DNA from: an uncultured Bacteroides sp.
GTDB lineage: Bacteria > Bacteroidota > Bacteroidia > Bacteroidales > Bacteroidaceae
Length of the DNA: 64,000 nt
Direction of reading: 5' to 3'
NCBI GenBank assembly: GCA_944322355.1
Contig: CALUOT010000003.1
Coordinates: 1,549 to 65,548 of the forward strand
How positions within the stretch are numbered: position 1 is the stretch's first letter; each line of letters begins with the position of its first letter. Under the pieces are notes generated by a model. The model was not told the DNA's origin. It worked only from the letters and a program-made list of their open reading frames with translations, and did not search any database. Shown here piece after piece: positions 1-64,000 of this stretch. Made by a program: the position numbers and the translations under genes.

Positions 1-1350
1 CTGTTGCCTTCCTTGCCCACGACTTTGCGTCAAGTTTTATTACCGAGCGTGGTGGCCGATGCGCCTCCCGCGATGCCCGAGAAACTCCCGCGCCTGGTGG
101 AACTTTTGCTGAGCCGCACGCCGGAAATTTATCAACCGGCCGTGGCCCATGCCATCTTCCCCGCATTGGGTGCTCATCTGTGCGGCGTGACATTCCGATA
201 TATTGACAATACAGACCACGAAGCCACGCTGATGAACGTGCTGATGGCGCCTACGGGAGCCGGAAAGAGTTGCGTCAATCCCGTGATAGACGCCATTATG
301 GCCGACATCCGGGCGCGCGACAACGCGAATCTGGCTCGGGAGCGGGCTTGGAAGAATCAGGTGAACTCCCGCGGAGCGAACCAAACCCGTCCGGAGTGTC
401 CCCAATGACTTGTTATTCAGGAGGTTGACCCGGATATGACTAATGCCGCCTTTGTACAACGTCTGGCCGAGGCCGAAGGGCATTTCCTTTATGCTAAGAT
501 GAATGAAATCAACCAGTTTGACTCGCTCAAAGGGAATGGACGGGGGGATACACACTTCCAGATTATGTGCCTGGCTTTTGACTTCGGGAATCGCTACGGC
601 CAGACCCGCGTCGGCACGCAGAGCGTTTCCGAAAAGGTGACAATCCGTTTCAACTGGAACGCTTCAACGACCGTCAAAAAGGGAAAAAATTACTTTAGAA
701 AAGTCCTGACAGATGGGCCCATATCGCGCATTAATTTCTGTAGCATTCCCGAGCAACCGATTGGTAGTCCCATGCCCGTTTTTGGCACCTACGATGACGC
801 ATTCGACGAAGCTTTACGACCTTATCTCGAACGCCTGACCCGGGCACGGGGGCCGGTCGATTGTCCCGAAGCCTTTGACTTGGCTTTACGCCTCCGCGAA
901 AAATGTGCCGAACATGCCCGCTTGACGCAGAGCCGGGTGTATGAAAACTTTACCTTCCGGGCCAACGTGATTGCCTACCTGAAGGCTTGTACCCTCTACA
1001 TAGCCAGCGGTTGCGCGTGGGAGCCCGAGATGGAGGATTTTATCCGCTGGAGCTTGGAGTATGACGTCTGGTGTAAAATGTTTTTCTTCGGGAAGGACAT
1101 GGCGCGCGAGATGGACGACGACACCGTTCCTGCCCGGCACGGTCCTCAAAATCTGTTGACATTTCTTCCTGATGATTTTAGCTATCAGGATCTCGTATCC
1201 TTGCGCGCGGAGTATAGGATGAGTGCTAAAAGCACCGCTCAATTGCTCAGTCAGTGGAAAAAACGCGGACACATTCAACAATTGACAGATAAACAATATG
1301 TAAAGATAAGATACCGAAAAGATGGAAATGACATTGACCCGAACGCATAA
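1..1350 (+). pseudogene. DUF3987/VirE-like (Bacteroidales primase/helicase-associated) P-loop NTPase gene, 5' part outside window, interrupted by an in-frame TGA at 406-408
   Basis: ORFs 4..408 and 436..1350 are in the same frame, joined by TGA then CTT GTT ATT CAG GAG GTT GAC CCG GAT (LVIQEVDPD). Walker A APTGAGKS in the first part; FNWNASTT and DGPISRINF in the second resemble this Bacteroidales family. Confidence 0.7.
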
Positions 1351-1744
1351 AGCGAAGACCTTCACCGAGGGGCACTTGGAGGTGGATGGTGTAAATTTTT
1401 GCGATACCCTGGAACCCACGTGGCGCGACGTGGGCTGGGGTCGCCCCGGGCGCACGGTGCCCGGCCGGACGGCCATCCCCGACGGCCGCTATCCGATGCT
1501 GGTGACCTATAGCCCTCGGTTCGCGACATGGATCCCGTTGCTGCTCCACGTGCCCGGGTTCACCGACATCCGCATCCATGCCGGCTCCACGGTGGCGGAC
1601 ACCATGGGCGACATCCTCGTGGGCGTGCGCGTGAAACCCGGCCTCCTCTTGGACTCGCACCTGTGGCTTCATCGCCTCGTGAAGCGTTTGGCAAAGCGTC
1701 CCGAAGGCGAGGGCGTGTGGCTCACGGTGCAGCACGACTTTTAG
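1322..1744 (+). CDS. DUF5675 family protein (phage-like, possible L,D-transpeptidase-like fold)
   Basis: LTLTR...TEGHLEVDGVNFCDTLEP...TAIPDGRY...VPGFTDIRIHAG...DTMGDILVG matches the DUF5675 pattern; overlaps the upstream gene by 29 nt. Confidence 0.8.
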   Translation: MEMTLTRTHKAKTFTEGHLEVDGVNFCDTLEPTWRDVGWGRPGRTVPGRTAIPDGRYPMLVTYSPRFATWIPLLLHVPGFTDIRIHAGSTVADTMGDILVGVRVKPGLLLDSHLWLHRLVKRLAKRPEGEGVWLTVQHDF

Positions 1745-2469
1745 TTGACGTACACCGTCCGGAAGTAGCGTTGGAAGAGGTCGCGGGCTTCTTCCAGCTG
1801 CTCGGGGGTGTTCAGGGGGACATCCTTCAGGGCATAGTCCCAGTGCATGGCTTCGTACTTATGGACGCCCAGCGTGTGGTAGGGTAGGATTTCCACCCGC
1901 TCCACCATGCGGTAGGCGTGGAAGTGGCGGCCCAGCGCTTCGATGTCCTCGCGCCAGTCGCTATGGCCGGGCACCAGCACGTAGCGTAGCCAGAAGGGGC
2001 GTTCGTGCTCTTCCAGCCATCGGGCGGTGAGTAGCGTCTGCGCGTTGCTTCGGCCGGTGAGCTTCCGGTGACGTTCGTCGTTGAATTCTTTCACATCCAG
2101 CAGCACCAGGTCGGTCAGCTTCAGGAGTTCTTCCACCTCTTCGTTCCACAAACCTCCGTTGGTGTCCAGGCAGATGTGTATGCCCGCCTGGCGGAGCATC
2201 CGGCACAGGGGAATCAGTTCGCGGGCTTGCAACGTAGGTTCGCCTCCGCTGAAGGTCACGCCGCCTTTCCGTCCGAAGAAGGGCTTCTGGCTGGTGGCCA
2301 TGCGCAGGATTTCGTCGGGTGCCGTCGCGCGGCTTTCTCCCCGGGGGTCGATGGTGTCGGGGTTGGCACAATAGAGGCAACGGAACTGGCATCCTTGCAG
2401 GAATACCACCAAGCGGATGCCAGGTCCGTCGTATGTGCCCAATGATTCGTAGGAATGTACACGAAGCAT
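1741..2469 (-). CDS. pflA: Pyruvate formate-lyase activating enzyme (radical SAM)
   Basis: DGPGIRLVVFLQGCQFRCLYCANPDT (CxxxCxxC), GVTFSGGEP; adjacent to pflB. Confidence 0.97.
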   Translation of the reverse strand: MLRVHSYESLGTYDGPGIRLVVFLQGCQFRCLYCANPDTIDPRGESRATAPDEILRMATSQKPFFGRKGGVTFSGGEPTLQARELIPLCRMLRQAGIHICLDTNGGLWNEEVEELLKLTDLVLLDVKEFNDERHRKLTGRSNAQTLLTARWLEEHERPFWLRYVLVPGHSDWREDIEALGRHFHAYRMVERVEILPYHTLGVHKYEAMHWDYALKDVPLNTPEQLEEARDLFQRYFRTVYVN

Positions 2470-2481
2470 GTTCAGGCTGTT

Positions 2482-4704
2482 TTACATGCGTTCGTGGAAA
2501 CTACGCGAGATGACTTCCAGCTGATGTTCGCGGCTCAGCTTGATGAAGTTGACCGCATAGCCCGATACGCGGATGGTGAGTTGCGGGTATTTTTCAGGAT
2601 GCTCCATCGCGTCTTCCAGCATTTCACGGTTCAGCACGTTGACGTTCAGGTGATGAGCCCCCTTCACGAAGTAGCCGTCGGTCATGGTGACGAGGTTTTC
2701 GATGCGGTTTTCCCTATCTACGCCCAGCGACTTGGGTACGATGGAGAACGTATTGCTGATGCCGTCTTGCGAATCGCGATAGCGCAACTTGGCCACGGAA
2801 CTGAGTGAGGCGATGGCGCCGTTCTTGTCGCGTCCGTGCATGGGGTTGGCTCCCGGCGCGAAGGCTACGCCCTTGGCACGCCCGTCGGGGGTGGCGCCCG
2901 TCTTCTTGCCATACATCACGTTGGACGTAATGGTGAGGATGGAGAGCGTCGGCTTGGCATTTTTGTAGACGGGCAGCTTCTTCAGCTCTTCGTCAAAGTA
3001 GTAAATCAGGTCGACGGCCAGGTGGTCGACGCGGTCGTCGTCATTGCCGAAGCAAGGATATTCGCCTTCGATGTCGAAGCTTTCCGTCAGACCGATGTCA
3101 TTGCGTCGGGCGGTTACCCGGGCATACTTGATGGCCGACAGGGAGTCGATGGCGATGGACATGCCTGCCACGCCATAAGCCAGGTTGATGACCGGATCGG
3201 TGTCGATGAAGGCCATCTGCGCTTTCTCGTAGTAATACTTGTCGTGCATGTAGTGGATGATGTTCATCGCTTCGTTGTAGACGCGTGCCATCTCCTTGAG
3301 TACCTTCTTATAGTTGGCCAGCACTTCTTCGAAGTTCAGCACGTCGCCCGTCAGCACGGGGATGCCCTTCACCATCAGTGTGCCGGTATTTTCGCAACGT
3401 CCGCCGTTGATGGCCAGCAACAGAGCCTTGGCCAGGTTACACCGGGCACCGAAGAATTGGATATGACGGCCGATGTCCTGATAGGATACGCAGCAGGCGA
3501 TGCCATAGTCGTCCGAGCCACGTACTTCGCGCATCAGGTCGTCGTTTTCATACTGGATGGACGAGGTGTCGATGGAGACTTGTGCGCAGAAATTCTTGAA
3601 GCCTTCGGGCAGTTGAGGGCTCCACAACACGGTCAGGTTAGGTTCGGGCGATGGGCCTAAGTTATAGAGCGTTTGCAGGAAGCGGAAGGATGTCTTGGTC
3701 ACCTTCGTATGCCCGTCGTTGAATCGTCCGCCCAGTGCCTCGGTCACCCACGTCGGGTCACCTGCAAAGATGTCGGTATAGGCCTGCATGCGCAAGTGGC
3801 GCACCATGCGCAGCTTGATGACGAATTGGTCGATGAGCTCCTGTGCATGCGCTTCGTCCAACTTGCCTTGTGCCAGGTCATATTCGATGTAGATGTCGAG
3901 GAAGGAAGACACGTTGCCCAGCGACATGGCCGCTCCGTCTTGCTCTTTGACCGCCGCCAGATAGGCCATATAAACCCATTGCACGGCTTCTTGGGCCGAT
4001 TCGGCCGGCCGGCTGAGGTCTAAGCCATATTGTTCGCCCAGGGTTTTGATTTCTTTCAATGCCTTAATCTGTTCGGCCACTTCCTCACGCAGGCGGATGC
4101 GGGCGTCGGTCATAGGCCCGGTCAGGTTGCGCAAGTCATTTTGCTTGGCTTCTATCAGTCGGTCGATGCCATACAGGGCCAGACGCCGGTAGTCGCCGAT
4201 GATGCGTCCGCGTGCATAGTTGTCGGGCAATCCGGTGAGGAATCCCAACGAGCGGAAGGAACGGATCTCATCCGTATACGCATCGAACACACCATCGTTG
4301 TGCGTCTTACGGTAATGAGTGAAGATGTCTTTCACTTTCGGGTCAACTTCCATCCCGTTTTCGCGGCAGGCTTTCTCTACCACTTTGATGCCTCCGTACG
4401 GCTTGATGGCCCGACGCAACACTTCGTCGGTTTGCAAGCCCACAATCACTTCGTTTTCCCGGTCGATATATCCCGGAGCGAAGGAGGTGATGGTAGATAC
4501 CGTGGAAGGATCGAGCGAGCGCACACCGCCATTAGCCCGTTCTTCGGCCAAGGCTTCCAAGCACTTGCCCCACACGGCTTTGGTACGTTCGGTCGGCCCG
4601 GTCAGAAATGAGGCGTCGCCTTCGTAAGGAGTAATGTTTGTCTTTACGAAATCGGTCACGTTGATTTCATGGTTCCAACGACCTTCTTTGAAATTCATTG
4701 CCAT
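2482..4704 (-). CDS. pflB: Formate C-acetyltransferase (pyruvate formate-lyase)
   Basis: GIACCVS catalytic Cys pair and [10 protein letters not shown] glycyl radical motif; start taken at ATG 4704 (4698 also possible) rather than 4740. Confidence 0.97.
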
Positions 4705-4757
4705 AAGATAAAAATGGTTTTTAATGTAGTTTTTATACAAAATTTAATTTGGGGCGG

Positions 4758-4765
4758 CAAAGGTA
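4758..4765 (-). promoter_or_regulatory. Bacteroidetes sigma70 -7 element (TACCTTTG) for pflB-pflA
   Basis: CAAAGGTA on + strand about 55 nt upstream of the pflB start. Confidence 0.7.
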
Positions 4766-4827
4766 CGCCTTTTATGGGAATCGTGCAATACCTACCAAGA
4801 AGGAGGATGAAAATTGTGGTTTGAAAG

Positions 4828-4859
4828 TTTGGAACTTTCTTCAATTTCCCGTACCTTTG
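4828..4859 (+). promoter_or_regulatory. Full Bacteroidetes promoter TTTG-N20-TACCTTTG driving the structured leader and orphan ORF
   Basis: TTTG 4828-4831, TACCTTTG 4852-4859; 20-nt spacer fits the consensus. Confidence 0.75.
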
Positions 4860-4862
4860 TTG

Positions 4863-5256
4863 CGCCCATTCAGCCTTGTGGAGGGTTGACGGGGCGACAT
4901 TACAATAGAAAGACGTTTTTCGTGCGTTTGTCTTCTATCTCTTGAATTCTCGCAAAGTTCAAAACCAAAGGAAGATTAAGGCAACAAAGGCGTCTGCGTG
5001 GTATGACTATATACGTACGTCGGAAGAAGATGGTCATGTTTGGGCATGTCCAGTCTTTCGGCAGGTTATATATCATACAGGCGTGGGCTGACTGGCGTTG
5101 CTTATCCTTTTGGTTGGGCAATGCGAGAAGCCTGAGAGGTGGGATAAGCAAGAAAGCAGATTCCCTCGCCTTTTTTTGTAATGATTCATAGCCAAAAGTC
5201 TGTTTAGCCAATCGGGGAATCTGTGGCGCCTATTCGGCAAGTGAATAAGTTGCCGA
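4863..5256 (+). ncRNA. Candidate structured RNA / long regulatory 5' leader
   Basis: Nested complementary segments 4947-4954/5122-5129, 4963-4972/5105-5115, 4977-4985/5097-5104, 5001-5013/5067-5078, 5021-5027/5054-5060; alternative helix 5098-5107/5142-5151; hairpins 4863-4896, 5157-5165/5215-5223, 5234-5256; T7 run 5171-5177. Confidence 0.55.
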
Positions 5257-5269
5257 CCAAAAGCCAGTT

Positions 5270-5683
5270 ATGAAAAAGATTTTATCTACCATCTTCCTAT
5301 ACATCCCGGTAAATCGGCCATTGAACGATGAGGATGCCGAAATTCAATATGCCTGTTTCGATGAAGGTGGTGTTTGGTTACGGAGTCAGTATGCGCCTAC
5401 CGTGCTTCACGCTTCCGATGCTCGGTGTCATCCGATAGACGAATGCTTGCAATCGTTTGAACGACAAAAGGATAAATGGAAGTGGTGTCCTTTGGATGTC
5501 CGCCAGTCGAGTGTTGCGTACGATGCGTATTCGTATGGAGATTTTGGTTTTGTCCTTTTCTCCAAGAATCGGCTCGAACGGATTGACTTCTATGTAGGCC
5601 ACGGATGGGAAGCCCGGGAGTGTTATCGCCGGATGGGTCGTGATGAATTAATGGCCTTGATCAATCCATATTGCTCCTTGTGA
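5270..5683 (+). CDS. Hypothetical protein, 137 aa
   Basis: ATG start, plausible composition, fills the gap between the leader and the glnA promoter; no motif recognised. Confidence 0.7.
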   Translation: MKKILSTIFLYIPVNRPLNDEDAEIQYACFDEGGVWLRSQYAPTVLHASDARCHPIDECLQSFERQKDKWKWCPLDVRQSSVAYDAYSYGDFGFVLFSKNRLERIDFYVGHGWEARECYRRMGRDELMALINPYCSL

Positions 5684-5722
5684 TTTTTCCCCCAACATAC
5701 TGCGTTTTCCATCAAAAACGTG

Positions 5723-5730
5723 TATTTTTG
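5723..5730 (+). promoter_or_regulatory. -7 element (TATTTTTG) for glnA
   Basis: TAnnTTTG 30 nt before ATG 5761. Confidence 0.6.
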
Positions 5731-5760
5731 CAGCCGAATTTTACAAACGAAGAGTCTGAT

Positions 5761-7950
5761 ATGTCAAAAATGCGTTTTTTTGCTTTGCAGGAACTGGCCA
5801 ACCGCAAGCCGTTGGAAGTGGTTCCCCCCTCGGAAAAGTTGTCTGACTATTATGGAAGTCATGTGTTCGACCATAAGAAGATGCAGGAATATCTGCCCAA
5901 AGAGGCTTATAAGGCCGTGACGGATGCCATTGAGAAGGGTACTCCCATCAATCGCGAGATGGCCGACTTGATAGCCAACGGCATGAAGAGTTGGGCCAAG
6001 TCAATGGGTGTCACTCATTACACCCACTGGTTTCAACCGCTTACTGATGGTACGGCCGAGAAGCACGATGGCTTCATTGATTTCAGCGAGGATGGCGATG
6101 TTATTGAACGCTTTTCGGGCAAATTGCTCATCCAGCAGGAGCCGGACGCTTCTTCTTTCCCCAACGGAGGTATCCGCAATACATTCGAAGCGCGTGGTTA
6201 TACGGCTTGGGATGTATCTTCCCCAGCCTTTGTGGTAGATACGACTTTGTGTATCCCGACTATCTTCATTGCTTATACCGGCGAGGCGTTGGACTATAAG
6301 ACCCCCTTGCTGAAAGCCTTGAACGCCGTGGACAAGGCCGCTACGGAAGTTTGCCAATTATTTGATAAACACGTCAGCCGCGTGTATGCCAACTTGGGAT
6401 GGGAGCAAGAATACTTCCTCGTCGACCTTGCCCTTTACAATGCCCGTCCGGACCTCTGTCTGACCGGGCGTACGCTCATGGGACATTCTTCGGCTAAGGA
6501 TCAGCAATTGGAAGACCATTACTTTGCTTCCATACCGCCGCGTGTCACCGCCTTTATGAAAGAATTGGAGATAGAATGTCATAAGCTGGGCATTCCCGTT
6601 AAGACACGTCACAACGAAGTAGCCCCCAATCAATTCGAGTTGGCTCCCATCTTCGAGAATGTCAACCTGGCCAACGACCATAACCAGTTGGTAATGGACT
6701 TGATGAAGCGCATCGCCACCAAGCATAACTTTGCCGTCCTGTTGCATGAAAAGCCCTATAACGGGGTGAACGGAAGCGGCAAGCATAACAACTGGTCACT
6801 CTGCACCGACACGGGCATCAACCTCTTCAGTCCTGGAAGCAACCCTAAAACCAATATGCTTTTCCTCACTTTCCTGGTCAATGTATTGATGATGGTGTAC
6901 AAGAACCAGGATTTGTTGCGGGCTTCCATAGCCAGTGCCGGCAATAGCTATCGTTTGGGAGCTAATGAGGCACCTCCTGCTATCTTGTCTATCTTCTTGG
7001 GTAGACAACTTTCGGCTATCCTTGACGAAATAGCCCAACAAGCAAGCGGCAACTCGATGACCACCGAAGGAAAGACGACATTGAAGCTGGGCATCGGACG
7101 TATCCCTGAAATCTTGTTGGACACGACCGACCGTAACCGTACTTCTCCCTTTGCATTCACGGGCAATCGCTTTGAATTTCGTGCGGCGGGTTCGTCGTCC
7201 AATTGTGCGGCGGCTATGATTGCCATCAATGCGGCCATGGCCAACCAGTTGAACGAATTCAAGGCCTCGGTCGATAAGGCGATGGAAGACGGAACCGGCA
7301 AGGATGAGGCTATTTTCCGCACATTGAAAGAGATGATACTGACTTCTACTCCCATTCGTTTTGAAGGCGACGGCTACTCGGAAGAGTGGAAGCAGGAAGC
7401 CGCCCGCCGGGGATTGACCAACATCTGCCACGTGCCGGAAGCGTTGATGCACTATGTGGACAACCAGTCGCGTGCGGTCTTCATCGGCGAACGTATCTTC
7501 AACGAGACAGAGCTGAATAGCCGCCTTGAGGTAGAATTGGAGAAGTTCACCATGAAAGTGCAGATCGAAAGTCGGGTGTTGGGCGACTTGGCCATCAACC
7601 ACATTGTGCCTACGGCCGTCAGCTACCAGAATCGTTTGTTGGAGAATCTTCGTGGACTTCGGGAAACATTCACGCCGGAGGAATATGAGGAGCTCAGCGC
7701 TGACCGTAAAGACTTGATTCGTGAAATATCCCACCGGGTGACGGCCATTAAGATGCAAGTGCGCGAAATGATTGAAGCCCGCAAGGTGGCTAATCACTTG
7801 GATAATTATAAAGACCGGGCTTTCGCTTATGAAGAAACGGTACGTCCGTACTTAGAGAGCATACGCGACCACATCGACCATCTGGAGATGGAAGTGGACG
7901 ATGAGATATGGCCGTTGCCCAAGTATCGCGAACTGTTGTTTACCAAGTAA
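5761..7950 (+). CDS. glnA: Glutamine synthetase type III
   Basis: THYTHWFQPLT, EPDASSFPNGG, HNEVAPNQFE, NGSGKHNNWS, DRNRTSPFAFTGNRFEFR; start MSKMRFF at 5761. Confidence 0.96.
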   Translation: MSKMRFFALQELANRKPLEVVPPSEKLSDYYGSHVFDHKKMQEYLPKEAYKAVTDAIEKGTPINREMADLIANGMKSWAKSMGVTHYTHWFQPLTDGTAEKHDGFIDFSEDGDVIERFSGKLLIQQEPDASSFPNGGIRNTFEARGYTAWDVSSPAFVVDTTLCIPTIFIAYTGEALDYKTPLLKALNAVDKAATEVCQLFDKHVSRVYANLGWEQEYFLVDLALYNARPDLCLTGRTLMGHSSAKDQQLEDHYFASIPPRVTAFMKELEIECHKLGIPVKTRHNEVAPNQFELAPIFENVNLANDHNQLVMDLMKRIATKHNFAVLLHEKPYNGVNGSGKHNNWSLCTDTGINLFSPGSNPKTNMLFLTFLVNVLMMVYKNQDLLRASIASAGNSYRLGANEAPPAILSIFLGRQLSAILDEIAQQASGNSMTTEGKTTLKLGIGRIPEILLDTTDRNRTSPFAFTGNRFEFRAAGSSSNCAAAMIAINAAMANQLNEFKASVDKAMEDGTGKDEAIFRTLKEMILTSTPIRFEGDGYSEEWKQEAARRGLTNICHVPEALMHYVDNQSRAVFIGERIFNETELNSRLEVELEKFTMKVQIESRVLGDLAINHIVPTAVSYQNRLLENLRGLRETFTPEEYEELSADRKDLIREISHRVTAIKMQVREMIEARKVANHLDNYKDRAFAYEETVRPYLESIRDHIDHLEMEVDDEIWPLPKYRELLFTK

Positions 7951-7971
7951 AAAGACGTGTAATCGGAAAAG

Positions 7972-8862
7972 ATGAAACACATATTTAAATTACCATCCAA
8001 GCAGGCTGCCAAGCATGAGGTGAAAGACTACGTGATGATTGCTTTGGGTATGATCCTGTACGGTATCGGATGGACCGTATTTCTGTTGCCCAATGACATT
8101 ACCACCGGTGGTGTGCCGGGTATTGCTTCTATTGTTTACTTTGCTATCGGCTTGCCGGTGCAATATGTTTATTTTTCCATTAACTTCTTGTTGTTATTGC
8201 TGGCCATACGCATATTGGGGTGGAAGTTTAGCATAAAAACGATTTTTGCCGTATTTACGCTGACTTTTTTCCTGTCACTTATTCAGCAGGTGACAAAGGA
8301 CATTACCTTGTTGCATGATCAGCCTTTCATGGCTTGTGTCATTGGAGCTTCGTTTTGCGGAAGTGGCATCGGCATTGCTTTCTCGTCCAATGGAAGTACG
8401 GGAGGCACCGATATCATTGCAGCCATCATTAATAAATACAGGGATATCACGCTTGGCAGAGTGATGCTGATATGCGACCTCATCATTATCACTTCCAGTT
8501 ACTTTGTATTAAGAGATTGGGAGAAGGTCGTATATGGCTATGTTACGCTGTATATCTGTAGTTTTGTGCTCGACCAGGTGGTGAATAGTGCCCGCCAATC
8601 GGTGCAATTCTTCATCATCAGTGATAAGTATGAAGAAATAGGCCGCCGCATCAATGTGTATCCGCATCGGGGTGTGACGGTCATCAATGCGTCCGGCTTC
8701 TACACGGGCAGGGAAATCAAGATGCTCTTTATCCTGGCCAAGAAGCGGGAGTCGGGCATCATTTTCCACCTCATCAAGGAGATTGACCCCAAGGCATTCG
8801 TATCCCAAAGTGCCGTGATCGGGGTGTATGGCGAAGGCTTTGACCGCATCAAAGGGAAGTGA
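7972..8862 (+). CDS. YitT family membrane protein
   Basis: TTGGVPGI, GSTGGTDII, RGVT and C-terminal IDPKAFVS..VYGEGF; multiple TM segments. Confidence 0.9.
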   Translation: MKHIFKLPSKQAAKHEVKDYVMIALGMILYGIGWTVFLLPNDITTGGVPGIASIVYFAIGLPVQYVYFSINFLLLLLAIRILGWKFSIKTIFAVFTLTFFLSLIQQVTKDITLLHDQPFMACVIGASFCGSGIGIAFSSNGSTGGTDIIAAIINKYRDITLGRVMLICDLIIITSSYFVLRDWEKVVYGYVTLYICSFVLDQVVNSARQSVQFFIISDKYEEIGRRINVYPHRGVTVINASGFYTGREIKMLFILAKKRESGIIFHLIKEIDPKAFVSQSAVIGVYGEGFDRIKGK

Positions 8863-9496
8863 CGGGACGATAGCCGCCATCGCGCCACACGTATTTCCGC
8901 ACAGGCCGGATGAAAGGACGTACCACTTCGGCCGTTTCCTTGTCAAGGAGGCGGGGCGTATGGAAAGTCATGGTCAGTGTATCGCTTTGGGCAGACAGCT
9001 CGGCCGAAAGGAGAGTCATGTCCATGCGTGCTAAGGCAGGCCGTATGCGGTTATCTTCCAGCGAATCGGGTATGGCCAAGAAATCCTCCTTGGAAGGTAG
9101 TTGCAAGAAAGACGCCCCATCCAACTCTTGCCACGAAGGGGTATAGAAATAGACATCGCTATCGGCCACGGGACCGTAGGCCGTAGACACGACGCAGACA
9201 ACTTTCACCGAGTCATTCAGGGGCAATAGCTTCATCTGCCATGTGCCACGCTCGGTCAGTTGTATGCGGATATAGTCGGCCGACATGGTTGTCATTTCAC
9301 TCTTACGCCCAAAGCGGTTGGTTACTTCGGCACGCATGCCACTCTCCAAGAAGTCGATGAAGTCCGCCCGATTCACTTCCGTCAACAAGGGAAGCAGGCT
9401 ATCGGGCATCGCTTTGAAACAATCTTTGGCCGCTTGCCCAAACAGAGGCAAGCCCTCCGCGAGAGCGAGGCAGAGGAAAAGTATCAGCTTTCTCAT
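8849..9496 (-). CDS. DUF3256 family exported protein
   Basis: Signal peptide; MPDSLLPLLTEVNRADFIDF and WQMKLLP typical of this Bacteroides family. Confidence 0.75.
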   Translation of the reverse strand: MRKLILFLCLALAEGLPLFGQAAKDCFKAMPDSLLPLLTEVNRADFIDFLESGMRAEVTNRFGRKSEMTTMSADYIRIQLTERGTWQMKLLPLNDSVKVVCVVSTAYGPVADSDVYFYTPSWQELDGASFLQLPSKEDFLAIPDSLEDNRIRPALARMDMTLLSAELSAQSDTLTMTFHTPRLLDKETAEVVRPFIRPVRKYVWRDGGYRPVTSL

Positions 9497-9499
9497 ACG

Positions 9500-9988
9500 T
9501 TATGCATTTAGTTTATGACGAAGCATCTGGCATACACGGGCCAATCCGTCGGCATCTACGTTGTCGAACGTATTCAGTTCGCGACTATCTACATCGAGCA
9601 CACCCCATAGTTGCCCTTGGGCATCAGTCACAGGTACGACGATTTCCGAACGCGACAGGGAACTACAGGCAATGTGCCCCGGGAACTCATTGACATCGGG
9701 CACTATCAGCGTCCGCTCTTCTTGCCAGGCGGTGCCGCAGACACCCCGTCCGCGACGGATGCGCGTGCAGGCTACCGGTCCTTGGAAAGGCCCCAGCACC
9801 AACTCGTCGCCCGCTATCCGATAGAAACCTACCCAGAAGAAGCCGAACGTGTCGTGCAAAGCGGCGGCTACATTGGCCAGGCAGGCTACCAAGTCGTCTT
9901 CTCCCTCCAAGAGAGCTTCCAGTTGGGGAAGTAGCGCGGCATAACGTTCTTCCTTCGTGCCGTTGCTGATGTACAAGTCTTCTGCCAT
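9500..9988 (-). CDS. msrC: GAF-domain free methionine-R-sulfoxide reductase
   Basis: WVGFY, LGPFQGPVAC, GRGVCG, HIAC, SEIVVP, GVLDVDS. Confidence 0.88.
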   Translation of the reverse strand: MAEDLYISNGTKEERYAALLPQLEALLEGEDDLVACLANVAAALHDTFGFFWVGFYRIAGDELVLGPFQGPVACTRIRRGRGVCGTAWQEERTLIVPDVNEFPGHIACSSLSRSEIVVPVTDAQGQLWGVLDVDSRELNTFDNVDADGLARVCQMLRHKLNA

Positions 9989-10080
9989 ACTTCGTCTTAT
10001 GGTTTATATTCAGGTTGCAAAGATGGCAAATCCCCCCGAAACACGCAAGAGCCCTGCCGGATAACCTGATAAAAAAACAA

Positions 10081-10980
10081 TCATCGACTTCCTAAATAGA
10101 GGAAGAACATACCGATGAGCACCAGCACCAGGTCGACGGCTTTGCTCTTAAGATTCTTCTCGTGGAAGAACAGGGCACCGAACAGGAAGGATACGACCAC
10201 GCTACCCCGCCGCACCATGGAGACAATGGACACCATGGAGTCTTCGTAACTCAGGGCGTAGAAGTAGGCGAAGTCGGCTGCTGACAAGAAGATCGATATG
10301 CCCACGATGGTCCACTCCCAGCGGAAGGGCGTGCTGGTGTGGCGACGGGGCATCCATAGGAGCAACAGGATGGGACACATGATGACGACTTGATAAACGT
10401 TGTACCACGACTGTACCAGCATGGGGTTGAGCCGCGTCATCAAGTATTTGTCATAGAGGCCGCTGATGGCTCCCGTCACGGCCGCTAGCACAATGAATAA
10501 TATCCACTTGTTGTGCTGGAAGTCAATGCCCTCTTTTCGCCCCGAACGACTCAGCATGAAGAAGGAAAGCACAGCCAGAAGCACACCGATCCACTGATAG
10601 AGATTCAGTCGCTCGCCAAAGAACAACAAGGCACCTACGAGCACCATCACGGGGCGTGTGGCATTGATGGGGCCTACGATGGTCAGTGGCAAGTGCTTCA
10701 TGCCAAAGTAGCCGAATATCCAGGAGGTGAGGACGATGAACGATTTGAGCAGGATGTATTTATGTTCGTCCCATCCCGCCACGGGCATGTCGAATACCGT
10801 ACCGTGCAACACGTCGGGCTTCAGGAAGGACAACAGGATGAAGGGGACGAATATCAGGCTGGAGAACACGGTGTTGAGGAACAGCACGGGCAGCACGGCA
10901 TTGTCGCGCAACGATTCCTTCTTGAAGGCGTCATAGAATCCCAGCAATACGGCTGAGAGGAAAGCTAAAAGTAACCACAT
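10081..10980 (-). CDS. EamA/DMT family transporter
   Basis: About 10 TM helices in two repeats; FGERL and FHEKN motifs. Confidence 0.88.
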   Translation of the reverse strand: MWLLLAFLSAVLLGFYDAFKKESLRDNAVLPVLFLNTVFSSLIFVPFILLSFLKPDVLHGTVFDMPVAGWDEHKYILLKSFIVLTSWIFGYFGMKHLPLTIVGPINATRPVMVLVGALLFFGERLNLYQWIGVLLAVLSFFMLSRSGRKEGIDFQHNKWILFIVLAAVTGAISGLYDKYLMTRLNPMLVQSWYNVYQVVIMCPILLLLWMPRRHTSTPFRWEWTIVGISIFLSAADFAYFYALSYEDSMVSIVSMVRRGSVVVSFLFGALFFHEKNLKSKAVDLVLVLIGMFFLYLGSR

Positions 10981-11006
10981 AGGGCGAATGGGTGAATGAT
11001 TAAGGG

Positions 11007-11777
11007 TTAATGATTAACGTTGAATAGTTCTTCGGGGTAGGTGATGTCCTCCAGGAAGAGGGCTTGTCCCGGTACCGAAGTCCCTGCCCGGCATCGGTCT
11101 TTCTGCTCGATGACCCCTCGGAAGCCGTCTACCGTCAGCTTGCCACGGCCTACTTCGAGCAACGTGCCCACCACGGCCCGCACCATGTTGCGCAGGAAGC
11201 GGTCGGCCTGGATGGTGAATACCCACGTCACTTCGTCCACCCTGTCCCAACGGGCCTGCATGATGCGGCAGTTGTTGGTCTTGACGTCCGTGTGCAGCTT
11301 GCTGAAGCTGGTGAAGTCGGTGTAGTCGAACAGCGTCCGGGCAGCTTCGTTCATCCGGTCGAAGTCGGGCACGCTGAAGAGGCGGCATCGGTACTGACGG
11401 TCGAAAGGCACCTTGGCCGTGGTCACGTAGTAGCGGTAGAGGCGCGACGTGGCGTCGAACCGGGCATGGGCATCGGGACGTACAGGCCGCAGGCGGTAGA
11501 CGGAGATGTCGGGCGGCAGCAGGCGGTTCAGCTTGTCGGTCATGAAGGCGGTGTCCAGCGGCCGAGGGCTGTCGAAGTGGGCCACCATGAGGCGGGCATG
11601 TACACCGGCATCGGTCCGGCCGGCTCCCACCACGTCGATGGGTTGGCGGAGCAGGGTGGAGAGGGCGCGCATCAGGCATTCCTGCACACTCACGCCGTTG
11701 GGTTGCACTTGCCAGCCGTGGTAGGCCGTGCCGTCGTAGGCCAGGTAGATGAAGTATCGTTGTACGGTATTACACAT
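11007..11777 (-). CDS. truA: tRNA pseudouridine(38-40) synthase
   Basis: [46 protein letters not shown] -7 element at 11814-11821 (-). Confidence 0.96.
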
Positions 11778-11922
11778 TATATATATAATAGATATAGGCT
11801 AAGAATCGGACGGCAAAGTTACGGATAATCTGCGTATCGGTGGATACAATATCCGTAATTTATCTACAACAGTCAGCCAAAATCTGCTTACCTTTGCACC
11901 CGCAATGACATCGAGAAAGCCC

Positions 11923-13335
11923 ATGAAGCAAAATAAGAAAGACCTGCTGTTGCGCATCCGAAGCGGACAGCCCATGACCCTCCGGCAACAGTTGTACCTC
12001 ACGGTGCAGCTCAGTATCCCGTCTATCCTGGCCCAAATATCGTCCATCATCATGCAGTACATCGACGCTTCGATGGTGGGCAGCCTGGGAGCCAGTGCCT
12101 CGGCCTCCATCGGTCTGGTGTCCACCACCACCTGGTTGTTCATGGGGCTGTGCTCGTCGGCCTCGGCGGGGTTCAACGTGCAGGTGGCCCATCTGCTGGG
12201 GGCAAAGGACATTGCCGGAGCCCGGGCCGTGCTGCGCCAGGCACTGGGCGTGACGCTGGTGTTCAGCACCGTGCTTTGTCTCATCGGGTGCAGCGTCAGC
12301 GGGGCGTTGCCCCATTGGCTGGGTGGAGGCGAGGACATCATACACGACTCGTCCATGTACTTCCTCATCTTCGTCCTCTCGCTGCCCGTGTTCCAGCTGA
12401 ACGTGCTGGCCAGCGGGATGCACCGCAGCAGTGGCAACATGACCATCCCCAGTGCGCTGAACATCCTGATGTGCGTGCTCGACGTCATCTTCAACTATTT
12501 CCTCATCTTCCCCACCCGCGAGGTGGACGTCTTCGGCCTGTCCGTCAGCATGCCCGGCGCGGGACTGGGCGTCACGGGAGCCGCGCTGGGTACGGCACTG
12601 GCCATGGTGGTCACGGCCTCGCTCATGCTCTATACCCTCTGCGCCCGTTCGCCCGAACTGAGCCTCGTAGGGCGGGGCGAACGTTTCCGGCTGACCCGTT
12701 CGTGCCTGCGCAATGCCCTGCGCATCGGCCTGCCCATGGGGTGCGAACGCATCATCATGTGCGGGGCGCAAATCATGACCACCGTCATCGTGGCTCCGCT
12801 GGGCACGGTGGCCATCGCTGCCAACGCCTTCGGTATCACGGCCGAGAGTCTCTGCTACATGCCCGGCTACGGGGTGAGCGACGCCGCGACTACCCTCGTG
12901 GGCCAGAGCCTGGGGGCCGGCCGGAAGGACCTGACCTGGCGCTTTGCCCGCATCACCGTGTTCATGGGCATCGGCGTGATGACGCTGATGGGCGTCGTGC
13001 TCTACGTGGCTGCGCCGCTGATGATAGGCATCATGACGCCCGATGCCGATGTGCTCGACCTCGCCGTCCGCGCCTTGCGCATCGAAGCCTTTGCCGAGCC
13101 GATGTTTGCCGCCTCCATCGTATGCTACGGGGTCTTTGTCGGCGCGGGCGATACGCTGCTGCCCGCCGTCATGAACCTGGCCAGCATCTGGGGCGTGCGC
13201 CTGACACTCGCCGCCCTGCTTGCCCCCACGATGGGATTGCTGGGCGTGTGGCTGGCCATGTGCATCGAGCTGTGCTTCCGGGGCGTCATCTTCCTCCTCC
13301 GTCTGTATAAGGGTAATTGGATGAAGCGGCTGTAG
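11923..13335 (+). CDS. MATE family efflux transporter
   Basis: IDASMVGSLG, TTLVGQSLGAG, GAGDT, about 12 TM. The -7 element TACCTTTG at 11889-11896 favours ATG 11923 over 11905. Confidence 0.92.
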   Translation: MKQNKKDLLLRIRSGQPMTLRQQLYLTVQLSIPSILAQISSIIMQYIDASMVGSLGASASASIGLVSTTTWLFMGLCSSASAGFNVQVAHLLGAKDIAGARAVLRQALGVTLVFSTVLCLIGCSVSGALPHWLGGGEDIIHDSSMYFLIFVLSLPVFQLNVLASGMHRSSGNMTIPSALNILMCVLDVIFNYFLIFPTREVDVFGLSVSMPGAGLGVTGAALGTALAMVVTASLMLYTLCARSPELSLVGRGERFRLTRSCLRNALRIGLPMGCERIIMCGAQIMTTVIVAPLGTVAIAANAFGITAESLCYMPGYGVSDAATTLVGQSLGAGRKDLTWRFARITVFMGIGVMTLMGVVLYVAAPLMIGIMTPDADVLDLAVRALRIEAFAEPMFAASIVCYGVFVGAGDTLLPAVMNLASIWGVRLTLAALLAPTMGLLGVWLAMCIELCFRGVIFLLRLYKGNWMKRL

Positions 13336-13353
13336 GCCCGCCCCTCCCTGCTC

Positions 13354-13650
13354 GGGGGCACCCCGCACTGGTAGGCTGGGGGAGTCCCACACAGGTAGGC
13401 TACAGCGTACCCACACTTGCTACCTGTGAGGCTGAATATCCCGTACGGGATATGATTCATATCCCGCTTTGGATTTAGTTATATCCCGCACGGGATATTT
13501 AAAAATTCGCTACGGGATAATGCTGAATCACAAGGTGGATATTTAGCTCAACAGGCAGCGAGTGTGGGTACGCTGTAGCATACGAGTGTGGAGCTACCGT
13601 AGCTTGCGGGTGTGGAACTCCCGTAGCCTTGTAGGGGCAGGTACTCCTGC
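13354..13650. repeat. Composite palindromic/MITE-like element: 43-bp inverted arms around palindromic 22-23 bp units, flanked by degenerate 24-bp units
   Basis: Arms 13399-13441 and 13537-13579 are 37/43 complementary (outer 19 perfect); perfect palindrome ATATCCCGTACGGGATAT at 13436-13453; ATATCCCG recurs at 13459 and 13481. Confidence 0.85.
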
Positions 13651-13654
13651 CATG

Positions 13655-13721
13655 GAACGCAGAGGGGCGCAGAAGAAAATAATTCTGTGTCAGTCCGCGT
13701 CTTTCTGCGTCTTCTGCGTTC
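13655..13721. repeat. REP-like hairpin (GAACGCAGA...TCTGCGTTC)
   Basis: Terminal 9-bp inverted repeat with internal CGCAGA/TCTGCG copies. Confidence 0.6.
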
Positions 13722-13813
13722 TGAATGAAAAGGCATAATTGCAGATTACGTTCGGTAGTGCCCGAAAAGTTTGTATCTTTGCGACTCGTAAACCATAAAT
13801 AGATAGATGACTT

Positions 13814-14989
13814 ATGACGTACAATTTTGATGAACCCATCGTCCGCCGGGGCACGAACTGTGTGAAGTGGGACGAAGCTACGAATGACAAGATATTGCCG
13901 TTCTGGGTGGCCGACATGGATTTCCGTGTGGCCCAGCCCATCATCGACGCCCTCAGGCGACGGATGGAGCACGGGGTGTTTGGTTACACCCATGTGCCGG
14001 ATGCCTACTACCGGGCCGTGGTCGACTGGTTCGGCCGTCGGCATCAGTGGACGATTGAAAAGGAGTGGATACTCTATACGTCGGGCGTGATACCCGCCAT
14101 TGCCGCCATCCTCAAGGCCGTGACCCTGCCGGGCGAGAAGGTGCTGATGCAGACGCCGGTGTACAACTGCTTCTATTCGTGCATCCGCAACTGCGGTTGT
14201 CAGGTGGCCAGCAACCCGCTCATCAACGACAACGGGACCTACCGCATCGACTTCGAGGACCTGGAGCGGAAAGCGGCCGACCCGCTGACCCGGGTGCTGA
14301 TCCTGTGCAACCCGCACAACCCCGCAGGCCGCGTATGGACCCGGGAAGAGTTGCAGCGCATCGGCGACATCTGTCTGAAGCATCAGGTATTTGTCATTGC
14401 CGACGAGATACACTGCGAGCTGGTGATGCCGGGACATACCTACACGCCCTACGCTTCGTTGGGAGAAGCCTACCAGCGCCACAGTGCTACGTGCAATTCG
14501 CCCAGCAAGTCGTTCAACATCGCCGGTTTGCAGATAGCCAACATCGTGGTGGAAGACCAGCCGATACGTACCCACATCGACCGCGCCATCAACATCAACG
14601 AGACGTGCGACGTGAATCCCTTCGGCGTGGAGGCACTGATAGCCGCCTATAACGAGGGCGAGGAATGGCTGACCCAACTCAATGCCTATCTGTGGAAGAA
14701 CTACGAGTATATGCGCCGGTTCTGTGAGGCGAATCTCCCGCAGTTCCCCATCTCCCGCCTGGAAGGTACTTACCTGGTGTGGATGGATTGCCGGGCCTTG
14801 TCCGCCTCGTCCGAAGCCCTGGAACAGAGCCTGATGGATGAGGCCGGGATATGGCTGAATGCCGGTGCCATGTATGGTCCGGAGGGCGAAGGCTTCATGC
14901 GCTGGAACATCGCTTGCCCGCAAGCCCAGCTGGCTGAGGGGCTCAACCGGTTCCTGCATTACGTAACCCATAAGATGAAACGCCGATGA
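13814..14989 (+). CDS. MalY/PatB family PLP-dependent cystathionine beta-lyase
   Basis: WVADMDF, HGVFGY, LCNPHNPAGRVW, DEIH, SPSKSFNIAGL (PLP Lys), EGTYLVWMD; -7 TATCTTTG at 13774-13781. Confidence 0.93.
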   Translation: MTYNFDEPIVRRGTNCVKWDEATNDKILPFWVADMDFRVAQPIIDALRRRMEHGVFGYTHVPDAYYRAVVDWFGRRHQWTIEKEWILYTSGVIPAIAAILKAVTLPGEKVLMQTPVYNCFYSCIRNCGCQVASNPLINDNGTYRIDFEDLERKAADPLTRVLILCNPHNPAGRVWTREELQRIGDICLKHQVFVIADEIHCELVMPGHTYTPYASLGEAYQRHSATCNSPSKSFNIAGLQIANIVVEDQPIRTHIDRAININETCDVNPFGVEALIAAYNEGEEWLTQLNAYLWKNYEYMRRFCEANLPQFPISRLEGTYLVWMDCRALSASSEALEQSLMDEAGIWLNAGAMYGPEGEGFMRWNIACPQAQLAEGLNRFLHYVTHKMKRR

Positions 14990-15672
14990 AGAAGCGTACT
15001 CTACAGGCCCTGCCCGCCTTCTTGCTGGCAGGGCTTACCTTGACATCGACCTTTGCCGGATGCAAGGAGAAAGACATGTCGCTGAAGCTCAACACGCCCC
15101 GCAACATTCACGGGGTGGCCAACTTCGGACGCACGTTCGGCGATTTGAACAAGACACAGTTGAACGTGGCTCAGGCTATCGGCATCGCCCCCATTGCCTC
15201 GCGGGAAGAAGCCGAACACATGACCGACCGACTGACCTGCATCGAGGCGAACGAGCGGTATGCCATCGACTCGCTGACGCACTCCATCCCTTACCTGATA
15301 CCGGGAGCTGCTGCGCTGCTGGACACCATCGGGCAGAACTTCCTGGACTCTTTGACCTCCAAGGGACTGAATCCGAACAAGGTTATCGTGACCTCTGTCC
15401 TCCGTACCGAGAACGATGTGAAACGCCTGCGTCGGCGCAATACCAATGCCACTACGCGCTCCACGCATTCCTATGGCACTACCTTCGACATCAGTTGGAA
15501 GCGCTTCGAGAAGGTGGAAGACCCAAACGGACGCCCCCTACAGGATGTTTCGGCCGATACGCTGAAACTGGTACTGGCCGAAGTGCTGCGCGACTTGCGT
15601 AAGCGTGAGTGTTGCTATGTGAAGTATGAAATCAGGCAAGCCTGCTTCCACATTACCACAAGAAAGCCTTAA
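14986..15672 (+). CDS. DUF5715 family lipoprotein
   Basis: Lipobox FAGC; VTSVLRT, HSYGTTFDIS, YVKYE...CFHIT; ATGA overlap with the upstream gene. Confidence 0.8.
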   Translation: MKKRTLQALPAFLLAGLTLTSTFAGCKEKDMSLKLNTPRNIHGVANFGRTFGDLNKTQLNVAQAIGIAPIASREEAEHMTDRLTCIEANERYAIDSLTHSIPYLIPGAAALLDTIGQNFLDSLTSKGLNPNKVIVTSVLRTENDVKRLRRRNTNATTRSTHSYGTTFDISWKRFEKVEDPNGRPLQDVSADTLKLVLAEVLRDLRKRECCYVKYEIRQACFHITTRKP

Positions 15673-15684
15673 GCGGTCATCCGC

Positions 15685-17205
15685 TTAGGCTTCTTCCAAT
15701 GCCTGCCAGGCCAGGGGCAATGCCTGGACCAGGTCTCCCGCCGTCATCCCCGTCATGCCATAACGCTTGCGGGCTATGTCGCCTGCCACGCCGTGTATGT
15801 AGACACCCAGCCGTGCCGCTATGCCCGGTTCGTAGCCTTGTGCCAATAGGGCTGTAAGCACTCCTGTCAGCACGTCGCCACTGCCTCCGGTGGCCATGCC
15901 CGGGTTTCCGGTGGGATTGAACCAGCATTTCCCTTCCGGTGTAATCACGGCGGAATATGCTCCTTTCAATACGATGTGTACCCCGGCACTGCGGGCCAAC
16001 TGACGGGCTTTGTCCAACCGTTCGTAGGAGTTCCGACATTTGCCCACCAGCCGTTCCAGTTCTTTGGGATGGGGCGTGAGGATACTGCCCTGAGGCAAGC
16101 GGCCCAAGTATTCGCGATGTTCTCCCAGGATATTCAGCGCGTCAGCATCGAGTACCATCGGTGTCTGGCAGTCATCCAGTTGTTGCAGTACGGCTTCCAC
16201 TGTCTCCGGTCGGGTGCCCAGTCCCGGTCCCATGCCTATAGCCTGATAGTCGTCCGTATCGGTTGCCTCTGAAAAACAGGTTTCACTGTAATCCAGTTCG
16301 GTCATCGCTTCGGGTACCGCCGTTTGTACGATGAAGTTGTTGCAGAAAGGCACATGCACCGTCAGCAATCCCACCCCCGAACGCAGGCAAGCCTTTGCCG
16401 CCAGTACCGAAGCCCCTGCCATGCCCTGCGAACCGGCAATGAGCAATGCCCGGCCGAAGTTCCCTTTGTGCGCAAACTTGTCGCGGGGTTTCAGCAAGGT
16501 GAGTATATCGTCGTCTTCCGTCAAGGCATAGTCTGTATCGGTCTCTTCCATGGCCTGAGCGCTCAATCCGATGTCCAGCAATTGCCACTTGCCTACATAG
16601 GGGGCATTTTCGGGGAAGAGGAAGGCCAGTTTGGGTAATTGCAGGCTCAGTGTCAGGTCGGCACGAATGATGTGTGCTTGTATGTTGTAGGAATTATCTT
16701 CACCCATCAGTCCCGATGGCACGTCAATGGCTACCACTTGGGCAGACGACGCATTGATATACTTCACCACAGCGGCGAAACCTCCCCCTAACGGTTTATT
16801 CAGTCCGCTACCGAAAAGACCGTCTACCACGACATGCGCTGCCGTCAATTGTGGAGGAGAGAATTGGGTAGAAACTTCATGAAAGTCCACTCCTTGCATC
16901 GTAACCAGCCGTTCTCGGTTAGTTTGGCAATCGTCAGACAAATGTCCCTGAGGATTGAACAGATATACCGCTGGTCGATAGCCACGTTCCGCCAGCAGCC
17001 GCGCCACGGCCAACGCATCGCCGCCATTATTGCCCGGGCCAGCGAATATAACAAAAGGAGTCGAGGGGGTGTTCCATCGGGTTATAAGGGCATCAGTCAG
17101 TGCCTGTGCTGCCCGTTCCATCAGGTCGATAGAAGCTATCGGTTCATGTTCGATTGTATAAGCATCCAGTTGCTTAATGCTTGAAGTAGGAAATATTTTC
17201 ATCAT
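15685..17205 (-). CDS. nnr: Bifunctional NAD(P)H-hydrate epimerase/dehydratase
   Basis: LMERAA, GPGNNGGD, DGLFGSG, HKGNFG, LDADALN, LTPHPKE, GGSGDVLTG; -7 TACTTTTG at 17230-17237 (-). Confidence 0.95.
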   Translation of the reverse strand: MMKIFPTSSIKQLDAYTIEHEPIASIDLMERAAQALTDALITRWNTPSTPFVIFAGPGNNGGDALAVARLLAERGYRPAVYLFNPQGHLSDDCQTNRERLVTMQGVDFHEVSTQFSPPQLTAAHVVVDGLFGSGLNKPLGGGFAAVVKYINASSAQVVAIDVPSGLMGEDNSYNIQAHIIRADLTLSLQLPKLAFLFPENAPYVGKWQLLDIGLSAQAMEETDTDYALTEDDDILTLLKPRDKFAHKGNFGRALLIAGSQGMAGASVLAAKACLRSGVGLLTVHVPFCNNFIVQTAVPEAMTELDYSETCFSEATDTDDYQAIGMGPGLGTRPETVEAVLQQLDDCQTPMVLDADALNILGEHREYLGRLPQGSILTPHPKELERLVGKCRNSYERLDKARQLARSAGVHIVLKGAYSAVITPEGKCWFNPTGNPGMATGGSGDVLTGVLTALLAQGYEPGIAARLGVYIHGVAGDIARKRYGMTGMTAGDLVQALPLAWQALEEA

Positions 17206-17303
17206 ATATAAGCTATTTTTTCAATCGTGCAAAAGTAGTCATTCCGCTTCTATTTCGCAAATGAAAAGAAATCGCTACCTTTGCGCCGACTAATATTTAC
17301 TCT

Positions 17304-17846
17304 ATGAATACCATTCAAATTAAAGACAAGACATTTGCTGTTTCTATCCGCGAGGAAGACATCTTGCGGGAAGTGTCGCGCGTGGCCGATGAAATCAATC
17401 GTGACCTTGCCGGCAAAAAACCGATATTCCTCAGCGTGCTGAACGGCTCGTTCATGTTTACTGCCGATTTGATGAAGCGCATCACCATTCCTTGTGAAAT
17501 CTCGTTTGTTAAATTGGCCTCTTATCAGGGGGTGACCTCTACTGGAGTTATCAAGGAAGTTATCGGTCTGAACGAAGACATCAGCGGACGTACGGTGGTT
17601 GTGGTAGAGGATATTGTAGACACAGGGCTTACTATGCAACGCCTGCTGGAAACACTGGGTACACGAGGCCCCAGCGAAATACATATCGCTACCCTGCTGG
17701 TTAAACCCGATAAGTTGAAAGTGGACCTCAACATTGAATATGCCGCCATGCGCATACCCAACGACTTTATTGTGGGCTACGGGCTGGATTACGATGGCAT
17801 GGGGCGAAACTACAAGGATATTTATACAGTAATTAATGAAGAATGA
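17304..17846 (+). CDS. hpt: Hypoxanthine phosphoribosyltransferase
   Basis: VLNGSFMF, VVEDIVDTGLT (PRPP motif), FIVGYGLDY; -7 TACCTTTG at 17276-17283. Confidence 0.96.
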   Translation: MNTIQIKDKTFAVSIREEDILREVSRVADEINRDLAGKKPIFLSVLNGSFMFTADLMKRITIPCEISFVKLASYQGVTSTGVIKEVIGLNEDISGRTVVVVEDIVDTGLTMQRLLETLGTRGPSEIHIATLLVKPDKLKVDLNIEYAAMRIPNDFIVGYGLDYDGMGRNYKDIYTVINEE

Positions 17847-17871
17847 AGAATCTTAATTAATAAAATACATT

Positions 17872-18447
17872 ATGCTGAACATTGTAATTTTCGGTGCTCC
17901 TGGGTCTGGTAAGGGCACACAAAGTGAAAGAATTGTAGCCAAATATGGCATTAACCACATCTCTACCGGTGACGTACTACGGGCTGAAATTAAAGCCGGT
18001 ACCGAACTGGGACAAACCGCCAAAGGGTATATTGACCAAGGACAACTATTACCTGATAATCTTATTATTGATATCTTGGCTTCTACACTTGACGGATTGA
18101 AGGAATCGAAAGGCGTCATTTTCGATGGCTTTCCTCGCACTATCGCACAAGCAGAAGCACTGAAGAAGATGCTGGCCGAACGCAATCAAACCGTATCTGT
18201 CATGCTCGACCTTGACGTACCCGAAGACGAATTGATGCATCGTCTCATACTCCGTGGACAGCAAAGCGGACGCGCCGATGACAATGAGGAGACCATTCGT
18301 AAACGTCTTACGGTATATCACAGTCAAACGGCTCCCCTTATCGATTGGTATAAACAAGAAGGACTTTACGCCCACATCAATGGATTGGGTGAACTGGATG
18401 TTATCACTTCCGATATTTGCCAAGCTATTGACAAAGCTGTAAAATAA
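17872..18447 (+). CDS. adk: Adenylate kinase (short LID)
   Basis: GAPGSGKGTQ, HISTGD, DGFPRT, GRADDN. Confidence 0.97.
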   Translation: MLNIVIFGAPGSGKGTQSERIVAKYGINHISTGDVLRAEIKAGTELGQTAKGYIDQGQLLPDNLIIDILASTLDGLKESKGVIFDGFPRTIAQAEALKKMLAERNQTVSVMLDLDVPEDELMHRLILRGQQSGRADDNEETIRKRLTVYHSQTAPLIDWYKQEGLYAHINGLGELDVITSDICQAIDKAVK

Positions 18448-18476
18448 CGTAAACTTGATATAAAAACCGACTTGTG

Positions 18477-18508
18477 AGGGTGTGTCATAATGGGTGGCAC
18501 ACCCTTTT
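18477..18508 (+). terminator. Intrinsic terminator after adk
   Basis: AGGGTGTGTCAT / GTGGCACACCCT stem followed by TTT. Confidence 0.7.
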
Positions 18509-18526
18509 CACTATCTCGATATATAT

Positions 18527-18614
18527 TCCAAGGCTTAGAGACATTCACTCCAAGGCTTAGAGATATCCGCTCCAAGGCTTAGAGACATTCACTCTAAGGC
18601 TTAGAGACAATATC
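18527..18614. repeat. Tandem repeat, 4 x 22 bp (TCCAAGGCTTAGAG + 8 variable nt)
   Basis: Units start at 18527, 18549, 18571, 18593; tails ACATTCAC, ATATCCGC, ACATTCAC, ACAATATC. Confidence 0.95.
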
Positions 18615-18695
18615 AAGGTAGCGCAAAGGGAAGACCGGGGCAGCACGAAAGGGGCGTGCAAGCAGCGGGATGGCCTTGATTATTATAATATATGA

Positions 18696-21600
18696 CTATT
18701 CTTTCTTCGTCAAGCTATCGGTGAATAGAAGCAGTCGGTTCATCACATTCACATCGCTAATACCACTATCAAAGTCAAGCGACAACAAGTGCATGTCAGG
18801 ATATAAGTTCTTGATGCGCTTTTCAATGCCTTTGGACACAATGTGGTTGGCAATGCAGCCGAAGGGTTGCAGGCTGATTACATGATGAACACCTCGTTGG
18901 GCTAACGAAAGGATTTCTCCCGGCAATAACCAGCCTTCACCGAATTGGGCATTCAGAGAAATCACCTGAGAAGCTTTCTCCGATTCTTCAAAAATGGGGT
19001 GGAAAGGCATGAAGTAACGGAATCCACTTCCGATGCAATTGAATTTCTCTACACGTTTCCATAGTTTGCCATACAGCCAATGGATTACCTTGTTCGGGAT
19101 TTGTTTCTTATCTAATCCGCTGTTTTTGGTCACTTCGTAGTTGACGAATTCTTGCACGAAAAATTCAGTGAGTAGGGGAGGTACGACTTCTATCTGTTGG
19201 CTTACCAGCCATTCACTGATATTCTTTTGGGCAAAGGGATTGAACTTCAAATAGATTTCTCCGACAATGCCGACTTGGGGGACTTCTTTTTCTTCGATGA
19301 TGTGGCTGAAATCCCGGACGGCCATGGCCAGATAATCTAATAAGTCATTCGGTGCATTTCGCTCGATGACGTTTTGGGCTGCTTCCAAATATCTGTCTTT
19401 GAGTTGGAGAGCTGCTCCTTTTTCTTTTTCGCGAACCGCAGCGGCATAGTATAACTTGGCTATGCAGTCGCTATATAGCAGGGCATTCAGCACAATGGGC
19501 AGAATTTTGAACCAATTGATTTTGAATCCCGGTTGGGTATTTTTCAACCGACTGCTGAAAGCCATGGATACCACCGGAACTTGTCCGAAGCCGGATTCGG
19601 TCAACGCTTTCTTGATGAGCGAAATGTAATTGGAAGCCCGACACTGGCCACCGGTTTGTGTGATGGCCACTGCTGTAGTTTGCGGGTCATATTTCCCTTC
19701 TTTGAAAGCTTTCACGATGTCGCCGACAATGAGGGTAGCCGGATAGCACACTTCATTATTGGCATAACGTAATCCCCAATCGCAGGAGATGGCATCACTG
19801 GCCGGTAGATTGTCCACATCATATCCTGCCACTTTCATGAGTGAAGGAATCAGGGGCGATATGAATGGGGTGAAGAATGGAGCAAGGATTTTTCGTTTCC
19901 GGTCTTCTACGCCGAATATCGGAGTTGTGGTGAAGGGTTGGATGCCGGCCTTTTCCGATGAGTGGGCAGAAAGCTTCAGACTTTCGATGGTGGAGCGTAC
20001 ACGGAGCTTTAGTGAACCGGTGTTGCTTACATCGTCTATCTTGAGTAACGTCAACGTTTTGCCGTAGCGTTTCAGCATGTTTCGGGTTTCGTCGGTGAGG
20101 AACGCATCCGGGCCGCAACCGAAAGACGTCATTTGCATGCATTGTACCAGTTTGCCTTGCATGGCTACCCATTTGGCCGCTTTCAAGATTCGGTTGGCAT
20201 AAGCCCATTGGGGAACGAAATGAGCATCATCAATCGGAATATCTTCATGGCGTACGATGTCGTCGGTAATGACATGAGCTCCCATAGCGGCAATGGTATC
20301 TGACAACTTGTGTTGTATCAGCGGGTCGGCATGATAAGGACGTCCGGCCAGTAGGATGGTCAGTTGTCCGTTGTCCGTACCTTGCTTTAGTACCTGTCTA
20401 TTGATGGTTATCATCTGTTTTTCGAAGTCATCCATGGCCTGTATCGCTTCCTCGAAAGCAATTTTGATGGTCGAGTCGTCGATGCCGAATGGGCGCAAGT
20501 ATTCCCGGCATGCTTTATACAGCAATCGGTTGTCTTTGAACGTAATGGCCGGTGAGTCGATGGGAATCCCTGTATTTTGTACGCTCTTGATGACCTCCGA
20601 ATAGCCGGATACAATGGGGCAGTTGTAACTGTTTTGCCCTCCTTCCAGCTTTTCGAATACGACAAAAGGCATGAAGATACGATCCACCTTCCGATCTATC
20701 AAGTTTTGTATATGGCTGTGCACCAGTTTGGCCGGGAAGCAGATGTTGTCGGACATGACCAGCTTTACTTGGGCTTCGTAATTACTGAAAGTAGACGGGG
20801 CAGACAAAACCACCTGGATACCTGCCCGGCTGAACAATGTGTGCCAGAAGGGGTACTCTTCGTACATGTTCAAGCAACGCGGGATTCCGATAACGGCCTT
20901 GGGCGATTCGACTGGTATTTTTCGGTCGAATAACAATTCCAGCTTTCGGGCATATACGTTGATGCCTTGAGTGCAATCAGTGCCTTTGTTGTTGAATATC
21001 TTTTCGCAACGATTGCCAGAATAATATCGGTTCCCATTTTCAAAACGATAGGTGGTAATCAAGCATTGGTTTTCGCAACCGTGACATTGTTGTTGGCGGG
21101 TGGTATAAGTAGCGCAGCTCAACACATCATCCAACGATAGGCTTGTTTCCATGAATCGGCGGGCATAGAGCGCACAACCGATGGCACCCATTAACTCAGG
21201 ATGGTTGCTTCGGAAGACTTCTTTCCCGATTAGTTTTTCAAAGGCGCGTACTACCGAATCGTTTTTCATTGTGCCTCCTTGCACGACAATGTGCGAACCC
21301 AGCTCTTCTGTATTTTTCAGACGAAGCACTTTATATAGACAATTCTTTACGACCGAGTAGGACAAGCCGGCGGCAATGTCAGGAATAGTCGCTCCCTCGC
21401 GCAGGGCTTGTTTTACTTTTGAATTCATAAAGACCGTGCAGCGTGTCCCCAAGTCATAAGGAGATTTTCCCCGGCAGGCTTCTTTTGCAAAGTCCTGGAC
21501 ACTGCTTCCCAGTGACTTGGCAAATGTCTCGAGGAACGACCCACACCCCGAGGAACAGGCTTCGTTGATCTCAATGCGGTTGACGACACCGCCAGACACG

Positions 21601-22907
21601 AACATGGCTTTCATGTCTTGTCCGCCGATGTCCAGAATGAAAGAAACGTCTTGTGTGACGTGACGTGCTGCTAAGTAATGGGCAATGGTTTCGATGATGC
21701 CGCCATTCAGGCGGAATGCGGCTTTAATCAGATCTTCCCCGTAGCCAGTAGAGCAACTTCCGGTGATGCGGATTTTTGTGCCTGCTTTTTGACACTGTTC
21801 GCGGAAGAGGTGTAAGCCGGTTTTTACGGTAGCTATCGGATTGCCGTTATTGGCATGATAATAACTATAGAGTAGTTCGTCTTGTTTGTTCAAGACGACT
21901 ATTTTTGTGGTAGTAGACCCGGAATCGATGCCTAATGTCACTTCTTCTATCCCTGTCTGCAATGCTTTTTGTCGAATGGGGCAGGACGAAATGCGTTCTT
22001 TCCATTGGGCATATTCTGCTTCATCCTTGAATATGGGTTCCAAACTTTTCGCCGGGTGATAGCTGGCGGAGAGGTAAGTTTGGATAGAATCAATCAAAGT
22101 CGATAATTCTGTGGCTTGTGCCTTATGGGCGGACAAGGCAGCACCCCATGCAGGGATCAGGTGACTATGCTCCGGTACAACAATATCCGCCGGTGACAAA
22201 TGAAGATAGTTGATGAAAGCTTTCCGCAGGGCGGGAAGGAAAGTGAGTGGCCCTCCGCAAAACAATACGGGAGCCGTGATGTCGCATCCATGGGCCAAAG
22301 TCACAATAACTTGTACGGCTACGGCATGAAAGACTGAAGCAGCTATGTCTTCCCGGCTGACATTTTTGGCTATCAGGTTTTGGATGTCCGTTTTACTGAA
22401 TACACCACATCGTGAGGCAATGGAGTAAACGTGCTTAGCTTTTAGAGCCAGTTCATTCAATTGCTCGGTAGGTACATTGAGCAAGATGGCCATCTGGTCG
22501 ATAAAAGCACCTGTGCCTCCTGCACAATTGCCGTTCATGCGCAGGTCGGTCGATTCTCCGTCGCGGAAGAATACCACCTTGGCATCTTCCCCACCGATGT
22601 CTATCAGAGTAGAAATTTCCCGGTGTGTTTGGCGGATATAATGGGTGGCTGCTACGACTTCTTGCACAAAAGGCAAGCCACATCGTTCGGCAATACCCAT
22701 ACCTACAGATCCAGTCAGGTGAAGTCTAAGAAAGACATCTCCCGTTTGTGCCTGTACGGCTGATAGCATGTCGTGCAATTTTTCTTTTATCTTGGCGTTA
22801 TGGCGCTCATAACGTGAAAAAACAATTTGGTTATCTTCATTCAGAACTACTGCTTTAATGGTAGTAGAACCGATGTCCAGTCCCATTTTATAAGTTTGCT
22901 TCATCAT
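18696..22907 (-). CDS. 2-hydroxyacyl-CoA dehydratase activase-related fusion (two ASKHA ATPase modules + DUF2229/dehydratase-like domains)
   Basis: GLDIGSTT/IDIGGED/MNGNCAGGTG/CGVF and GIDSGSTT/LDIGGQD/NEACSSGCG/CTVF; later CFPAK, SFGCGPD, CYPA, GGQCRASNY, QPFGC. Confidence 0.9.
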   Translation of the reverse strand: MMKQTYKMGLDIGSTTIKAVVLNEDNQIVFSRYERHNAKIKEKLHDMLSAVQAQTGDVFLRLHLTGSVGMGIAERCGLPFVQEVVAATHYIRQTHREISTLIDIGGEDAKVVFFRDGESTDLRMNGNCAGGTGAFIDQMAILLNVPTEQLNELALKAKHVYSIASRCGVFSKTDIQNLIAKNVSREDIAASVFHAVAVQVIVTLAHGCDITAPVLFCGGPLTFLPALRKAFINYLHLSPADIVVPEHSHLIPAWGAALSAHKAQATELSTLIDSIQTYLSASYHPAKSLEPIFKDEAEYAQWKERISSCPIRQKALQTGIEEVTLGIDSGSTTTKIVVLNKQDELLYSYYHANNGNPIATVKTGLHLFREQCQKAGTKIRITGSCSTGYGEDLIKAAFRLNGGIIETIAHYLAARHVTQDVSFILDIGGQDMKAMFVSGGVVNRIEINEACSSGCGSFLETFAKSLGSSVQDFAKEACRGKSPYDLGTRCTVFMNSKVKQALREGATIPDIAAGLSYSVVKNCLYKVLRLKNTEELGSHIVVQGGTMKNDSVVRAFEKLIGKEVFRSNHPELMGAIGCALYARRFMETSLSLDDVLSCATYTTRQQQCHGCENQCLITTYRFENGNRYYSGNRCEKIFNNKGTDCTQGINVYARKLELLFDRKIPVESPKAVIGIPRCLNMYEEYPFWHTLFSRAGIQVVLSAPSTFSNYEAQVKLVMSDNICFPAKLVHSHIQNLIDRKVDRIFMPFVVFEKLEGGQNSYNCPIVSGYSEVIKSVQNTGIPIDSPAITFKDNRLLYKACREYLRPFGIDDSTIKIAFEEAIQAMDDFEKQMITINRQVLKQGTDNGQLTILLAGRPYHADPLIQHKLSDTIAAMGAHVITDDIVRHEDIPIDDAHFVPQWAYANRILKAAKWVAMQGKLVQCMQMTSFGCGPDAFLTDETRNMLKRYGKTLTLLKIDDVSNTGSLKLRVRSTIESLKLSAHSSEKAGIQPFTTTPIFGVEDRKRKILAPFFTPFISPLIPSLMKVAGYDVDNLPASDAISCDWGLRYANNEVCYPATLIVGDIVKAFKEGKYDPQTTAVAITQTGGQCRASNYISLIKKALTESGFGQVPVVSMAFSSRLKNTQPGFKINWFKILPIVLNALLYSDCIAKLYYAAAVREKEKGAALQLKDRYLEAAQNVIERNAPNDLLDYLAMAVRDFSHIIEEKEVPQVGIVGEIYLKFNPFAQKNISEWLVSQQIEVVPPLLTEFFVQEFVNYEVTKNSGLDKKQIPNKVIHWLYGKLWKRVEKFNCIGSGFRYFMPFHPIFEESEKASQVISLNAQFGEGWLLPGEILSLAQRGVHHVISLQPFGCIANHIVSKGIEKRIKNLYPDMHLLSLDFDSGISDVNVMNRLLLFTDSLTKKE

Positions 22908-23093
22908 TCAATCTTTCATTCTGTCGGCAAAATTAGAACAAAACAATCACTGGTGCAAGCATAATTTTATGGAAAATGTGTGCAATTCCAACGATGTACG
23001 TAAAGATTCTGTCTTTTAAATCTGTATTTGCGGGTTTTCGGACAAAAAATTCTATCTTTGTCTCCATGTTTTATAAAGTAAGGAGGAATTTGT

Positions 23094-23657
23094 ATGAGAA
23101 AGAATTTTGGAGCAAAACCATGGACTTATCCTCAACCTGTATTTATTGTGGCTACGTATGATGAACAAGGTAATCCGGACGCCATGAACGCTGCATGGGG
23201 TGGCATTGATTATGACGACCAGATAAACCTCTGTCTAAGTGCCGGACACAAGACGGTGAAAAATCTGTTGGAAACAAAGTCATTCACCGTGAGTATGGCA
23301 ACGGCTGACCAATTGGTGGCATGCGACTATGTGGGCATTGTGTCAGGGAATGATGTACTTGACAAATTTGCACGGGCAGGTTTCCATGCCGTGAAGTCTG
23401 AATTTGTTCATGCTCCTATCATAGAGGAACTGCCCATGACGTTGGAGTGTGAACTTATTTCGTACGATCCGGAGATGTGTCATTTGGTGGGTAAGATTGT
23501 GAATGTATCGGCTGACGAGCGGATATTGGACGAGCAAGGGAAGATAGACCCGGTTAAATTGCGTCCCATAACATTCGACCCTGTACACAATGGCTATTGG
23601 GTGCTGGGTGAACGGGTTGGTAATGCTTTCAAGGACGGAGTAGCGTTGAAGAAATGA
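23094..23657 (+). CDS. Flavin reductase (flavoredoxin-like) family protein
   Basis: YPQPVFIVATYD, DAMNAAWGG, CDYVGIVSG, APIIEELPMTLEC; -7 TATCTTTG at 23053-23060. Confidence 0.88.
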   Translation: MRKNFGAKPWTYPQPVFIVATYDEQGNPDAMNAAWGGIDYDDQINLCLSAGHKTVKNLLETKSFTVSMATADQLVACDYVGIVSGNDVLDKFARAGFHAVKSEFVHAPIIEELPMTLECELISYDPEMCHLVGKIVNVSADERILDEQGKIDPVKLRPITFDPVHNGYWVLGERVGNAFKDGVALKK

Positions 23658-24358
23658 GACCGGAAGCAGATACCATACGGAGTGCAATGGACATGGAGCG
23701 GCAGGTGCTGGAATTCGGCTTTCTGCCGTTCTTCCGTTGTGGCATTCCCGGTTTCTCTGTCGAGGAACGTACGGCGGCGGAATACTGGTTCTCCGATGAA
23801 GAGGAAGGACCGTGGGAATGGAAAGGACCGGTCATTCGCGAGGGGCATTGTGCCTATGGGAAGATGTTCAATAAAAAAGCGGGATATGTCAGCTTGGAAT
23901 GGTTGCCCGATTGGTTGAATTATCGCCGTTCTTGCCGGTATGCCAAGGATGAAGATACGGCAGCCTTGGACGATGTGGTACTCCAGACGATTATCAGCGA
24001 GGGAAGTGTGACGGTGAAGGAGTTGCGTCATTTGCTTGGATTTATCAGAGGGAGGGGGAAGCGTACGGCTACCGATTATGTAGACAGCTTGCCGGGTGAG
24101 GGAAAGGTCTCGCTCGAACCTATTCTGACACGGTTGATGATGGGGCTTCAGGTGGTCATTGCCGACTTTGAGTATAATATCGACCGGCATGGGCAACCCT
24201 ATGGTTGGGGGGTGGCCCGTTATACTACACCGGAGGGGTTGTATGGCAGACTGGATGCCGGATGCTCACCGGAGGTCTCGTTCCGAAAGCTCTATACCCA
24301 TTTCCGGCAGTTGTTCCCCGAAGCGTCGGAGAAGAGTATCCGGACGTTGATAGGGTAG
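23654..24358 (+). CDS. AlkZ-related winged-helix protein
   Basis: GFLPFF...GFSVEE, PWEWK, AYGKMFNKKAGYVS, GQPYGWGVARYTTPE; ATGA overlap with the flavin reductase gene. Confidence 0.7.
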   Translation: MRPEADTIRSAMDMERQVLEFGFLPFFRCGIPGFSVEERTAAEYWFSDEEEGPWEWKGPVIREGHCAYGKMFNKKAGYVSLEWLPDWLNYRRSCRYAKDEDTAALDDVVLQTIISEGSVTVKELRHLLGFIRGRGKRTATDYVDSLPGEGKVSLEPILTRLMMGLQVVIADFEYNIDRHGQPYGWGVARYTTPEGLYGRLDAGCSPEVSFRKLYTHFRQLFPEASEKSIRTLIG

Positions 24359-24361
24359 GAG

Positions 24362-25249
24362 TTACCCTTTCTTCATCTCTCGATACTCACTGGGTGACAT
24401 TCCCATCAGCTTAGTAAACAAACGTGAGAAGTAATAGGCATCATCCATGCCTACCTTATAACAAATCTGGTTGATTTTCATATCCGTAGTATCCAGCATA
24501 AGGCACGCCTCTTGTATTTTCAGCAGGTTGAAATAAGCTAGTGGTGCATATCCCGTTTGCTTTTTGAAAAGTGTGGAGAAATGTGAAGACGAATAGCCTG
24601 CCTTCTCAGCCAAGTCATTCAAGACAAGATGCTTCTCCAGATTTTCTTTCATAAAATGAATGGACTCGTTCACCATGTTTCCATCTGCCACTTTATTTGT
24701 ATTCGCATTCCGGTACGAATGGATATATCGTAGCGAGCCAAGGTAATAATGGAAGAGTGAGGATACATAGCGGAGGTTCTCAATGCTGAATCCCGATTGT
24801 AACGTATTGAACATTTCCTCAAATAAATGGATACGGTAACTGATGCGTGATTGCTTTCCCGGGAAAACATCCATCGGATGCAAAACGCCTTCTGCATAAC
24901 AAGAGGATGAGGTGCCTTTGAAATGAATCCAGTAAATCGTCCAAGGGTTAGCTTTATCGGACGCGTATGCATGTGGAATGCCGGAAGGGAGTATGAAATA
25001 CTGGTTTTCCACTACAGTATATTCTTGTCCGCCTGTTCGATACCAGCCTTTTCCGTCCACACAATAAATAAACACATACTGATTAATAGGCTCTTTCCGT
25101 TCACGGAAATGATAGTGCGCTTTCGGATAATAGCCTATATCTGTAATGTGAAGCATGGAAAGAAGCGGGTCCTCTTCCATCATCTTAACAGTCATCTGCG
25201 GAAGCACTAATGCTCGTTCGCCGCTGAATCCGTCTTTTAGTCGTATCAT
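24362..25249 (-). CDS. AraC family transcriptional regulator (cupin + double HTH)
   Basis: ITDIGYYP, PHAY..D..NPWTIYWIHF, DAYYFSRLF.K.MGMSPSEYR; start MIRLKDG at 25249; -7 TACTTTTG at 25351-25358 (-). Confidence 0.93.
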   Translation of the reverse strand: MIRLKDGFSGERALVLPQMTVKMMEEDPLLSMLHITDIGYYPKAHYHFRERKEPINQYVFIYCVDGKGWYRTGGQEYTVVENQYFILPSGIPHAYASDKANPWTIYWIHFKGTSSSCYAEGVLHPMDVFPGKQSRISYRIHLFEEMFNTLQSGFSIENLRYVSSLFHYYLGSLRYIHSYRNANTNKVADGNMVNESIHFMKENLEKHLVLNDLAEKAGYSSSHFSTLFKKQTGYAPLAYFNLLKIQEACLMLDTTDMKINQICYKVGMDDAYYFSRLFTKLMGMSPSEYREMKKG

Positions 25250-25411
25250 AGTTTTGCGTCTCTTAAGGTTTAATAATCTGACTTTAGGATAAGTTTCTTT
25301 TATAAAAAGGAGTAGTACCTTTTCATGAAAAACAAATCCTAAAGCCACCACAAAAGTACGAAATTGTTTTGGATAAGTATCCTATTCTTTCGTTTTTAAG
25401 TCTGGAAAGTT

Positions 25412-27838
25412 TCAATGATTCTCTATCATTTCATTCCACAAATATACGGCCGGTACTTTATAAAATGATAATCCTTTACCAAACCAATTTAATCCTTTAC
25501 CTAATAATCCGCTTTCCGTATTATCAGTAAATGTAACTTCCACCTCATGTGCATGCTGCAAGTTGAAATGTACACGTGTTACCAACGTATCTGCCGGAGT
25601 TACAATAATCTTTTCTCCTTTCAATTCAGCAACACAATTCCATGTGCGCATGCTGCCATCTACACGTTCTATCACAAAAGCGTTGGGAATGAACATTTCT
25701 GCCAAAAAGCGGAAATGTTCATGAACATCGTTATCGCACGACCATCCGCGTTCTTTATTCCATACCACCTTATTTTCAGGCACACGCCACCAGTCACTTA
25801 TCATGGGTAACCATTGTTCGCCTATTACTTCATTAACGTATTTCCCTTCTCCGCCTTTTCTATAATCCTGAACAAACCGTTGGATTTTTACATACGGATC
25901 TGGCACAAAAGCCCATCTTAATTCACCTGTCATCAAGTCAATAGCTTGCGAACAACTTGCCATAGCATTAAAAGCTAAATTTAAATAATATTCATCGCCT
26001 GTAAGCAAATACAGATACATGGCTCCGAATTGCGATCTCATGGTCCATCCGTGAGGGGAATTCATCATGTTCCGGTTGATAAGCACGTCATATTGTGCTT
26101 CCCACCACCGCAAGGTTCCTCCACGCATCCGTGAGTCCGGAACAAGGGCTTGTGTAAGACATTCATGACGTTTTTGTACTTCCAAGCTTGCGTTCAGGAA
26201 ATGCGCCGTTTCATTATCGTCGCAGGCAGTCAGGGCATGCATGGCTAGCAAGCTCCATGCTGATCCCGCCTGTGTATCTTCGTAAGTCGCTTCGCCCTCG
26301 GTATCTCCCATGTCTTTCACTTCCAATATGTTGCGGGAAGCTGCCTCTACCGACCTCCGATGCTTTTCATAACGAGTCTTCCAGTATGTACTCTTCTTTG
26401 CCAATGGACTTTCAAACCACATTAGCTCTTGAATGAACTTAGCACCCATGGTCAACGCTGTATATCCCTTATACGCTCCATTAGGCAATTGAAAATCATC
26501 AATCAGCCGGTCTGCCCAATCAGCTGCAAGTTCCAAATGTTCTTGCTTTTGGGTAGCAGCATAACGGGCTATGAGGACACCAACCATCCACGATGTGTTT
26601 TGCGGACGTGAATGCCACGTTGACTTATTCGTATAATAAAACCCGGTCTTGGGGTCTATCATCACATTCCAAAACTGCTCAAAATTTCTTTCGGTTTGTT
26701 CCAGCATGTGTTGATTGGGGAAATACACCTGAGACCAATAAGCGCTGAAAAATCCCATCCAAGCCTCACGATGTGCTGCAGTTTTCTGTTCCATACGCAT
26801 CGCTTCCCTTCCTGCCTGCTGCAAATACCATCCCCACGGCTTACGTACATAAAGACTTGCTTCTGCACAATAGCCACCTGCCTCAGCCTGTATCTTATAA
26901 GTACCGGCGGTTTGGGGAGCCTTTAGCTCACAATGATAATCCGTGTCACTCTCATGACTCAACTGTATGTTCTCCTGTTGCCCGTCAGGAGCGATTATCG
27001 TAAGCTTTGGCGTTTCATCAGCTTGAGAAACAACGCGAATGTCAACCGTTTCTCCGACTGAGGCTGTAGTACGTTCCATATCAATTACCGGAATCGATAT
27101 GGATTCAGCCATTGCTTTGGGGATTTCTCCAATATCAGTCAATGGTAGCAGGACAAGTTTCCAAGTCTTAGTTTCATAAGGAGCCATATAAAATAAATCT
27201 TGTGGATGGCGTGGAGGCAAAGGCAATTCATGCAATAAATCAAGGCTTGCCGAAGCGATTCGATGACCATTACCTATGTAATTAAGGTGCCACGACGCTA
27301 TTGGGTCAGGAGAGGCTATACCTAACACGTGTCCGTCGGGGGCCTCGAAATATCCCCACAAATGGGTCTTTTCACATCGCAGCATTGTAGGGAAAAAGAC
27401 TGAAAAGTATTCATCCGGATTCGCCATGACCGTATTTATTCCCAAGCACAGGGAAGCCTTATCACTTGCATACTGCGGAACGCCGCTATTGTTTGTCAAT
27501 GACAATTGCAGAGTGAACATGCCGTTTTCTTCGGCATAGCGGATGGCATACGACATGGGATAAACTTCCCTGCTGGCATAAGTAAAGGCTTCTTTCTTGT
27601 GAAGCGATGTTCCGCTAAACGAAGGACCGGCATACTCGCCCGACGCATGCCAAGGTATTGAAACCAACTTGTCTCCGCCAAAATTCATTTTCAGTGATTG
27701 TATCATTCCCTTATTGGAAATCTCTGCCTCCCAGTCTCCGTTTGACGAGCGAAGAACCTCTTGTGCACGGAGTGAATGTAAGCATCCGGCTAATAATAGA
27801 GATAAAATAATAATCTTTGCATTCATTTTGGAATTCAT
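25412..27838 (-). CDS. Secreted 808-aa hypothetical protein, possible (alpha/alpha)6 glycoside hydrolase
   Basis: Signal peptide ending LRA-Q; beta-rich N-terminal half, helical Trp/Glu/Asp-rich C-terminal half; lies in a sugar locus. Family not recognised. Confidence 0.8.
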   Translation of the reverse strand: MNSKMNAKIIILSLLLAGCLHSLRAQEVLRSSNGDWEAEISNKGMIQSLKMNFGGDKLVSIPWHASGEYAGPSFSGTSLHKKEAFTYASREVYPMSYAIRYAEENGMFTLQLSLTNNSGVPQYASDKASLCLGINTVMANPDEYFSVFFPTMLRCEKTHLWGYFEAPDGHVLGIASPDPIASWHLNYIGNGHRIASASLDLLHELPLPPRHPQDLFYMAPYETKTWKLVLLPLTDIGEIPKAMAESISIPVIDMERTTASVGETVDIRVVSQADETPKLTIIAPDGQQENIQLSHESDTDYHCELKAPQTAGTYKIQAEAGGYCAEASLYVRKPWGWYLQQAGREAMRMEQKTAAHREAWMGFFSAYWSQVYFPNQHMLEQTERNFEQFWNVMIDPKTGFYYTNKSTWHSRPQNTSWMVGVLIARYAATQKQEHLELAADWADRLIDDFQLPNGAYKGYTALTMGAKFIQELMWFESPLAKKSTYWKTRYEKHRRSVEAASRNILEVKDMGDTEGEATYEDTQAGSAWSLLAMHALTACDDNETAHFLNASLEVQKRHECLTQALVPDSRMRGGTLRWWEAQYDVLINRNMMNSPHGWTMRSQFGAMYLYLLTGDEYYLNLAFNAMASCSQAIDLMTGELRWAFVPDPYVKIQRFVQDYRKGGEGKYVNEVIGEQWLPMISDWWRVPENKVVWNKERGWSCDNDVHEHFRFLAEMFIPNAFVIERVDGSMRTWNCVAELKGEKIIVTPADTLVTRVHFNLQHAHEVEVTFTDNTESGLLGKGLNWFGKGLSFYKVPAVYLWNEMIENH

Positions 27839-27854
27839 TATGTGTTTACGGGTG

Positions 27855-27919
27855 CAAAAGTACAGACAGTCTGGTATATAGGAAATGGACTGAATTAAAA
27901 AGAGAATGGACTATCTTAC
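27855..27919 (-). promoter_or_regulatory. Promoter of the 808-aa gene with tandem activator half-sites
   Basis: Minus strand reads GTAAGATAGTCCATTC-N13-GTCCATT-N21-TACTTTTG. Confidence 0.75.
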
Positions 27920-27952
27920 TAAATTTAAGTAGCTGCTTATAGTTACTTTATC

Positions 27953-28017
27953 GTAAGATTGTCCATTCCCTTTGGTTGATTCTCCATTTCTCATTTTATG
28001 CATTCTGTCTACCTTTG
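27953..28017 (+). promoter_or_regulatory. Promoter of the MFS-yphG-GH2-GH35 operon with tandem activator half-sites
   Basis: GTAAGATTGTCCATTC-N13-CTCCATT-N21-TACCTTTG; same geometry as the divergent promoter. Confidence 0.75.
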
Positions 28018-28060
28018 CAAGCGACAAAGGAACATTAACTTTTTTGATCTATATCGCAAC

Positions 28061-29419
28061 ATGGGAAGCTATAACAAAGGATTCATTTACTTCATCTGCC
28101 TGGTGTCGGCCATGGGCGGATTGCTGTTCGGATATGACTGGGTGGTCATCGGCGGCGCAAAGATTTTCTATGAACAGTTCTTCGGCATTGTGGGCAATCC
28201 GGCTTCGCAGGGGTTGGCCATGAGTATCGCCCTGGCGGGATGCCTCATCGGGGCACTGACTGCCGGTATACTGGCCGATAAGTTGGGACGTAAACCGCTG
28301 TTGTTGCTATCGGCTTTGGTCTTTGTGGTGACGGCCTATGGCACGGGAGCCTTCAGCGACTTCACCTGGTTCCTGGTGGCGCGGTTTGGCGGAGGCATTG
28401 CCATCGGTATCGCTTCGGGCCTCTCGCCCATGTACATTGCCGAAGTGGCGCCGGCGCAGATTCGCGGCAAGCTGGTGTCGCTCAATCAGCTGACCATCGT
28501 GGTCGGTATTCTGGCGGCACAGGTGGTCAACTGGTTGTTGGCGGGCGACGATCCTGCCTGGAATGTGGAACGGGCGTGGCGCTGGATGTTCTGGTCGGCC
28601 GCTTTCCCGGCAGGAGCTTTCCTCGTGCTGGCCGCTTTCATCCCGGAGAGTCCCCGTTGGTTGGCGTTGAAGGGTAGGAGGGAACAGGCTGTTGCTACGC
28701 TGACCCGCATCGGCGGGGCTGACTATGCGCAGAGCGAATTGGCCTCCCTGCAAGCCGATGCCCGTCAGGCACGGACCGAAGGCGGACTGCGCTTGCTCTT
28801 CAGTCGTCCTTACCGCCGGGTGCTGGTGCTGGGCATCGTGGTGGCCATGTTCCAGCAATGGTGTGGCACGAACGTCATCTTCAACTATGCACAGGAAATC
28901 TTCCAGTCGGCAGGCTACGACGTGGACAACACCTTTATTAATATTGTGGTGACGGGCATTGCCAACCTCGTGTTCACCTTCGTGGCCATCTATACGGTGG
29001 ACCGCCTGGGACGCCGGGCCCTCATGATGATAGGGGCGGGCGGACTGGCAGGCATCTACCTCATCCTGGGCACGTGCTACTATTTCGAGGTACACGGGGT
29101 CTTCATGGTGGTGCTGGTGGTGGCAGCCATCGCCTGCTATGCCATGTCGCTGGGACCGGTGACCTGGGTATTGCTCTCCGAAATCTTCCCCAACAAGGTG
29201 CGCGGCGTGGCCGTGGCTACGGGGACTTTCGCCCTGTGGGTGGCCAGCTTCATCCTGACGTACACCTTCCCCTTCCTCAATCAGGCATTGGGAACCTACG
29301 GCACGTTCTGGATTTACACCGCCATCTGCGCGGCAGGTTTCATCTTCTTCCTTTTCCGCTTGCCGGAGACCAAAGGAAAGTCGCTGGAGCAGTTGGAAAA
29401 GGAGCTGACGGGGAAGTAA
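28061..29419 (+). CDS. Sugar porter family MFS transporter
   Basis: GGLLFGYD, DKLGRK, PESPRW, QQWCGTN, DRLGRR, SEIFP, PETKGKSLE; start MGSYNK at 28061. Confidence 0.95.
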   Translation: MGSYNKGFIYFICLVSAMGGLLFGYDWVVIGGAKIFYEQFFGIVGNPASQGLAMSIALAGCLIGALTAGILADKLGRKPLLLLSALVFVVTAYGTGAFSDFTWFLVARFGGGIAIGIASGLSPMYIAEVAPAQIRGKLVSLNQLTIVVGILAAQVVNWLLAGDDPAWNVERAWRWMFWSAAFPAGAFLVLAAFIPESPRWLALKGRREQAVATLTRIGGADYAQSELASLQADARQARTEGGLRLLFSRPYRRVLVLGIVVAMFQQWCGTNVIFNYAQEIFQSAGYDVDNTFINIVVTGIANLVFTFVAIYTVDRLGRRALMMIGAGGLAGIYLILGTCYYFEVHGVFMVVLVVAAIACYAMSLGPVTWVLLSEIFPNKVRGVAVATGTFALWVASFILTYTFPFLNQALGTYGTFWIYTAICAAGFIFFLFRLPETKGKSLEQLEKELTGK

Positions 29420-29424
29420 CGGGA

Positions 29425-29562
29425 TGTGGTGCACCCACCACACTATGCTGTGGTGTACCTACCCTTGTCTACAAGGGGCTACCCACCCTTGCTTACTGTG
29501 GTGCACCTACCCTTGTCTACAAGGGGCTACCCACCACAGCCTACTGTGGTGCCCCCACCCTA
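29425..29562. repeat. Tandem repeat, about 6 x 24 bp with a 48-bp higher-order unit
   Basis: Units TGTGGTGCACCCACCACACTATGC, TGTGGTGTACCTACCCTTGTCTAC, AAGGGGCTACCCACCCTTGCTTAC, TGTGGTGCACCTACCCTTGTCTAC, AAGGGGCTACCCACCACAGCCTAC and a partial sixth. Confidence 0.92.
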
Positions 29563-29602
29563 TAAAAACAACGATCAGTCTAACTAAATACATCTATATA
29601 AT

Positions 29603-32600
29603 ATGGTAAAAGCTTGGAAAGAAACCATTATCATCCCCACCTATGAGGCGGGCACGCCGGAGAAGGCGCCCATGTTCCTGGAGAAACGGGTCTATCAGGG
29701 CAGCAGCGGCGTGGTCTATCCCTATCCGGTCATCGAGTCCATATCCGACACCAAAGAGGATAAAGCATACGAGGCGGTCTATCTGGAGAACGAGTACATC
29801 AAAGTGATGATTCTGCCCGAACTGGGCGGACGGGTACAGATGGCCTACGACAAACTGAAGCAACGTCACTTCGTCTACTACAACCACGTCATTAAGCCCG
29901 CGTTGGTCGGTCTGGCCGGGCCGTGGATTTCGGGTGGCATCGAGTTCAACTGGCCGCAACACCATCGCCCCAGCACCTACATGCCGGTGGATTGGCACAT
30001 CGAGCATCATGCCGACGGCAGTGCCACGGTGTGGGTCAGCGAGATGGAGCGTATGTTCCACCAGAAAGGCATGGCGGGCTTCACCCTGCGTCCGGGTCAT
30101 GCCTACCTGGAGATACGCGGCGTGCTGTACAACCGCACCGAAGTGCCGCAGACCTTCCTGTGGTGGGCCAATCCCGCCGTGGCTGTGAACGACGACTACC
30201 AGAGCGTCTTCCCGCCCGACATCCACGCCGTGTTCGACCATGGCAAGCGGGCGGTCAGCAGTTTCCCCATTGCCACGGGCACGTACTATAAGATGGACTA
30301 CTCTGCCGGGGTGGACATCTCGAACTACAAGAACATCAAAGTGCCCACGTCCTACATGGCCGTCAACTCGAAGTACGACTTCGAAGGCGGATACGAGAAC
30401 GACACCCGGGCCGGTATGCTGCATGTGGCCAGTCACCACGTGTCGTCCGGCAAGAAGCAGTGGACGTGGGGCAACGGCGATTTCGGTCGTGCCTGGGACC
30501 GCAATCTGACCGACGAGGACGGGCCGTACATCGAGCTGATGGCCGGCGTGTACACTGAGAACCAGCCCGACTTCACCTGGCTGATGCCCTACGAGGAGAA
30601 GAGCTTCACGCAGTATTTCTTGCCCTATCGCGAACTGGGTATCGTGAAGAATGCCACGAAAGACCTGCTGCTGAACATCGACCCGGTCGGAGAAGGCCGT
30701 GTGCGCTTCAAGGTGTTCGCCACGTCCCTACAAACGGTAGACATCACGCTGCGCTCGGACGACGGACAGGTCTATTGGCAGCGGGAAGTCACCCTCAGCC
30801 CCGAAACCTTGCTGGACGAAACCGCCGACGTGCAGGGTACACCGATGAACCGGCTGAATCTCGTGATTAGCAAGGCAGGCCGTGAAGTGCTGACCTGGCA
30901 TGCCGAACCCGATGAGGTGACACCTCTGCCCGATGCTGCCGAAGCCGCCCTGCTGCCCGAGGAAATCAAGACCACCGAGCAACTCTATCTGACGGGGCTA
31001 CACCTGGAGCAATATCGTCACGCCACGTATAATCCGGTGGACTACTACGAAGAAGCCCTCCGTCGAGACCCTATGGATGTGCGCAACAACAACGCCCTCG
31101 GTTTATGGTACCTGCGTCGTGGACGTTTCGACCGGGCCGAAGGCTACCTGCGTACGGCCGTGAAGGTGCTGATGAAGCGCAATCCCAATCCCTATGATGG
31201 CGAACCCCTCTATAACCTCGGTCTCGCGCTGAAGTATCAAGGCCGCCTGGACGAAGCCTATAAGTGGTTCTATAAGTCCACGTGGAATGCCGCCTGGCAA
31301 GATGCCGGCTACTTCTCCTGTGCCCAAATCTCTACTCGTCAAGGTCGCCTGGATGATGCCTTGTATGAAGTGGAGCAAGCCCTTATCCGCAACTGGCACA
31401 ACCACAAGGCCCGTGCCCTGAAAGCAACGCTCCTTCGTCGCCAAGGCCGGACGGAAGAAGCCCTGCGTTGGATAGACGAGTCGTTGGCCATCGATGCCTT
31501 CAACTTCGGTTGTCTCTGCGAGAGGTATTGGATAGACCACGACCCGGCGGTGCTGGTGGAACGTATGCGCGACAATGCCCACAACTACGATGAGATAGCC
31601 ATCGACTACTGTGCAGCCGGTTGCTGGGACGAAGCCGCTGCCCTATGGAAGCTGGCAGAAGAGCGTAATGCTGTTACGCCCATGACCTACTATTACTTAG
31701 GCTGGTGCCTGACGCAGGCCGGGAAAGAGGAAGACGCTGCCTTGGCCTTCCGCCGTGCTGCCGCCGCTTGTCCCGACTACTGTTTCCCCAACCGGCTGGA
31801 AGCTGTCCTGGCTCTCCGTTGTGCCATGCAGCACCATCCCGAAGACGCCCGTGCCCCTTACTACCTGGGCAATCTGTACTACGACAAGCGTCAGTACGAC
31901 CTGGCTCGCGAGGCATGGCACACGTCCGCCGACAAAGACGCTACGTATCCTCTTGTCTGGCGCAACCTGGCGCTGGTCTATCTCAATAAGCTACAGGACG
32001 AACCGCATGCCGTGGAGTATATGGAGAAAGCCTTCCACCTCAATCCCACCGATGCCCGTGTGCTGATGGAGTTGGACCAACTTTACAAACGCCTTCGTCG
32101 TCCCCATGCCGAACGGTTGGCCTTCCTGCGTCAGTATCCGGAGTTAATCCGGCAGCGCGACGACTTGTTGCTGGAGGAAGCTACGTTGCTCAACCAGACC
32201 GGTGCCTATCGCGAAGCTATGCAACGGATTGACGGCCATCACTTCCATCCTTGGGAGGGAGGCGAAGGCAAGGTGTCCGGACAGTATCAGTTCTCCCGTG
32301 TCGAGTTGGCCAAAGAAGCCCTGAATGAGGAACGTCCTGCCGAAGCTTATGCCCTGTTGGAGCAATGCCTCACCTATCCGCATCACTTGGGCGAAGGCAA
32401 GCTGTATGGGGCACAGGAAAGCGACTTCTACTACCTGATGGGTTGTGCCTGCGAGGCGATGGGACAACAGGAAAAGGCTATCGAATGCTGGGAGAAAGCC
32501 ACTGTAGGCCCCACGGAACCGGCCGCTGCCCTTTACTACAACGATGCCAAGCCCGACAAGATCTTCTACCAGGGTCTGGCGCTGCGTAAACTGGGACGGG

Positions 32601-32896
32601 AGGCCGAAGCCCGCGGACGCTTCCACAAACTCATTTCCTATGGCGAGAAGCACCTGTTCGACCAAGTACGCATGGACTACTTTGCCGTTTCCTTGCCCGA
32701 TCTGCTCATCTGGGACGATAGCCTGGATACCCGCAACGTGGTGCATTGCAAGTACATGATGGCGTTGGGTCATTTCGGCTTGGGCGATGAGGCCAAAGGT
32801 CACCAATTGCTGGATGAAGCTTGGAAGTTGGATAGCAACCATCTGGGCATTTACAGCACGTATACATTAACCCACACCCAAATTCCACAACCATGA
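29603..32896 (+). CDS. yphG: DUF5107/TPR protein, homolog of E. coli YphG
   Basis: RVYQGSSGVVYPY, LENEYIKVMILPELGGR, IKPALVGLAGPWISGGIEFNWPQHHRP recalled as closely matching E. coli YphG; long TPR C-terminal half; no signal peptide. Confidence 0.88.
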   Translation: MVKAWKETIIIPTYEAGTPEKAPMFLEKRVYQGSSGVVYPYPVIESISDTKEDKAYEAVYLENEYIKVMILPELGGRVQMAYDKLKQRHFVYYNHVIKPALVGLAGPWISGGIEFNWPQHHRPSTYMPVDWHIEHHADGSATVWVSEMERMFHQKGMAGFTLRPGHAYLEIRGVLYNRTEVPQTFLWWANPAVAVNDDYQSVFPPDIHAVFDHGKRAVSSFPIATGTYYKMDYSAGVDISNYKNIKVPTSYMAVNSKYDFEGGYENDTRAGMLHVASHHVSSGKKQWTWGNGDFGRAWDRNLTDEDGPYIELMAGVYTENQPDFTWLMPYEEKSFTQYFLPYRELGIVKNATKDLLLNIDPVGEGRVRFKVFATSLQTVDITLRSDDGQVYWQREVTLSPETLLDETADVQGTPMNRLNLVISKAGREVLTWHAEPDEVTPLPDAAEAALLPEEIKTTEQLYLTGLHLEQYRHATYNPVDYYEEALRRDPMDVRNNNALGLWYLRRGRFDRAEGYLRTAVKVLMKRNPNPYDGEPLYNLGLALKYQGRLDEAYKWFYKSTWNAAWQDAGYFSCAQISTRQGRLDDALYEVEQALIRNWHNHKARALKATLLRRQGRTEEALRWIDESLAIDAFNFGCLCERYWIDHDPAVLVERMRDNAHNYDEIAIDYCAAGCWDEAAALWKLAEERNAVTPMTYYYLGWCLTQAGKEEDAALAFRRAAAACPDYCFPNRLEAVLALRCAMQHHPEDARAPYYLGNLYYDKRQYDLAREAWHTSADKDATYPLVWRNLALVYLNKLQDEPHAVEYMEKAFHLNPTDARVLMELDQLYKRLRRPHAERLAFLRQYPELIRQRDDLLLEEATLLNQTGAYREAMQRIDGHHFHPWEGGEGKVSGQYQFSRVELAKEALNEERPAEAYALLEQCLTYPHHLGEGKLYGAQESDFYYLMGCACEAMGQQEKAIECWEKATVGPTEPAAALYYNDAKPDKIFYQGLALRKLGREAEARGRFHKLISYGEKHLFDQVRMDYFAVSLPDLLIWDDSLDTRNVVHCKYMMALGHFGLGDEAKGHQLLDEAWKLDSNHLGIYSTYTLTHTQIPQP

Positions 32897-35643
32897 GAAA
32901 ACAACGAATCTTATGCAGCCTTCTGGCTGCGCTGAGCCTGATGTGTCAGGCACAAGTGATAGATCTGGCAGGTCGATGGCGTTTTGCCATCGACCGCGAA
33001 GACAAGGGAGTGGCCGAACAATGGTATCTCCGTGAATTGGGAGACGAAGTACAGTTGCCCGGCTCCATGTTGACCAATGGCAAGGGCGATCCCGTGGATC
33101 TGCAAACACCTTGGGTGGGAAGCATGAACGACAGTACGTTCTTCAAGGCAGACCATTATGCCCCTTATCGTAAGGCGGATAACTTTAAAGTGCCTTTCTG
33201 GCTACAGCCCGACCTGTACTATGCCGGTGTGGCTTGGTATCAGCGTGACGTTGACATCCCGAGAGAGTGGCAAGGCCAATCCGTGCACTTGACTATGGAA
33301 CGCTGTCACTGGGTAAGCCGGGTATGGGTAGATGGGCAAGAAGTGGGTACACAAAATGCCTTGAGTGCTCCTCATATCTACGACTTGACTTCCTATCTGA
33401 CTCCCGGTAAGCACACCCTCAGTATCCGGGTGGACAATGCGATTCGGAATATCGATCCCGGTGAGAATTCTCATTCTATATCAGACCATACACAAGGCAA
33501 TTGGAACGGGATAGTGGGCGATATGGTCTTGAAAGCTCAGGGTAGCACCTATTATCGGCAAGTGGATGTCTATCCTCAAGTTGATAAAGGTGTGGTGTTG
33601 GTAAAGACCCGCATCTGTAATATAAAGGATAAACGCCAGCGGGTACAAGCGGCTTTCCGTATAGGTGAAGGCTCTCCCGTACAGAAAAAGGTGCAGGTAG
33701 AGCCGGGTGATAACTACGTGGAAGTTACGCTTCCCCTACCTGCCGATGTGCAGTTGTGGGATGAGTTCCATCCTCATCTTTATCAGTTGGAATGCACTCT
33801 CGTGCAAGGCAAAAAGACGATGGACGAGCATCAAGTCACTTTCGGATGCCGCACCTGGAGCGTGGAAGAAGGGGAACTCCTGCTGAACGGACATCCGGTC
33901 TACATGCGTGGGACGCTTCATTGTGCTTCCTTCCCACTGACAGGCTATCCGGCCACGGATAAGGAAGAATGGATGCGTGAATTTCGCATCTGCAAGCAAT
34001 ATGGCATCAATCATATCCGTTTCCACTCCTGGTGTCCGCCCGAAGCTGCTTTTGAAGCTGCCGACGAGTTGGGGCTTTACTTGATGATTGAATGCTCTTC
34101 CTGGGCCAACCAGTCTACTACGATTGGCGACGGTGGTCCGTTGGATGAGTTTATCCATCAAGAGGCCGAACATATCGTGAATGCCTTCGGCAATCATCCA
34201 TCGTTCTGCATGATGGCCTATGGCAATGAACCTGCCGGAAAGCATCACAAGGAATATTTGAGTGATTTTGTCAGCTATTGGAAAGAGCACGACTCCCGTC
34301 GTTTGTATACCAGTGCCGCCGGATGGCCCAATCTGCCTGTCAATGATTTCCTCAGCGACTCTAATCCGCGTATCCAGCAGTGGGGAGCCGGATTGAAAAG
34401 CATCATCAATGCGAAGGAACCTTCTACTACCTACGATTGGCGTGACTATACCGGACAGTTCACCCAACCTTTCATCAGTCACGAGATAGGCCAATGGTGT
34501 GTATATCCAGCCTTTAAGGAGATGAAGAAGTATACAGGTGTCTACAAGCCACGTAATTTCGAAATCTTCCAAGCCACGCTCGAAGCCAATGGTATGGGAC
34601 AACTAGCCGATGACTTCCTGTATGCTTCCGGACGGCTGCAAACCCTTTGCTACAAGGCTGATATTGAAGCAGCCTTGCGCACCCCTCGCTTTGGAGGTTT
34701 CCAACTGCTGGGCTTGAACGATTTCCCCGGACAAGGCACGGCGCTAGTCGGTACGCTCGATGCTTTCTGGGAAGAAAAAGGTTATGTCACTCCGGAAGAG
34801 TACAGCCGTTTTTGTAGTCCTTTGGTGCCGTTGGCACGTATTCCTCGCTTGGTGATGGATAATGACGAACCTTTCGATGCTACCGTGGAAGTAGCCAACT
34901 ACTATCAGCCTATCCGGCATCCTAAAGCCGGTTGGGCTATCCGCGATGCACAAGGGAAGACGTTGGCACAAGGCACTTTTGATATACCTCAACTGGAACT
35001 GGGCAATGGCTTACCGTTGGGTTCTGTCCATTTCGATACAAGCCTCATTCGGGAAGCTTCCCAACTGAAACTGGTGGTCAACGTGGAAGGCTATTCCAAT
35101 GATTGGGACTTCTGGGTATATCCGGCGCAGAAACAGCAATTGACCGGAGATGTCTTGCTGACCGATACGTTGGATCAACGCGCCATGGATTGTTTGCAGG
35201 CCGGCGGACGGGTTTTGCTTTCCATCCGCAAGGGGCACTTGAGCCCCGACCTGGGAGGCGATGTGGCGGTAGGTTTCAGCAGCATCTTCTGGAATACTTC
35301 ATGGACCAACGGGCAAGCACCCCATACGTTAGGCATCTTGTGCGACCCTGAGCATCCGGCGTTGAGCGATTTCCCTACCGAGTCTTACAGTAATTATCAG
35401 TGGTGGGATGCCATGCACTATGGCAGTGCCATTCATTTGGGGAAGTTGGACAGACCGGTTCAGCCCTTGGTCAGAGTCATAGACGATTGGTTCACCAACC
35501 GCCCGCTGGCTTTGCTTTTTGAGGTGCAGGTGGGCCAAGGCAAGTTGTTGGTGTCGGGTATCGATTTCCATCAAGACATGGAGCATCGTCCGGCAGCCCG
35601 TCAGTTGCTTTACAGTTTGCAGCGTTATCTGCTGGATGATTAA
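32893..35643 (+). CDS. Glycoside hydrolase family 2
   Basis: Signal peptide; sugar-binding N-domain (YAGVAWYQR, WNGIVG), GINHIRFHSW, GNHPSF..GNE (acid/base), SHEIGQW (nucleophile). Confidence 0.9.
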   Translation: MRKQRILCSLLAALSLMCQAQVIDLAGRWRFAIDREDKGVAEQWYLRELGDEVQLPGSMLTNGKGDPVDLQTPWVGSMNDSTFFKADHYAPYRKADNFKVPFWLQPDLYYAGVAWYQRDVDIPREWQGQSVHLTMERCHWVSRVWVDGQEVGTQNALSAPHIYDLTSYLTPGKHTLSIRVDNAIRNIDPGENSHSISDHTQGNWNGIVGDMVLKAQGSTYYRQVDVYPQVDKGVVLVKTRICNIKDKRQRVQAAFRIGEGSPVQKKVQVEPGDNYVEVTLPLPADVQLWDEFHPHLYQLECTLVQGKKTMDEHQVTFGCRTWSVEEGELLLNGHPVYMRGTLHCASFPLTGYPATDKEEWMREFRICKQYGINHIRFHSWCPPEAAFEAADELGLYLMIECSSWANQSTTIGDGGPLDEFIHQEAEHIVNAFGNHPSFCMMAYGNEPAGKHHKEYLSDFVSYWKEHDSRRLYTSAAGWPNLPVNDFLSDSNPRIQQWGAGLKSIINAKEPSTTYDWRDYTGQFTQPFISHEIGQWCVYPAFKEMKKYTGVYKPRNFEIFQATLEANGMGQLADDFLYASGRLQTLCYKADIEAALRTPRFGGFQLLGLNDFPGQGTALVGTLDAFWEEKGYVTPEEYSRFCSPLVPLARIPRLVMDNDEPFDATVEVANYYQPIRHPKAGWAIRDAQGKTLAQGTFDIPQLELGNGLPLGSVHFDTSLIREASQLKLVVNVEGYSNDWDFWVYPAQKQQLTGDVLLTDTLDQRAMDCLQAGGRVLLSIRKGHLSPDLGGDVAVGFSSIFWNTSWTNGQAPHTLGILCDPEHPALSDFPTESYSNYQWWDAMHYGSAIHLGKLDRPVQPLVRVIDDWFTNRPLALLFEVQVGQGKLLVSGIDFHQDMEHRPAARQLLYSLQRYLLDD

Positions 35644-35746
35644 CGCGTGGGGTATTATCAAGGGTCACGCGTGACCTCCGGATGGCTGTTTGGAGATATA
35701 TTTTGTTGAACTATTATTTACCTTTATTTTAAACTTGTTTAGTATC

Positions 35747-37768
35747 ATGAAATCGATTTATTTAATCGGGCTTTTAGCCTGGTTGGGTGCCTTACCGATG
35801 TGGGGACAAACCTTTGGGCAACGTGTTGAATGGGATGCACAAAGTTTGTTTTTTGACGGGAAGCGCGTAGTGCCCGTTATGGGCGAGATTCACTATTCGC
35901 GTCTGCCGGCAGAAGAATGGCGTACGGAATTGCAGAAGATGAAGGCGGGCGGTGTGACTCTCGTGGCCAACTATGTGTTTTGGAATCATGTGGAAGAGAC
36001 GGAAGGTATCTTCAATTGGAGCGGCCAGCGTTCATTGCGGCATTTCCTGGAGTTATGCAAGGAAGAGGGATTGCCGGTGGTGCTGCGCATCGGTCCTTTC
36101 TGCCATGGGGAAGTTCGTAATGGTGGAATCCCCGACTGGGTGATTCAGAAGGAAGGCATCAAGCTGAGAAGTGAGGACCCGCAATTCCTCCGCTATGTGA
36201 GCCAACTCTATCGGCAAATCTTCACACAGGCTCAAGGTCTGCTTTGGAAAGATGGAGGTCCCGTTTTGGCTTGCCAGTTCGATAACGAATACAGAGGTGA
36301 AGGCTCTTATTTGATGACTTTGAAGCGCATCGCCCAAGAGATCGGTTTTGATTTACCTTTCTATACCCGTACCGGATGGCCGGAATTGAAATCTCCTGTT
36401 CCGTATGGGGAAATGATTCCGCTCTATGGCGACTATGCGGATGGTTTCTGGGAGCGCAGTATCGAGGAAACGGCTGGAAGTTACTGGAAGGCTTTCAACT
36501 TCAAAGCATTCCGTTCGTCGACGGCCATTGCCAGTGAACAACTGAAAGAGGGAAACGGTAAAATCACGGCAGGCGATGAACTGTATCCTTACTTTACGTG
36601 CGAATTGGGCGGCGGTATGATGACCAGTTACCATCGTCGGGTCTATCTTTATCCGGAAGATGCTTATTCGTTGGCCATCGTGAAGTTAGGTTCCGGTTCC
36701 AACCTGTTGGGATATTACATGTATCATGGCGGTACCAATCCGGAGGGTATTACTTACCTGAACGAAACCCAACGAACTCTTTCTACGAATTATAACGATT
36801 TGCCGGTCAAGACGTACGATTTCCAGGCTCCTTTGGGAGAGTTCGGGCAAAAGAACTCGCATTACTATACGTTGCGTAAGATTCATTTGTTCTTGCAAGA
36901 CTATGGCGAAGTGTTGGCGCCGATGGAAGCCGAGTTTCCTCAAGCCGACCAACCTCAGGCGAAAGGGGTGGATAGCTATTTGCGGTGGAGCTACCGGCAG
37001 AAAGATAATAGTGCCTTTGTCTTTGTCAATAACTACGAACGCTTGCAACATCTTTCCGCCAAAAAAGGAGTCCGTTTTGAGGTGTGTGGTGTTAAGTTCC
37101 CGAGGAAGTCGTTGACTATTCCTGCCGGTACGGCTTGTATCTTCCCCGTCAACATCGATGGTATTCGCTATGCGACGGCCCAATTGATAGCCAAACGTGA
37201 TGGTAAAATCTATTTAGAGCAAATAGAAGGCATTCCGACAGAGATAGCTGTAGGAGATAAGGTGCTGAAAAATGTCAAAGCGTTGGGCAAAGATACTCCG
37301 GTTTATGAAAACATTTATTTACTTTCTCCTGATGAGGCTGGACGTCTATTCTTGCCGGAAGAAACGAAAGAGGAGAAAATGCAGGTGGTCAGCTTCCGGA
37401 AAGTGAAAGAAGCCGGTAGCCCTCGTACGATAACAATGGGGGTAGCCGGTGTGGCCGAGGAGCCGGTAGATGCCGATTTCGACCAAGCTGCTGTCTATAC
37501 GATTGACATTCCGCAACAGAAAGGCTTGTTGCACATCCGCTATCAAGGCGACTGTGCCCGTCTGTATGTCGATGGGAAGTTAGTGGCTGACAACTTCTAT
37601 AACGGCCGTGAATTCCTTTACGGATTATGGCGCTTGCCTGAAGGGGCGCAGAAACTGGAACTGCGCATTCTGCCTATGCAGGAAGACATGCCTGTCTATT
37701 TCCCCCGTGAGGCCGATACGACACCGGGCGAGAAAGTCCTGTCGTGTGAAGTTTCCGAAAGATGGTAA
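35747..37768 (+). CDS. Glycoside hydrolase family 35 (beta-galactosidase-like)
   Basis: GEIHYSR, YVFWNHVE, RIGPFCHGEVRNGGIPDW, QFDNEY, TCELGGG, YYMYHGGTN, YDFQAPLGE; start MKSIY at 35747. Confidence 0.92.
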   Translation: MKSIYLIGLLAWLGALPMWGQTFGQRVEWDAQSLFFDGKRVVPVMGEIHYSRLPAEEWRTELQKMKAGGVTLVANYVFWNHVEETEGIFNWSGQRSLRHFLELCKEEGLPVVLRIGPFCHGEVRNGGIPDWVIQKEGIKLRSEDPQFLRYVSQLYRQIFTQAQGLLWKDGGPVLACQFDNEYRGEGSYLMTLKRIAQEIGFDLPFYTRTGWPELKSPVPYGEMIPLYGDYADGFWERSIEETAGSYWKAFNFKAFRSSTAIASEQLKEGNGKITAGDELYPYFTCELGGGMMTSYHRRVYLYPEDAYSLAIVKLGSGSNLLGYYMYHGGTNPEGITYLNETQRTLSTNYNDLPVKTYDFQAPLGEFGQKNSHYYTLRKIHLFLQDYGEVLAPMEAEFPQADQPQAKGVDSYLRWSYRQKDNSAFVFVNNYERLQHLSAKKGVRFEVCGVKFPRKSLTIPAGTACIFPVNIDGIRYATAQLIAKRDGKIYLEQIEGIPTEIAVGDKVLKNVKALGKDTPVYENIYLLSPDEAGRLFLPEETKEEKMQVVSFRKVKEAGSPRTITMGVAGVAEEPVDADFDQAAVYTIDIPQQKGLLHIRYQGDCARLYVDGKLVADNFYNGREFLYGLWRLPEGAQKLELRILPMQEDMPVYFPREADTTPGEKVLSCEVSERW

Positions 37769-37787
37769 CCTCTGGTTTATGTCCAGA

Positions 37788-37897
37788 AAACATATTTTCT
37801 TTCGGTAGGGAACATACTATCTTTGGGTGGAAAAGATACGATCTTAGGAGTAATAACATACGATGTTATCCGGCATAACATTTAATGTTCCGTAGCT
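37788..37897. repeat. Degenerate tandem repeat, 5 x 22 bp with palindromic AACATACGATGTT-like core
   Basis: AAACATATTTTCTT.., GAACATACTATCTT.., AAAGATACGATCTT.., TAACATACGATGTT.., TAACATTTAATGTT.. at 22-nt spacing. Confidence 0.75.
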
Positions 37898-37927
37898 TCC
37901 CCTTTAAAGAAAAGTATGTTCCACCTT

Positions 37928-38112
37928 CTTAAATCTTAATTCTTAACTCTCAAATCTTAACTCTTCATTAAATCGCCTTCACGCTTTCACCGTGCTTTCA
38001 ACCTATTGAAACACAGTAGAATACGGTGAAACATACATCTTTCACCTATCTTTCACCCGCAATTGTATGCCTTCACCACAAATTGTTGATTTATAGTATG
38101 TTCCGGTGAAAC
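37928..38112. repeat. Low-complexity heptamer run (TCTTAAY) plus TTCACC/GGTGAA-rich intergenic element
   Basis: TCTTAA repeated 37928-37962; several TTCAC(C) copies and TTCACCGT...ACGGTGAA inverted pair. Confidence 0.55.
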
Positions 38113-38150
38113 TTCAAAAAGAGATTGATAGGAATTATCTGTTAATCCAG

Positions 38151-38642
38151 TTATCCCGCCAGTTCAATGACTTCCAGGTCTTTGAACACACCGTTGTCTA
38201 TGGCGAAACGTACCAGCGTGCGTACTTTATGGAAGCCATACTTGCCGGCGGCACCGGGATTGATATGAAGCAGTCCTAATGTCTTGTCATACTTCACTTT
38301 CAAGATATGGGAATGGCCACTGATGAAAAGTTTAGGCGGATGTACCAGTAACGTGCCTGCAATGGAAGGATCATACTTGCCCGGATAGCCACCGATGTGT
38401 TTTATCAGTACATCGGCATCTTCCACTGTGAAACGGAGGGTTTGCGGATAAAGTTGCCGGATATCCTGCCCGTCGATGTTGCCGTATACGGCCCGAAAAG
38501 TCCGGAAGGCAGTCAGCCGCCGGGCCACTTCTAAAGAACCAATGTCGCCGGCGTGCCAAATCTCGTCACAGGTCTCGAAGTATTGCAGGTATTTTTCATC
38601 CCAATAACCGTGGGTATCGGATAATAATCCAATTTTTATCAT
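38151..38642 (-). CDS. YfcE-like metallophosphoesterase
   Basis: SDTH, HAGD, GNID, GHSH, NPG calcineurin-like motifs. Confidence 0.9.
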   Translation of the reverse strand: MIKIGLLSDTHGYWDEKYLQYFETCDEIWHAGDIGSLEVARRLTAFRTFRAVYGNIDGQDIRQLYPQTLRFTVEDADVLIKHIGGYPGKYDPSIAGTLLVHPPKLFISGHSHILKVKYDKTLGLLHINPGAAGKYGFHKVRTLVRFAIDNGVFKDLEVIELAG

Positions 38643-38662
38643 GCTTTGTTTGTTTAATTACG

Positions 38663-38680
38663 CAAAGGTACGTATATTTG
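38663..38680. promoter_or_regulatory. Overlapping divergent -7 elements for phosphoesterase (-) and ppk1 (+)
   Basis: CAAAGGTA (38663-38670) and TATATTTG (38673-38680), 2 nt apart. Confidence 0.6.
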
Positions 38681-38734
38681 TCAAACATTCATAAGCAAGA
38701 CCGGAATTTATATATCGGCCTAAATCTAATAGAC

Positions 38735-40795
38735 ATGGAGTACTCATTCTTTGATAGAGACCTTAGTTGGCTGTCGTTCAACTATCGCGTGCTTCTTGAA
38801 GCAGCCGACCCCACGTTGCCTCTGTATGAGCGCATCAATTTCATTGCGATTTACTCATCCAACCTGGAAGAGTTTTATAAGGTGCGTGTCGCCGGACACA
38901 AAGCCATCGCTATGGGTAAGGTGCCCGAAGAGGAAGAAACCGTACAATCGGCCATCGAGCTATTGGAGCAAATCAATAAGGAGGTGCTTCGTCAGCAGGA
39001 GGATCGAATTTCGATTTATGAAAAAGGCATTCTTCCTGCCTTGGAGAAGAATCATATCATTTTCTATCAGCGTAGCGAAGTGGAGCCTTTCCATCAGGAG
39101 TTTGTGTGTCGTTTCTTCCGGGAGGAGATTTTTCCTTATCTCGCTCCTGTGCCGGTGAGCAAAGACCGGGTCATCACATTCTTGCGTGACAACCGTCTTT
39201 ATTTGGCGGTGCGTCTCTATCGGAAGGATTTGCCGAAGGACCATCCGCAACGGACGGAATATTTTGTCATGAAGTTGCCTTATAGTAAAGTGCCGCGTTT
39301 CATCGAGTTACCCAAAGTGGGAAAGAATTATTACCTGATGTTCATCGAGGACATTATCAAAGCTAATATCGGGGTTATTTTCCCCGGTTACGAAGTAGAC
39401 GGAAGTTATTGTATTAAGATATCGCGCGATGCGGATATTCTGATAGATGAGACGGGGAACAGCAGGGAGTTGGTCGAACAGGTAAAAACGAGTGTGAAAA
39501 AGCGGAAGATCGGGGCGGTCTGTCGTTTTATGTACGACCGGGACATGCCGAAAGATTTTCTGGAGTTCTTGGTGGATGTGTATCACATCGACCGGAGCGA
39601 ATGGGTGCCCAGTGATAAACACTTGAATCTGGAGGACTTGAAATCTTTGCCCAATCCTAATCCGCATGTAGCTTCCCTTCATAAACCTCAGCCGTTGAAA
39701 CTTACTTATCTGGACGATGATTCGATTTTCGATTACGTGGCCGACCGCGATTTACTGTTGTATTATCCTTATCATTCTTTCGAGCATTTCATTCACTTCC
39801 TTTATGAAGCCGTGCACGACCCGATGGTCAAGGAGATTATGGTGACTCAATACCGGGTGGCCAACAATTCGGCCGTGATTAATACGCTGATTGCAGCGGC
39901 CCAGAATGGGAAAAAGGTGACGGTGTTTGTCGAGTTGAAGGCACGTTTTGATGAAGAAAACAATCTGGCAACGGCCGAAATGATGAGGGATGCCGGCATT
40001 CATATTATCTATAGTATTCCCAAACTGAAGGTACATGCCAAGGTGGCTTTGGTGCTTCGCCGGGATAAGCAGAACCATCGGTTGACCAGTTATGCTTACA
40101 TCAGTACCGGTAACTTCAATGAAAAGACCGCCCTACAGTATGCCGACATCGGTTTGTTTACCAGCAATCGGGCGATTGTCAACGACCTGCAACGGCTGTT
40201 CCGTATGTTGCAAGGCCGCTGTGTGCAACCTGTCTTCAAGCGTTTGCTGGTGGCACGTTATAATTTGTTACCCGAACTGAACCGATTGATCGATCATGAA
40301 ATAGAGTTGGCTCGAAGTGGGGTGGGCGGAAGAATTATCTTGAAGATGAATGCCTTGCAAGACCCAGTCATGATTAGCCGGTTGTACGAGGCTTCCCAAG
40401 CCGGGGTGCAAATTGATTTGATCGTGCGGGGTATCTGTTGTCTGATACCCGGACAAGCCTATAGCCGGAACATACGGATCACACGCATTGTCGATACCTT
40501 CCTGGAGCATGCCCGGGTCTGGTATTTTGGTAATGGGAGATACCCGAAACTGTTTATCGGTTCTCCCGATTGGATGCGTCGCAACTTGTATCGGCGTATT
40601 GAGGCGGTTACACCGATATTGGATAAACGGTTGAAGAAAGAATTGATGGATATGCTTTGGATACAACTGTCGGATGGGCGGAAGGCTTGTTTCTTGGACG
40701 ATAAGCTGCGTAATTGTTGGAAGTCGCCTGTTCCTTATAAGGAAAAGGTGCGTGCGCAATATACTTTCTATGAATATATAAAAGCTCGTTTGTAA
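38735..40795 (+). CDS. ppk1: Polyphosphate kinase 1
   Basis: RDLSWLSFNYRVL, VELKARFDEENN, KVHAK (phospho-His), TGNFNE, FLEHAR, DWMRRNL; start MEYSFF at 38735. Confidence 0.96.
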   Translation: MEYSFFDRDLSWLSFNYRVLLEAADPTLPLYERINFIAIYSSNLEEFYKVRVAGHKAIAMGKVPEEEETVQSAIELLEQINKEVLRQQEDRISIYEKGILPALEKNHIIFYQRSEVEPFHQEFVCRFFREEIFPYLAPVPVSKDRVITFLRDNRLYLAVRLYRKDLPKDHPQRTEYFVMKLPYSKVPRFIELPKVGKNYYLMFIEDIIKANIGVIFPGYEVDGSYCIKISRDADILIDETGNSRELVEQVKTSVKKRKIGAVCRFMYDRDMPKDFLEFLVDVYHIDRSEWVPSDKHLNLEDLKSLPNPNPHVASLHKPQPLKLTYLDDDSIFDYVADRDLLLYYPYHSFEHFIHFLYEAVHDPMVKEIMVTQYRVANNSAVINTLIAAAQNGKKVTVFVELKARFDEENNLATAEMMRDAGIHIIYSIPKLKVHAKVALVLRRDKQNHRLTSYAYISTGNFNEKTALQYADIGLFTSNRAIVNDLQRLFRMLQGRCVQPVFKRLLVARYNLLPELNRLIDHEIELARSGVGGRIILKMNALQDPVMISRLYEASQAGVQIDLIVRGICCLIPGQAYSRNIRITRIVDTFLEHARVWYFGNGRYPKLFIGSPDWMRRNLYRRIEAVTPILDKRLKKELMDMLWIQLSDGRKACFLDDKLRNCWKSPVPYKEKVRAQYTFYEYIKARL

Positions 40796-40847
40796 CACGA
40801 ATGTAATATGTATGACAACCCGGTGTAATAGAAACAACCGTCCTTTG
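40791..40847 (+). promoter_or_regulatory. Pho-box-like 11-bp direct repeats plus degenerate -7 upstream of the phosphate transporter
   Basis: TGTAACA 40791, TGTAATA 40802, TGACAAC 40813, TGTAATA 40824; GTCCTTTG at 40840-40847. Confidence 0.7.
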
Positions 40848-40875
40848 CAGGCGAAAATTTCACATTAATTCATAT

Positions 40876-43122
40876 ATGGAAACAATCTATTTGGCAATTG
40901 TCATTTTCCTGTTCGTCCTGGCCATATTCGATTTGGTAGTGGGCGTGAGTAACGATGCTGTGAACTTTCTGAATTCGGCTATCGGAGCCAAGGCAGCATC
41001 TTTTAAAACCATCATCTTCATAGCAGGTGTCGGAGTCTTCATTGGTGCAGCGCTGAGTAATGGTATGATGGATATTGCTCGGCACGGCATTTATCAGCCG
41101 CAGCATTTCTATTTTGCGGAACTCATGTGTATTTTATTGGCCGTCATGCTGACGGATGTGGTGTTGCTTGATGTGTTCAATACCATGGGTATGCCTACTT
41201 CTACTACTGTTTCTATGGTGTTCGAATTGTTGGGAGGTACCTTTGCTTTAGCCTTGATCAAGGTCTATGCCAGCGATGGGGCATTGGGTTTGGGAGACCT
41301 GATTAATACCGATAAGGCGTTGTCGGTCATTATGGCCATCTTTGTGTCGGTAGCTATTGCCTTTTTCTTCGGTATGTTGGTGCAGTGGTTGGCTCGTATT
41401 GTTTTTTCGTTCAACTACAGAGCCCGCATGAAGTATAGCATCGGCATCTTCGGAGGAATCGCTGCTACGAGCATTATCTATTTCATGCTGATACAAGGCT
41501 TGAAAGATAGCTCGTTTATGACCCCCGAATACAAACAGTGGATACACGATAACACATGGGAACTGGTAGGAGGTTTCTTTGTGTTCTTCACGCTTCTGAT
41601 GCAGGTGCTCCATATCTGCAAGGTGAATGTTTTCAAAGTGATAGTACTGATGGGTACTTTTGCCTTGGCACTTGCTTTTGCCGGCAATGACTTGGTGAAC
41701 TTCATTGGGGTGCCCTTGGCCGGTTATTCCTCTTTCCTGGACTACATGGCCAACGGACAGGAGGCAGGTCCTAACGGTTTCTTGATGACTTCTTTGTTAG
41801 GCTCTGCTCAGACACCGTGGTATTTCTTGGTAGGCGCAGGAGCTGTCATGGTTATCGCTTTGGCCACTTCGAAGAAGGCACACAATGTTATCAAAACTTC
41901 CGTAGACTTGTCCCGTCAGGACGAAGGAGAGGAGAACTTCGGTAGTACACCGATAGCCCGCACCTTGGTGCGTTTCAGCCTGACATTGGCTAACGGCATT
42001 TCCCGGATTACGCCCGAAAGCACCAAGCGCTGGATAGATACCCGTTTCCGCAAAGATGAGGCTATTATTGCCGACGGTGCTGCATTCGACATGGTGCGTG
42101 CTTCTGTCAATCTGGTGTTGGCCGGTTTGTTGATTGCTTTGGGTACTTCATTGAAATTGCCTCTCTCCACTACGTATGTTACGTTTATGGTGGCTATGGG
42201 TAGCTCCTTGGCCGACCGTGCTTGGGGACGCGATTCGGCCGTGTTCCGCATTACGGGTGTATTGAGTGTCATCGGTGGTTGGTTCATCACGGCCGGTGCT
42301 GCATTCACGTTCTGTTTCTTTGTGACCATATTTATTCATTACGGAGGCTCAATAGCCATTCTGCTACTGATAGCTTTGGCCGTATTCTTGCTGATTAGAA
42401 GCCAGGTGATGTTCAAGAAGCGTAAAGCTAAAGAACAAGTCAACGAAACCCTGAAACAATTGCTCAGTAGTTCGGATAACAGCGAAGTGTTGCGGTTGTT
42501 ACAAGTACATACGCGGGAGGAATTAAGCAAAGTACTTGCCTTCACCGAAGAGAACTTTGAGCGTATTTCTACTTCTTTCTTGCACGAGAATTTGCGTGGT
42601 TTGCGTCGTTCCATGGGTTCGGTGAAGTTCGAGAAGCAACTCATCAAGCAAATGAAACGTACCGGAACATTGGCTATGAGCCACTTGGATAACAACACGA
42701 TTCTGGAAAAGGGGCTTTACTATTATCAGGGTAATGACTTTGCCAGCGAGTTGGTGTACAGCGTGGGCCGTTTGTGTGAGCCTTGCTTGGAGCATGTGGA
42801 CAATAACTTCAAACCGCTGGATGCCATTCAGAAAGGGGAGTTTGCCGATATAACGACAGAGATTATCAAGCAGTTGCAAGTTTGTCGTAGCCGTATAGAG
42901 GATAACAATTATGACGGTATGGAGGCTGATATACGCAAGGCGAACGACCTGAACGGACAGCTGGCCCATCTGAAACGGGAAGAGTTGCAACGCATCCAGA
43001 GTCATACGGGAAGCATCAAAGTCAGCATGGTGTATCTGACGATGGTGCAAGAGGCTCAGAATGTAGTGACGTATGCCAACAACTTGTTGAAGGTAAGTCG
43101 TAAGTTTCAGTTTGAGGAATAA
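40876..43122 (+). CDS. PiT-family inorganic phosphate transporter with C-terminal PhoU-like helical domain
   Basis: GVSNDAVN, GMPTSTT, AGNDLVN, LPLSTT signature pairs; soluble helical C-terminus. Confidence 0.92.
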   Translation: METIYLAIVIFLFVLAIFDLVVGVSNDAVNFLNSAIGAKAASFKTIIFIAGVGVFIGAALSNGMMDIARHGIYQPQHFYFAELMCILLAVMLTDVVLLDVFNTMGMPTSTTVSMVFELLGGTFALALIKVYASDGALGLGDLINTDKALSVIMAIFVSVAIAFFFGMLVQWLARIVFSFNYRARMKYSIGIFGGIAATSIIYFMLIQGLKDSSFMTPEYKQWIHDNTWELVGGFFVFFTLLMQVLHICKVNVFKVIVLMGTFALALAFAGNDLVNFIGVPLAGYSSFLDYMANGQEAGPNGFLMTSLLGSAQTPWYFLVGAGAVMVIALATSKKAHNVIKTSVDLSRQDEGEENFGSTPIARTLVRFSLTLANGISRITPESTKRWIDTRFRKDEAIIADGAAFDMVRASVNLVLAGLLIALGTSLKLPLSTTYVTFMVAMGSSLADRAWGRDSAVFRITGVLSVIGGWFITAGAAFTFCFFVTIFIHYGGSIAILLLIALAVFLLIRSQVMFKKRKAKEQVNETLKQLLSSSDNSEVLRLLQVHTREELSKVLAFTEENFERISTSFLHENLRGLRRSMGSVKFEKQLIKQMKRTGTLAMSHLDNNTILEKGLYYYQGNDFASELVYSVGRLCEPCLEHVDNNFKPLDAIQKGEFADITTEIIKQLQVCRSRIEDNNYDGMEADIRKANDLNGQLAHLKREELQRIQSHTGSIKVSMVYLTMVQEAQNVVTYANNLLKVSRKFQFEE

Positions 43123-43154
43123 CAGAAAGGTTTCAGTTTCCTTAAAATAATAAG

Positions 43155-43193
43155 GTGGCGGTATTCATAGATAGTATGGATGCCGCCATTTTT
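43155..43193 (+). terminator. Intrinsic terminator after PiT
   Basis: GTGGCGGTATTCATA / TATGGATGCCGCCAT stem plus T run. Confidence 0.75.
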
Positions 43194-43197
43194 GTAT

Positions 43198-43288
43198 ATG
43201 GCTCACAGGAATATAAGTGCGTTGGCTCACGAATATATATGAAATGGCTCACGCACTTATATAAAATGGCCCACGAATATATAAGAAA
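43198..43288. repeat. Tandem repeat, 4 x about 22 bp (TGGCTCACGAATATATA-like)
   Basis: TGGCTCAC/TGGCCCAC recurs four times at 22-24 nt spacing. Confidence 0.85.
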
Positions 43289-43569
43289 TTTTGGCAGTAT
43301 ACAACTGACTTTTTGGCAGAATTTGGTAGGCTTAAAATGGGTGGTTTGTTATTCGTTTCCCCATATGATTTTTGCAGCTAGTCGTAGAATTGTTCTTTAT
43401 TCTTCTCCGTCAGAAACCCTTCTGGAGCCTATCTGATTAAAAAGTCTTTCGTAGATTGAAAATTTGTAGTGGGAATGTAATATTTATATGGATTATATTC
43501 ATTATCTTTGCAAGAGGAAACATATATTAATGTTTAATTAACACTTATCTATTAACAAAAGAGAGAATT

Positions 43570-46308
43570 ATGAGAAGAAATCTAATTCATTTCCTGTTGC
43601 TAGCTGTAATGTCTGTATGCAGCACGTATGTGTGGGCCCAGAACACTACAGTGAAAGGCCAGCTTGTAGATGCAGAGACTGGCGAGCCTCTGGTAGGTGC
43701 TGCCGTTATGGTGGAAGGTACTACGCAAGGTTCTGTGACCGACATTGACGGTTATTTCGAGCAAAGCGTTGCTTCGAATGCGACGTTGCTCTTCAAGTAT
43801 GTGGGCTACAAGGACCTGAAGAAGCAGGTTCCACGGAGGGGCGCCTCCGTAGACATGGGCGTCATTGAGATGCAGCCGGACGCGGTGTTGCTCAACGATG
43901 TGGTTATTACTTCTTCTGTGGCTATCGCGCGTAAGACACCGGTAGCGGTTTCTACTGTAACGCCAGCTTTTATTGAGGAGAATCTGGGTACGAAGGAATT
44001 TCCTGAAATATTAAATTCAACTCCTAGTGTATATGCAACGAAGAAAGGTGGTGGATTTGGTGATTCGGAAATCCGTATGCGTGGCTTTGAATCGGAAAAT
44101 ATTGCTGTAATGATTAATGGTGTACCGATGAATGATATGGAGTGGGGTGGAGTTTATTGGTCTAATTGGGCAGGTCTTTCCGATGTAACCCGTAGCATGC
44201 AGACACAACGTGGTTTGGGTGCCTCCAAAGTGTCCGCTCCATCAGTGGGTGGTTCAATTAACATTGTAACCAATTCTGTAGAAGCTAAGCGAGGTGGTTC
44301 TATTTCGTATGCAATGGGAAATGATGGCTACAATAAAGTTATGTTTAATGTTTCTACCGGACTGAGTAAATCGGGATGGGCACTTACTTTGTTGGGGGCT
44401 AAAACGTGGGGTGATGGTTATATTCAAGGAACTGAATTTGAAGCTTATAATTGGTTTGTTAATATAGCTAAGCGCTTTAATGATAATCATCAGTTATCGT
44501 TTACAGCATTCGGTGCTCCGCAATGGCACAATCAACGTGACAATAGTGGTATGAAAATATCTGAGTGGCAGACGGTAGCTGAACGCTATATGAATGGTAA
44601 AAGTCCTTATCGTTATAATCCTACTTATGGGCATGGCATTAATGGTGAACGTAAAACTGCAGACTACAATACGTATCATAAACCGCAATTGTCACTGAAT
44701 CATTTATGGCAAATTGATCATAAGTCTTCGTTGAGTACAGCCGTGTATGCTTCTATCGGTACCGGTGGTGGTTATAGTGGTCAAGGTTTAACCTCTGATG
44801 ATCGTTACAAATGGTATGGAACGGATACGGAAGGTAATCTGAATACTTATTTTCGCAATGCAGATGGATCATTTGCTTACGATAAAGTTTATGAATATAA
44901 TCAAGAGAGCGAAAATGGTTCGCGTATGGCCATGTCTAAATCAATCAATAAACACACATGGCTTGGTTTGATTTCTACTTATACGACCAAATTTGGTGAG
45001 AATTGGGATTTTTATGGGGGTATTGATTTCCGTTATTATAAAGGAGTACATACCAATGAGTTGGTGGATCTTTATGGCGGTGAATATTTTATAGACTCTT
45101 CTTCTCGTGAGAGCGTGTTGGTTGAGAATAATGCGGCAGCGGCAGCAGGATCAGCCTACGTTAATCAAAAATTGAAAGTGGGTGATGTGGTTTATCGAGA
45201 TTATGATGGCTATACATTGCAGGAGGGAGCTTTTGCACAGGCTGAATACAATCGTGATAAACTGAGTGCGTTTGTTGCCGGTTCTATTTCAAATACAGGT
45301 TACTGGCGTTACGACCGTTTTTATTATGATGAGGCTCACGCGAAGTCTGAAACCGTAAATTTCTTAGGTTGGACAGCTAAGGGAGGTGCGAATTTTAACA
45401 TTACGGAGAACCATAATGTCTTTGCCAACGTAGGTTATATCAGCCGTGCTCCATTCTTCTCATATGGTGCATTTTTGCAGTCAACGACTAGCAATATGGT
45501 TAATCCGGATGCAGTGAATGAGAAAGTGTTCTCCGCAGAGTTAGGATATGGATTCAAGTCCAGTTGGTTGACCGCTAACGTTAACCTCTATCATACGAAG
45601 TGGATGAACAAAACTATGAGCCGTGGTATCGACTTGCGTAGTGGAGGCGTGTTTGTGGATCGTATCAGTATTAACCTGAGTGGTATGAATGCGATTCATC
45701 AAGGTATTGAGTTGGATCTTGTAGCCAAACCATTCCATTGGTTGGATGTGCGTGGTATGTTCTCTATTGGTAACTGGCGTTGGGATTGTGAGGCTACGGG
45801 CTATTTCTATGACTCATCCGGTCAGCCTGTATCCAGTTGGACAAATAATGGCGAAATCATTCATGCGTCGGGCATTCAGGCTGAAGATCATGCATCGGCT
45901 ACCATCAGACTGGATGGAACCAAAGTCGGTAACTCAGCTCAGACAACGGCAGCTATCGGATTGAATGCCAGAGTTTCGAAAGATCTTCGTGTGGGACTCA
46001 ACTGGAATTACTTTGGACGCAACTATGCTGATTGGTCGTTGACAGGTAATGATCTTTACGCAGGGACTGTTATTGAACGCGGTGACCCGTGGCAGATACC
46101 TTCGTCGCATGTATTTGATCTGAATGCAAGTTATAGTTTCAATATTGGTAAGGTTAAGGCTATACTTTCCGGTAATGTGGATAATTTATTTAACAATATC
46201 TATATCACTGATGCAGAAGATGAAGAGAATACTGGCAATTGGGAAGATGTATCTGTGCTTTATTCTTTTGGACGTACTTACTCATTGAGACTTAAAATCA
46301 ATTTCTAA
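43570..46308 (+). CDS. TonB-dependent outer-membrane receptor (non-SusC type)
   Basis: Signal peptide (WA-Q), N-terminal extension GEPLVGA..TDIDGYF, plug MRGF...INGVPMND...GGSINIVT, C-terminal Phe; -7 TATCTTTG at 43503-43510. Confidence 0.93.
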   Translation: MRRNLIHFLLLAVMSVCSTYVWAQNTTVKGQLVDAETGEPLVGAAVMVEGTTQGSVTDIDGYFEQSVASNATLLFKYVGYKDLKKQVPRRGASVDMGVIEMQPDAVLLNDVVITSSVAIARKTPVAVSTVTPAFIEENLGTKEFPEILNSTPSVYATKKGGGFGDSEIRMRGFESENIAVMINGVPMNDMEWGGVYWSNWAGLSDVTRSMQTQRGLGASKVSAPSVGGSINIVTNSVEAKRGGSISYAMGNDGYNKVMFNVSTGLSKSGWALTLLGAKTWGDGYIQGTEFEAYNWFVNIAKRFNDNHQLSFTAFGAPQWHNQRDNSGMKISEWQTVAERYMNGKSPYRYNPTYGHGINGERKTADYNTYHKPQLSLNHLWQIDHKSSLSTAVYASIGTGGGYSGQGLTSDDRYKWYGTDTEGNLNTYFRNADGSFAYDKVYEYNQESENGSRMAMSKSINKHTWLGLISTYTTKFGENWDFYGGIDFRYYKGVHTNELVDLYGGEYFIDSSSRESVLVENNAAAAAGSAYVNQKLKVGDVVYRDYDGYTLQEGAFAQAEYNRDKLSAFVAGSISNTGYWRYDRFYYDEAHAKSETVNFLGWTAKGGANFNITENHNVFANVGYISRAPFFSYGAFLQSTTSNMVNPDAVNEKVFSAELGYGFKSSWLTANVNLYHTKWMNKTMSRGIDLRSGGVFVDRISINLSGMNAIHQGIELDLVAKPFHWLDVRGMFSIGNWRWDCEATGYFYDSSGQPVSSWTNNGEIIHASGIQAEDHASATIRLDGTKVGNSAQTTAAIGLNARVSKDLRVGLNWNYFGRNYADWSLTGNDLYAGTVIERGDPWQIPSSHVFDLNASYSFNIGKVKAILSGNVDNLFNNIYITDAEDEENTGNWEDVSVLYSFGRTYSLRLKINF

Positions 46309-46323
46309 ACTATTTTAAGAATA

Positions 46324-48234
46324 ATGGATATGAAAAAACAATATATAGTTCCGTTGCTGACATCTTTGTTGACGTTGAGTGCATGTAACCATGTAGAAGA
46401 TGACTTTGATGGTATTGAACAAATTGAGCGTCCGACGAATGTTTTCACGAAGGAATATGCATTGACAGTTGAAGATTATGCAACTATAGCGAGCTTGTCA
46501 GCTAATAGGAGTTTAGCTGAAGCTAATGGGGTGAGTGATCAGCTTTCTGCTTTGAGTACTTCGTTGGCTTTTACGGATGAACTTCCGGCCTCTGATTATG
46601 TACCGGCTTTTTTGGCTGAAACTTGGTTTTCGGCAGATGATGGTTCGGCTATTCGTGTTACCTATAACCAACGCACTCCTTATACAGATACTGAACGTGC
46701 TATTAATTCGGCCACAATGTATACTGTTACAGATGACGATTATTTGAGTGCTTGGGATGGAGTGGCTAATAATTTCTTTACTCCTACTGTAAGTGCTTCG
46801 AGATATGTACCAACTATATTGGCTAATGCACGTCCTAATGCATCAGAAGGTGATGTCGTATTGGTGGATTATAATTATTCGGAAACAGAGCCTGTCGGTG
46901 CGGCACCTGCTTTAGATGAAGATTTCGAAGGCCTTTGGACCGGGACTGTTTATACTGCAGAAGTACCCGGATGGCAGAATATCGTAACAGTAGGTACTTA
47001 TGCTTGGTCCGGACGTATATATAGTGGCAATTCTTATATACAGCAAAGTGCGTACAATCATCAAGCTGGCGTGTTGGAGTCTTATATGATTTCTCCGAGA
47101 ATCACTGTGGAGAATGGGATGAGCTTGACCTTTGATGCTTGTTATGGAAATTATCGGGAAGCAGGTGGACGTCTTAGCTTACTTTATATAGAGGCCTCTC
47201 AGCTGCCTGATTTTCAAGAGACAACGGTCGCTGCTGCTAATTGGGTAGATATTTCAGATGCTGTCAATATTCCGGTTCCTACGGGACAATATGGCACTTT
47301 GGCCAATGTGTGTGATTATGATTTGTCCGATTTGGCCGGAAGAGAAATCTACATAGCTTTCCGCTATAATGGGGATAATGAAAGTGCCACTACAACGGTA
47401 CAGATAGATAATGTGGCCATACAAGCTGCTTCAAGTGGTGCTGTTGAACTTGAAACGGAAACAGTTAGTGACCTGTTCCGTTTTGACGGTTCTCAGTGGC
47501 AATTATTCGATGAAGCTTTGTCACTTGATGAAGCTGACTATCAAGCTATGGGTAGCAACTATGGTAATCTTAGTAACTCTATGCTTCCAGATAACTATTT
47601 ACCTATTTATCTGGCACAGACCTACCCCTATGCACAAGAAGAAGACTGTTACACGATTGCTTATAAATATTATGATGGGAGCAATACGACTGTACAGTGT
47701 AGCACTTATTCTTATGTGGAAGGTACATGGCAGTCTACTGCTGTAGCAACTGTTACTAATCAATTTGTAATGACTAATGGTGAGTGGTTCTATAATCCAA
47801 GTGTAACAATTACATTGGAGGTTGGTAGAGGAATTGAAGCATCATCCACTTTCTATCAGGCTATTACCGATTGGGTAGCAGATAATTATCCAGAATATGT
47901 TACGGGCTATGGTAATAATGACTATTATTATGGTGGATCGGCTTATCAAAATAATTTTGACTTCCGTGTGAGTGCATGGAAAGGACAGGGTACCTATAAT
48001 GGTATGACGGATGAAGAAATTTCTAATTTGATGTGGGAACGTTTACCTGAAGCATTTCCCCATGCCTTGGAAGTACTTTATCCTGATGCTTCCCCCGTGG
48101 AAGGCATTGAAGTGATTTACACGATTAACTTCGGTATCTATGACGGCACCACGACGACATGGACTATCCAATATGAAGTAACCGGTGTAGGTCAGTTCAC
48201 TTATGTGGAAGGTAGCTTGATGCAAGCCCAATAA
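46324..48234 (+). CDS. Acidic surface lipoprotein with a choice-of-anchor-J/DUF5017-like beta-sandwich
   Basis: Lipobox LSAC followed by acidic NHVEDDFD; central EDFEG...MISP...DLSDLAGREIYIAFRY...QIDNV; repeated L..DY..(A/M) modules. Confidence 0.8.
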   Translation: MDMKKQYIVPLLTSLLTLSACNHVEDDFDGIEQIERPTNVFTKEYALTVEDYATIASLSANRSLAEANGVSDQLSALSTSLAFTDELPASDYVPAFLAETWFSADDGSAIRVTYNQRTPYTDTERAINSATMYTVTDDDYLSAWDGVANNFFTPTVSASRYVPTILANARPNASEGDVVLVDYNYSETEPVGAAPALDEDFEGLWTGTVYTAEVPGWQNIVTVGTYAWSGRIYSGNSYIQQSAYNHQAGVLESYMISPRITVENGMSLTFDACYGNYREAGGRLSLLYIEASQLPDFQETTVAAANWVDISDAVNIPVPTGQYGTLANVCDYDLSDLAGREIYIAFRYNGDNESATTTVQIDNVAIQAASSGAVELETETVSDLFRFDGSQWQLFDEALSLDEADYQAMGSNYGNLSNSMLPDNYLPIYLAQTYPYAQEEDCYTIAYKYYDGSNTTVQCSTYSYVEGTWQSTAVATVTNQFVMTNGEWFYNPSVTITLEVGRGIEASSTFYQAITDWVADNYPEYVTGYGNNDYYYGGSAYQNNFDFRVSAWKGQGTYNGMTDEEISNLMWERLPEAFPHALEVLYPDASPVEGIEVIYTINFGIYDGTTTTWTIQYEVTGVGQFTYVEGSLMQAQ

Positions 48235-48253
48235 GAAGAGCTACTTAAACTTT

Positions 48254-48313
48254 AAGCGCGAATTGCGTGGAACACGGATGAAGCATCCGCGTAAGTTCAT
48301 GCAATCCGCGCTT
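48254..48313. repeat. REP-like long hairpin between lipoprotein and nuclease genes
   Basis: AAGCGCGAATTGCGTGGAAC / GTTCATGCAATCCGCGCTT arms around inner CGGATG-AAG-CATCCG. Confidence 0.7.
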
Positions 48314-48343
48314 CATCATTTCAAGTTTTAAATCAATAAGCTG

Positions 48344-49657
48344 ATGAATAAATTATGCTACTTAGGAGGCATTGGAATAATGCTTTTGTTTATGGTTGGT
48401 TGCAGTTCTTCTGACAATGAACCGATCAATTATCAAATAGAGACGACAGAGGAAGGTTCTTCGCAGTGTGTGATACCAGTTTATGCAGCCAATGAAAATC
48501 CTGCCGAAGGATTGCTGTTTGAAGGAGTAGGCAATGTCTTGTATATTGTAGATGGACAGTTGATGGGGGATGGATTTTCATTCAGTACTCCCGTGCGCCA
48601 AGGATTGGTTGAGATGGTTCCATACTCTCAAATTGACACATGGACGATTCGTGCAAATGTGGCAGAGAAACAAGCCTATTGGGTACGACACATGTCAACG
48701 GAACGATATACATACATTAAATTACGTATTTCTTATCTTACAGGTGTAAATGCAGGAATAGAATACTTAATTGATGATGTGATTGAAGTGGCTCCAGGTG
48801 AAGAAGGAAATGTAAATGCCAATGTACCGACAGCGGATGAAAAGTATGTGACCGATTATGCTATGCCACGGATGAATCCAATGAATTTGTATGTGGAACA
48901 TATCGTAAACAATGAGGATAATGCAATTTTAAATTATGCCTTGGAGTGGAATGAAGAGAAAAAACATGCAGCATGGGTGGCATTTACATTTGATGAAGTG
49001 ACAAAGGCTGACCAGACCAATCGCCCAGACGATGATCCTTGGGCTACTGACCCTATGCTGCCTACAGGGATGAGTCCGACAGATGCTGATCATCGTGCCG
49101 ACGGATTCGATCGAGGTCATCTTTGTGCCTCTAATGATCGTTTGTTCACAGTAGCGGCCAATGAACAGACCTTCTATTACAGCAACATAAGTCCGATGAT
49201 GAGTTCGTTCAACGGAGGTTTTTGGGCTTCATTCGAGATCTTGGTACAGAACTGGGGACGTTCGGATGATTATGATAAAGTTTATGTAGCTAAGGGAGGA
49301 ACGCTTGACCAGTTGCTGATTAATTATACTGGAGTAAAGGCTGGTAATGATGGCGTAATTCCTAAGACGGATGAAAATGGTTTCACGATTCATGGATTGG
49401 CTTGTCCGAAATATTATTTTATGGCCGTTTTGACAGAGCATGAGGGAGAATATCATGCTATCGGTTTTTGGATGGAGCATCGGGATGATTATGGGTATGA
49501 ATACGATGAATTTGCGCCTTCGGACGTGATGAAAACCTACGCTCTCAGCATCGATGACTTGGAAGAACGCACGGGTTTGGATTTCTTCTGCAATCTGCCT
49601 GATGTGATAGAAAATGAGGTGGAAAGCAGCTGGAGCGAAGCGGACTGGACTTGGTAA
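48344..49657 (+). CDS. DNA/RNA non-specific endonuclease (NucA/EndoG His-Me finger), lipoprotein
   Basis: Lipobox MVGC; GFDRGHLCAS, TFYYSNISP...FNGGFW, SIDDLEERTGLDFF; about 130-aa unrecognised N-terminal domain. Confidence 0.93.
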   Translation: MNKLCYLGGIGIMLLFMVGCSSSDNEPINYQIETTEEGSSQCVIPVYAANENPAEGLLFEGVGNVLYIVDGQLMGDGFSFSTPVRQGLVEMVPYSQIDTWTIRANVAEKQAYWVRHMSTERYTYIKLRISYLTGVNAGIEYLIDDVIEVAPGEEGNVNANVPTADEKYVTDYAMPRMNPMNLYVEHIVNNEDNAILNYALEWNEEKKHAAWVAFTFDEVTKADQTNRPDDDPWATDPMLPTGMSPTDADHRADGFDRGHLCASNDRLFTVAANEQTFYYSNISPMMSSFNGGFWASFEILVQNWGRSDDYDKVYVAKGGTLDQLLINYTGVKAGNDGVIPKTDENGFTIHGLACPKYYFMAVLTEHEGEYHAIGFWMEHRDDYGYEYDEFAPSDVMKTYALSIDDLEERTGLDFFCNLPDVIENEVESSWSEADWTW

Positions 49658-49745
49658 GATATACTCCATCAGCCAAGTAAGTACTATTGCATGTGCCAAG
49701 TAAGATATACTTCGTTGGCTAAGTAAGTACTACTGCGTTTTTCAA
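49654..49745. repeat. Tandem repeat, 4 x 23 bp, alternating A-B-A-B
   Basis: GTAAGATATACTCCATCAGCCAA, GTAAGTACTATTGCATGTGCCAA, GTAAGATATACTTCGTTGGCTAA, GTAAGTACTACTGCGTTTTTCAA. Confidence 0.85.
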
Positions 49746-49754
49746 TGTGGTTGG

Positions 49755-49804
49755 ATTCCCCCATTCTTCCTGAAATGCTAACAGGAGGAATGGGGAATAT
49801 TTTT
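49755..49804. terminator. Probable bidirectional terminator between convergent nuclease and META genes
   Basis: ATTCCCCCATTCTTCCTG / CAGGAGGAATGGGGAAT stem. Confidence 0.7.
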
Positions 49805-49828
49805 AAAATAATGATTTGGTGATGAGAA

Positions 49829-50623
49829 TTACTTTTTGGATAACGTCAATACCAACGAACCGGATTCATCATAGAGGCCAATGTTTCCGTCATCCAAATG
49901 CCCTATGGATTTTACGGCATTCAGTGCTTTCAATACCGTGCTTTCTACGTTGCTGTCGGGACAAGCCATCATGGTGCTGATAACTTGAGGGAAGCTGATG
50001 GCCGATGCATTGCTATCGTCGGTGACATAAGTACCGTTGATGAGGTTGCATCCGGCGTTGCCATGCAGTCGCTTGGTCGCAGTGTTAAATTCTATAAACG
50101 GTGTTTTCTCCATGCCTTCGGGGATAGTCAGATCCATGGCTTTTTTAATGAGCCAATGGCCTTCCAAGTCGGCGACAGTGGCTTTTGGTATGCGACGTTG
50201 GAGGACAAGAATCGGTCGTTTAGCCGATTTTCCACAGAGGGCAATTTGTCCGTTTTCTATTTTTTGTACTTTCTTCACTTGCGCAAGTGCCGTAAGTATG
50301 TTTTGTTCAACAGTCATATCAGGGCACATCATTCGTGTGGTTCCCATGGGTTGCAGTTCAAGTTGACCGGGTTTGGCATTGGTGTCATACGAACCCATCA
50401 GCCGGTTGCATCCGCTATGGCCATACACACGTCCGGATTGTGAGTTGAATCCGATGTAAGGAAACTCTTGTCCGGGGGTGGGAACCACTACTGAACCGTT
50501 TATTTCAATGATATTCCACTCACCGTTGATGTCGGTCATTGATGCAGCGTGCTTGCTGGAAGCACATGATGACAGTCCTGCAAGGGCAGTTGCCATACAT
50601 AAGGAAACAAGAATCTTATTCAT
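49829..50623 (-). CDS. Double META-domain (HslJ-like) lipoprotein
   Basis: Lipobox LSSC; two repeats G.SGCN...TRMMC and GNAGCN...TMMAC. Confidence 0.9.
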   Translation of the reverse strand: MNKILVSLCMATALAGLSSCASSKHAASMTDINGEWNIIEINGSVVVPTPGQEFPYIGFNSQSGRVYGHSGCNRLMGSYDTNAKPGQLELQPMGTTRMMCPDMTVEQNILTALAQVKKVQKIENGQIALCGKSAKRPILVLQRRIPKATVADLEGHWLIKKAMDLTIPEGMEKTPFIEFNTATKRLHGNAGCNLINGTYVTDDSNASAISFPQVISTMMACPDSNVESTVLKALNAVKSIGHLDDGNIGLYDESGSLVLTLSKK

Positions 50624-50821
50624 TGCGTTTATTGTTTAAGTTAAAATTCGGGGCAAATATAGGAATTTTTATGGGAAGTTAGTCTATTTGCAGGATTTTA
50701 GGACGTCGTTTCGTGAAGTATTTAGGAAGTTTTTCATGTTTATCTGAGAATTAAACCGTATATTTGCTTCCGGAATTTTCCTTAGGGAATTAAACTTAAA
50801 CTATTAATTTGAAAGATAAAA

Positions 50822-52015
50822 ATGGGTAAAGTTCTAATTATCGGTGCAGGCGGTGTAGGAACCGTTGTTGCACATAAAGTGGCTCAGAATCCTGATGTAT
50901 TTACTGAAATCATGATTGCCAGCCGTACGAAGTCGAAGTGTGACGCTGTGGTAAAAGCCATCGGTAACCCTGCCATCCGGACGGCACAGGTGGATGCAGA
51001 CCATGTAGACGAACTGGTGGCTCTGTTTAATGACTTCCGACCGGATATCGTTATCAATGTGGCTCTTCCTTATCAGGACCTTACCATCATGGAGGCTTGT
51101 CTGAAGAGTGGAGTCAACTATCTGGATACCGCTAACTACGAACCCAAAGATGTGGCTCATTTTGAATACAGTTGGCAATGGGCTTACAAGCAACGCTTTG
51201 AGGAGGCCGGTTTGACGGCTATTTTGGGCTGTGGCTTCGATCCGGGGGTAAGTGGTATTTTCACCGCATACGCAGCCAAGCATCATTTTGATGAAATACA
51301 ATATTTGGATATCGTGGATTGTAATGCCGGAAATCATCATAAGGCTTTTGCAACCAACTTTAATCCTGAAATCAACATACGTGAGATTACTCAAAACGGA
51401 CGTTATTATGAAAACGGTCAATGGGTAACGACAAAGCCGATGGAGATACACAAGGATTTGACGTATCCGAACATTGGTCCGCGTGATTCTTATTTGTTGT
51501 ATCATGAAGAGTTGGAATCGTTGGTAAAGAACTTCCCCACGATCAAGCGGGCACGCTTCTGGATGACGTTCGGGCAAGAATACCTCACTCATCTGCGTGT
51601 AATTCAGAATATTGGTATGGCTCGTATTGATGAAGTGGAATACAACGGTATGAAGATTGTGCCTTTGCAGTTCTTGAAAGCTGTTCTGCCCAATCCGCAG
51701 GATCTTGGTGAGAATTACGAAGGGGAGACGTCTATCGGTTGCCGTATACGTGGCCTGAAAGATGGTAAGGAGCGTACTTATTATGTATATAATAATTGCA
51801 GCCATCAAGCCGCTTATCAGGAAACGGGTATGCAGGGAGTCAGCTATACAACCGGTGTTCCGGCCATGATTGGTGCCATGATGTACTTGAAGGGAATCTG
51901 GCAGAAACCGGGCGTATGGAATGTGGAAGAATTTGATCCCGATCCGTTCATGGAGCAATTGAATAAACAAGGTTTGCCGTGGCATGAGGTATTCGATGGT
52001 GATTTGGAACTTTAA
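50822..52015 (+). CDS. Saccharopine dehydrogenase family / carboxy(nor)spermidine dehydrogenase
   Basis: GAGGVG, INVALPYQD, YLDTANYE, GCGFDPG, FATNFNPEINIREI, VSYTTGVP; -7 TATATTTG at 50759-50766. Confidence 0.92.
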   Translation: MGKVLIIGAGGVGTVVAHKVAQNPDVFTEIMIASRTKSKCDAVVKAIGNPAIRTAQVDADHVDELVALFNDFRPDIVINVALPYQDLTIMEACLKSGVNYLDTANYEPKDVAHFEYSWQWAYKQRFEEAGLTAILGCGFDPGVSGIFTAYAAKHHFDEIQYLDIVDCNAGNHHKAFATNFNPEINIREITQNGRYYENGQWVTTKPMEIHKDLTYPNIGPRDSYLLYHEELESLVKNFPTIKRARFWMTFGQEYLTHLRVIQNIGMARIDEVEYNGMKIVPLQFLKAVLPNPQDLGENYEGETSIGCRIRGLKDGKERTYYVYNNCSHQAAYQETGMQGVSYTTGVPAMIGAMMYLKGIWQKPGVWNVEEFDPDPFMEQLNKQGLPWHEVFDGDLEL

Positions 52016-52027
52016 TGGTGATATCGT

Positions 52028-52474
52028 ATGAAAGTAGGAGACAAAGCACCCGAATACTTGGGACTGAATGAGAAAGGAGAAGAAATCCACTTAAGCAATT
52101 ACCGGGGAAGGAAAGTGATACTGTATTTTTATCCGAAAGACAGTACATCGGGTTGCACGGCGCAAGCTTGTAATCTGCGCGATAATTACGACGAACTGCG
52201 CCGGGCAGGTTATGAAGTAATCGGGGTGAGTGTGGATAGTGAAAAGTCCCATCAGAAGTTTATCGAGAAAAACAATTTGCCCTTTACGTTGATTGCCGAC
52301 ACCGATAAGAAACTGGTGGAAGAATTTGGCGTATGGGGTGAGAAGAGTATGTACGGACGCAAGTACATGGGGACTTTCCGTACGACTTTCATTATTAATG
52401 AAGAAGGTATCATAGAGCGTGTTATTGGGCCGAAAGAGGTGAAAACCAAGGAACATGCGGCACAGATTCTGTGA
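52028..52474 (+). CDS. bcp: Thioredoxin-dependent thiol peroxidase
   Basis: [23 protein letters not shown]. Confidence 0.95.
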
Positions 52475-52500
52475 ATATCCTCCTATATAAGTTAGTGAAT

Positions 52501-53541
52501 ATGGCGAAGAAAGACGAATTGAATTTTGAAAACGAAGCTGCCGCTGCGCCGAACAGCGAAAAACTGAAAGCCTTACAGGCAGCTATGGACAAGATAGAAA
52601 AGACTTTTGGTAAGGGTTCTATCATGAAGATGGGTGATGACAACGTTGAGCAAGTGGAGGTTATTCCCACAGGTTCCATCGGTTTGAATGTGGCTTTAGG
52701 GGTAGGCGGTTATCCACGCGGACGTATCATCGAAATTTATGGTCCGGAGTCTTCCGGTAAAACAACATTGGCCATCCATGCCATTGCTGAAGCGCAAAAA
52801 ATGGGAGGGACGGCAGCATTTATCGATGCGGAACATGCTTTCGACCGCTTTTATGCAGCTAAATTAGGGGTAGATGTGGATAATCTGCTTATTTCCCAGC
52901 CCGACAATGGAGAACAAGCGTTGGAGATTGCTGATCAGCTTATCCGCTCTTCGGCTATTGACATTATAGTGGTGGACTCTGTAGCAGCTTTGACTCCGAA
53001 AGCTGAGATTGAAGGTGATATGGGAGATAACAAAGTCGGCTTACAGGCACGTCTGATGTCACAAGCCTTGCGTAAGCTTACAGCCACAGTCAGCAAGACG
53101 CGTACTTGCTGTATCTTTATTAACCAGTTGCGTGAAAAAATCGGTGTGATGTTTGGCAATCCGGAGACGACCACCGGTGGTAATGCATTGAAGTTTTATG
53201 CTTCAGTCCGTCTGGATATTCGGCCGGGGCAAGCTATTAAGAACGGTGATGAAGTATTGGGCAAGCAGACCAAGGTCAAGGTGGTGAAGAATAAAGTGGC
53301 ACCTCCGTTCCGTCGTGCTGAGTTCGATATTATGTTCGGTGAAGGAATCTCCCGTTCGGGTGAAATCATCGACTTAGGTACGGACTTGGGTATCATCAAG
53401 AAGAGCGGTTCATGGTTCAGTTACAACGATACGAAGTTGGCTCAAGGCCGCGATGCTGCCAAACAAGTCATTCAAGACAATCCGGAATTGGCAGAGGAAT
53501 TGGAAGCCCTCATTTTTGAAGAGTTGAAAAAAGAAAAATGA
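52501..53541 (+). CDS. recA: Recombinase RecA
   Basis: [45 protein letters not shown]; start MAKKD at 52501. Confidence 0.99.
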
Positions 53542-53576
53542 TAATCCGTCGCTTAGGAAAGGCGTAGGAAATATGG

Positions 53577-53609
53577 AAAAGGGTGTATCGTTAAGATACA
53601 TCCTTTTTT
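53577..53609 (+). terminator. Intrinsic terminator after recA
   Basis: AAAAGGGTGTATC / GATACATCCTTTT stem plus T run. Confidence 0.8.
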
Positions 53610-53828
53610 ATGGATGGTCAGGAAAAGTGTAAATGGTCATGTAAGGTCGAAATATTTTAATGAATTATCGATATAGTCTATATCTTTATGATATATCGAA
53701 TTTATAAAATCGATTTTGTCGTATCATTACCCGTCTTTATCTTATTGTTATATGGTTTTTCTTCTTACCTTTGCATTGAACATACAGCAAGTATGGTAGT
53801 TATTAACCCTAAAAAATAAGGTGATTTC

Positions 53829-55478
53829 ATGAAAAACAAGGTTTGGTTATTTTCTCTATGTTGTGCTGCTCTGATGTCATGTGGCAATACTGAGCAGTCA
53901 GCCTATCAGGTTCCGGTCTCCGAAGCAGACGAACCGATGATGAAAGGGCAGTTTCAACCCACTTGGGAATCTTTGAAGACTTATGAAGTACCGGAATGGT
54001 TCCGCAATGCCAAGTTTGGTATTTGGGCACATTGGGGTCCGCAATGTGTAGAAGGTTCGGGCGATTGGATGGCTCGTAGCTTGTATATTGAAGGTTCTCC
54101 GGAGTATCAATATCATGTGGAGCATTATGGGCATCCTTCGGAAGTCGGTTTTAAAGACATTATTCCTTTATTTAAAGCAGAAAGATGGAATCCTGATTCG
54201 TTAGTAGCTTTTTATAAGCAGATAGGTGCGCAATATTTCTTCGCTTTGGGCAATCACCATGATAATTTCGACCTTTGGGACAGTCAGTATCAATCTTGGA
54301 ACTCGGTGAATATGGGCCCGAAGAAAGATATTTTGGATGGCTGGGCTAAAGCAGCTCGTAAATCTGGACTTCCGTTTGGCGTCAGTTTGCATGCGGATCA
54401 CGCTTGGACTTGGTATGAGACTTCGCAGCGGCATGATACTATTGGTCCGAAGAAAGGCATTCCATACGATGGTAAGTTGACTAAAGCCGATGGTAAAGGA
54501 AAATGGTGGGAAGGCTATGACCCGCAGGAACTTTATGCGCAGAATCATCCGATGAGCAAAAATAGCTGGGACAATGGACAGATTCATCGCCAATGGGGAT
54601 GGGGAGAAGGTGTATGTGTGCCTACGCAGGAATATGTGACCAATTTTTACAATCGTACATTAGATGTTATCAATCGTTATAATCCTGATTTATTATATTT
54701 TGACGTGACGGTTTTGCCATTTTATCCTATCAGTGATGCCGGGTTGAAAATAGCTACTCATTTCTATAATCACAGTATGGCTACGCATGATGGTAAATTG
54801 GAGGCTGTTCTGTTTGGTAAGATTCTGGATGAAGAGCAACGGAAAGCCTTAGTCTGGGATGTGGAACGTGGTGCACCGAACGAGATGCTCGACGAACCTT
54901 GGCAGACTTGCACCTGTATAGGTGGTTGGCACTATAACACGTCGATTTATGAGAACGACCGTTATAAATCGGCAGCCAACGTGGTAAGGTTACTGATGGA
55001 TGTAGTAAGCAAAAACGGTAATCTCCTGTTAAGTGTACCGCTTCGTGCTGATGGTACATTCGATGAAAAAGAGAAGAAAATATTGGATGAATTTGGTGAA
55101 TGGATGGCAATCAACAAAGAAGCCATCTTCGATACCCGTCCTTGGAAAGTGTTTGGTGAAGGTCCTATAGCCGATTCGGATATTCAAATTAATGCGCAAG
55201 GATTTAATGAAGGCTCTTATACGGATGCAACAGCTCAAGAGATACGTTTTACGCAAAAAGGAGAGGATTTATATGTGTCGGCTTTGGCTTGGCCGGAAGA
55301 TAAGAAAGTGGTGGTGAAGTCATTAGCATCAGGTAATAATTTATACCCAGAAGAAATCAGCCAAGTAGAATTGTTAGGGTATGGAAAAGTGAAGTTCAAT
55401 CGTTCGAGTGAAGGATTGATCATTGAACTTCCCAATGAACAGCTGAATAAAATAGCTCCAGTTTTCAAAATCAGGTAA
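53829..55478 (+). CDS. Alpha-L-fucosidase, GH29, lipoprotein
   Basis: WFRNAKFGIWAHWG, HHDNF, LLYFD (nucleophile), DVERG, DVVSKNGNLLL; lipobox LMSC; -7 TACCTTTG at 53766-53773. Confidence 0.93.
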   Translation: MKNKVWLFSLCCAALMSCGNTEQSAYQVPVSEADEPMMKGQFQPTWESLKTYEVPEWFRNAKFGIWAHWGPQCVEGSGDWMARSLYIEGSPEYQYHVEHYGHPSEVGFKDIIPLFKAERWNPDSLVAFYKQIGAQYFFALGNHHDNFDLWDSQYQSWNSVNMGPKKDILDGWAKAARKSGLPFGVSLHADHAWTWYETSQRHDTIGPKKGIPYDGKLTKADGKGKWWEGYDPQELYAQNHPMSKNSWDNGQIHRQWGWGEGVCVPTQEYVTNFYNRTLDVINRYNPDLLYFDVTVLPFYPISDAGLKIATHFYNHSMATHDGKLEAVLFGKILDEEQRKALVWDVERGAPNEMLDEPWQTCTCIGGWHYNTSIYENDRYKSAANVVRLLMDVVSKNGNLLLSVPLRADGTFDEKEKKILDEFGEWMAINKEAIFDTRPWKVFGEGPIADSDIQINAQGFNEGSYTDATAQEIRFTQKGEDLYVSALAWPEDKKVVVKSLASGNNLYPEEISQVELLGYGKVKFNRSSEGLIIELPNEQLNKIAPVFKIR

Positions 55479-55571
55479 TTAAAATAGTGTGATAAAATGA
55501 ATGGTTTGCCGGCTCGTTTTGAGTCGGCAGGCCAGAGTTACATCCTTTTTTTAACATTAAATTTTAAATGT

Positions 55572-58500
55572 ATGGAAGATTTGTTAGGTAAAAAACGGAT
55601 ACATATTATCCGTTTGGTATTCTTGCTGATGATATTATTCGTCGGTAGTGTGCAGGCTCAGGGCCAAGGTTTAGTGAAAGGTACTGTGACAGATGGTAAT
55701 GGAGAACCTTTAATCGGTGTGAGTATCTTAGTAAAAGGAACAGACAATGGTGTGGTGAGTGATCTTGATGGTAGATTTTCGATTGCTGCTAATGTAGGTG
55801 ATGTAATAAGTTTCAGTTATGTGGGGTATGTTACTCAGGATTTACAAGTTCCTGGTAACCAAATGATGAATGTGGTTTTGGAAGAGGATACGAAACGACT
55901 GGATGAAGTGGTGGTAGTTGGTTATGGCACTCAAAAGAAAGTAAATCTGACAGGAGCCGTATCATCTGTTACTTCAGACGATTTGATTAATAAGCCTGTA
56001 ATGAGTACGGCTCAAGCCATTGCCGGACTGGCTCCCGGTTTAAGTGTTGTGTCAAATTCCGGACGTCCGGGTGCAGGTGCAACGGTTAAAATTCGTGGTA
56101 CCGGTACTTTCTCGAGTGCAGGAACTGATCCTTTAGTTTTGATTGATGGTATATCAGGAAGCATTGATGATGTGGATCCTAATGACATTCAAAGTATCTC
56201 TTTTTTGAAAGATGCTGCGTCGGCTTCAATTTATGGTAATCGTGCTGCTAACGGTGTGATTTTAATTGAAACAAAAAAAGGGGCATCTGGTAAAACTTCA
56301 GTTAGCTATAACGCATCTTTTGGTTGGCAGAATGCAACTGAATTGCCGGATTTCTTACCTTCTTGGGAATATGCCACTTATTACAATATGGCTATGAGTA
56401 ATATGGGATTGGCGGATGCCTATTCAGCGGAACAGATTCAGAAATATAGAGATGGTTCTGATCCGGACAATTATCCGAATGTGAATCATCTGAAGTGGTT
56501 ACTTGAAAGTGGTTCTGGTTTTCAACATCAGCATAATGTCAGTGTTAGGGGAGGAAATGAAAAGATTAATTATAGTGTGTCGATTGGATACAGAAAACAA
56601 GATGGTATTACGGCTGAAACTTCTAATGAGCGAATGACTGCTGTGCTTTCGTTGCAAAGTCAACTAAGTAATTCCTTGTCATTGAATTTGAATGTCAATG
56701 CCTATAATAATAAGTATAATGCTCCTAATGGTGAACCTCAAAGTATTGACGGAATGATTGGATATGCTGTCCGTCAAGGGCCTATTTATGCGGGACAGAA
56801 GTCTGATGGAACTTTTGGTTATCAAGATAATTATAGTCCTGAAGCTTGGTTGGCGGGTGAATCTTTCGTGGAGAATATCAGCCGCAACATCAGTGCAGCC
56901 GCTCAGCTGAAATGGGAAACTCCTGTTGAGGGACTTTCATTGACGGGAAAAGCCGGTGTCAATTATTGGACAAAATATGATAAGGCGTATCGTGCAGAAA
57001 CTTATTTTGATGAGAGCAAGACGGTCGGACCATCTGCTTTGAATGTTTGGACAGCTAATAATACATATACGACTTTTGAGGCTTTGGCAAATTATGAGAA
57101 GCAAATCAAAGAACATAATTTGAAAGTGCTTGTCGGGACCTCTGTAGAGCAAACTAAAAACAGAGGATTGGAGGGTTATCGAAATACGTTCCCTAATAAC
57201 TATCTGTATGAATTAGGTTCTGGTGATGCTTCTACAGCCACCAACAACAGTTCAACAGAAGAATATGCACTGGTATCTTTCTTTGGTCGTGTGAATTATG
57301 CTTTCAAGGATAGATATTTATTGGAAGGTAATTTGAGGTACGATGGTTCTTCTCGTTTTTCAGAAGATAACCGTTGGGGACTTTTCCCTTCCGTGTCTGC
57401 TGGTTGGAGAATCTCGGAAGAAGATTTTTGGAAAGAAACAGAAATATCGAATGCATTTGACAACTTGAAATTGCGTGTATCCTACGGTGTATTGGGTAAT
57501 CAGAATATTGGTATTTATCCTTATCAGCAGACTTATGATTTAGGACATAATTATCCGTTGGGTAATCCGGCAACTTTAGTTCCAGGAGCTTATGTATCTA
57601 CTTATAAAAACCAAGATATTACTTGGGAAAAAACGGCAATCACCAATGTCGGATTAGATTTTGGAATGTTAAATGGAGTGGTAAATGGTAGTGTGGAATA
57701 TTTCTATAAATATACTTCGGATATCTTGGCTCCTGTAGAAGTGACTGGTATAATGGGACGTAGCGTAGGTGAATCCAATGTGGGTGCTGTATCCAATAAA
57801 GGTATAGAAGTAAATCTTTCTTTCAACGGGCATATCGGGAAAGATTTTCGTTTCAGTATTGCTCCTAACTTTACATGGGTGAAGAATGCTGTAGAGGAAT
57901 TGGCCAATGGTGCTACAGAGGAAATCAATAATAACCGTATTGTGGGTGAACCTATTGGCATTATTTATGGTTATCAAACGGACGGTTTGTTTGTAGATCA
58001 AGCTGAGATTGATGCTGCACCTGAACAGTTGGTAGGTAAGAGTGATTTAAAGCCGGGTTATGTGAAGTATAAAGATATTAGCGGACCGAATGGTGTGCCT
58101 GATGGAAAAGTTGATGCAGAATATGACCGTACAGTGTTGGGTAGTACGACGCCTAAATTCTATTATGGATTGAATTTGTCTGCTTCTTACAAAGGTTTTG
58201 ATTTTTCAGCTTTGTTACAAGGCTTGGGAGGATACCAGCGTTTGATTGGTTCGTATATGGCGTATGCTTTTTATAATGGCGGTCAGATTCAACGGTGGCA
58301 GGCCGAAAATTGTTGGACGGTGGAAAATCCGGATAAATGGGCAGAATATCCGCGTATAGAAACGTTGAATATGAACAATACAAATTTGCAAACTTCGGAT
58401 TATTGGATGCGGAATGCAAATTTCCTGCGTATCAAAAATGTACAGATAGGTTATACTTTCCCGAAATCATGGACCAGAAAAATAGGAATAGAGAACTTAC

Positions 58501-58646
58501 GTTTGTATGTAAGTGGGCAGAATCTGTATAGCTTTAATGGTTTTTATAAAGGTTGGGATCCTGAAAATGAGATTGGAACAGGAGATGCTCCTTCTTATTA
58601 CCCGACTACGGCTGTTTATTCTTTTGGACTTAATCTTAATTTCTAA
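55572..58646 (+). CDS. susC: SusC/RagA TonB-linked outer-membrane transporter
   Basis: LDEVVVVGYGTQKK, LKDAASASIYGNRAANGVILIETKKG, RYDGSSRF, C-terminal GLNLNF; start MEDLL at 55572. Confidence 0.96.
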   Translation: MEDLLGKKRIHIIRLVFLLMILFVGSVQAQGQGLVKGTVTDGNGEPLIGVSILVKGTDNGVVSDLDGRFSIAANVGDVISFSYVGYVTQDLQVPGNQMMNVVLEEDTKRLDEVVVVGYGTQKKVNLTGAVSSVTSDDLINKPVMSTAQAIAGLAPGLSVVSNSGRPGAGATVKIRGTGTFSSAGTDPLVLIDGISGSIDDVDPNDIQSISFLKDAASASIYGNRAANGVILIETKKGASGKTSVSYNASFGWQNATELPDFLPSWEYATYYNMAMSNMGLADAYSAEQIQKYRDGSDPDNYPNVNHLKWLLESGSGFQHQHNVSVRGGNEKINYSVSIGYRKQDGITAETSNERMTAVLSLQSQLSNSLSLNLNVNAYNNKYNAPNGEPQSIDGMIGYAVRQGPIYAGQKSDGTFGYQDNYSPEAWLAGESFVENISRNISAAAQLKWETPVEGLSLTGKAGVNYWTKYDKAYRAETYFDESKTVGPSALNVWTANNTYTTFEALANYEKQIKEHNLKVLVGTSVEQTKNRGLEGYRNTFPNNYLYELGSGDASTATNNSSTEEYALVSFFGRVNYAFKDRYLLEGNLRYDGSSRFSEDNRWGLFPSVSAGWRISEEDFWKETEISNAFDNLKLRVSYGVLGNQNIGIYPYQQTYDLGHNYPLGNPATLVPGAYVSTYKNQDITWEKTAITNVGLDFGMLNGVVNGSVEYFYKYTSDILAPVEVTGIMGRSVGESNVGAVSNKGIEVNLSFNGHIGKDFRFSIAPNFTWVKNAVEELANGATEEINNNRIVGEPIGIIYGYQTDGLFVDQAEIDAAPEQLVGKSDLKPGYVKYKDISGPNGVPDGKVDAEYDRTVLGSTTPKFYYGLNLSASYKGFDFSALLQGLGGYQRLIGSYMAYAFYNGGQIQRWQAENCWTVENPDKWAEYPRIETLNMNNTNLQTSDYWMRNANFLRIKNVQIGYTFPKSWTRKIGIENLRLYVSGQNLYSFNGFYKGWDPENEIGTGDAPSYYPTTAVYSFGLNLNF

Positions 58647-58660
58647 ATTCTTTAAAAGAT

Positions 58661-60358
58661 ATGCGTATGAAAACTTTCTATAATAATATAGTTAATGCAC
58701 TGAAATACGGTTTATGCTTCCTGCCATTACTGGGAGGAGTATATGGTTGTTCCGATTTATTGGATAAATATCCTCAATCATCTATTTCTGATGGGAATTT
58801 CTGGACAGGTGAAAGTGATGCTTATTTAGCTTTAGTGGGCTGCTACCGTTTTCAAACAGGATGGTCGCATGATGATTTTGCTACACCTCAAGGATTATTA
58901 TATTTGGATTTAGCAGGCGGTAATGGTACGGAGAAGGAAAATTTTACGACCTTAATGGCTAGTACAAATACTTTATCTACTAATGGGAATCTGCAATGGT
59001 ATTGGAATAATGCCTATATACAAATTGCAAAGTATAATAATTTTCTGGATAATGTGGTAAATTGTCCGATGAGTAGTGAAGAAGTAAGAGCTCAATGGAT
59101 GGCTGAAGCAAAATGCTTGCGTGCTTATTTCTTGTTTTATTTAGCATTTCATTTTAAGGATGTACCGATGCCATTAACGACATTGACTTTGGAGGAAGCG
59201 AATACTATATCACAAACCCCACAGTCGGATGTATACAATCAAGTGGAAACAGATTTGTTGGAAGCTATTGAGGTTTTACCCAATGAATATGAAGCTTCGG
59301 AATATGGCCGTTTCACTAAGGGAGCTGCACGTACGTTGTTGAGTCGTGTATATTTGGCACAAGATAAGTGGAGTGAGGCAGCGTCTGTATTGAAAGACGT
59401 TATAGATTCTGGGCTTTATGAGTTAGATCGTCGTAATGGAACTGACAGTTATGAGAAGCTTTTCCAAATAGGGGGTGAATATAGTCCTGAGATGATATTT
59501 TGCATCATGGGCATAGAAGATTTGTATACGACTTCACGTTATCAGTATCTCTATCCAGAGTGTGCATACGGTGGATGGCATCAGTTTGCTGTTTATAATG
59601 AGTTGGTAAAAGAATATTTCTGCACAGATGGTAAGGATATAAAAACTTCGTCAGTTTATAATGATAACGATCCCTATGTGAATCGGGAAATTCGTTTGTA
59701 TGCTTCTGTCTTTTTACCACCATTAGGTAGTTATCCTGGAACAAAATATAATGATATTACTTATGATTGTTTCAATGGGCCTAATACAGCAGATAGTTAC
59801 AATCGTTACACATTGTTTAATGGATATTGTCCTAAGAAAGGATGTGATCCTTCTATTACCAATAATTTAGGTTCTACTCCTACTTATACTCCGTTGATGC
59901 GTTACGCAGAAGTGCTTTTAAGTTATTTGGAAGCATTAAATGAGGCTAATCCGAGTGATGTTACTCAGAGTGTATTGGATCAGACTATTAATGATATTCG
60001 TAACCGTGTCAATTTGCCTGATTATACAAAGGCCGAACTTGCTTCTCAGGAGGCAGTAAGACAAGCAGTGCGTAAGGAAAGAAGGGTTGAATTGGCTTTT
60101 GAAGGATTCCGTTATTTTGATGTGCTTCGTTGGGGAATTGCTGATAAAGAATTAAATCATACATTTACAGGCGTTAAGCTTTCGGATAACCCTGCCGATA
60201 GAAATTATCGTGGAAGTGGTTCTACGGCTTCTCCTGTGGATGAAGATATGTATTATCAGTTTGAAACTCGTACATGGGCTTCTCATAATCGCTATTTCCC
60301 TATTCCGCAAGCTGAAATGAATGTAAATAAGAGCTTAAAGCAGAATGAAGGATATTAA
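58661..60358 (+). CDS. susD: SusD/RagB surface glycan-binding lipoprotein
   Basis: Lipobox VYGC-SD; EAKCLRAY, TKGAA, RYAEVLL, ERRVELAFEGFRYFDVLRW, QNEGY. Confidence 0.96.
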   Translation: MRMKTFYNNIVNALKYGLCFLPLLGGVYGCSDLLDKYPQSSISDGNFWTGESDAYLALVGCYRFQTGWSHDDFATPQGLLYLDLAGGNGTEKENFTTLMASTNTLSTNGNLQWYWNNAYIQIAKYNNFLDNVVNCPMSSEEVRAQWMAEAKCLRAYFLFYLAFHFKDVPMPLTTLTLEEANTISQTPQSDVYNQVETDLLEAIEVLPNEYEASEYGRFTKGAARTLLSRVYLAQDKWSEAASVLKDVIDSGLYELDRRNGTDSYEKLFQIGGEYSPEMIFCIMGIEDLYTTSRYQYLYPECAYGGWHQFAVYNELVKEYFCTDGKDIKTSSVYNDNDPYVNREIRLYASVFLPPLGSYPGTKYNDITYDCFNGPNTADSYNRYTLFNGYCPKKGCDPSITNNLGSTPTYTPLMRYAEVLLSYLEALNEANPSDVTQSVLDQTINDIRNRVNLPDYTKAELASQEAVRQAVRKERRVELAFEGFRYFDVLRWGIADKELNHTFTGVKLSDNPADRNYRGSGSTASPVDEDMYYQFETRTWASHNRYFPIPQAEMNVNKSLKQNEGY

Positions 60359-60398
60359 TGAATTTATGGCAGGGTGGGTGGGTATAAAGACTAACCAA

Positions 60399-60776
60399 AT
60401 GAAAGGATATCTGATGAATAAATACGTAGTACCTACTAAAAGGTATTGTCAGGTACTGAGCTTAAGGAATAATCCAGACTTAATAGCTGAATATCGTAGA
60501 GTACATAGTCGGGAAGAAGCATGGCCGGAAATTCGGGAAGGAATACGTTCGGTCGGAATATTAGAGATGGAAATGTATATTTCCGGTTCTCAGGTGTTTA
60601 TGATAGTAGAGACTCCGTTAGATTTTGATTGGGATAAGGCTATGGAGAAGCTTTCTCATTTGCCCCGGCAACAAGAGTGGGAAGATTATGTGGCTCGTTT
60701 TCAAGAATGTGTACCTGGCAGTACTTCTGCGCAGAAGTGGAAATTGATGGAACGAATGTTTTATTTGTATAAATGA
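60399..60776 (+). CDS. L-rhamnose/L-fucose mutarotase (RhaM-like)
   Basis: IAEYRRVH...WPEI...GILEMEMY, QQEWE, KWKLMERMF; start MKGYL at 60399 (60414 also possible). Confidence 0.85.
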   Translation: MKGYLMNKYVVPTKRYCQVLSLRNNPDLIAEYRRVHSREEAWPEIREGIRSVGILEMEMYISGSQVFMIVETPLDFDWDKAMEKLSHLPRQQEWEDYVARFQECVPGSTSAQKWKLMERMFYLYK

Positions 60777-61009
60777 ATCATTCTGACACTTTGACTTTCC
60801 TAGTTGCTGAGAATTGCGTATTTCCGACCGAAGTACGTCCCGGTGGATTTCAAATGAAGAAAAAACGGCCTTTATACCTCATTCACAAGTAAATAGGACG
60901 GAATTTAACACTTGAAGACACGTAAAGTAGAGCAAAAAGCGGCCTGTAGAAGCCCGAAATTCTCGAATTTCTTTCTGAATCTTGACAAATTCACCCTCTA
61001 AAACCGCTT

Positions 61010-61107
61010 AACTACCCATGGATAGTTGCTAAACTACCCGTGGAAGGTTGCTTATTTACCCCTGGAAGAAGCAATGTGATGCCCTGGAAGAAGCATTGTT
61101 CTGCCCC
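61010..61107. repeat. Drifting tandem repeat, about 4.5 x 22 bp (..CCCnTGGA..)
   Basis: AACTACCCATGGATAGTTGCTA, AACTACCCGTGGAAGGTTGCTT, ATTTACCCCTGGAAGAAGCAAT, GTGATGCCCTGGAAGAAGCATT. Confidence 0.8.
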
Positions 61108-61356
61108 AAAACATGGTATGTGATGCATTGGGAGACTGTTTTTGGCAGTCTTTAACGCCTCTTTTTCAAGAGTGGAAAAACTGCCGTGTTAGCAAAACGG
61201 ACTGATTTGCGACTTTTTGAAAGGCAAATCGGGATTTCTCAATCAGCTGCGATTAAGCATTTAGGTCTGGCAAGTGCTCAACTTGTTAGTGGATAAGTGG
61301 ACAAGGACTCCTTGTAGTCTCGTTAACTTGTCTCTTGTCTGCTGACGAAAGCCTTG

Positions 61357-61425
61357 GCCAACTTGTGAAATGAAAACGCGCCAATTTGTGAGTTGAAAAT
61401 GCGCCAATTTGTGAAATGACTATGA
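61357..61425. repeat. Tandem repeat, 3 x 23 bp (GCCAATTTGTGAAATGAAAATGC)
   Basis: Units start at 61357, 61380, 61403. Confidence 0.88.
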
Positions 61426-61488
61426 AAATAGCCGGATTTTATCAATTGTTTTTCCTATCTTTGCAGACGTTCGGTTAACCTTTATAGG

Positions 61489-64000
61489 ATGATGATGATG
61501 TGTATTCGGAACATACTTTTATGGCTCGTTTTGTTTTCTTGGGGAAAGCACTGCATGGCTGCTACCTTGCCTTTTGAGTCGCCGGCAGTTTTACAAGGAT
61601 TGTCTAATAAAGAAGTGCAAGCCATTTGCCAGGATAGGGAAGGATATATTTGGATTGGTACGCGGAACGGATTGTTTCGTTATGATGGTTATTCTTTAGT
61701 GGCTTATAAATCTAATTTTGCGAATCCCGATTTGCTAACTCATAATAATATATATTGTATGGCAGAAGATAGCTGCCATCGTTTGTGGATTGGGACACAG
61801 AGGGGATTGAATGTGCTTGATAAGCGCACCGGTCGGGTTCGGAAATATGTGGATGTCCCATTTGGGAGTATTGGGGTTTCTCAAGTTCTGGTAACTACTG
61901 ACCATCGGATATGGCTGGGTACGGAGAGAGGATTATATGAATATAGAGAAGCTACGGATGATTTTGTAAGTCTGGATAGTTTGATGACTGGTGGGGGGTA
62001 TCGTTCGGTAGCAGTTAAGTCGTTGCTGGAAGATGATCGGGGTGATATTTGGATCGGTACTTGGAATCGTGGTTTATATCGTTACGAGCGAAAGTCGGAT
62101 ACTTATGTCCAGTATCCTCCCATGAATCCGCGCAATTCGGCACATGTCGTATTTCAAGATAGTCGGAAGAATATTTGGGTAGGCACATGGGGATGTGGTT
62201 TGCAGTTATTGCATGATGCTTACGATCCTTCACGTACTTCATGGACTACCTTCAGGGCGAATCATCAGGTGGAAGGAAGCCTTGCAGATGATTTGATTTA
62301 TGCCCTTGCAGAAGACATCGAAACTCATACCCTTTGGGTTGGAACACGTGGTGCTTTAAGCGTTTTGTCATTAAATTGCCTCCACAATACAGATTCTATT
62401 ACTGATTATCAGTGTATAATGAGAAGTTTTTGTAATTATTCAGCTTTAGAAACCAATTGTTCCATAGCGAGTGGTGAAGTGGCAGCTTTGTTATGTGACA
62501 GGCAGGGAATCATGTGGATTGGGATGATTGGAGGAGGTGTCCAGTTGGTCAATCCTCACAAGGCCCGTTTTTCGCTGGACCGCTTGTCACAGGTGAAACG
62601 TATGTCCGGATCCAGTTCCGTGCGTAGTATGACAGTGGATAACCAAGGTAAACTTTGGCTGGGTACGGGAACAGATGGCTTTGGCATTCTTGACCGACGT
62701 TCCGGACATTTTACTTATTACAAGCAATGGGATGAGTTTGCTGCCTATCGTCCGCTTTCCTCGGTGATGTGTATTATGCAGTCTCCTTCGACGGGTCGCA
62801 TGTGGTTGGGAGTGTATGATGGAGGTATTTATGAAATAGACTCTTCAGCCCCTGCCGGGCAGCGGGTGGTTCATTATGATGGGGCGGCTTTGCTGTGTGA
62901 TGACTGTGTGTACGGCTTGTATGAGGATACCGATCGGAACTTATGGATAGCTGCCCGTGGAGGAATTTCTATGCGTGCATCCGACGGCATAGCCATGTGT
63001 ATGGATTTGTCCCAAGTGGAAGGCTTGATGACAGACGGAATCGTATTTGTCCAGTTGATTGGGGGAAATGGGATAGATAAATGGGCGGCTTCCAATACAA
63101 GCGGAATCTTGAGAATATCCGGCCGAGGCAATCGAAAGGAGGATTATCAGCTACGGGCCTATTCGGAAGGTAATGGGAAACTGACGGATAATCATATCAA
63201 TTGTGTTTTCAGGGATTCTCGAGGCCGTATTTGGGCAGGTACGGGAGGAAGTGGCCTGAATTTATATAAGGAAACAGAAGACCGGTTTGTGCCGGTACAT
63301 GTGGCTTGGAACTTGCCGGGAGATGCCGTAATCAGTATGCTGGAAGATGACTACGGGTGTTTGTGGCTTTCTACCAATGCCGGGTTGGTGAAGTTGTGCT
63401 TGTCTGACGATTTGCAGCAGGTACGCGTACGACTATATACGGTTTCGGACGGTTTGCAGGATAATTTGTTTAATCGGGGAGCAGTGGCCAAGTCGGCGGA
63501 TGGCGAGTTGTTCTTTGGGGGGCATCATGGGTATAATAGTTTTTATGCTTCTCATTCGACAGTAGATACTTTTGTGTCGCCTGTCGTACTGACGGATGTG
63601 AAGCTCTTTAATCGCTCTTGGAGTGATTTACCCTTGGAAGAACGTCAACGAGTTTCTTTATTGGCACCTGCTTTTTCGGAAGAGTTGTGTTTGGACTATC
63701 GCCATAATAATTTTACCATGGAGTTTTCGGCCTTGGAGTATGCTTCGCCGGATCGTAACCGGTATGCTTATAAACTGGAAGGATTTGATGCCGATTGGCA
63801 ATATACGGATGCTTCCCGGCATTTTGCTTACTATAACAATTTAGCTCCCGGTCGTTATCTTTTTCGGGTGAAAGCTTCCAATTCGGCTGGTGTATGGAAT
63901 GAGGTCACCACCGATAAGGCGATAGTGGTTTTGCCCCCGCCTTGGCGTACGGGATGGGCCTATTTAGGCTATCTGTTGTTGACGCTTGTTGTGGGATGTC
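61489..64000 (+). CDS. Hybrid two-component sensor/regulator, N-terminal part; runs off the window and is absent from the ORF track
   Basis: Translated by hand at both ends in one frame: MMMMCIRNILLW...GLSNKEVQAICQDREGYIWIGTRNGLFRYDGY (Reg_prop repeats) ... YNNLAPGRYLFRVKASNSAGVWN (Y_Y_Y) ... PPPWRTGWAYLGY (TM); -7 TATCTTTG at 61456-61463. Confidence 0.93.
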   Translation, partial: MMMMCIRNILLWLVLFSWGKHCMAATLPFESPAVLQGLSNKEVQAICQDREGYIWIGTRNGLFRYDGYSLVAYKSNFANPDLLTHNNIYCMAEDSCHRLWIGTQRGLNVLDKRTGRVRKYVDVPFGSIGVSQVLVTTDHRIWLGTERGLYEYREATDDFVSLDSLMTGGGYRSVAVKSLLEDDRGDIWIGTWNRGLYRYERKSDTYVQYPPMNPRNSAHVVFQDSRKNIWVGTWGCGLQLLHDAYDPSRTSWTTFRANHQVEGSLADDLIYALAEDIETHTLWVGTRGALSVLSLNCLHNTDSITDYQCIMRSFCNYSALETNCSIASGEVAALLCDRQGIMWIGMIGGGVQLVNPHKARFSLDRLSQVKRMSGSSSVRSMTVDNQGKLWLGTGTDGFGILDRRSGHFTYYKQWDEFAAYRPLSSVMCIMQSPSTGRMWLGVYDGGIYEIDSSAPAGQRVVHYDGAALLCDDCVYGLYEDTDRNLWIAARGGISMRASDGIAMCMDLSQVEGLMTDGIVFVQLIGGNGIDKWAASNTSGILRISGRGNRKEDYQLRAYSEGNGKLTDNHINCVFRDSRGRIWAGTGGSGLNLYKETEDRFVPVHVAWNLPGDAVISMLEDDYGCLWLSTNAGLVKLCLSDDLQQVRVRLYTVSDGLQDNLFNRGAVAKSADGELFFGGHHGYNSFYASHSTVDTFVSPVVLTDVKLFNRSWSDLPLEERQRVSLLAPAFSEELCLDYRHNNFTMEFSALEYASPDRNRYAYKLEGFDADWQYTDASRHFAYYNNLAPGRYLFRVKASNSAGVWNEVTTDKAIVVLPPPWRTGWAYLGYLLLTLVVGC

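Follow-up and report, generated by a model that had tools for sequence, protein, structure and literature searches.

A multicopy family of structured RNAs in gut Bacteroidales, probably acting as two-fold leader switches

In a 64,000-nt stretch of DNA from an uncultured Bacteroides species (hereafter the window), the region between pflB and glnA holds, on the evidence of comparative sequence analysis, one copy of an uncatalogued family of structured RNAs, about 300 nt long, of gut Bacteroidales. Positions 4828–5269 probably represent a member of a large family of cis-acting, riboswitch- or attenuator-like leader RNAs of the Bacteroidales that switch between two folds; the regulation itself we infer. 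Each copy has the same layout, with a promoter, a 5′ stem-loop, a core of ~270 nt, a U-run and a short conserved tail, followed by the start codon of a cargo gene ~20 nt further on. More than 120 homologous copies retain the helices of the window copy, with compensatory changes. The initial annotation of this DNA had read the locus as a switch-like RNA gating a single 137-amino acid orphan, and had likened it to the phage regulatory RNAs P4 CI and P1 c4. Its description of the folds and of a self-contained cassette was borne out, its phage analogy was not, and the multicopy family had been missed: the RNA is a large multicopy family and not a private switch for the orphan.

A full Bacteroides-type promoter lies on the + strand at 4828–4859, where pattern matching placed a −33 element TTTG (4828–4831) and a −7 element TACCTTTG (4852–4859), ending at the position that had been proposed. 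The pattern TTTG-N20-TACCTTTG gave four full matches in the 64-kb window compared with 0.81 expected by chance, and transcription from this copy would start at ~4866. Across the family, a TAnnTTTG box was found at a clustered upstream distance in 103 of 122 copies, the distances forming two clusters, of 44–50 nt or 83–100 nt. Directly 3′ of the presumed start site, the predicted folds contain a + strand stem-loop within 4861–4899 (core 4870–4889), in agreement with the hairpin that had been noted right after the promoter. The family motif of this 5′ stem-loop, CAGYUAGCC...GGG...GYGGG, is kept in sequence across 53 unique copies; RNAalifold returned no consensus structure for it across the family.

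The helices listed in the initial annotation are all present in the window copy, on the + strand. One of the predicted structures, a rod spanning 4926–5146, is built of nested helices P1–P5 and a variable apical hairpin (~5001–5078). Pairing of TTCTCGCA (4947–4954) with TGCGAGAA (5122–5129), together with the inner helices, occurs in the minimum-free-energy fold of 4860–5270 and was also recovered in the inverted-repeat list, as expected for the nested stem described earlier. The rod contains highly conserved internal loops, for example GGGCAA opposite AAAUUUGAA, and a named sequence block of the family RNA reads GGCGUGGGCU...GGCAAUGCGAG. Because the d:d′ helix (24–31/63–70) is 70% paired in the alignment, we regard it as uncertain.

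The second structure, a fold of three domains, re-uses segments of the rod. Segment a (AAAGACGT, 4909–4916) has as its family partners positions 17–21 (hairpin H0), a′ or b′, and changes occur on both sides of the a:b′ helix (GGCG with YGCC, GACG with CGTC). Segment a′ (AAAGGCGTC, 4986–4995) has b as its partner in the rod and a in the domain fold. The nearly invariant segment b (GGCGTGGG, 5080–5087) is the 5′ arm of a putative terminator stem, b:b′, of which b′ (CCCTCGCC, 5163–5170) and the T7 run behind it (5171–5177) form the 3′ arm and U-tract. This stem (family GGCGTGGG/CCCAYGYC) is 99% paired among 121 copies, carries compensating changes in divergent copies (GGTGTGGG with CCCACACC) and forms seven of its eight pairs in the window copy, and at least six T are present among the eight nucleotides after b′ in 85% of copies. 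A weak local terminator-like stem at 5137–5171 had been proposed here; the T7 run was confirmed, and the main terminator stem of the family is the long-range b:b′, not the local stem alone. A generic sigma-70 promoter and terminator scan, which is uninformative for Bacteroides signals, called no terminator in the window copy, because the stem beside the T-run is interrupted or long-range.

Two further pairings first seen in the single copy turned out to be conserved and covarying across the family. Segment c′ (TTGCTTATCC, 5098–5107), which pairs with c (~4973–4985) in the rod, has its alternative partner in c″ (GGATAAGCAA, 5142–5151), with which it forms a perfect 10-mer inverted repeat; c′:c″ is 99% paired in the family, with compensatory variants GCTCGTTC/GGACGAGC and TGTTTTATCC/GGATAAAACA. 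Likewise, the right arm of the terminator region, CAGATTCCC (5157–5165), forms a perfect 9-mer inverted repeat with a post-terminator segment, GGGAATCTG (5215–5223), with which it would pair in read-through transcripts. The corresponding family helix, 226–233:272–279, is 92% paired and shows both CG/TA and GC/AT exchanges.

The two folds are isoenergetic in the window copy from the start site to the T-run (rod, −114.9 kcal/mol; domain fold, −115.0 kcal/mol), and the family medians are −89 and −85 kcal/mol, respectively. RNAalifold chose the rod for 18 close copies, with compensatory changes in 22 of 54 pairs, and the domain fold for 100 diverse copies. The rod helices P1, P2, P3 and a:b′ outscored 200 of 200 column shuffles, as did the alternative helices a:a′, the local hairpin 35–41/49–55, b:b′ and c′:c″; pairs were counted by our own script with shuffle and slide controls, the shuffles ignore phylogeny, and several of the alternative helices vary little (12–24 double-change cells). 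At positions 37 and 38, covariation is seen with each of the two partners, and in divergent paralogs a, a′, b and b′ change jointly, as do c′ and c″. The rod helices occupy b and c′, sequestering the terminator arm b. Compensatory changes among homologs were found in both folds, which supports the conservation and mutual exclusivity of the rod and the three-domain fold, in line with the earlier suggestion of a promoter-led RNA with exclusive folds in front of an ORF, and both sets of helices appear to be under selection.

Three features of attenuators and riboswitch leaders are found together in this RNA, namely a position between promoter and ORF, a GC-rich stem followed by a U-run, and a conserved exclusive fold that sequesters the terminator arm. 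In the mechanism we propose, the sigma-ABfr-type promoter would start a leader transcript that adopts one of two states. The rod state would contain a′:b, c:c′ and helices P1–P3. In the three-domain state, the 5′ strand would form a:a′ and the local hairpin, with CUCGCAA in its loop, and the 3′ strand would form c′:c″ stacked under b:b′, directly before the U-run, making an intrinsic terminator. The balance of folds during transcription would set whether polymerase stops at 5171–5177 or reads through. Polymerases that stop would release a stable RNA of ~270–310 nt; those that read through would enter the cargo gene, and 5157–5165 would then re-pair with 5215–5223. An effector, which may be a small molecule, a protein or another RNA, would bias the choice of fold, as in a riboswitch or attenuator. 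Termination at the T-run, and the rod as the read-through state, are both what we infer. In the rod, segment a (or, in the window copy, 4891–4897) is also set against b′, beside the U-run, and therefore the rod may terminate too, which would leave no anti-terminated state. Metabolite aptamers rarely have the shape of a rod that lacks a multi-helix junction, which counts against the switch.

Transcripts were sought in RNA libraries. A gut metatranscriptome contig of 264 nt covers 4904–5167, and longer contigs (470 and 412 nt) begin at ~5080, cross the T-run and extend into the ORF; as these derive from RNA libraries, DNA carry-over is possible, and the contig ends do not define transcript ends. 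The 137-amino acid cargo ORF is covered by metatranscriptome contigs, and the conserved core reaches a depth above 100 in metatranscriptomes and branches into other paralogs. The RNA contigs leave pflB and glnA uncovered, an observation that was not counted as evidence.

The contig 4904–5167 fits the rod almost exactly, and this fit, with the depth of the core, bears on an alternative that we consider unlikely while giving it some weight, in which the product is mainly a stable trans-acting RNA. Such an RNA would be a rod of ~270–310 nt with paired ends, terminated constitutively at the U-run, that acts as a sponge or, like 6S RNA, binds a protein or RNA polymerase, the cargo being expressed by leak-through. 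Among the four a/b segments, two-sided covariation is clearest in the closing a:b′ helix, the internal loops of the rod are highly conserved, and the strong U-run is kept in most copies, all of which would suit this function. However, it leaves unexplained the fixed short spacing to a same-strand start codon in more than 90% of copies, the conservation beyond the U-run and the pairing of that part back into the RNA, and the compensatory upkeep of the alternative helices; moreover, there are contigs that continue past the T-run into the ORF. What the RNA shares with 6S RNA (RF00013) and 6S-Flavo (RF01685) is the rod form, a few hundred nucleotides long, paired at its ends and with internal loops that are conserved. 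6S RNA is encoded by a single housekeeping gene, and its central bubble mimics an open promoter. By contrast, the RNA described here matches neither Rfam model, occurs in 1–10 copies per genome, has an ORF linked to it in cis and conserves a second fold, and identity with 6S RNA was rejected on the absence of a match, the copy number and the ORF linkage. The trans-acting reading is compatible with the leader switch that we prefer, as a leader that has terminated can have a role in trans as well.

To examine the distribution of the family, we used a covariance model, R1, which represents the 3′ domain only. Of 60 high-quality Bacteroides genomes, 41 contained 1–10 copies by this model, and among 110 genomes from other families of the order 12 were positive. 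The genome of the window holds six copies. A pattern scan of one genome per species returned at least 120 matches, from Bacteroides, Prevotella, Paraprevotella, Parabacteroides, Muribaculaceae, Mediterranea and Alloprevotella. The copies within a single genome are old and divergent, and BLASTN (one of six copies in the own genome) and a strict pattern (16 of 401 genomes) badly under-count the family, so that their counts are not usable.

Searches of the catalogues of known RNAs gave no assignment. Rfam 15 (4227 models, including Bacteroidales-1, Bacteroides-1, Bacteroid-trp, 6S, 6S-Flavo, c4, TPP, cobalamin and GEMM) was searched by cmscan with positions 4600–5800 (up to E = 10) and with nine homologous loci (up to E = 1), and neither search returned a match on the element; a strong match to a characterised family, which would have removed its novelty, was thus not found. 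No tRNA or tmRNA was found by a dedicated search. The Bacteroides motifs of Weinberg 2010 were rejected as candidates, as they are contained in Rfam, where no match occurred, except for Bacteroides-2, which is known from a single organism. No description of the RNA was found in the papers searched on Bacteroides attenuators, Term-seq and structured-RNA surveys, and a literature search with conserved strings gave only unrelated matches, to the 10-mer GGCGTGGGCT. An October 2026 review of Bacteroidales RNA regulators lists GibS, BatR, MasB, FopS, SrcF and a few others, and no such leader (PMC13750123).

The RNA is closely tied to a downstream gene. Among 126 copies examined, 112 have a same-strand ATG ORF that starts within ~130 nt, and several of the others lie at the end of a locus; the offset of the start codon peaks at +18 to +24 nt past the conserved end. 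In most cases the cargo consists of one small gene (median 159 amino acids), and it is very varied in the family, comprising lipoproteins, BspA-type LRR proteins, small HTH proteins, Cys-rich peptides and orphans, with no common function that hints at a ligand. The RNA itself has highly conserved blocks, both unpaired and paired. At least one public ORF, P0003, begins inside the RNA.

Association with horizontally variable cargo, a strong promoter of its own with a 5′ stem-loop, and co-inheritance of RNA and cargo in two species in different neighborhoods would also be expected of a constitutive 5′ UTR module without a switch, which would travel with accessory genes to stabilise their mRNA, enhance translation or modify polymerase as a processive antitermination leader, and thereby secure their expression. 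We consider this improbable. A conserved GC-rich stem with a U-run is ill-suited to ensuring expression, and two exclusive, covarying and isoenergetic folds are the mark of a switch. The known processive antitermination RNAs, put and EAR, are located before long operons, unlike the mostly single small genes found here.

In the window, the cargo is the 137-amino acid orphan (5270–5683, + strand, from the ORF list), which belongs to no Pfam or NCBIfam family and has an AlphaFold model with a mean pLDDT of 44.6. A word-index search recovered the protein itself alone. An exhaustive search recovered one full-length homolog, ~40% identical, in another Bacteroides species; the other matches were short and repeat-like, in giant proteins. 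The gene for this homolog is also led by the RNA, in a copy that is 79% identical and lies in a different neighborhood. Positions 4714–5706 have no counterpart beside pflB or glnA in relatives. The absence of this segment from the relatives' pflB and glnA loci, together with the RNA-led state of the only homolog, upholds the proposal that RNA and ORF form a cassette.

The same absence, and the occurrence of RNA and cargo as a unit in two neighborhoods, could point to an element acting at the level of DNA, that is, a MITE-like mobile repeat or a site of recombination or cassette capture, with RNA structure as a by-product; its multicopy, patchy occurrence beside highly variable accessory genes would fit as well. 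We nevertheless regard such an element as very improbable. The + strand folds at −150.2 kcal/mol (z = −5.3; none of 100 shuffles as stable), compared with −113.6 kcal/mol (z = −3.7) for the − strand, and this asymmetry favors an RNA made from the + strand. It is consistent with the earlier argument that G-U mismatches favor an RNA over a DNA cruciform, and the compensatory changes and G-U pairs are strand-specific. In addition, the copies in the own genome are old and divergent, neither terminal inverted repeats nor target duplications were seen, and the orientation relative to ORF and promoter is fixed. The element had no match in a phage collection of 50,697 records or in a plasmid collection, and the motif was found in 2 of 2.9 million viral contigs. 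The rAID-1 clusters of Bacteroidales, with integron-like repeats, have been reported to contain repetitive intergenic sequences (bioRxiv 10.1101/471110); these were rejected as an identity, since they are described as arrays behind an XerD-type recombinase, whereas the RNA copies are single units with their own promoter.

Among known regulators, the leader switch that we favor comes closest in design to intrinsic-termination attenuators and riboswitch platforms. The trp leader follows a four-segment logic of 1:2, 2:3 and 3:4 pairing. Similarly, the RNA is a promoter-proximal leader before an ORF and can form either a:a′ with b:b′ (a terminator with a U-run) or a′:b, both of them conserved. It differs in having no leader peptide or known aptamer, in a putative sensor that is a long rod of ~250 nt or three hairpins, and in that one leader type precedes functionally unrelated genes. 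The last feature recalls the GEMM-I (c-di-GMP) riboswitches, which are likewise multicopy leaders before many unrelated, often surface or secreted, accessory genes per genome; such a spread points to a global signal and not to feedback from the product of a pathway. The RNA has no sequence or structural similarity to GEMM-I and no Rfam match, and it is ~3 times larger.

FopS and GibS resemble the RNA as a paralogous Bacteroides RNA family with canonical sigma-ABfr promoters and links to the outer surface (PMC11697453). FopS RNAs are 65–70 nt long, consist of a single-stranded seed and a terminator hairpin, act in trans on susC mRNAs and are in Rfam (PMC11697453); identity with FopS was rejected, as the RNA here is ~300 nt, highly structured and cis-linked. 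The P1 c4 and P4 CI RNAs, to which the element had first been compared, are structured regulatory RNAs with alternative pairings as well, but the RNA described here has no phage context, no sign of being processed out of a longer transcript and no complementary target boxes. The c4 antisense RNA is Rfam family RF01695 (PMC2864571). With no Rfam match, RF01695 included, no match in the phage records and the motif in only the two viral contigs mentioned above, the analogy was not supported.

Collectively, these observations leave room for the more specific proposal, which we put forward tentatively and at somewhat short of even confidence, that the RNA is a new riboswitch class or a protein- or RNA-responsive attenuator that places a scattered set of accessory genes, for surface and secreted proteins and small regulators, under a single global signal in Bacteroides, Prevotella, Parabacteroides and Muribaculaceae, and whose terminated form may also serve as a stable trans-acting RNA. 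A model of the family would help to correct gene calls and to flag 5′ leaders in thousands of gut genomes, and the RNA could provide a defined bistable element for Bacteroides expression tools. Bacteroidales dominate the human and animal gut, and few of their RNA regulators are known. An RNA of this size that is very strongly conserved, is present in about two-thirds of the Bacteroides species sampled with up to 10 copies per genome, and is tied to surface and accessory genes would, if the proposal is true, fill a major gap in what is known of gene control in the Bacteroidales and be a candidate sensor for the signal that governs cell-surface display.

The genome carrying the window is a Bacteroides assembly in the GTDB sense (3.0 Mb, 121 contigs, 82% complete), in which 565 nt of non-coding DNA and an ORF for a 137-aa protein (5270–5683, plus strand) lie between pflB and a type III glutamine synthetase gene. 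By Pfam, the former (minus strand, coding region ending at 4704) has PFL-like and Gly_radical domains, and the latter (glnA) starts at 5761. The initial annotation had proposed a consensus promoter ending at 4859, and TTTG-N20-TACCTTTG at 4828–4859 was indeed recovered as a match to the bipartite Bacteroides promoter; the 64 kb hold four full matches to this consensus, against 0.81 expected. From about 4866, the plus strand is predicted to fold with −150.2 kcal/mol (z = −5.3 relative to shuffled sequence) and the complementary strand far more weakly, with −113.6 kcal/mol, consistent with the proposal that the G-U-rich pairing reflects RNA rather than DNA. The nested helices described at first are all present in the sequence and its fold, as are the second partner of 5098–5107 at 5142–5151, the T7 run at 5171–5177 and the pairing of 5157–5165 with 5215–5223. 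Searching Rfam 15 with the window element, up to E = 10, returned no match, and nine homologous loci gave none on the element. A 17-nt inverted repeat (4751–4767/4850–4866, 82% complementary) is no invertible-promoter repeat; it consists of two divergent promoters, one for pflB and the other for the RNA, with a common −7 box and following bases (TACCTTTGYYGCSCC). A 7-bp hairpin (CGGCAAC...GTTGCCG, 5232–5256), present in the window copy only, lies 14 nt upstream of the ATG of the 137-aa ORF and could affect its translation initiation.

For the 137-aa protein, one real homolog was found; it is about 40% identical, belongs to one other Bacteroides species and is likewise preceded by an RNA copy, 79% identical to that of the window. 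The neighbours there, an NqrF-like gene on one side and a sulfatase-like membrane protein on the other (labels assigned by eye from ORF translations), differ from those in the window. Adjacency of pflB and the type III glnA was found only in the window's own genome; in 10–14 same-genus relatives the two genes are apart, and the homologous sequence ends at about 4713 of the window and restarts at about 5707, placing the RNA-plus-ORF unit (4714–5706) at a synteny break. Because the homolog is RNA-led elsewhere and homology is interrupted around this unit, the promoter, the RNA and the ORF behave together as a single unit, in line with the self-contained cassette suggested earlier. The public 249-aa call for the homolog (P0003, locus L147 on contig C67 of genome G482) starts within the RNA, so that its first ~90 residues are translated leader; the true start is probably MIHFGRLIDK, giving a length of about 160 aa, and similar over-long ORF calls from leaders of this family are likely elsewhere. 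Giant metagenome proteins of 1,000–2,900 aa contain as many as 28 repeated stretches that match residues 28–53 of the 137-aa protein (ORF 5270–5680), and part of the orphan may, by this likeness, represent a single unit from a family of repeats.

With BLASTN, 12 of 24 genomes of relatives in the same genus gave partial matches, several apiece, and these aligned in near-invariant blocks from just past the TAnnTTTG box to the U-run and further. Scanning prokaryotes, one genome for each species, with an exact pattern yielded at least 120 matches, those listed including Bacteroides, Prevotella, Paraprevotella, Parabacteroides, Muribaculaceae, Mediterranea, Alloprevotella, Xylanibacter and others; a profile HMM detected the full-length element in nearly all of the matches listed. 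The profile search also found six copies in the window's own genome, where BLASTN had found only one. Of 60 high-quality Bacteroides genomes, 41 have 1–10 copies by R1, a covariance model covering the 3′ domain; the same model detected copies in 12 of 110 genomes of the order's other families (one genome per family). The element was absent from a phage and a plasmid collection and present in two of 2.9 million viral contigs; a mobile element operating at the DNA level fits less well than a regulatory leader. Two copies in the window's own genome lie 2.5 kb apart on contig C32 (3826–6584; locus L180, 327–3085), in the order RNA, 72-aa Cro/C1-like HTH gene, 531-aa lipoprotein gene and second RNA-led unit. 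Just 5′ of another copy, at locus L145 (226–359), a long hairpin matches Rfam WsnRNA46 with 55 bits (gathering score 65.3) as well as several models of miRNA precursors; a generic long palindrome with no relation to the leader RNA family is the probable explanation.

The −7 box lies 44–50 nt 5′ of the core, or 83–100 nt in a variant with one additional hairpin, and 103 of 122 copies have it at such a distance. Next comes a 5′ stem-loop, whose motif is CAGYUAGCC...GGG...GYGGG. The core measures 216–320 nt (median ~256) and ends in a U-run, with at least six of eight nucleotides being T in 85% of copies. A conserved tail re-pairs with the segment directly 5′ of the U-run in a helix (profile-HMM columns 226–233:272–279) that is 92% paired and shows CG/TA and GC/AT exchanges, and the start codon of a same-strand ORF follows at a median of 21 nt past the conserved end.

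RNAalifold analysis of 18 close copies returned a long nested rod with compensatory changes in 22 of 54 pairs, and analysis of 100 diverse copies returned a different structure, the three-domain fold with a:a′, b:b′ and c′:c″. Mutual-information and helix scans of 121 unique copies show both predicted folds to be real, as judged by covariation. In profile-HMM columns, the rod helices P1 (32–38/202–208), P2 (41–47/192–198) and P3 (58–62/179–183) covary strongly, and positions 37 and 38 covary additionally with 53 and 52, giving a local hairpin whose loop is the invariant CUCGCAA. Segments a (AAAGRCGT; window 4909–4916), a′ (AAGCGTC; 4986–4995), b (GGCGTGGG; 5080–5087) and b′ (CCCAYGYC; 5163–5170) have a common core, which allows either of a and b to pair with either of a′ and b′; Watson–Crick exchanges occur in a:b′, and b:b′ is maintained via G-U pairs. 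In divergent paralogs, these four segments change in concert (GGCGT to GGTGT, ACGCC to ACACC), as do c′ (5098–5107) and c″ (5142–5151), from TTGCTTATCC/GGATAAGCAA to TGTTTTATCC/GGATAAAACA or, in a second variant, to GCTCGTTC/GGACGAGC; at the level of sequence comparison, such changes are direct compensatory evidence. In a shuffle test that ignores phylogeny, all helices, of the rod and of the domain fold alike, outscored 200 of 200 column shuffles, both in fraction paired and in double-change cells, and slid registers collapsed; fewer events lie behind the alternative helices. Predicted energies of the window copy, from start site to U-run, were −114.9 kcal/mol for the rod, −115.0 for the domain fold and −110.7 with c′:c″ forced; the family medians were −89 and −85 kcal/mol for rod and domain fold. 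A three-pair contact between the first-hairpin loop and columns 222–224, in which one pair covaries (AU 79 versus UA 23), may be a pseudoknot.

A transcription-attenuation leader fits best, given that the RNA lies in a fixed position from promoter to start codon, that b:b′ and the U-run have the geometry of a terminator, and that two mutually exclusive predicted folds are conserved; a constitutive UTR module fits less well. The three-domain fold would be the terminating state and the rod the state withholding b and c′; in read-through transcripts, 5157–5165 would then re-pair with 5215–5223. Judging from the order of transcription, zipping of the rod would start at its apical hairpin, except where the 5′ domain (a:a′ and its hairpins) is kept shut, which would make that domain the likeliest sensor. 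A weak point of the attenuation reading is that the modelled rod likewise sets a partner against b′.

Two studies provided seven metatranscriptome runs, from gut or faeces, that contain parts of the stretch, and four of these runs were mapped onto the window. One run gave a 264-nt contig (4904–5167) that corresponds essentially to the core as far as the U-run, two gave contigs of 470 and 412 nt from about 5080 through the U-run into the ORF, and one gave contig coverage of the ORF; such contigs cannot set transcript ends and may reflect DNA carry-over. Within the invariant core (5067–5110), depth exceeded 100, with branching into other family members. A stable, trans-acting role of the terminated RNA is a serious alternative, and one compatible with attenuation.

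The first downstream ORFs (n = 113) are extremely varied, comprising eight BspA-type LRR and two SusC-like proteins and, for the remainder, one-off Pfam families or no family. Recurrent cargo includes lipoproteins, small Cro/C1-like HTH proteins (72–77 aa), whose genes are the commonest first cargo family-wide, and Cys-rich peptides with twin-arginine-like leaders. Such Cys-rich-repeat peptides follow RNA copies at seven loci (L062, L053, L105, L058, L068, L097 and L145) and have weak matches, under the cut-off, to TIGR04117 (Cys-Xaa-Xaa-Xaa repeat radical SAM target). By a crude heuristic applied to copies that are not independent, 64% of the cargo has an N-terminal hydrophobic segment, compared with 42.5% of the own genome's long ORFs. 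The cargo gives no pointer to an effector, a further weak point of the attenuation reading.

Rfam 15 has no family for the leader RNA, FopS and GibS are different RNAs (PMC11697453), the Bacteroides motifs of 2010 are in Rfam or known from a single genome (PMC2864571), and a review from October 2026 on the RNAs of gut commensals contains nothing resembling it (PMC13750123); we therefore rate the family as a new class of an already known kind of system. Well-studied strains almost certainly contain copies, and the RNA may therefore already stand unnamed in transcriptome atlases.

Follow-up and report, generated by a model that had tools for sequence, protein, structure and literature searches.

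A sister family of PL27 lyases beside a Bacteroides beta-galactosidase operon is a candidate new family of carbohydrate-active enzymes

What does an exported protein of 808 residues, in which no GH or PL motif is recognized, do beside two beta-galactosidase genes? The question is raised by one gene, whose product is termed P0001 here, in a stretch of 64,000 nucleotides from an uncultured Bacteroides sp. that was analysed as a whole and is referred to as the window. The initial annotation described the product as a secreted orphan and proposed that it is an (alpha/alpha)6-type hydrolase of a possibly unassigned family that acts with GH2 and GH35 enzymes. We examined the open reading frame and its export signal, the extent and conservation of its family, its predicted fold, its relationship to characterized enzymes, and its genomic context in the window and in related genomes.

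Results

The open reading frame of P0001 is uninterrupted over its 808 codons and lies on the minus strand, which the initial annotation had not specified (Table 1). A signal peptide with Gln at the +1 position had been noted from the sequence and is supported by close orthologues, which keep the junction [AS]-x-[AS]/Q-[DEN]-[IV]-L-R-S (cleavage at the slash), and residues 5-24 are helical in the AlphaFold model. A lipoprotein reading based on the lipobox-like L-A-G-C19 was rejected, as Cys19 is not conserved among the orthologues. P0001 is probably exported to the periplasm. The gene is indeed more AT-rich than the divergently transcribed MFS gene (GC 0.446 and GC3 0.42, versus GC 0.581 and GC3 0.75), but it is not a compositional oddity since its GC content is near the window mean of 0.482; it is the MFS and DUF5107 genes that stand out in composition.

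Table 1. Features of the P0001 locus, with positions in the window and the evidence for each.
Feature	Position	Strand	Evidence
AraC-family regulator (cupin sensor and HTH), downstream of P0001	24362..25351	-	Pfam
P0001 ORF, 808 aa	25412..27838	-	uninterrupted ORF and translation; homologues; model; fold and profile matches to PL27
Additional C-terminal beta-sandwich, residues 719-808	25415..25684	-	strands 719-786 in model; PL27 alignment stops at 719
Beta-hairpins and last helix with C-D-N-D-V-H-E, residues 640-716	25691..25921	-	VIA-align range; conservation
(alpha/alpha)6 barrel, residues 335-630	25949..26836	-	model; VIA-align; hhalign; conservation
Ig-like beta domain, residues 250-331, linking sandwich to barrel; also in PL27	26846..27091	-	model; hhalign
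N-terminal beta-sandwich, residues 27-233	27140..27760	-	model secondary structure; hhalign columns; conservation in 265 sequences
Signal peptide, residues 1-25, signal peptidase I type, mature N-terminus Gln26	27764..27838	-	conserved cleavage junction
Operator serving both P0001 and the MFS operon: two direct pairs of AATGGAC-type half-sites (four in all, 21-nt spacing) that mirror each other	27875..27989	.	
Sugar-porter MFS transporter (XylE/GalP type), divergent from P0001	27998..29419	+	Pfam, NCBIfam
DUF5107-TPR protein (YphG-like), cytoplasmic	29603..32896	+	Pfam; model pTM 0.80; Foldseek
GH2, exported, subfamily GH2_20 (8U01-like beta-galactosidase type)	32893..35643	+	Pfam, among others
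GH35 beta-galactosidase, exported	35690..37768	+	Pfam, among others

P0001 is not an orphan. At least 855 homologous clusters were found, with 423 representatives at 50% identity, and 383 relatives are present in species-representative genomes that span about ten phyla. The family includes cytoplasmic forms as well as giant cell-surface forms. It has no name in the databases searched, with nothing above threshold for P0001 in Pfam, NCBIfam or the PDB sequences, and the absence of a recognized GH or PL motif thus extends to the lack of any GH or PL model at threshold in Pfam and NCBIfam and of any PDB sequence match. To that extent the suggestion of an unassigned family was borne out. GH47, GH76, GH88 and GH127 gave weak repeat-level matches only in the Pfam, NCBIfam and PDB sequence and profile searches. 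GH47 was the only Pfam match of P0001 and was rejected as an assignment because its score lies under the Pfam gathering threshold (17.4 bits versus a cut-off of 22.9, over a fragment of 109 residues, in one of the 45 family members to which the Pfam tests of the family profile, A1, were applied). One homologue (P0027) carries a UniRef name that suggests a GH78 alpha-L-rhamnosidase; none of the 45 members matched a GH78 Pfam model at E < 0.01, and no GH78 chain is among the Foldseek and VIA-align matches listed.

Conservation was measured on an alignment of 265 family members. The four motifs quoted in the initial annotation, EGEATYEDTQ (residues 514-523), RGGTLRWWEAQYD (572-584), NSPHGW (593-598) and GWSCDNDVHE (698-707), are all present and form the most conserved columns. 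Approximately 40 residues are near-invariant across the ten or so phyla, about 23 of them polar. They include nine invariant carboxylates (E156, E358, E514, E520, D521, D568, E580, E674 and E707) and four invariant histidines (H192, H558, H596 and H706).

The AlphaFold model of P0001 is of high confidence (pLDDT 93.1, pTM 0.92) and runs from a beta-sandwich through an Ig-like domain and the (alpha/alpha)6 barrel to an additional C-terminal beta-sandwich. The model and the fold searches confirm the proposed (alpha/alpha)6 fold, with a correction to its placement: the helices described as a C-terminal region form the central barrel, and the C-terminus is beta-rich. Eleven long helices and one short one (581-584) make up the barrel, in which every other helix is preceded by a conserved loop motif (R411-Q-N414, Q450/Y459, T513-E-G-x-x-T-x-E-D521, D568-x-R570...R577-[FWY]-W-E580-x-Q-Y-D584 and S594-P-H-G-W598), with conserved motifs immediately ahead of helices 412, 465, 521 and 599. 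A double barrel of twelve helices with conserved residues on the loops before the inner helices is the hallmark of the six-hairpin glycosidase superfamily and is seen in P0001, and the placement of the motifs suggests that the conserved residues share one central pocket. In the N-terminal sandwich R154, E156, H192, R210 and H211 are invariant and family-specific, and the Ig-like domain gave a weak Filamin repeat match in three family members. D702, N703, D704, H706 and E707 are conserved in the C-D-N-D-V-H-E motif. The last domain is kept across phyla in the family alignment and has no Por_Secre_tail match in Pfam.

Among solved structures, one matches P0001 over the whole chain. The best Foldseek match is to 5nok/5no8 (E 3e-24 over 686 columns, with the runner-up at 6.6e-8), and VIA-align superimposed residues 33-719 of the model on residues 26-694 of 5no8_A (Z 30.6, rmsd 3.5 A, 597 residues), the remaining matches being confined to the barrel with Z of 22 or less. 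5NO8 is a PL27 lyase, and in that family an N-terminal beta-sandwich leads into an (alpha/alpha)6 barrel (PMC8377490); the P0001 model has this arrangement too, with a probable central pocket. The PL27 enzymes BT0263, BACCELL_00875 (PDB 5NO8/5NOK) and BACFIN_07013 are L-rhamnose-alpha1,4-D-glucuronate lyases with the same beta-sandwich/Ig-like/(alpha/alpha)6 plan and, like P0001, PL27 enzymes are exported and belong to Bacteroidota glycan loci. The Pfam family DUF5695 (PF18951) corresponds to the characterized PL27 lyases.

At the barrel level P0001 also resembles other enzymes, at Z values of 17-22. GH88 and GH105 (UGL 1VD5, YteR 1NC5) share the (alpha/alpha)6 barrel and central pocket (barrel Z 17-20.5) and gave sub-threshold profile matches, and like the P0001 family they are found in pectin-type loci and, in Bacillota, directly after ABC importers. 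However, they lack the N-terminal sandwich, the Ig domain and the C-terminal domain, and there is no significant sequence relationship. GH76 alpha-1,6-mannanases and the epimerases and isomerases of the AGE superfamily have the six-hairpin barrel (Z 20-22) with weak repeat-level sequence matches, but again the match is to the barrel only and no accessory domain is in common. Since the best barrel-only matches after PL27 are cellobiose 2-epimerase, mannose isomerase and N-acylglucosamine 2-epimerase (Z 21-22), and four histidines are invariant, P0001 might be an AGE/cellobiose-2-epimerase-type sugar epimerase or isomerase, or else a six-hairpin protein that binds glycans without catalysis. We regard such non-cleaving roles as very improbable. 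The epimerase matches tie with those of GH76, GH88 and GH105, P0001 is exported, probably to the periplasm, as are the oligosaccharide-cleaving enzymes of these loci, glycoside hydrolases and importers dominate its context, and the number and phyletic spread of the near-invariant, largely polar residues point to catalysis rather than binding.

Profile comparison shows remote homology between the P0001 family and the PL27 (DUF5695) lyases. With a PL27 profile (A2) built from a genuine PL27 protein (L043, E 1.3e-269 to 5no8), hhalign aligned the two families with 97.3% probability (E 2.4e-11, 474 columns). This is the only sequence method that joins them. PF18951 had no match at E < 0.01 to P0001 or any of the 45 family members, plain HMMER cross-scores were 7-21 bits compared with the DUF5695 cut-off of 25.2 bits (at most 21 bits for the PL27 HMM against the family and 13 bits for the family HMM against PL27), 5NO8 was missing from the PDB profile search with the family up to E 10, and identity is 13-15%. 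At the sequence level P0001 therefore falls outside PL27, and the Pfam, NCBIfam, PDB and profile searches gave no confident assignment to a characterized CAZy family. Two other apparent links to PL27 were discarded. PL27 proteins do not carry DUF4450 (PF14614); the protein with that domain in this genome is a pectinase of GH28-like type that has a 4e0e-type module at its C-terminus. Weak A1 profile matches in related genomes proved to be GH127, GH9 or an unassigned protein of 637 residues (L022) rather than PL27.

The residues conserved in the two families overlap in part. Invariant in both are Q450, Y459, E520, R577, W579, E580, P595, H596 and W598 in P0001 numbering, and about half of the PL27-invariant barrel-loop residues are kept (Q427, Y446, E538, R590, W592, D593, P608, H609 and W611). 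Both families also have a P...C...H-x-W loop in the N-terminal domain (P150...C155...H159-x-W161 in P0001) and a D/N-D motif near the C-terminus, where the alignment ranges suggest that the C-D-N-D-V-H-E segment corresponds to N-D-Q-D-W of PL27 (invariant residues N675, D676 and D678). In contrast, P0001 has other residues where PL27 has invariant H591, Y610, Y448, N536, E391 and R392. His591 becomes Phe, Trp or Tyr (position 578) and Tyr610 (L043 numbering) becomes Gly or Ala (Gly597 in P0001) in all 265 members, Tyr448 becomes Ala in P0001, and the D-E-G-A-E-R loop, which reads R-P-Q-N-T-S in P0001, is replaced family-wide. Of six PL27-invariant tyrosines only Y446, equivalent to Y459 of P0001, is still Tyr. 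The P0001 family has its own invariant set instead (R154, E156, H192, E514, D521, D568 and R570), a far wider phyletic range, and a C-terminal beta-sandwich of about 90 residues that has no counterpart in PL27. Munoz-Munoz and co-workers reportedly proposed, in 2017, that a tyrosine is the catalytic base of PL27, and the lost Tyr610 may be that base; the literature searched yielded no PL27 catalytic residue numbers. Nor did it yield any mention of 5NOK/5NO8, a function for DUF5695 or a new PL27-related family.

It could be argued from the whole-chain structural match and the remote homology that P0001 is simply a divergent PL27 enzyme, a rhamnose-cap lyase acting on arabinogalactan-protein side chains with the specificity of BT0263 and BACCELL_00875, and the downstream beta-galactosidases would suit the degradation of such side chains. 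This is most unlikely given the HMMER scores below the cut-off, the low identity, the replacement of the invariant His, Tyr and loop in 265 of 265 members, and the additional C-terminal domain. Moreover, genuine PL27 occurs as a separate gene beside family members in related genomes (for example, G042), which argues for distinct functions. Since the homology is remote, the HMMER link is absent and the His and Tyr are replaced throughout, we consider the P0001 family to be an uncharacterized sister family of PL27.

In the window, P0001 is transcribed divergently from an operon encoding the sugar porter, the mutarotase-like protein and the two beta-galactosidases, and shares an AraC-type operator with it. 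The promoter architecture that the initial annotation saw in common between P0001 and the MFS gene proved to be this symmetric operator in the intergenic region between them, and three of the six exact copies of the AATGGAC-type sequence in the 64 kb fall within 86 bp of that region. Scans for sigma-70-type promoters and terminators, which do not cover Bacteroidota promoters, performed no better than on shuffled sequence. The AraC regulator probably starts at the Met at about 25249, and the GH35 enzyme has a probable start at Met20 (about 35747). The N-terminal domain of the DUF5107 protein has a galactose-mutarotase-like fold with Foldseek matches to 5cd6 and GalM enzymes; the literature search returned no described function for DUF5107 or YphG. 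DUF5107 (YphG) is a very common protein, and here its mutarotase-like domain is placed in a galactose-harvesting operon.

Neighbourhoods of orthologues were read from related loci using our own ORF calling. In Prevotella, Pedobacter, Pelobium and a Chitinophagaceae MAG the orthologue has AraC, MFS and DUF5107 genes beside it, with an order that varies, and this recurrent linkage together with the common operator supports the suggested functional association with GH2 and GH35. In congeneric genomes the AraC gene directly abuts the MFS operon and P0001 is absent. Since the AraC-MFS-DUF5107-GH2 unit lacks P0001 in most congeneric genomes, the protein is an accessory to it. GH106, GH43, GH29, GH92 and GH2 recur around family members. 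One locus (L056) has the order GDSL esterase, GH2, GH53, family gene, GH2, PL4. The closest relative in a representative genome (L052) has a GH88/105 gene 41 bp upstream in the same operon, together with DUF5123, an HTCS sensor and SusC/D, and the adjacent GH88/105 suggests sequential rather than redundant roles. In other loci GH92, GH20 and GH29 adjoin the family gene, pointing to mannose- or host-type glycans rather than pectin. In Paenibacillus the family proteins lack a signal peptide, and their gene comes after an ABC importer and encodes the sole enzyme of the operon, which suggests a substrate of oligosaccharide size. When the Pfam matches of 145 other neighbouring ORFs were pooled, neither uronate-catabolism genes nor a recurrent partner emerged. 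A GH88/105 neighbour was found in one of 79 loci, and this test for lyase chemistry was judged uninformative because the contigs of the four genuine PL27 genes examined carry no strong GH88/105 gene either.

Discussion

We propose, as the reading that we hold to be rather probable, that P0001 is an exported PL27-sister enzyme that uncaps acidic plant-glycan oligosaccharides in an exo-acting manner and serves the GH2_20/GH35 operon. Acting in the periplasm through its central pocket, it would strip a terminal blocking residue off acidic oligosaccharides of the rhamnogalacturonan-I or arabinogalactan type. GH2_20 and GH35 would then free galactose, to be imported by the MFS porter and mutarotated by the DUF5107 protein. 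The changed residues may re-tune P0001 to another cap or uronate, such as Rha-alpha1,4-GalA.

The (alpha/alpha)6 part of the proposed (alpha/alpha)6-type hydrolase stands. The hydrolase part does not follow, as the only characterized relative, recognized only by structure and profile-profile comparison, is the lyase PL27. For P0001, lyase and hydrolase chemistry are about equally likely, with some PL27 core residues kept and others missing, and the invariant carboxylates, as read from the alignment, would fit a glycoside hydrolase as well as a lyase. Tyr, His and Arg are the typical set of a metal-independent lyase, and we lean slightly and weakly towards beta-elimination at a uronic acid by the retained Tyr459/His596/Arg577 core, with hydrolysis nearly as likely.

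As a tentative alternative, less favoured than the proposal above, P0001 is an exo-acting uncapping hydrolase that founds a new GH family diverged from a PL27-like ancestor. The residues in common with PL27 would then form the -1 sugar pocket, and family-specific carboxylates such as E514, D521, D568, E580 or D584 would provide the acid/base and the nucleophile or base. Such an enzyme would account for the family-wide replacement of His591, Tyr610 and the D-E-G-A-E-R loop and for the nine invariant carboxylates, and hydrolases and isomerases make up most of the (alpha/alpha)6 enzymes with a barrel match. Its conserved partners (the sugar porter, the mutarotase-like protein and the beta-galactosidases) handle neutral sugars, the Paenibacillus operons lack an unsaturated-uronate hydrolase, and the neighbouring ORFs tallied contain no uronate catabolism. 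However, the sole characterized homologue is a lyase, both families keep Tyr459, His596 and Arg577 without exception, the closest relative among the representative genomes has GH88/105 in its operon, and one orthologue lies in a PL4-containing operon.

Taken more broadly, we see a little less than an even chance that the P0001 family is a new CAZy family that arose from a PL27-like ancestor, either by a switch from lyase to hydrolase or by an elimination re-tooled for another uronate (for example, exo-cleavage at Rha-alpha1,4-GalA of the RG-I backbone). In the latter case the PL27 Tyr/His pair would give way to Arg570 together with a cluster of acidic residues (E514, E520, D521 and D568).

P0001 is thus a good candidate for a new family of carbohydrate-active enzymes. 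PL27, a small family with a single known activity, is now tied to a larger and taxonomically broader sister family that is nameless in the databases searched, has a different set of active-site residues, and has members in plant-glycan utilization loci of gut, soil and aquatic bacteria. Together they are a natural scaffold pair for the interconversion of lyase and hydrolase, or of syn and anti elimination. Characterizing a single member would probably establish a new CAZy family, and it could close a gap in how the complex side chains of pectins or arabinogalactans are broken down. If so, current pectin and arabinogalactan schemes would lack an uncapping enzyme that is present in hundreds of species of about ten phyla, including gut Bacteroidales.

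Gene, export and spread of the P0001 family

The initial annotation was largely right in what it observed about P0001, the 808-aa exported protein, with three corrections: the reading frame, 808 uninterrupted codons, is real but lies on the minus strand; the helical part is present but central, not C-terminal; and the protein is not an orphan. We found at least 855 homologous 90% clusters, 423 representatives at 50% identity and, in species-representative genomes, 383 relatives spanning Bacteroidota, Verrucomicrobiota, Planctomycetota, Lentisphaerota, Acidobacteriota, Armatimonadota, Bacillota, Spirochaetota and others. Hardly any of the homologues is a named entry. The four motifs singled out earlier all occur in P0001, on the most conserved columns of a 265-member alignment. 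The absence of a recognized GH or PL motif was likewise confirmed: the sole Pfam match was a GH47 fragment (17.4 bits, below the cut-off of 22.9), NCBIfam and PDB sequence searches gave no match, no Pfam model recurs among the 45 alignment members, and the family profile reaches GH76 and GH88 at E∼0.2–0.4 at best.

The Cys of the lipobox-like L-A-G-C19 in P0001 is absent from its closest orthologues, which keep the junction [AS]-x-[AS]/Q-[DEN]-[IV]-L-R-S. A lipoprotein is therefore disfavoured, and cleavage by signal peptidase I, giving the Gln at +1 that was originally noted, is the better reading.

One cluster (P0054, 1296 aa) fuses the P0001-family domain to sulfatase domains, and in some Clostridia the domain lies inside cell-surface proteins of 1,500–2,200 residues with signal peptides (L084, L102, L104, L118 and L122), which suggests varied substrates, some of them sulfated. 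Neither a Pfam family nor a relative among PDB sequences matches a 637-aa protein of genome G040 that weakly hits the family profile (E 0.007) and that could represent a further six-hairpin protein without assignment.

Features of P0001, of genes on its contig and of related loci, with neighbours of P0001-family genes. G000 is the source genome.
Feature	Location	Strand	Remarks
P0001 gene	window 25412-27838	−	GC3 0.42
Signal helix	P0001 N-terminus		AlphaFold2 model
Beta-sandwich	P0001 residues 27-233		AlphaFold2 model
Ig-like domain	P0001 residues 250-331		AlphaFold2 model
Twelve-helix (alpha/alpha)6 barrel	P0001 residues 335-630		AlphaFold2 model
Beta-hairpins and final helix	P0001 residues 640-716		AlphaFold2 model
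Additional beta-sandwich	P0001 residues 719-790		AlphaFold2 model
MFS and DUF5107 genes	window 27998-32896		GC3 0.75 and 0.72
DUF5107-TPR gene	window 29603-32896	+
Gene, provisionally pflB-like	window 2482-4740		GC3 0.72
SusC/SusD	window 55497-60358		GC3 0.28-0.31
GH127 beta-L-arabinofuranosidase and strong GH88/105 gene	G000 C3:83640-83891 (L002, ~18 kb past window end) and C3:75414-76427
692-aa GH28-like pectinase (5olp-like), DUF4450 as C-terminal module (4e0e-like)	L005:1489-3567, G000 contig C10	−
PL27 reference gene	L043:835-2910, G042		691-aa product
637-aa protein	L022:1222-3135, G040	+
GH92 directly adjacent to family gene	L054, L057, L058, L063
GH2 neighbour of family gene	10 loci
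GH106 neighbour of family gene	L055, L074, L075
GH43 neighbour of family gene	L053
GDSL esterase, GH2, GH53, family gene, GH2, PL4	L056		Verrucomicrobiales MAG
GH88/105 41 bp upstream, with DUF5123, HTCS, SusC/D	L052	same	Bacteroides MAG, 65% identity

Predicted fold and relationship to PL27

An AlphaFold2 model of P0001, computed from a 45-sequence alignment (pLDDT 93.1, pTM 0.92), bears out the (alpha/alpha)6 fold proposed earlier, as do two structural comparisons. Foldseek against the PDB placed 5NOK/5NO8 ('Polysaccharide Lyase BACCELL_00875') first (E 3e-24, 686 columns; runner-up 6.6e-8), and VIA-align, which is independent of Foldseek, aligned residues 33–719 of the model with 26–694 of the 5NO8 chain (Z 30.6, rmsd 3.5 Å over 597 residues). 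The remaining VIA-align matches (Z≤22) cover the barrel only and comprise AGE-type epimerases, GH76, GH88, GH105 and thioester domains. BACCELL_00875 is one of three characterized PL27 L-rhamnose-alpha1,4-D-glucuronate lyases, which combine an N-terminal beta-sandwich with an (alpha/alpha)6 barrel (PMC8377490).

A reference PL27 set was obtained from an ESM-Atlas look-alike search, which led to DUF5695, and a DUF5695 search of related genomes, which led to L043, a locus of genome G042. Since the protein encoded at L043 hits 5NO8 with E 1.3e-269 and PF18951 is present in all of that protein's homologues (P0266–P0385), DUF5695 covers PL27, and Pfam still labels it a domain of unknown function. 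DUF4450 (PF14614) was rejected as the PL27 domain; in the source genome it belongs to a GH28-like pectinase.

Profile–profile comparison of the P0001 family with the PL27/DUF5695 profile gave 97.3% probability (E 2.4e-11) over 474 columns of sandwich, Ig domain and barrel, and was reproduced, whereas plain HMMER cross-scores were only 7–21 bits and no P0001-family member reached the DUF5695 model. Hence the family is a genuine but remote PL27 relative and, by the sequence criterion of CAZy and Pfam, a sister family and not a member.

Active-site residues

Residues were mapped through the hhalign columns of the two profiles, with conservation taken from the family alignments and PL27 residues numbered as in L043. 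The invariant positions common to the two families are the N-domain loop P150...C155...H159-x-W161 and (P0001/L043) Q450/Q427, Y459/Y446, E520/E538, R577/R590, W579/W592, E580/D593, P595/P608, H596/H609 and W598/W611. In addition, C-D-N-D-V-H-E of P0001 probably corresponds to the C-terminal N-D-Q-D-W of PL27, judging from the VIA-align ranges. However, PL27-invariant H591 is replaced by F/W/Y578 and Y610 by G/A597 (His and Tyr, respectively, in 0 of 265 sequences), Y448 by Ala461, N536 by Thr518, and the D-E-G-A-E-R loop by R-P-Q-N-T-S. Invariant in the P0001 family only are R154, E156, H192, E358, E514, D521, H558, D568, R570, E674, H706 and E707.

The conserved barrel residues lie in loops just before helices 412, 465, 521 and 599 and in the long 563–598 loop. 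In six-hairpin enzymes those loops form the pocket, which these residues, from their loop positions, would line. A switch to hydrolysis, or to another elimination geometry, would fit the missing His/Tyr pair and the abundance of invariant carboxylates, and a lyase mechanism would fit the Tyr/His/Arg trio that is kept. We lean slightly towards a lyase.

Operon and gene context

P0001 is divergent from an operon encoding a sugar-porter MFS protein, a DUF5107-TPR protein, a GH2 and a GH35, with an AraC-family regulator just downstream on its own strand. The 159-bp P0001/MFS intergenic region holds four AATGGAC-type half-sites in two mirror-image direct pairs with 21-nt spacing, in line with the shared promoter architecture described earlier, and three of the six exact half-site copies in the whole window. 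P0001 is indeed more AT-rich than the MFS gene (GC 0.446 versus 0.58), but against the window mean of 0.482 the outliers are MFS and DUF5107 (also 0.58). GC at third codon positions (GC3) likewise differs strongly along the window, with MFS and DUF5107 close to the pflB-like gene and far above P0001 and SusC/SusD, a pattern that may stem from expression level or from gene transfer.

The GH2 is 8U01-like and falls in GH2_20, reported as beta-galactosidases acting on decorated plant glycans; the GH35 resembles beta-galactosidases, and both share the Gln +1 signal peptide of P0001. The DUF5107 protein, of a very common (YphG-like) type, has no signal peptide. Its first 480 residues fold (pTM 0.80) as a galactose-mutarotase-like supersandwich, matching uncharacterized 5cd6/BDI_1685 and then many aldose 1-epimerases (GalM), with H121, D238 and E311 invariant across 14 diverse homologues. 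With two beta-galactosidases for export, a porter for monosaccharides and a mutarotase-like protein in the cytoplasm, the operon would serve to harvest galactose. The contig neighbourhood is rich in plant-glycan enzymes, including beyond the window a GH127 closely matching PDB 6EX6 (1186 bits, ∼650 residues).

In four congeneric genomes (G131:C23, G124:C23, G138:C36, G136:C41) AraC adjoins the MFS-DUF5107(-GH2) operon, ∼155 bp apart, with no P0001 match, and 11 of 121 sampled genomes of the same taxonomic family encode a genuine member of the P0001 family. P0001 is therefore accessory, and lies between regulator and shared promoter through either insertion or lineage-specific retention. An orthologous subgroup (≥49% identity) is repeatedly linked to AraC-MFS-DUF5107 in Prevotella, Pedobacter, Pelobium and a Chitinophagaceae MAG in differing gene orders, which argues for a functional link and not a frozen block. 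Paenibacillus members lack a signal peptide; their gene follows those for a sensor kinase, AraC-type response regulator, solute-binding protein and two permeases and encodes the sole enzyme there, so that these members would act on imported oligosaccharides. GH88/105 adjacency, seen at 1 of 79 loci, does not discriminate, being equally absent near the four genuine PL27 genes examined. Among 145 further neighbours scanned together, no family recurred.

Proposed role

The initial interpretation was partly right: the fold and the link to GH2/GH35 hold, and P0001 is better described as belonging to a sister family of PL27 lyases. We consider it rather likely that P0001 is a periplasmic exo-acting enzyme that would take a blocking residue off acidic plant-glycan oligosaccharides, after which the co-regulated beta-galactosidases could proceed. 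The family, unassigned as first proposed judging from Pfam, NCBIfam and PDB sequence searches, is a variant sister of the characterized PL27 lyases and a candidate new CAZy family.
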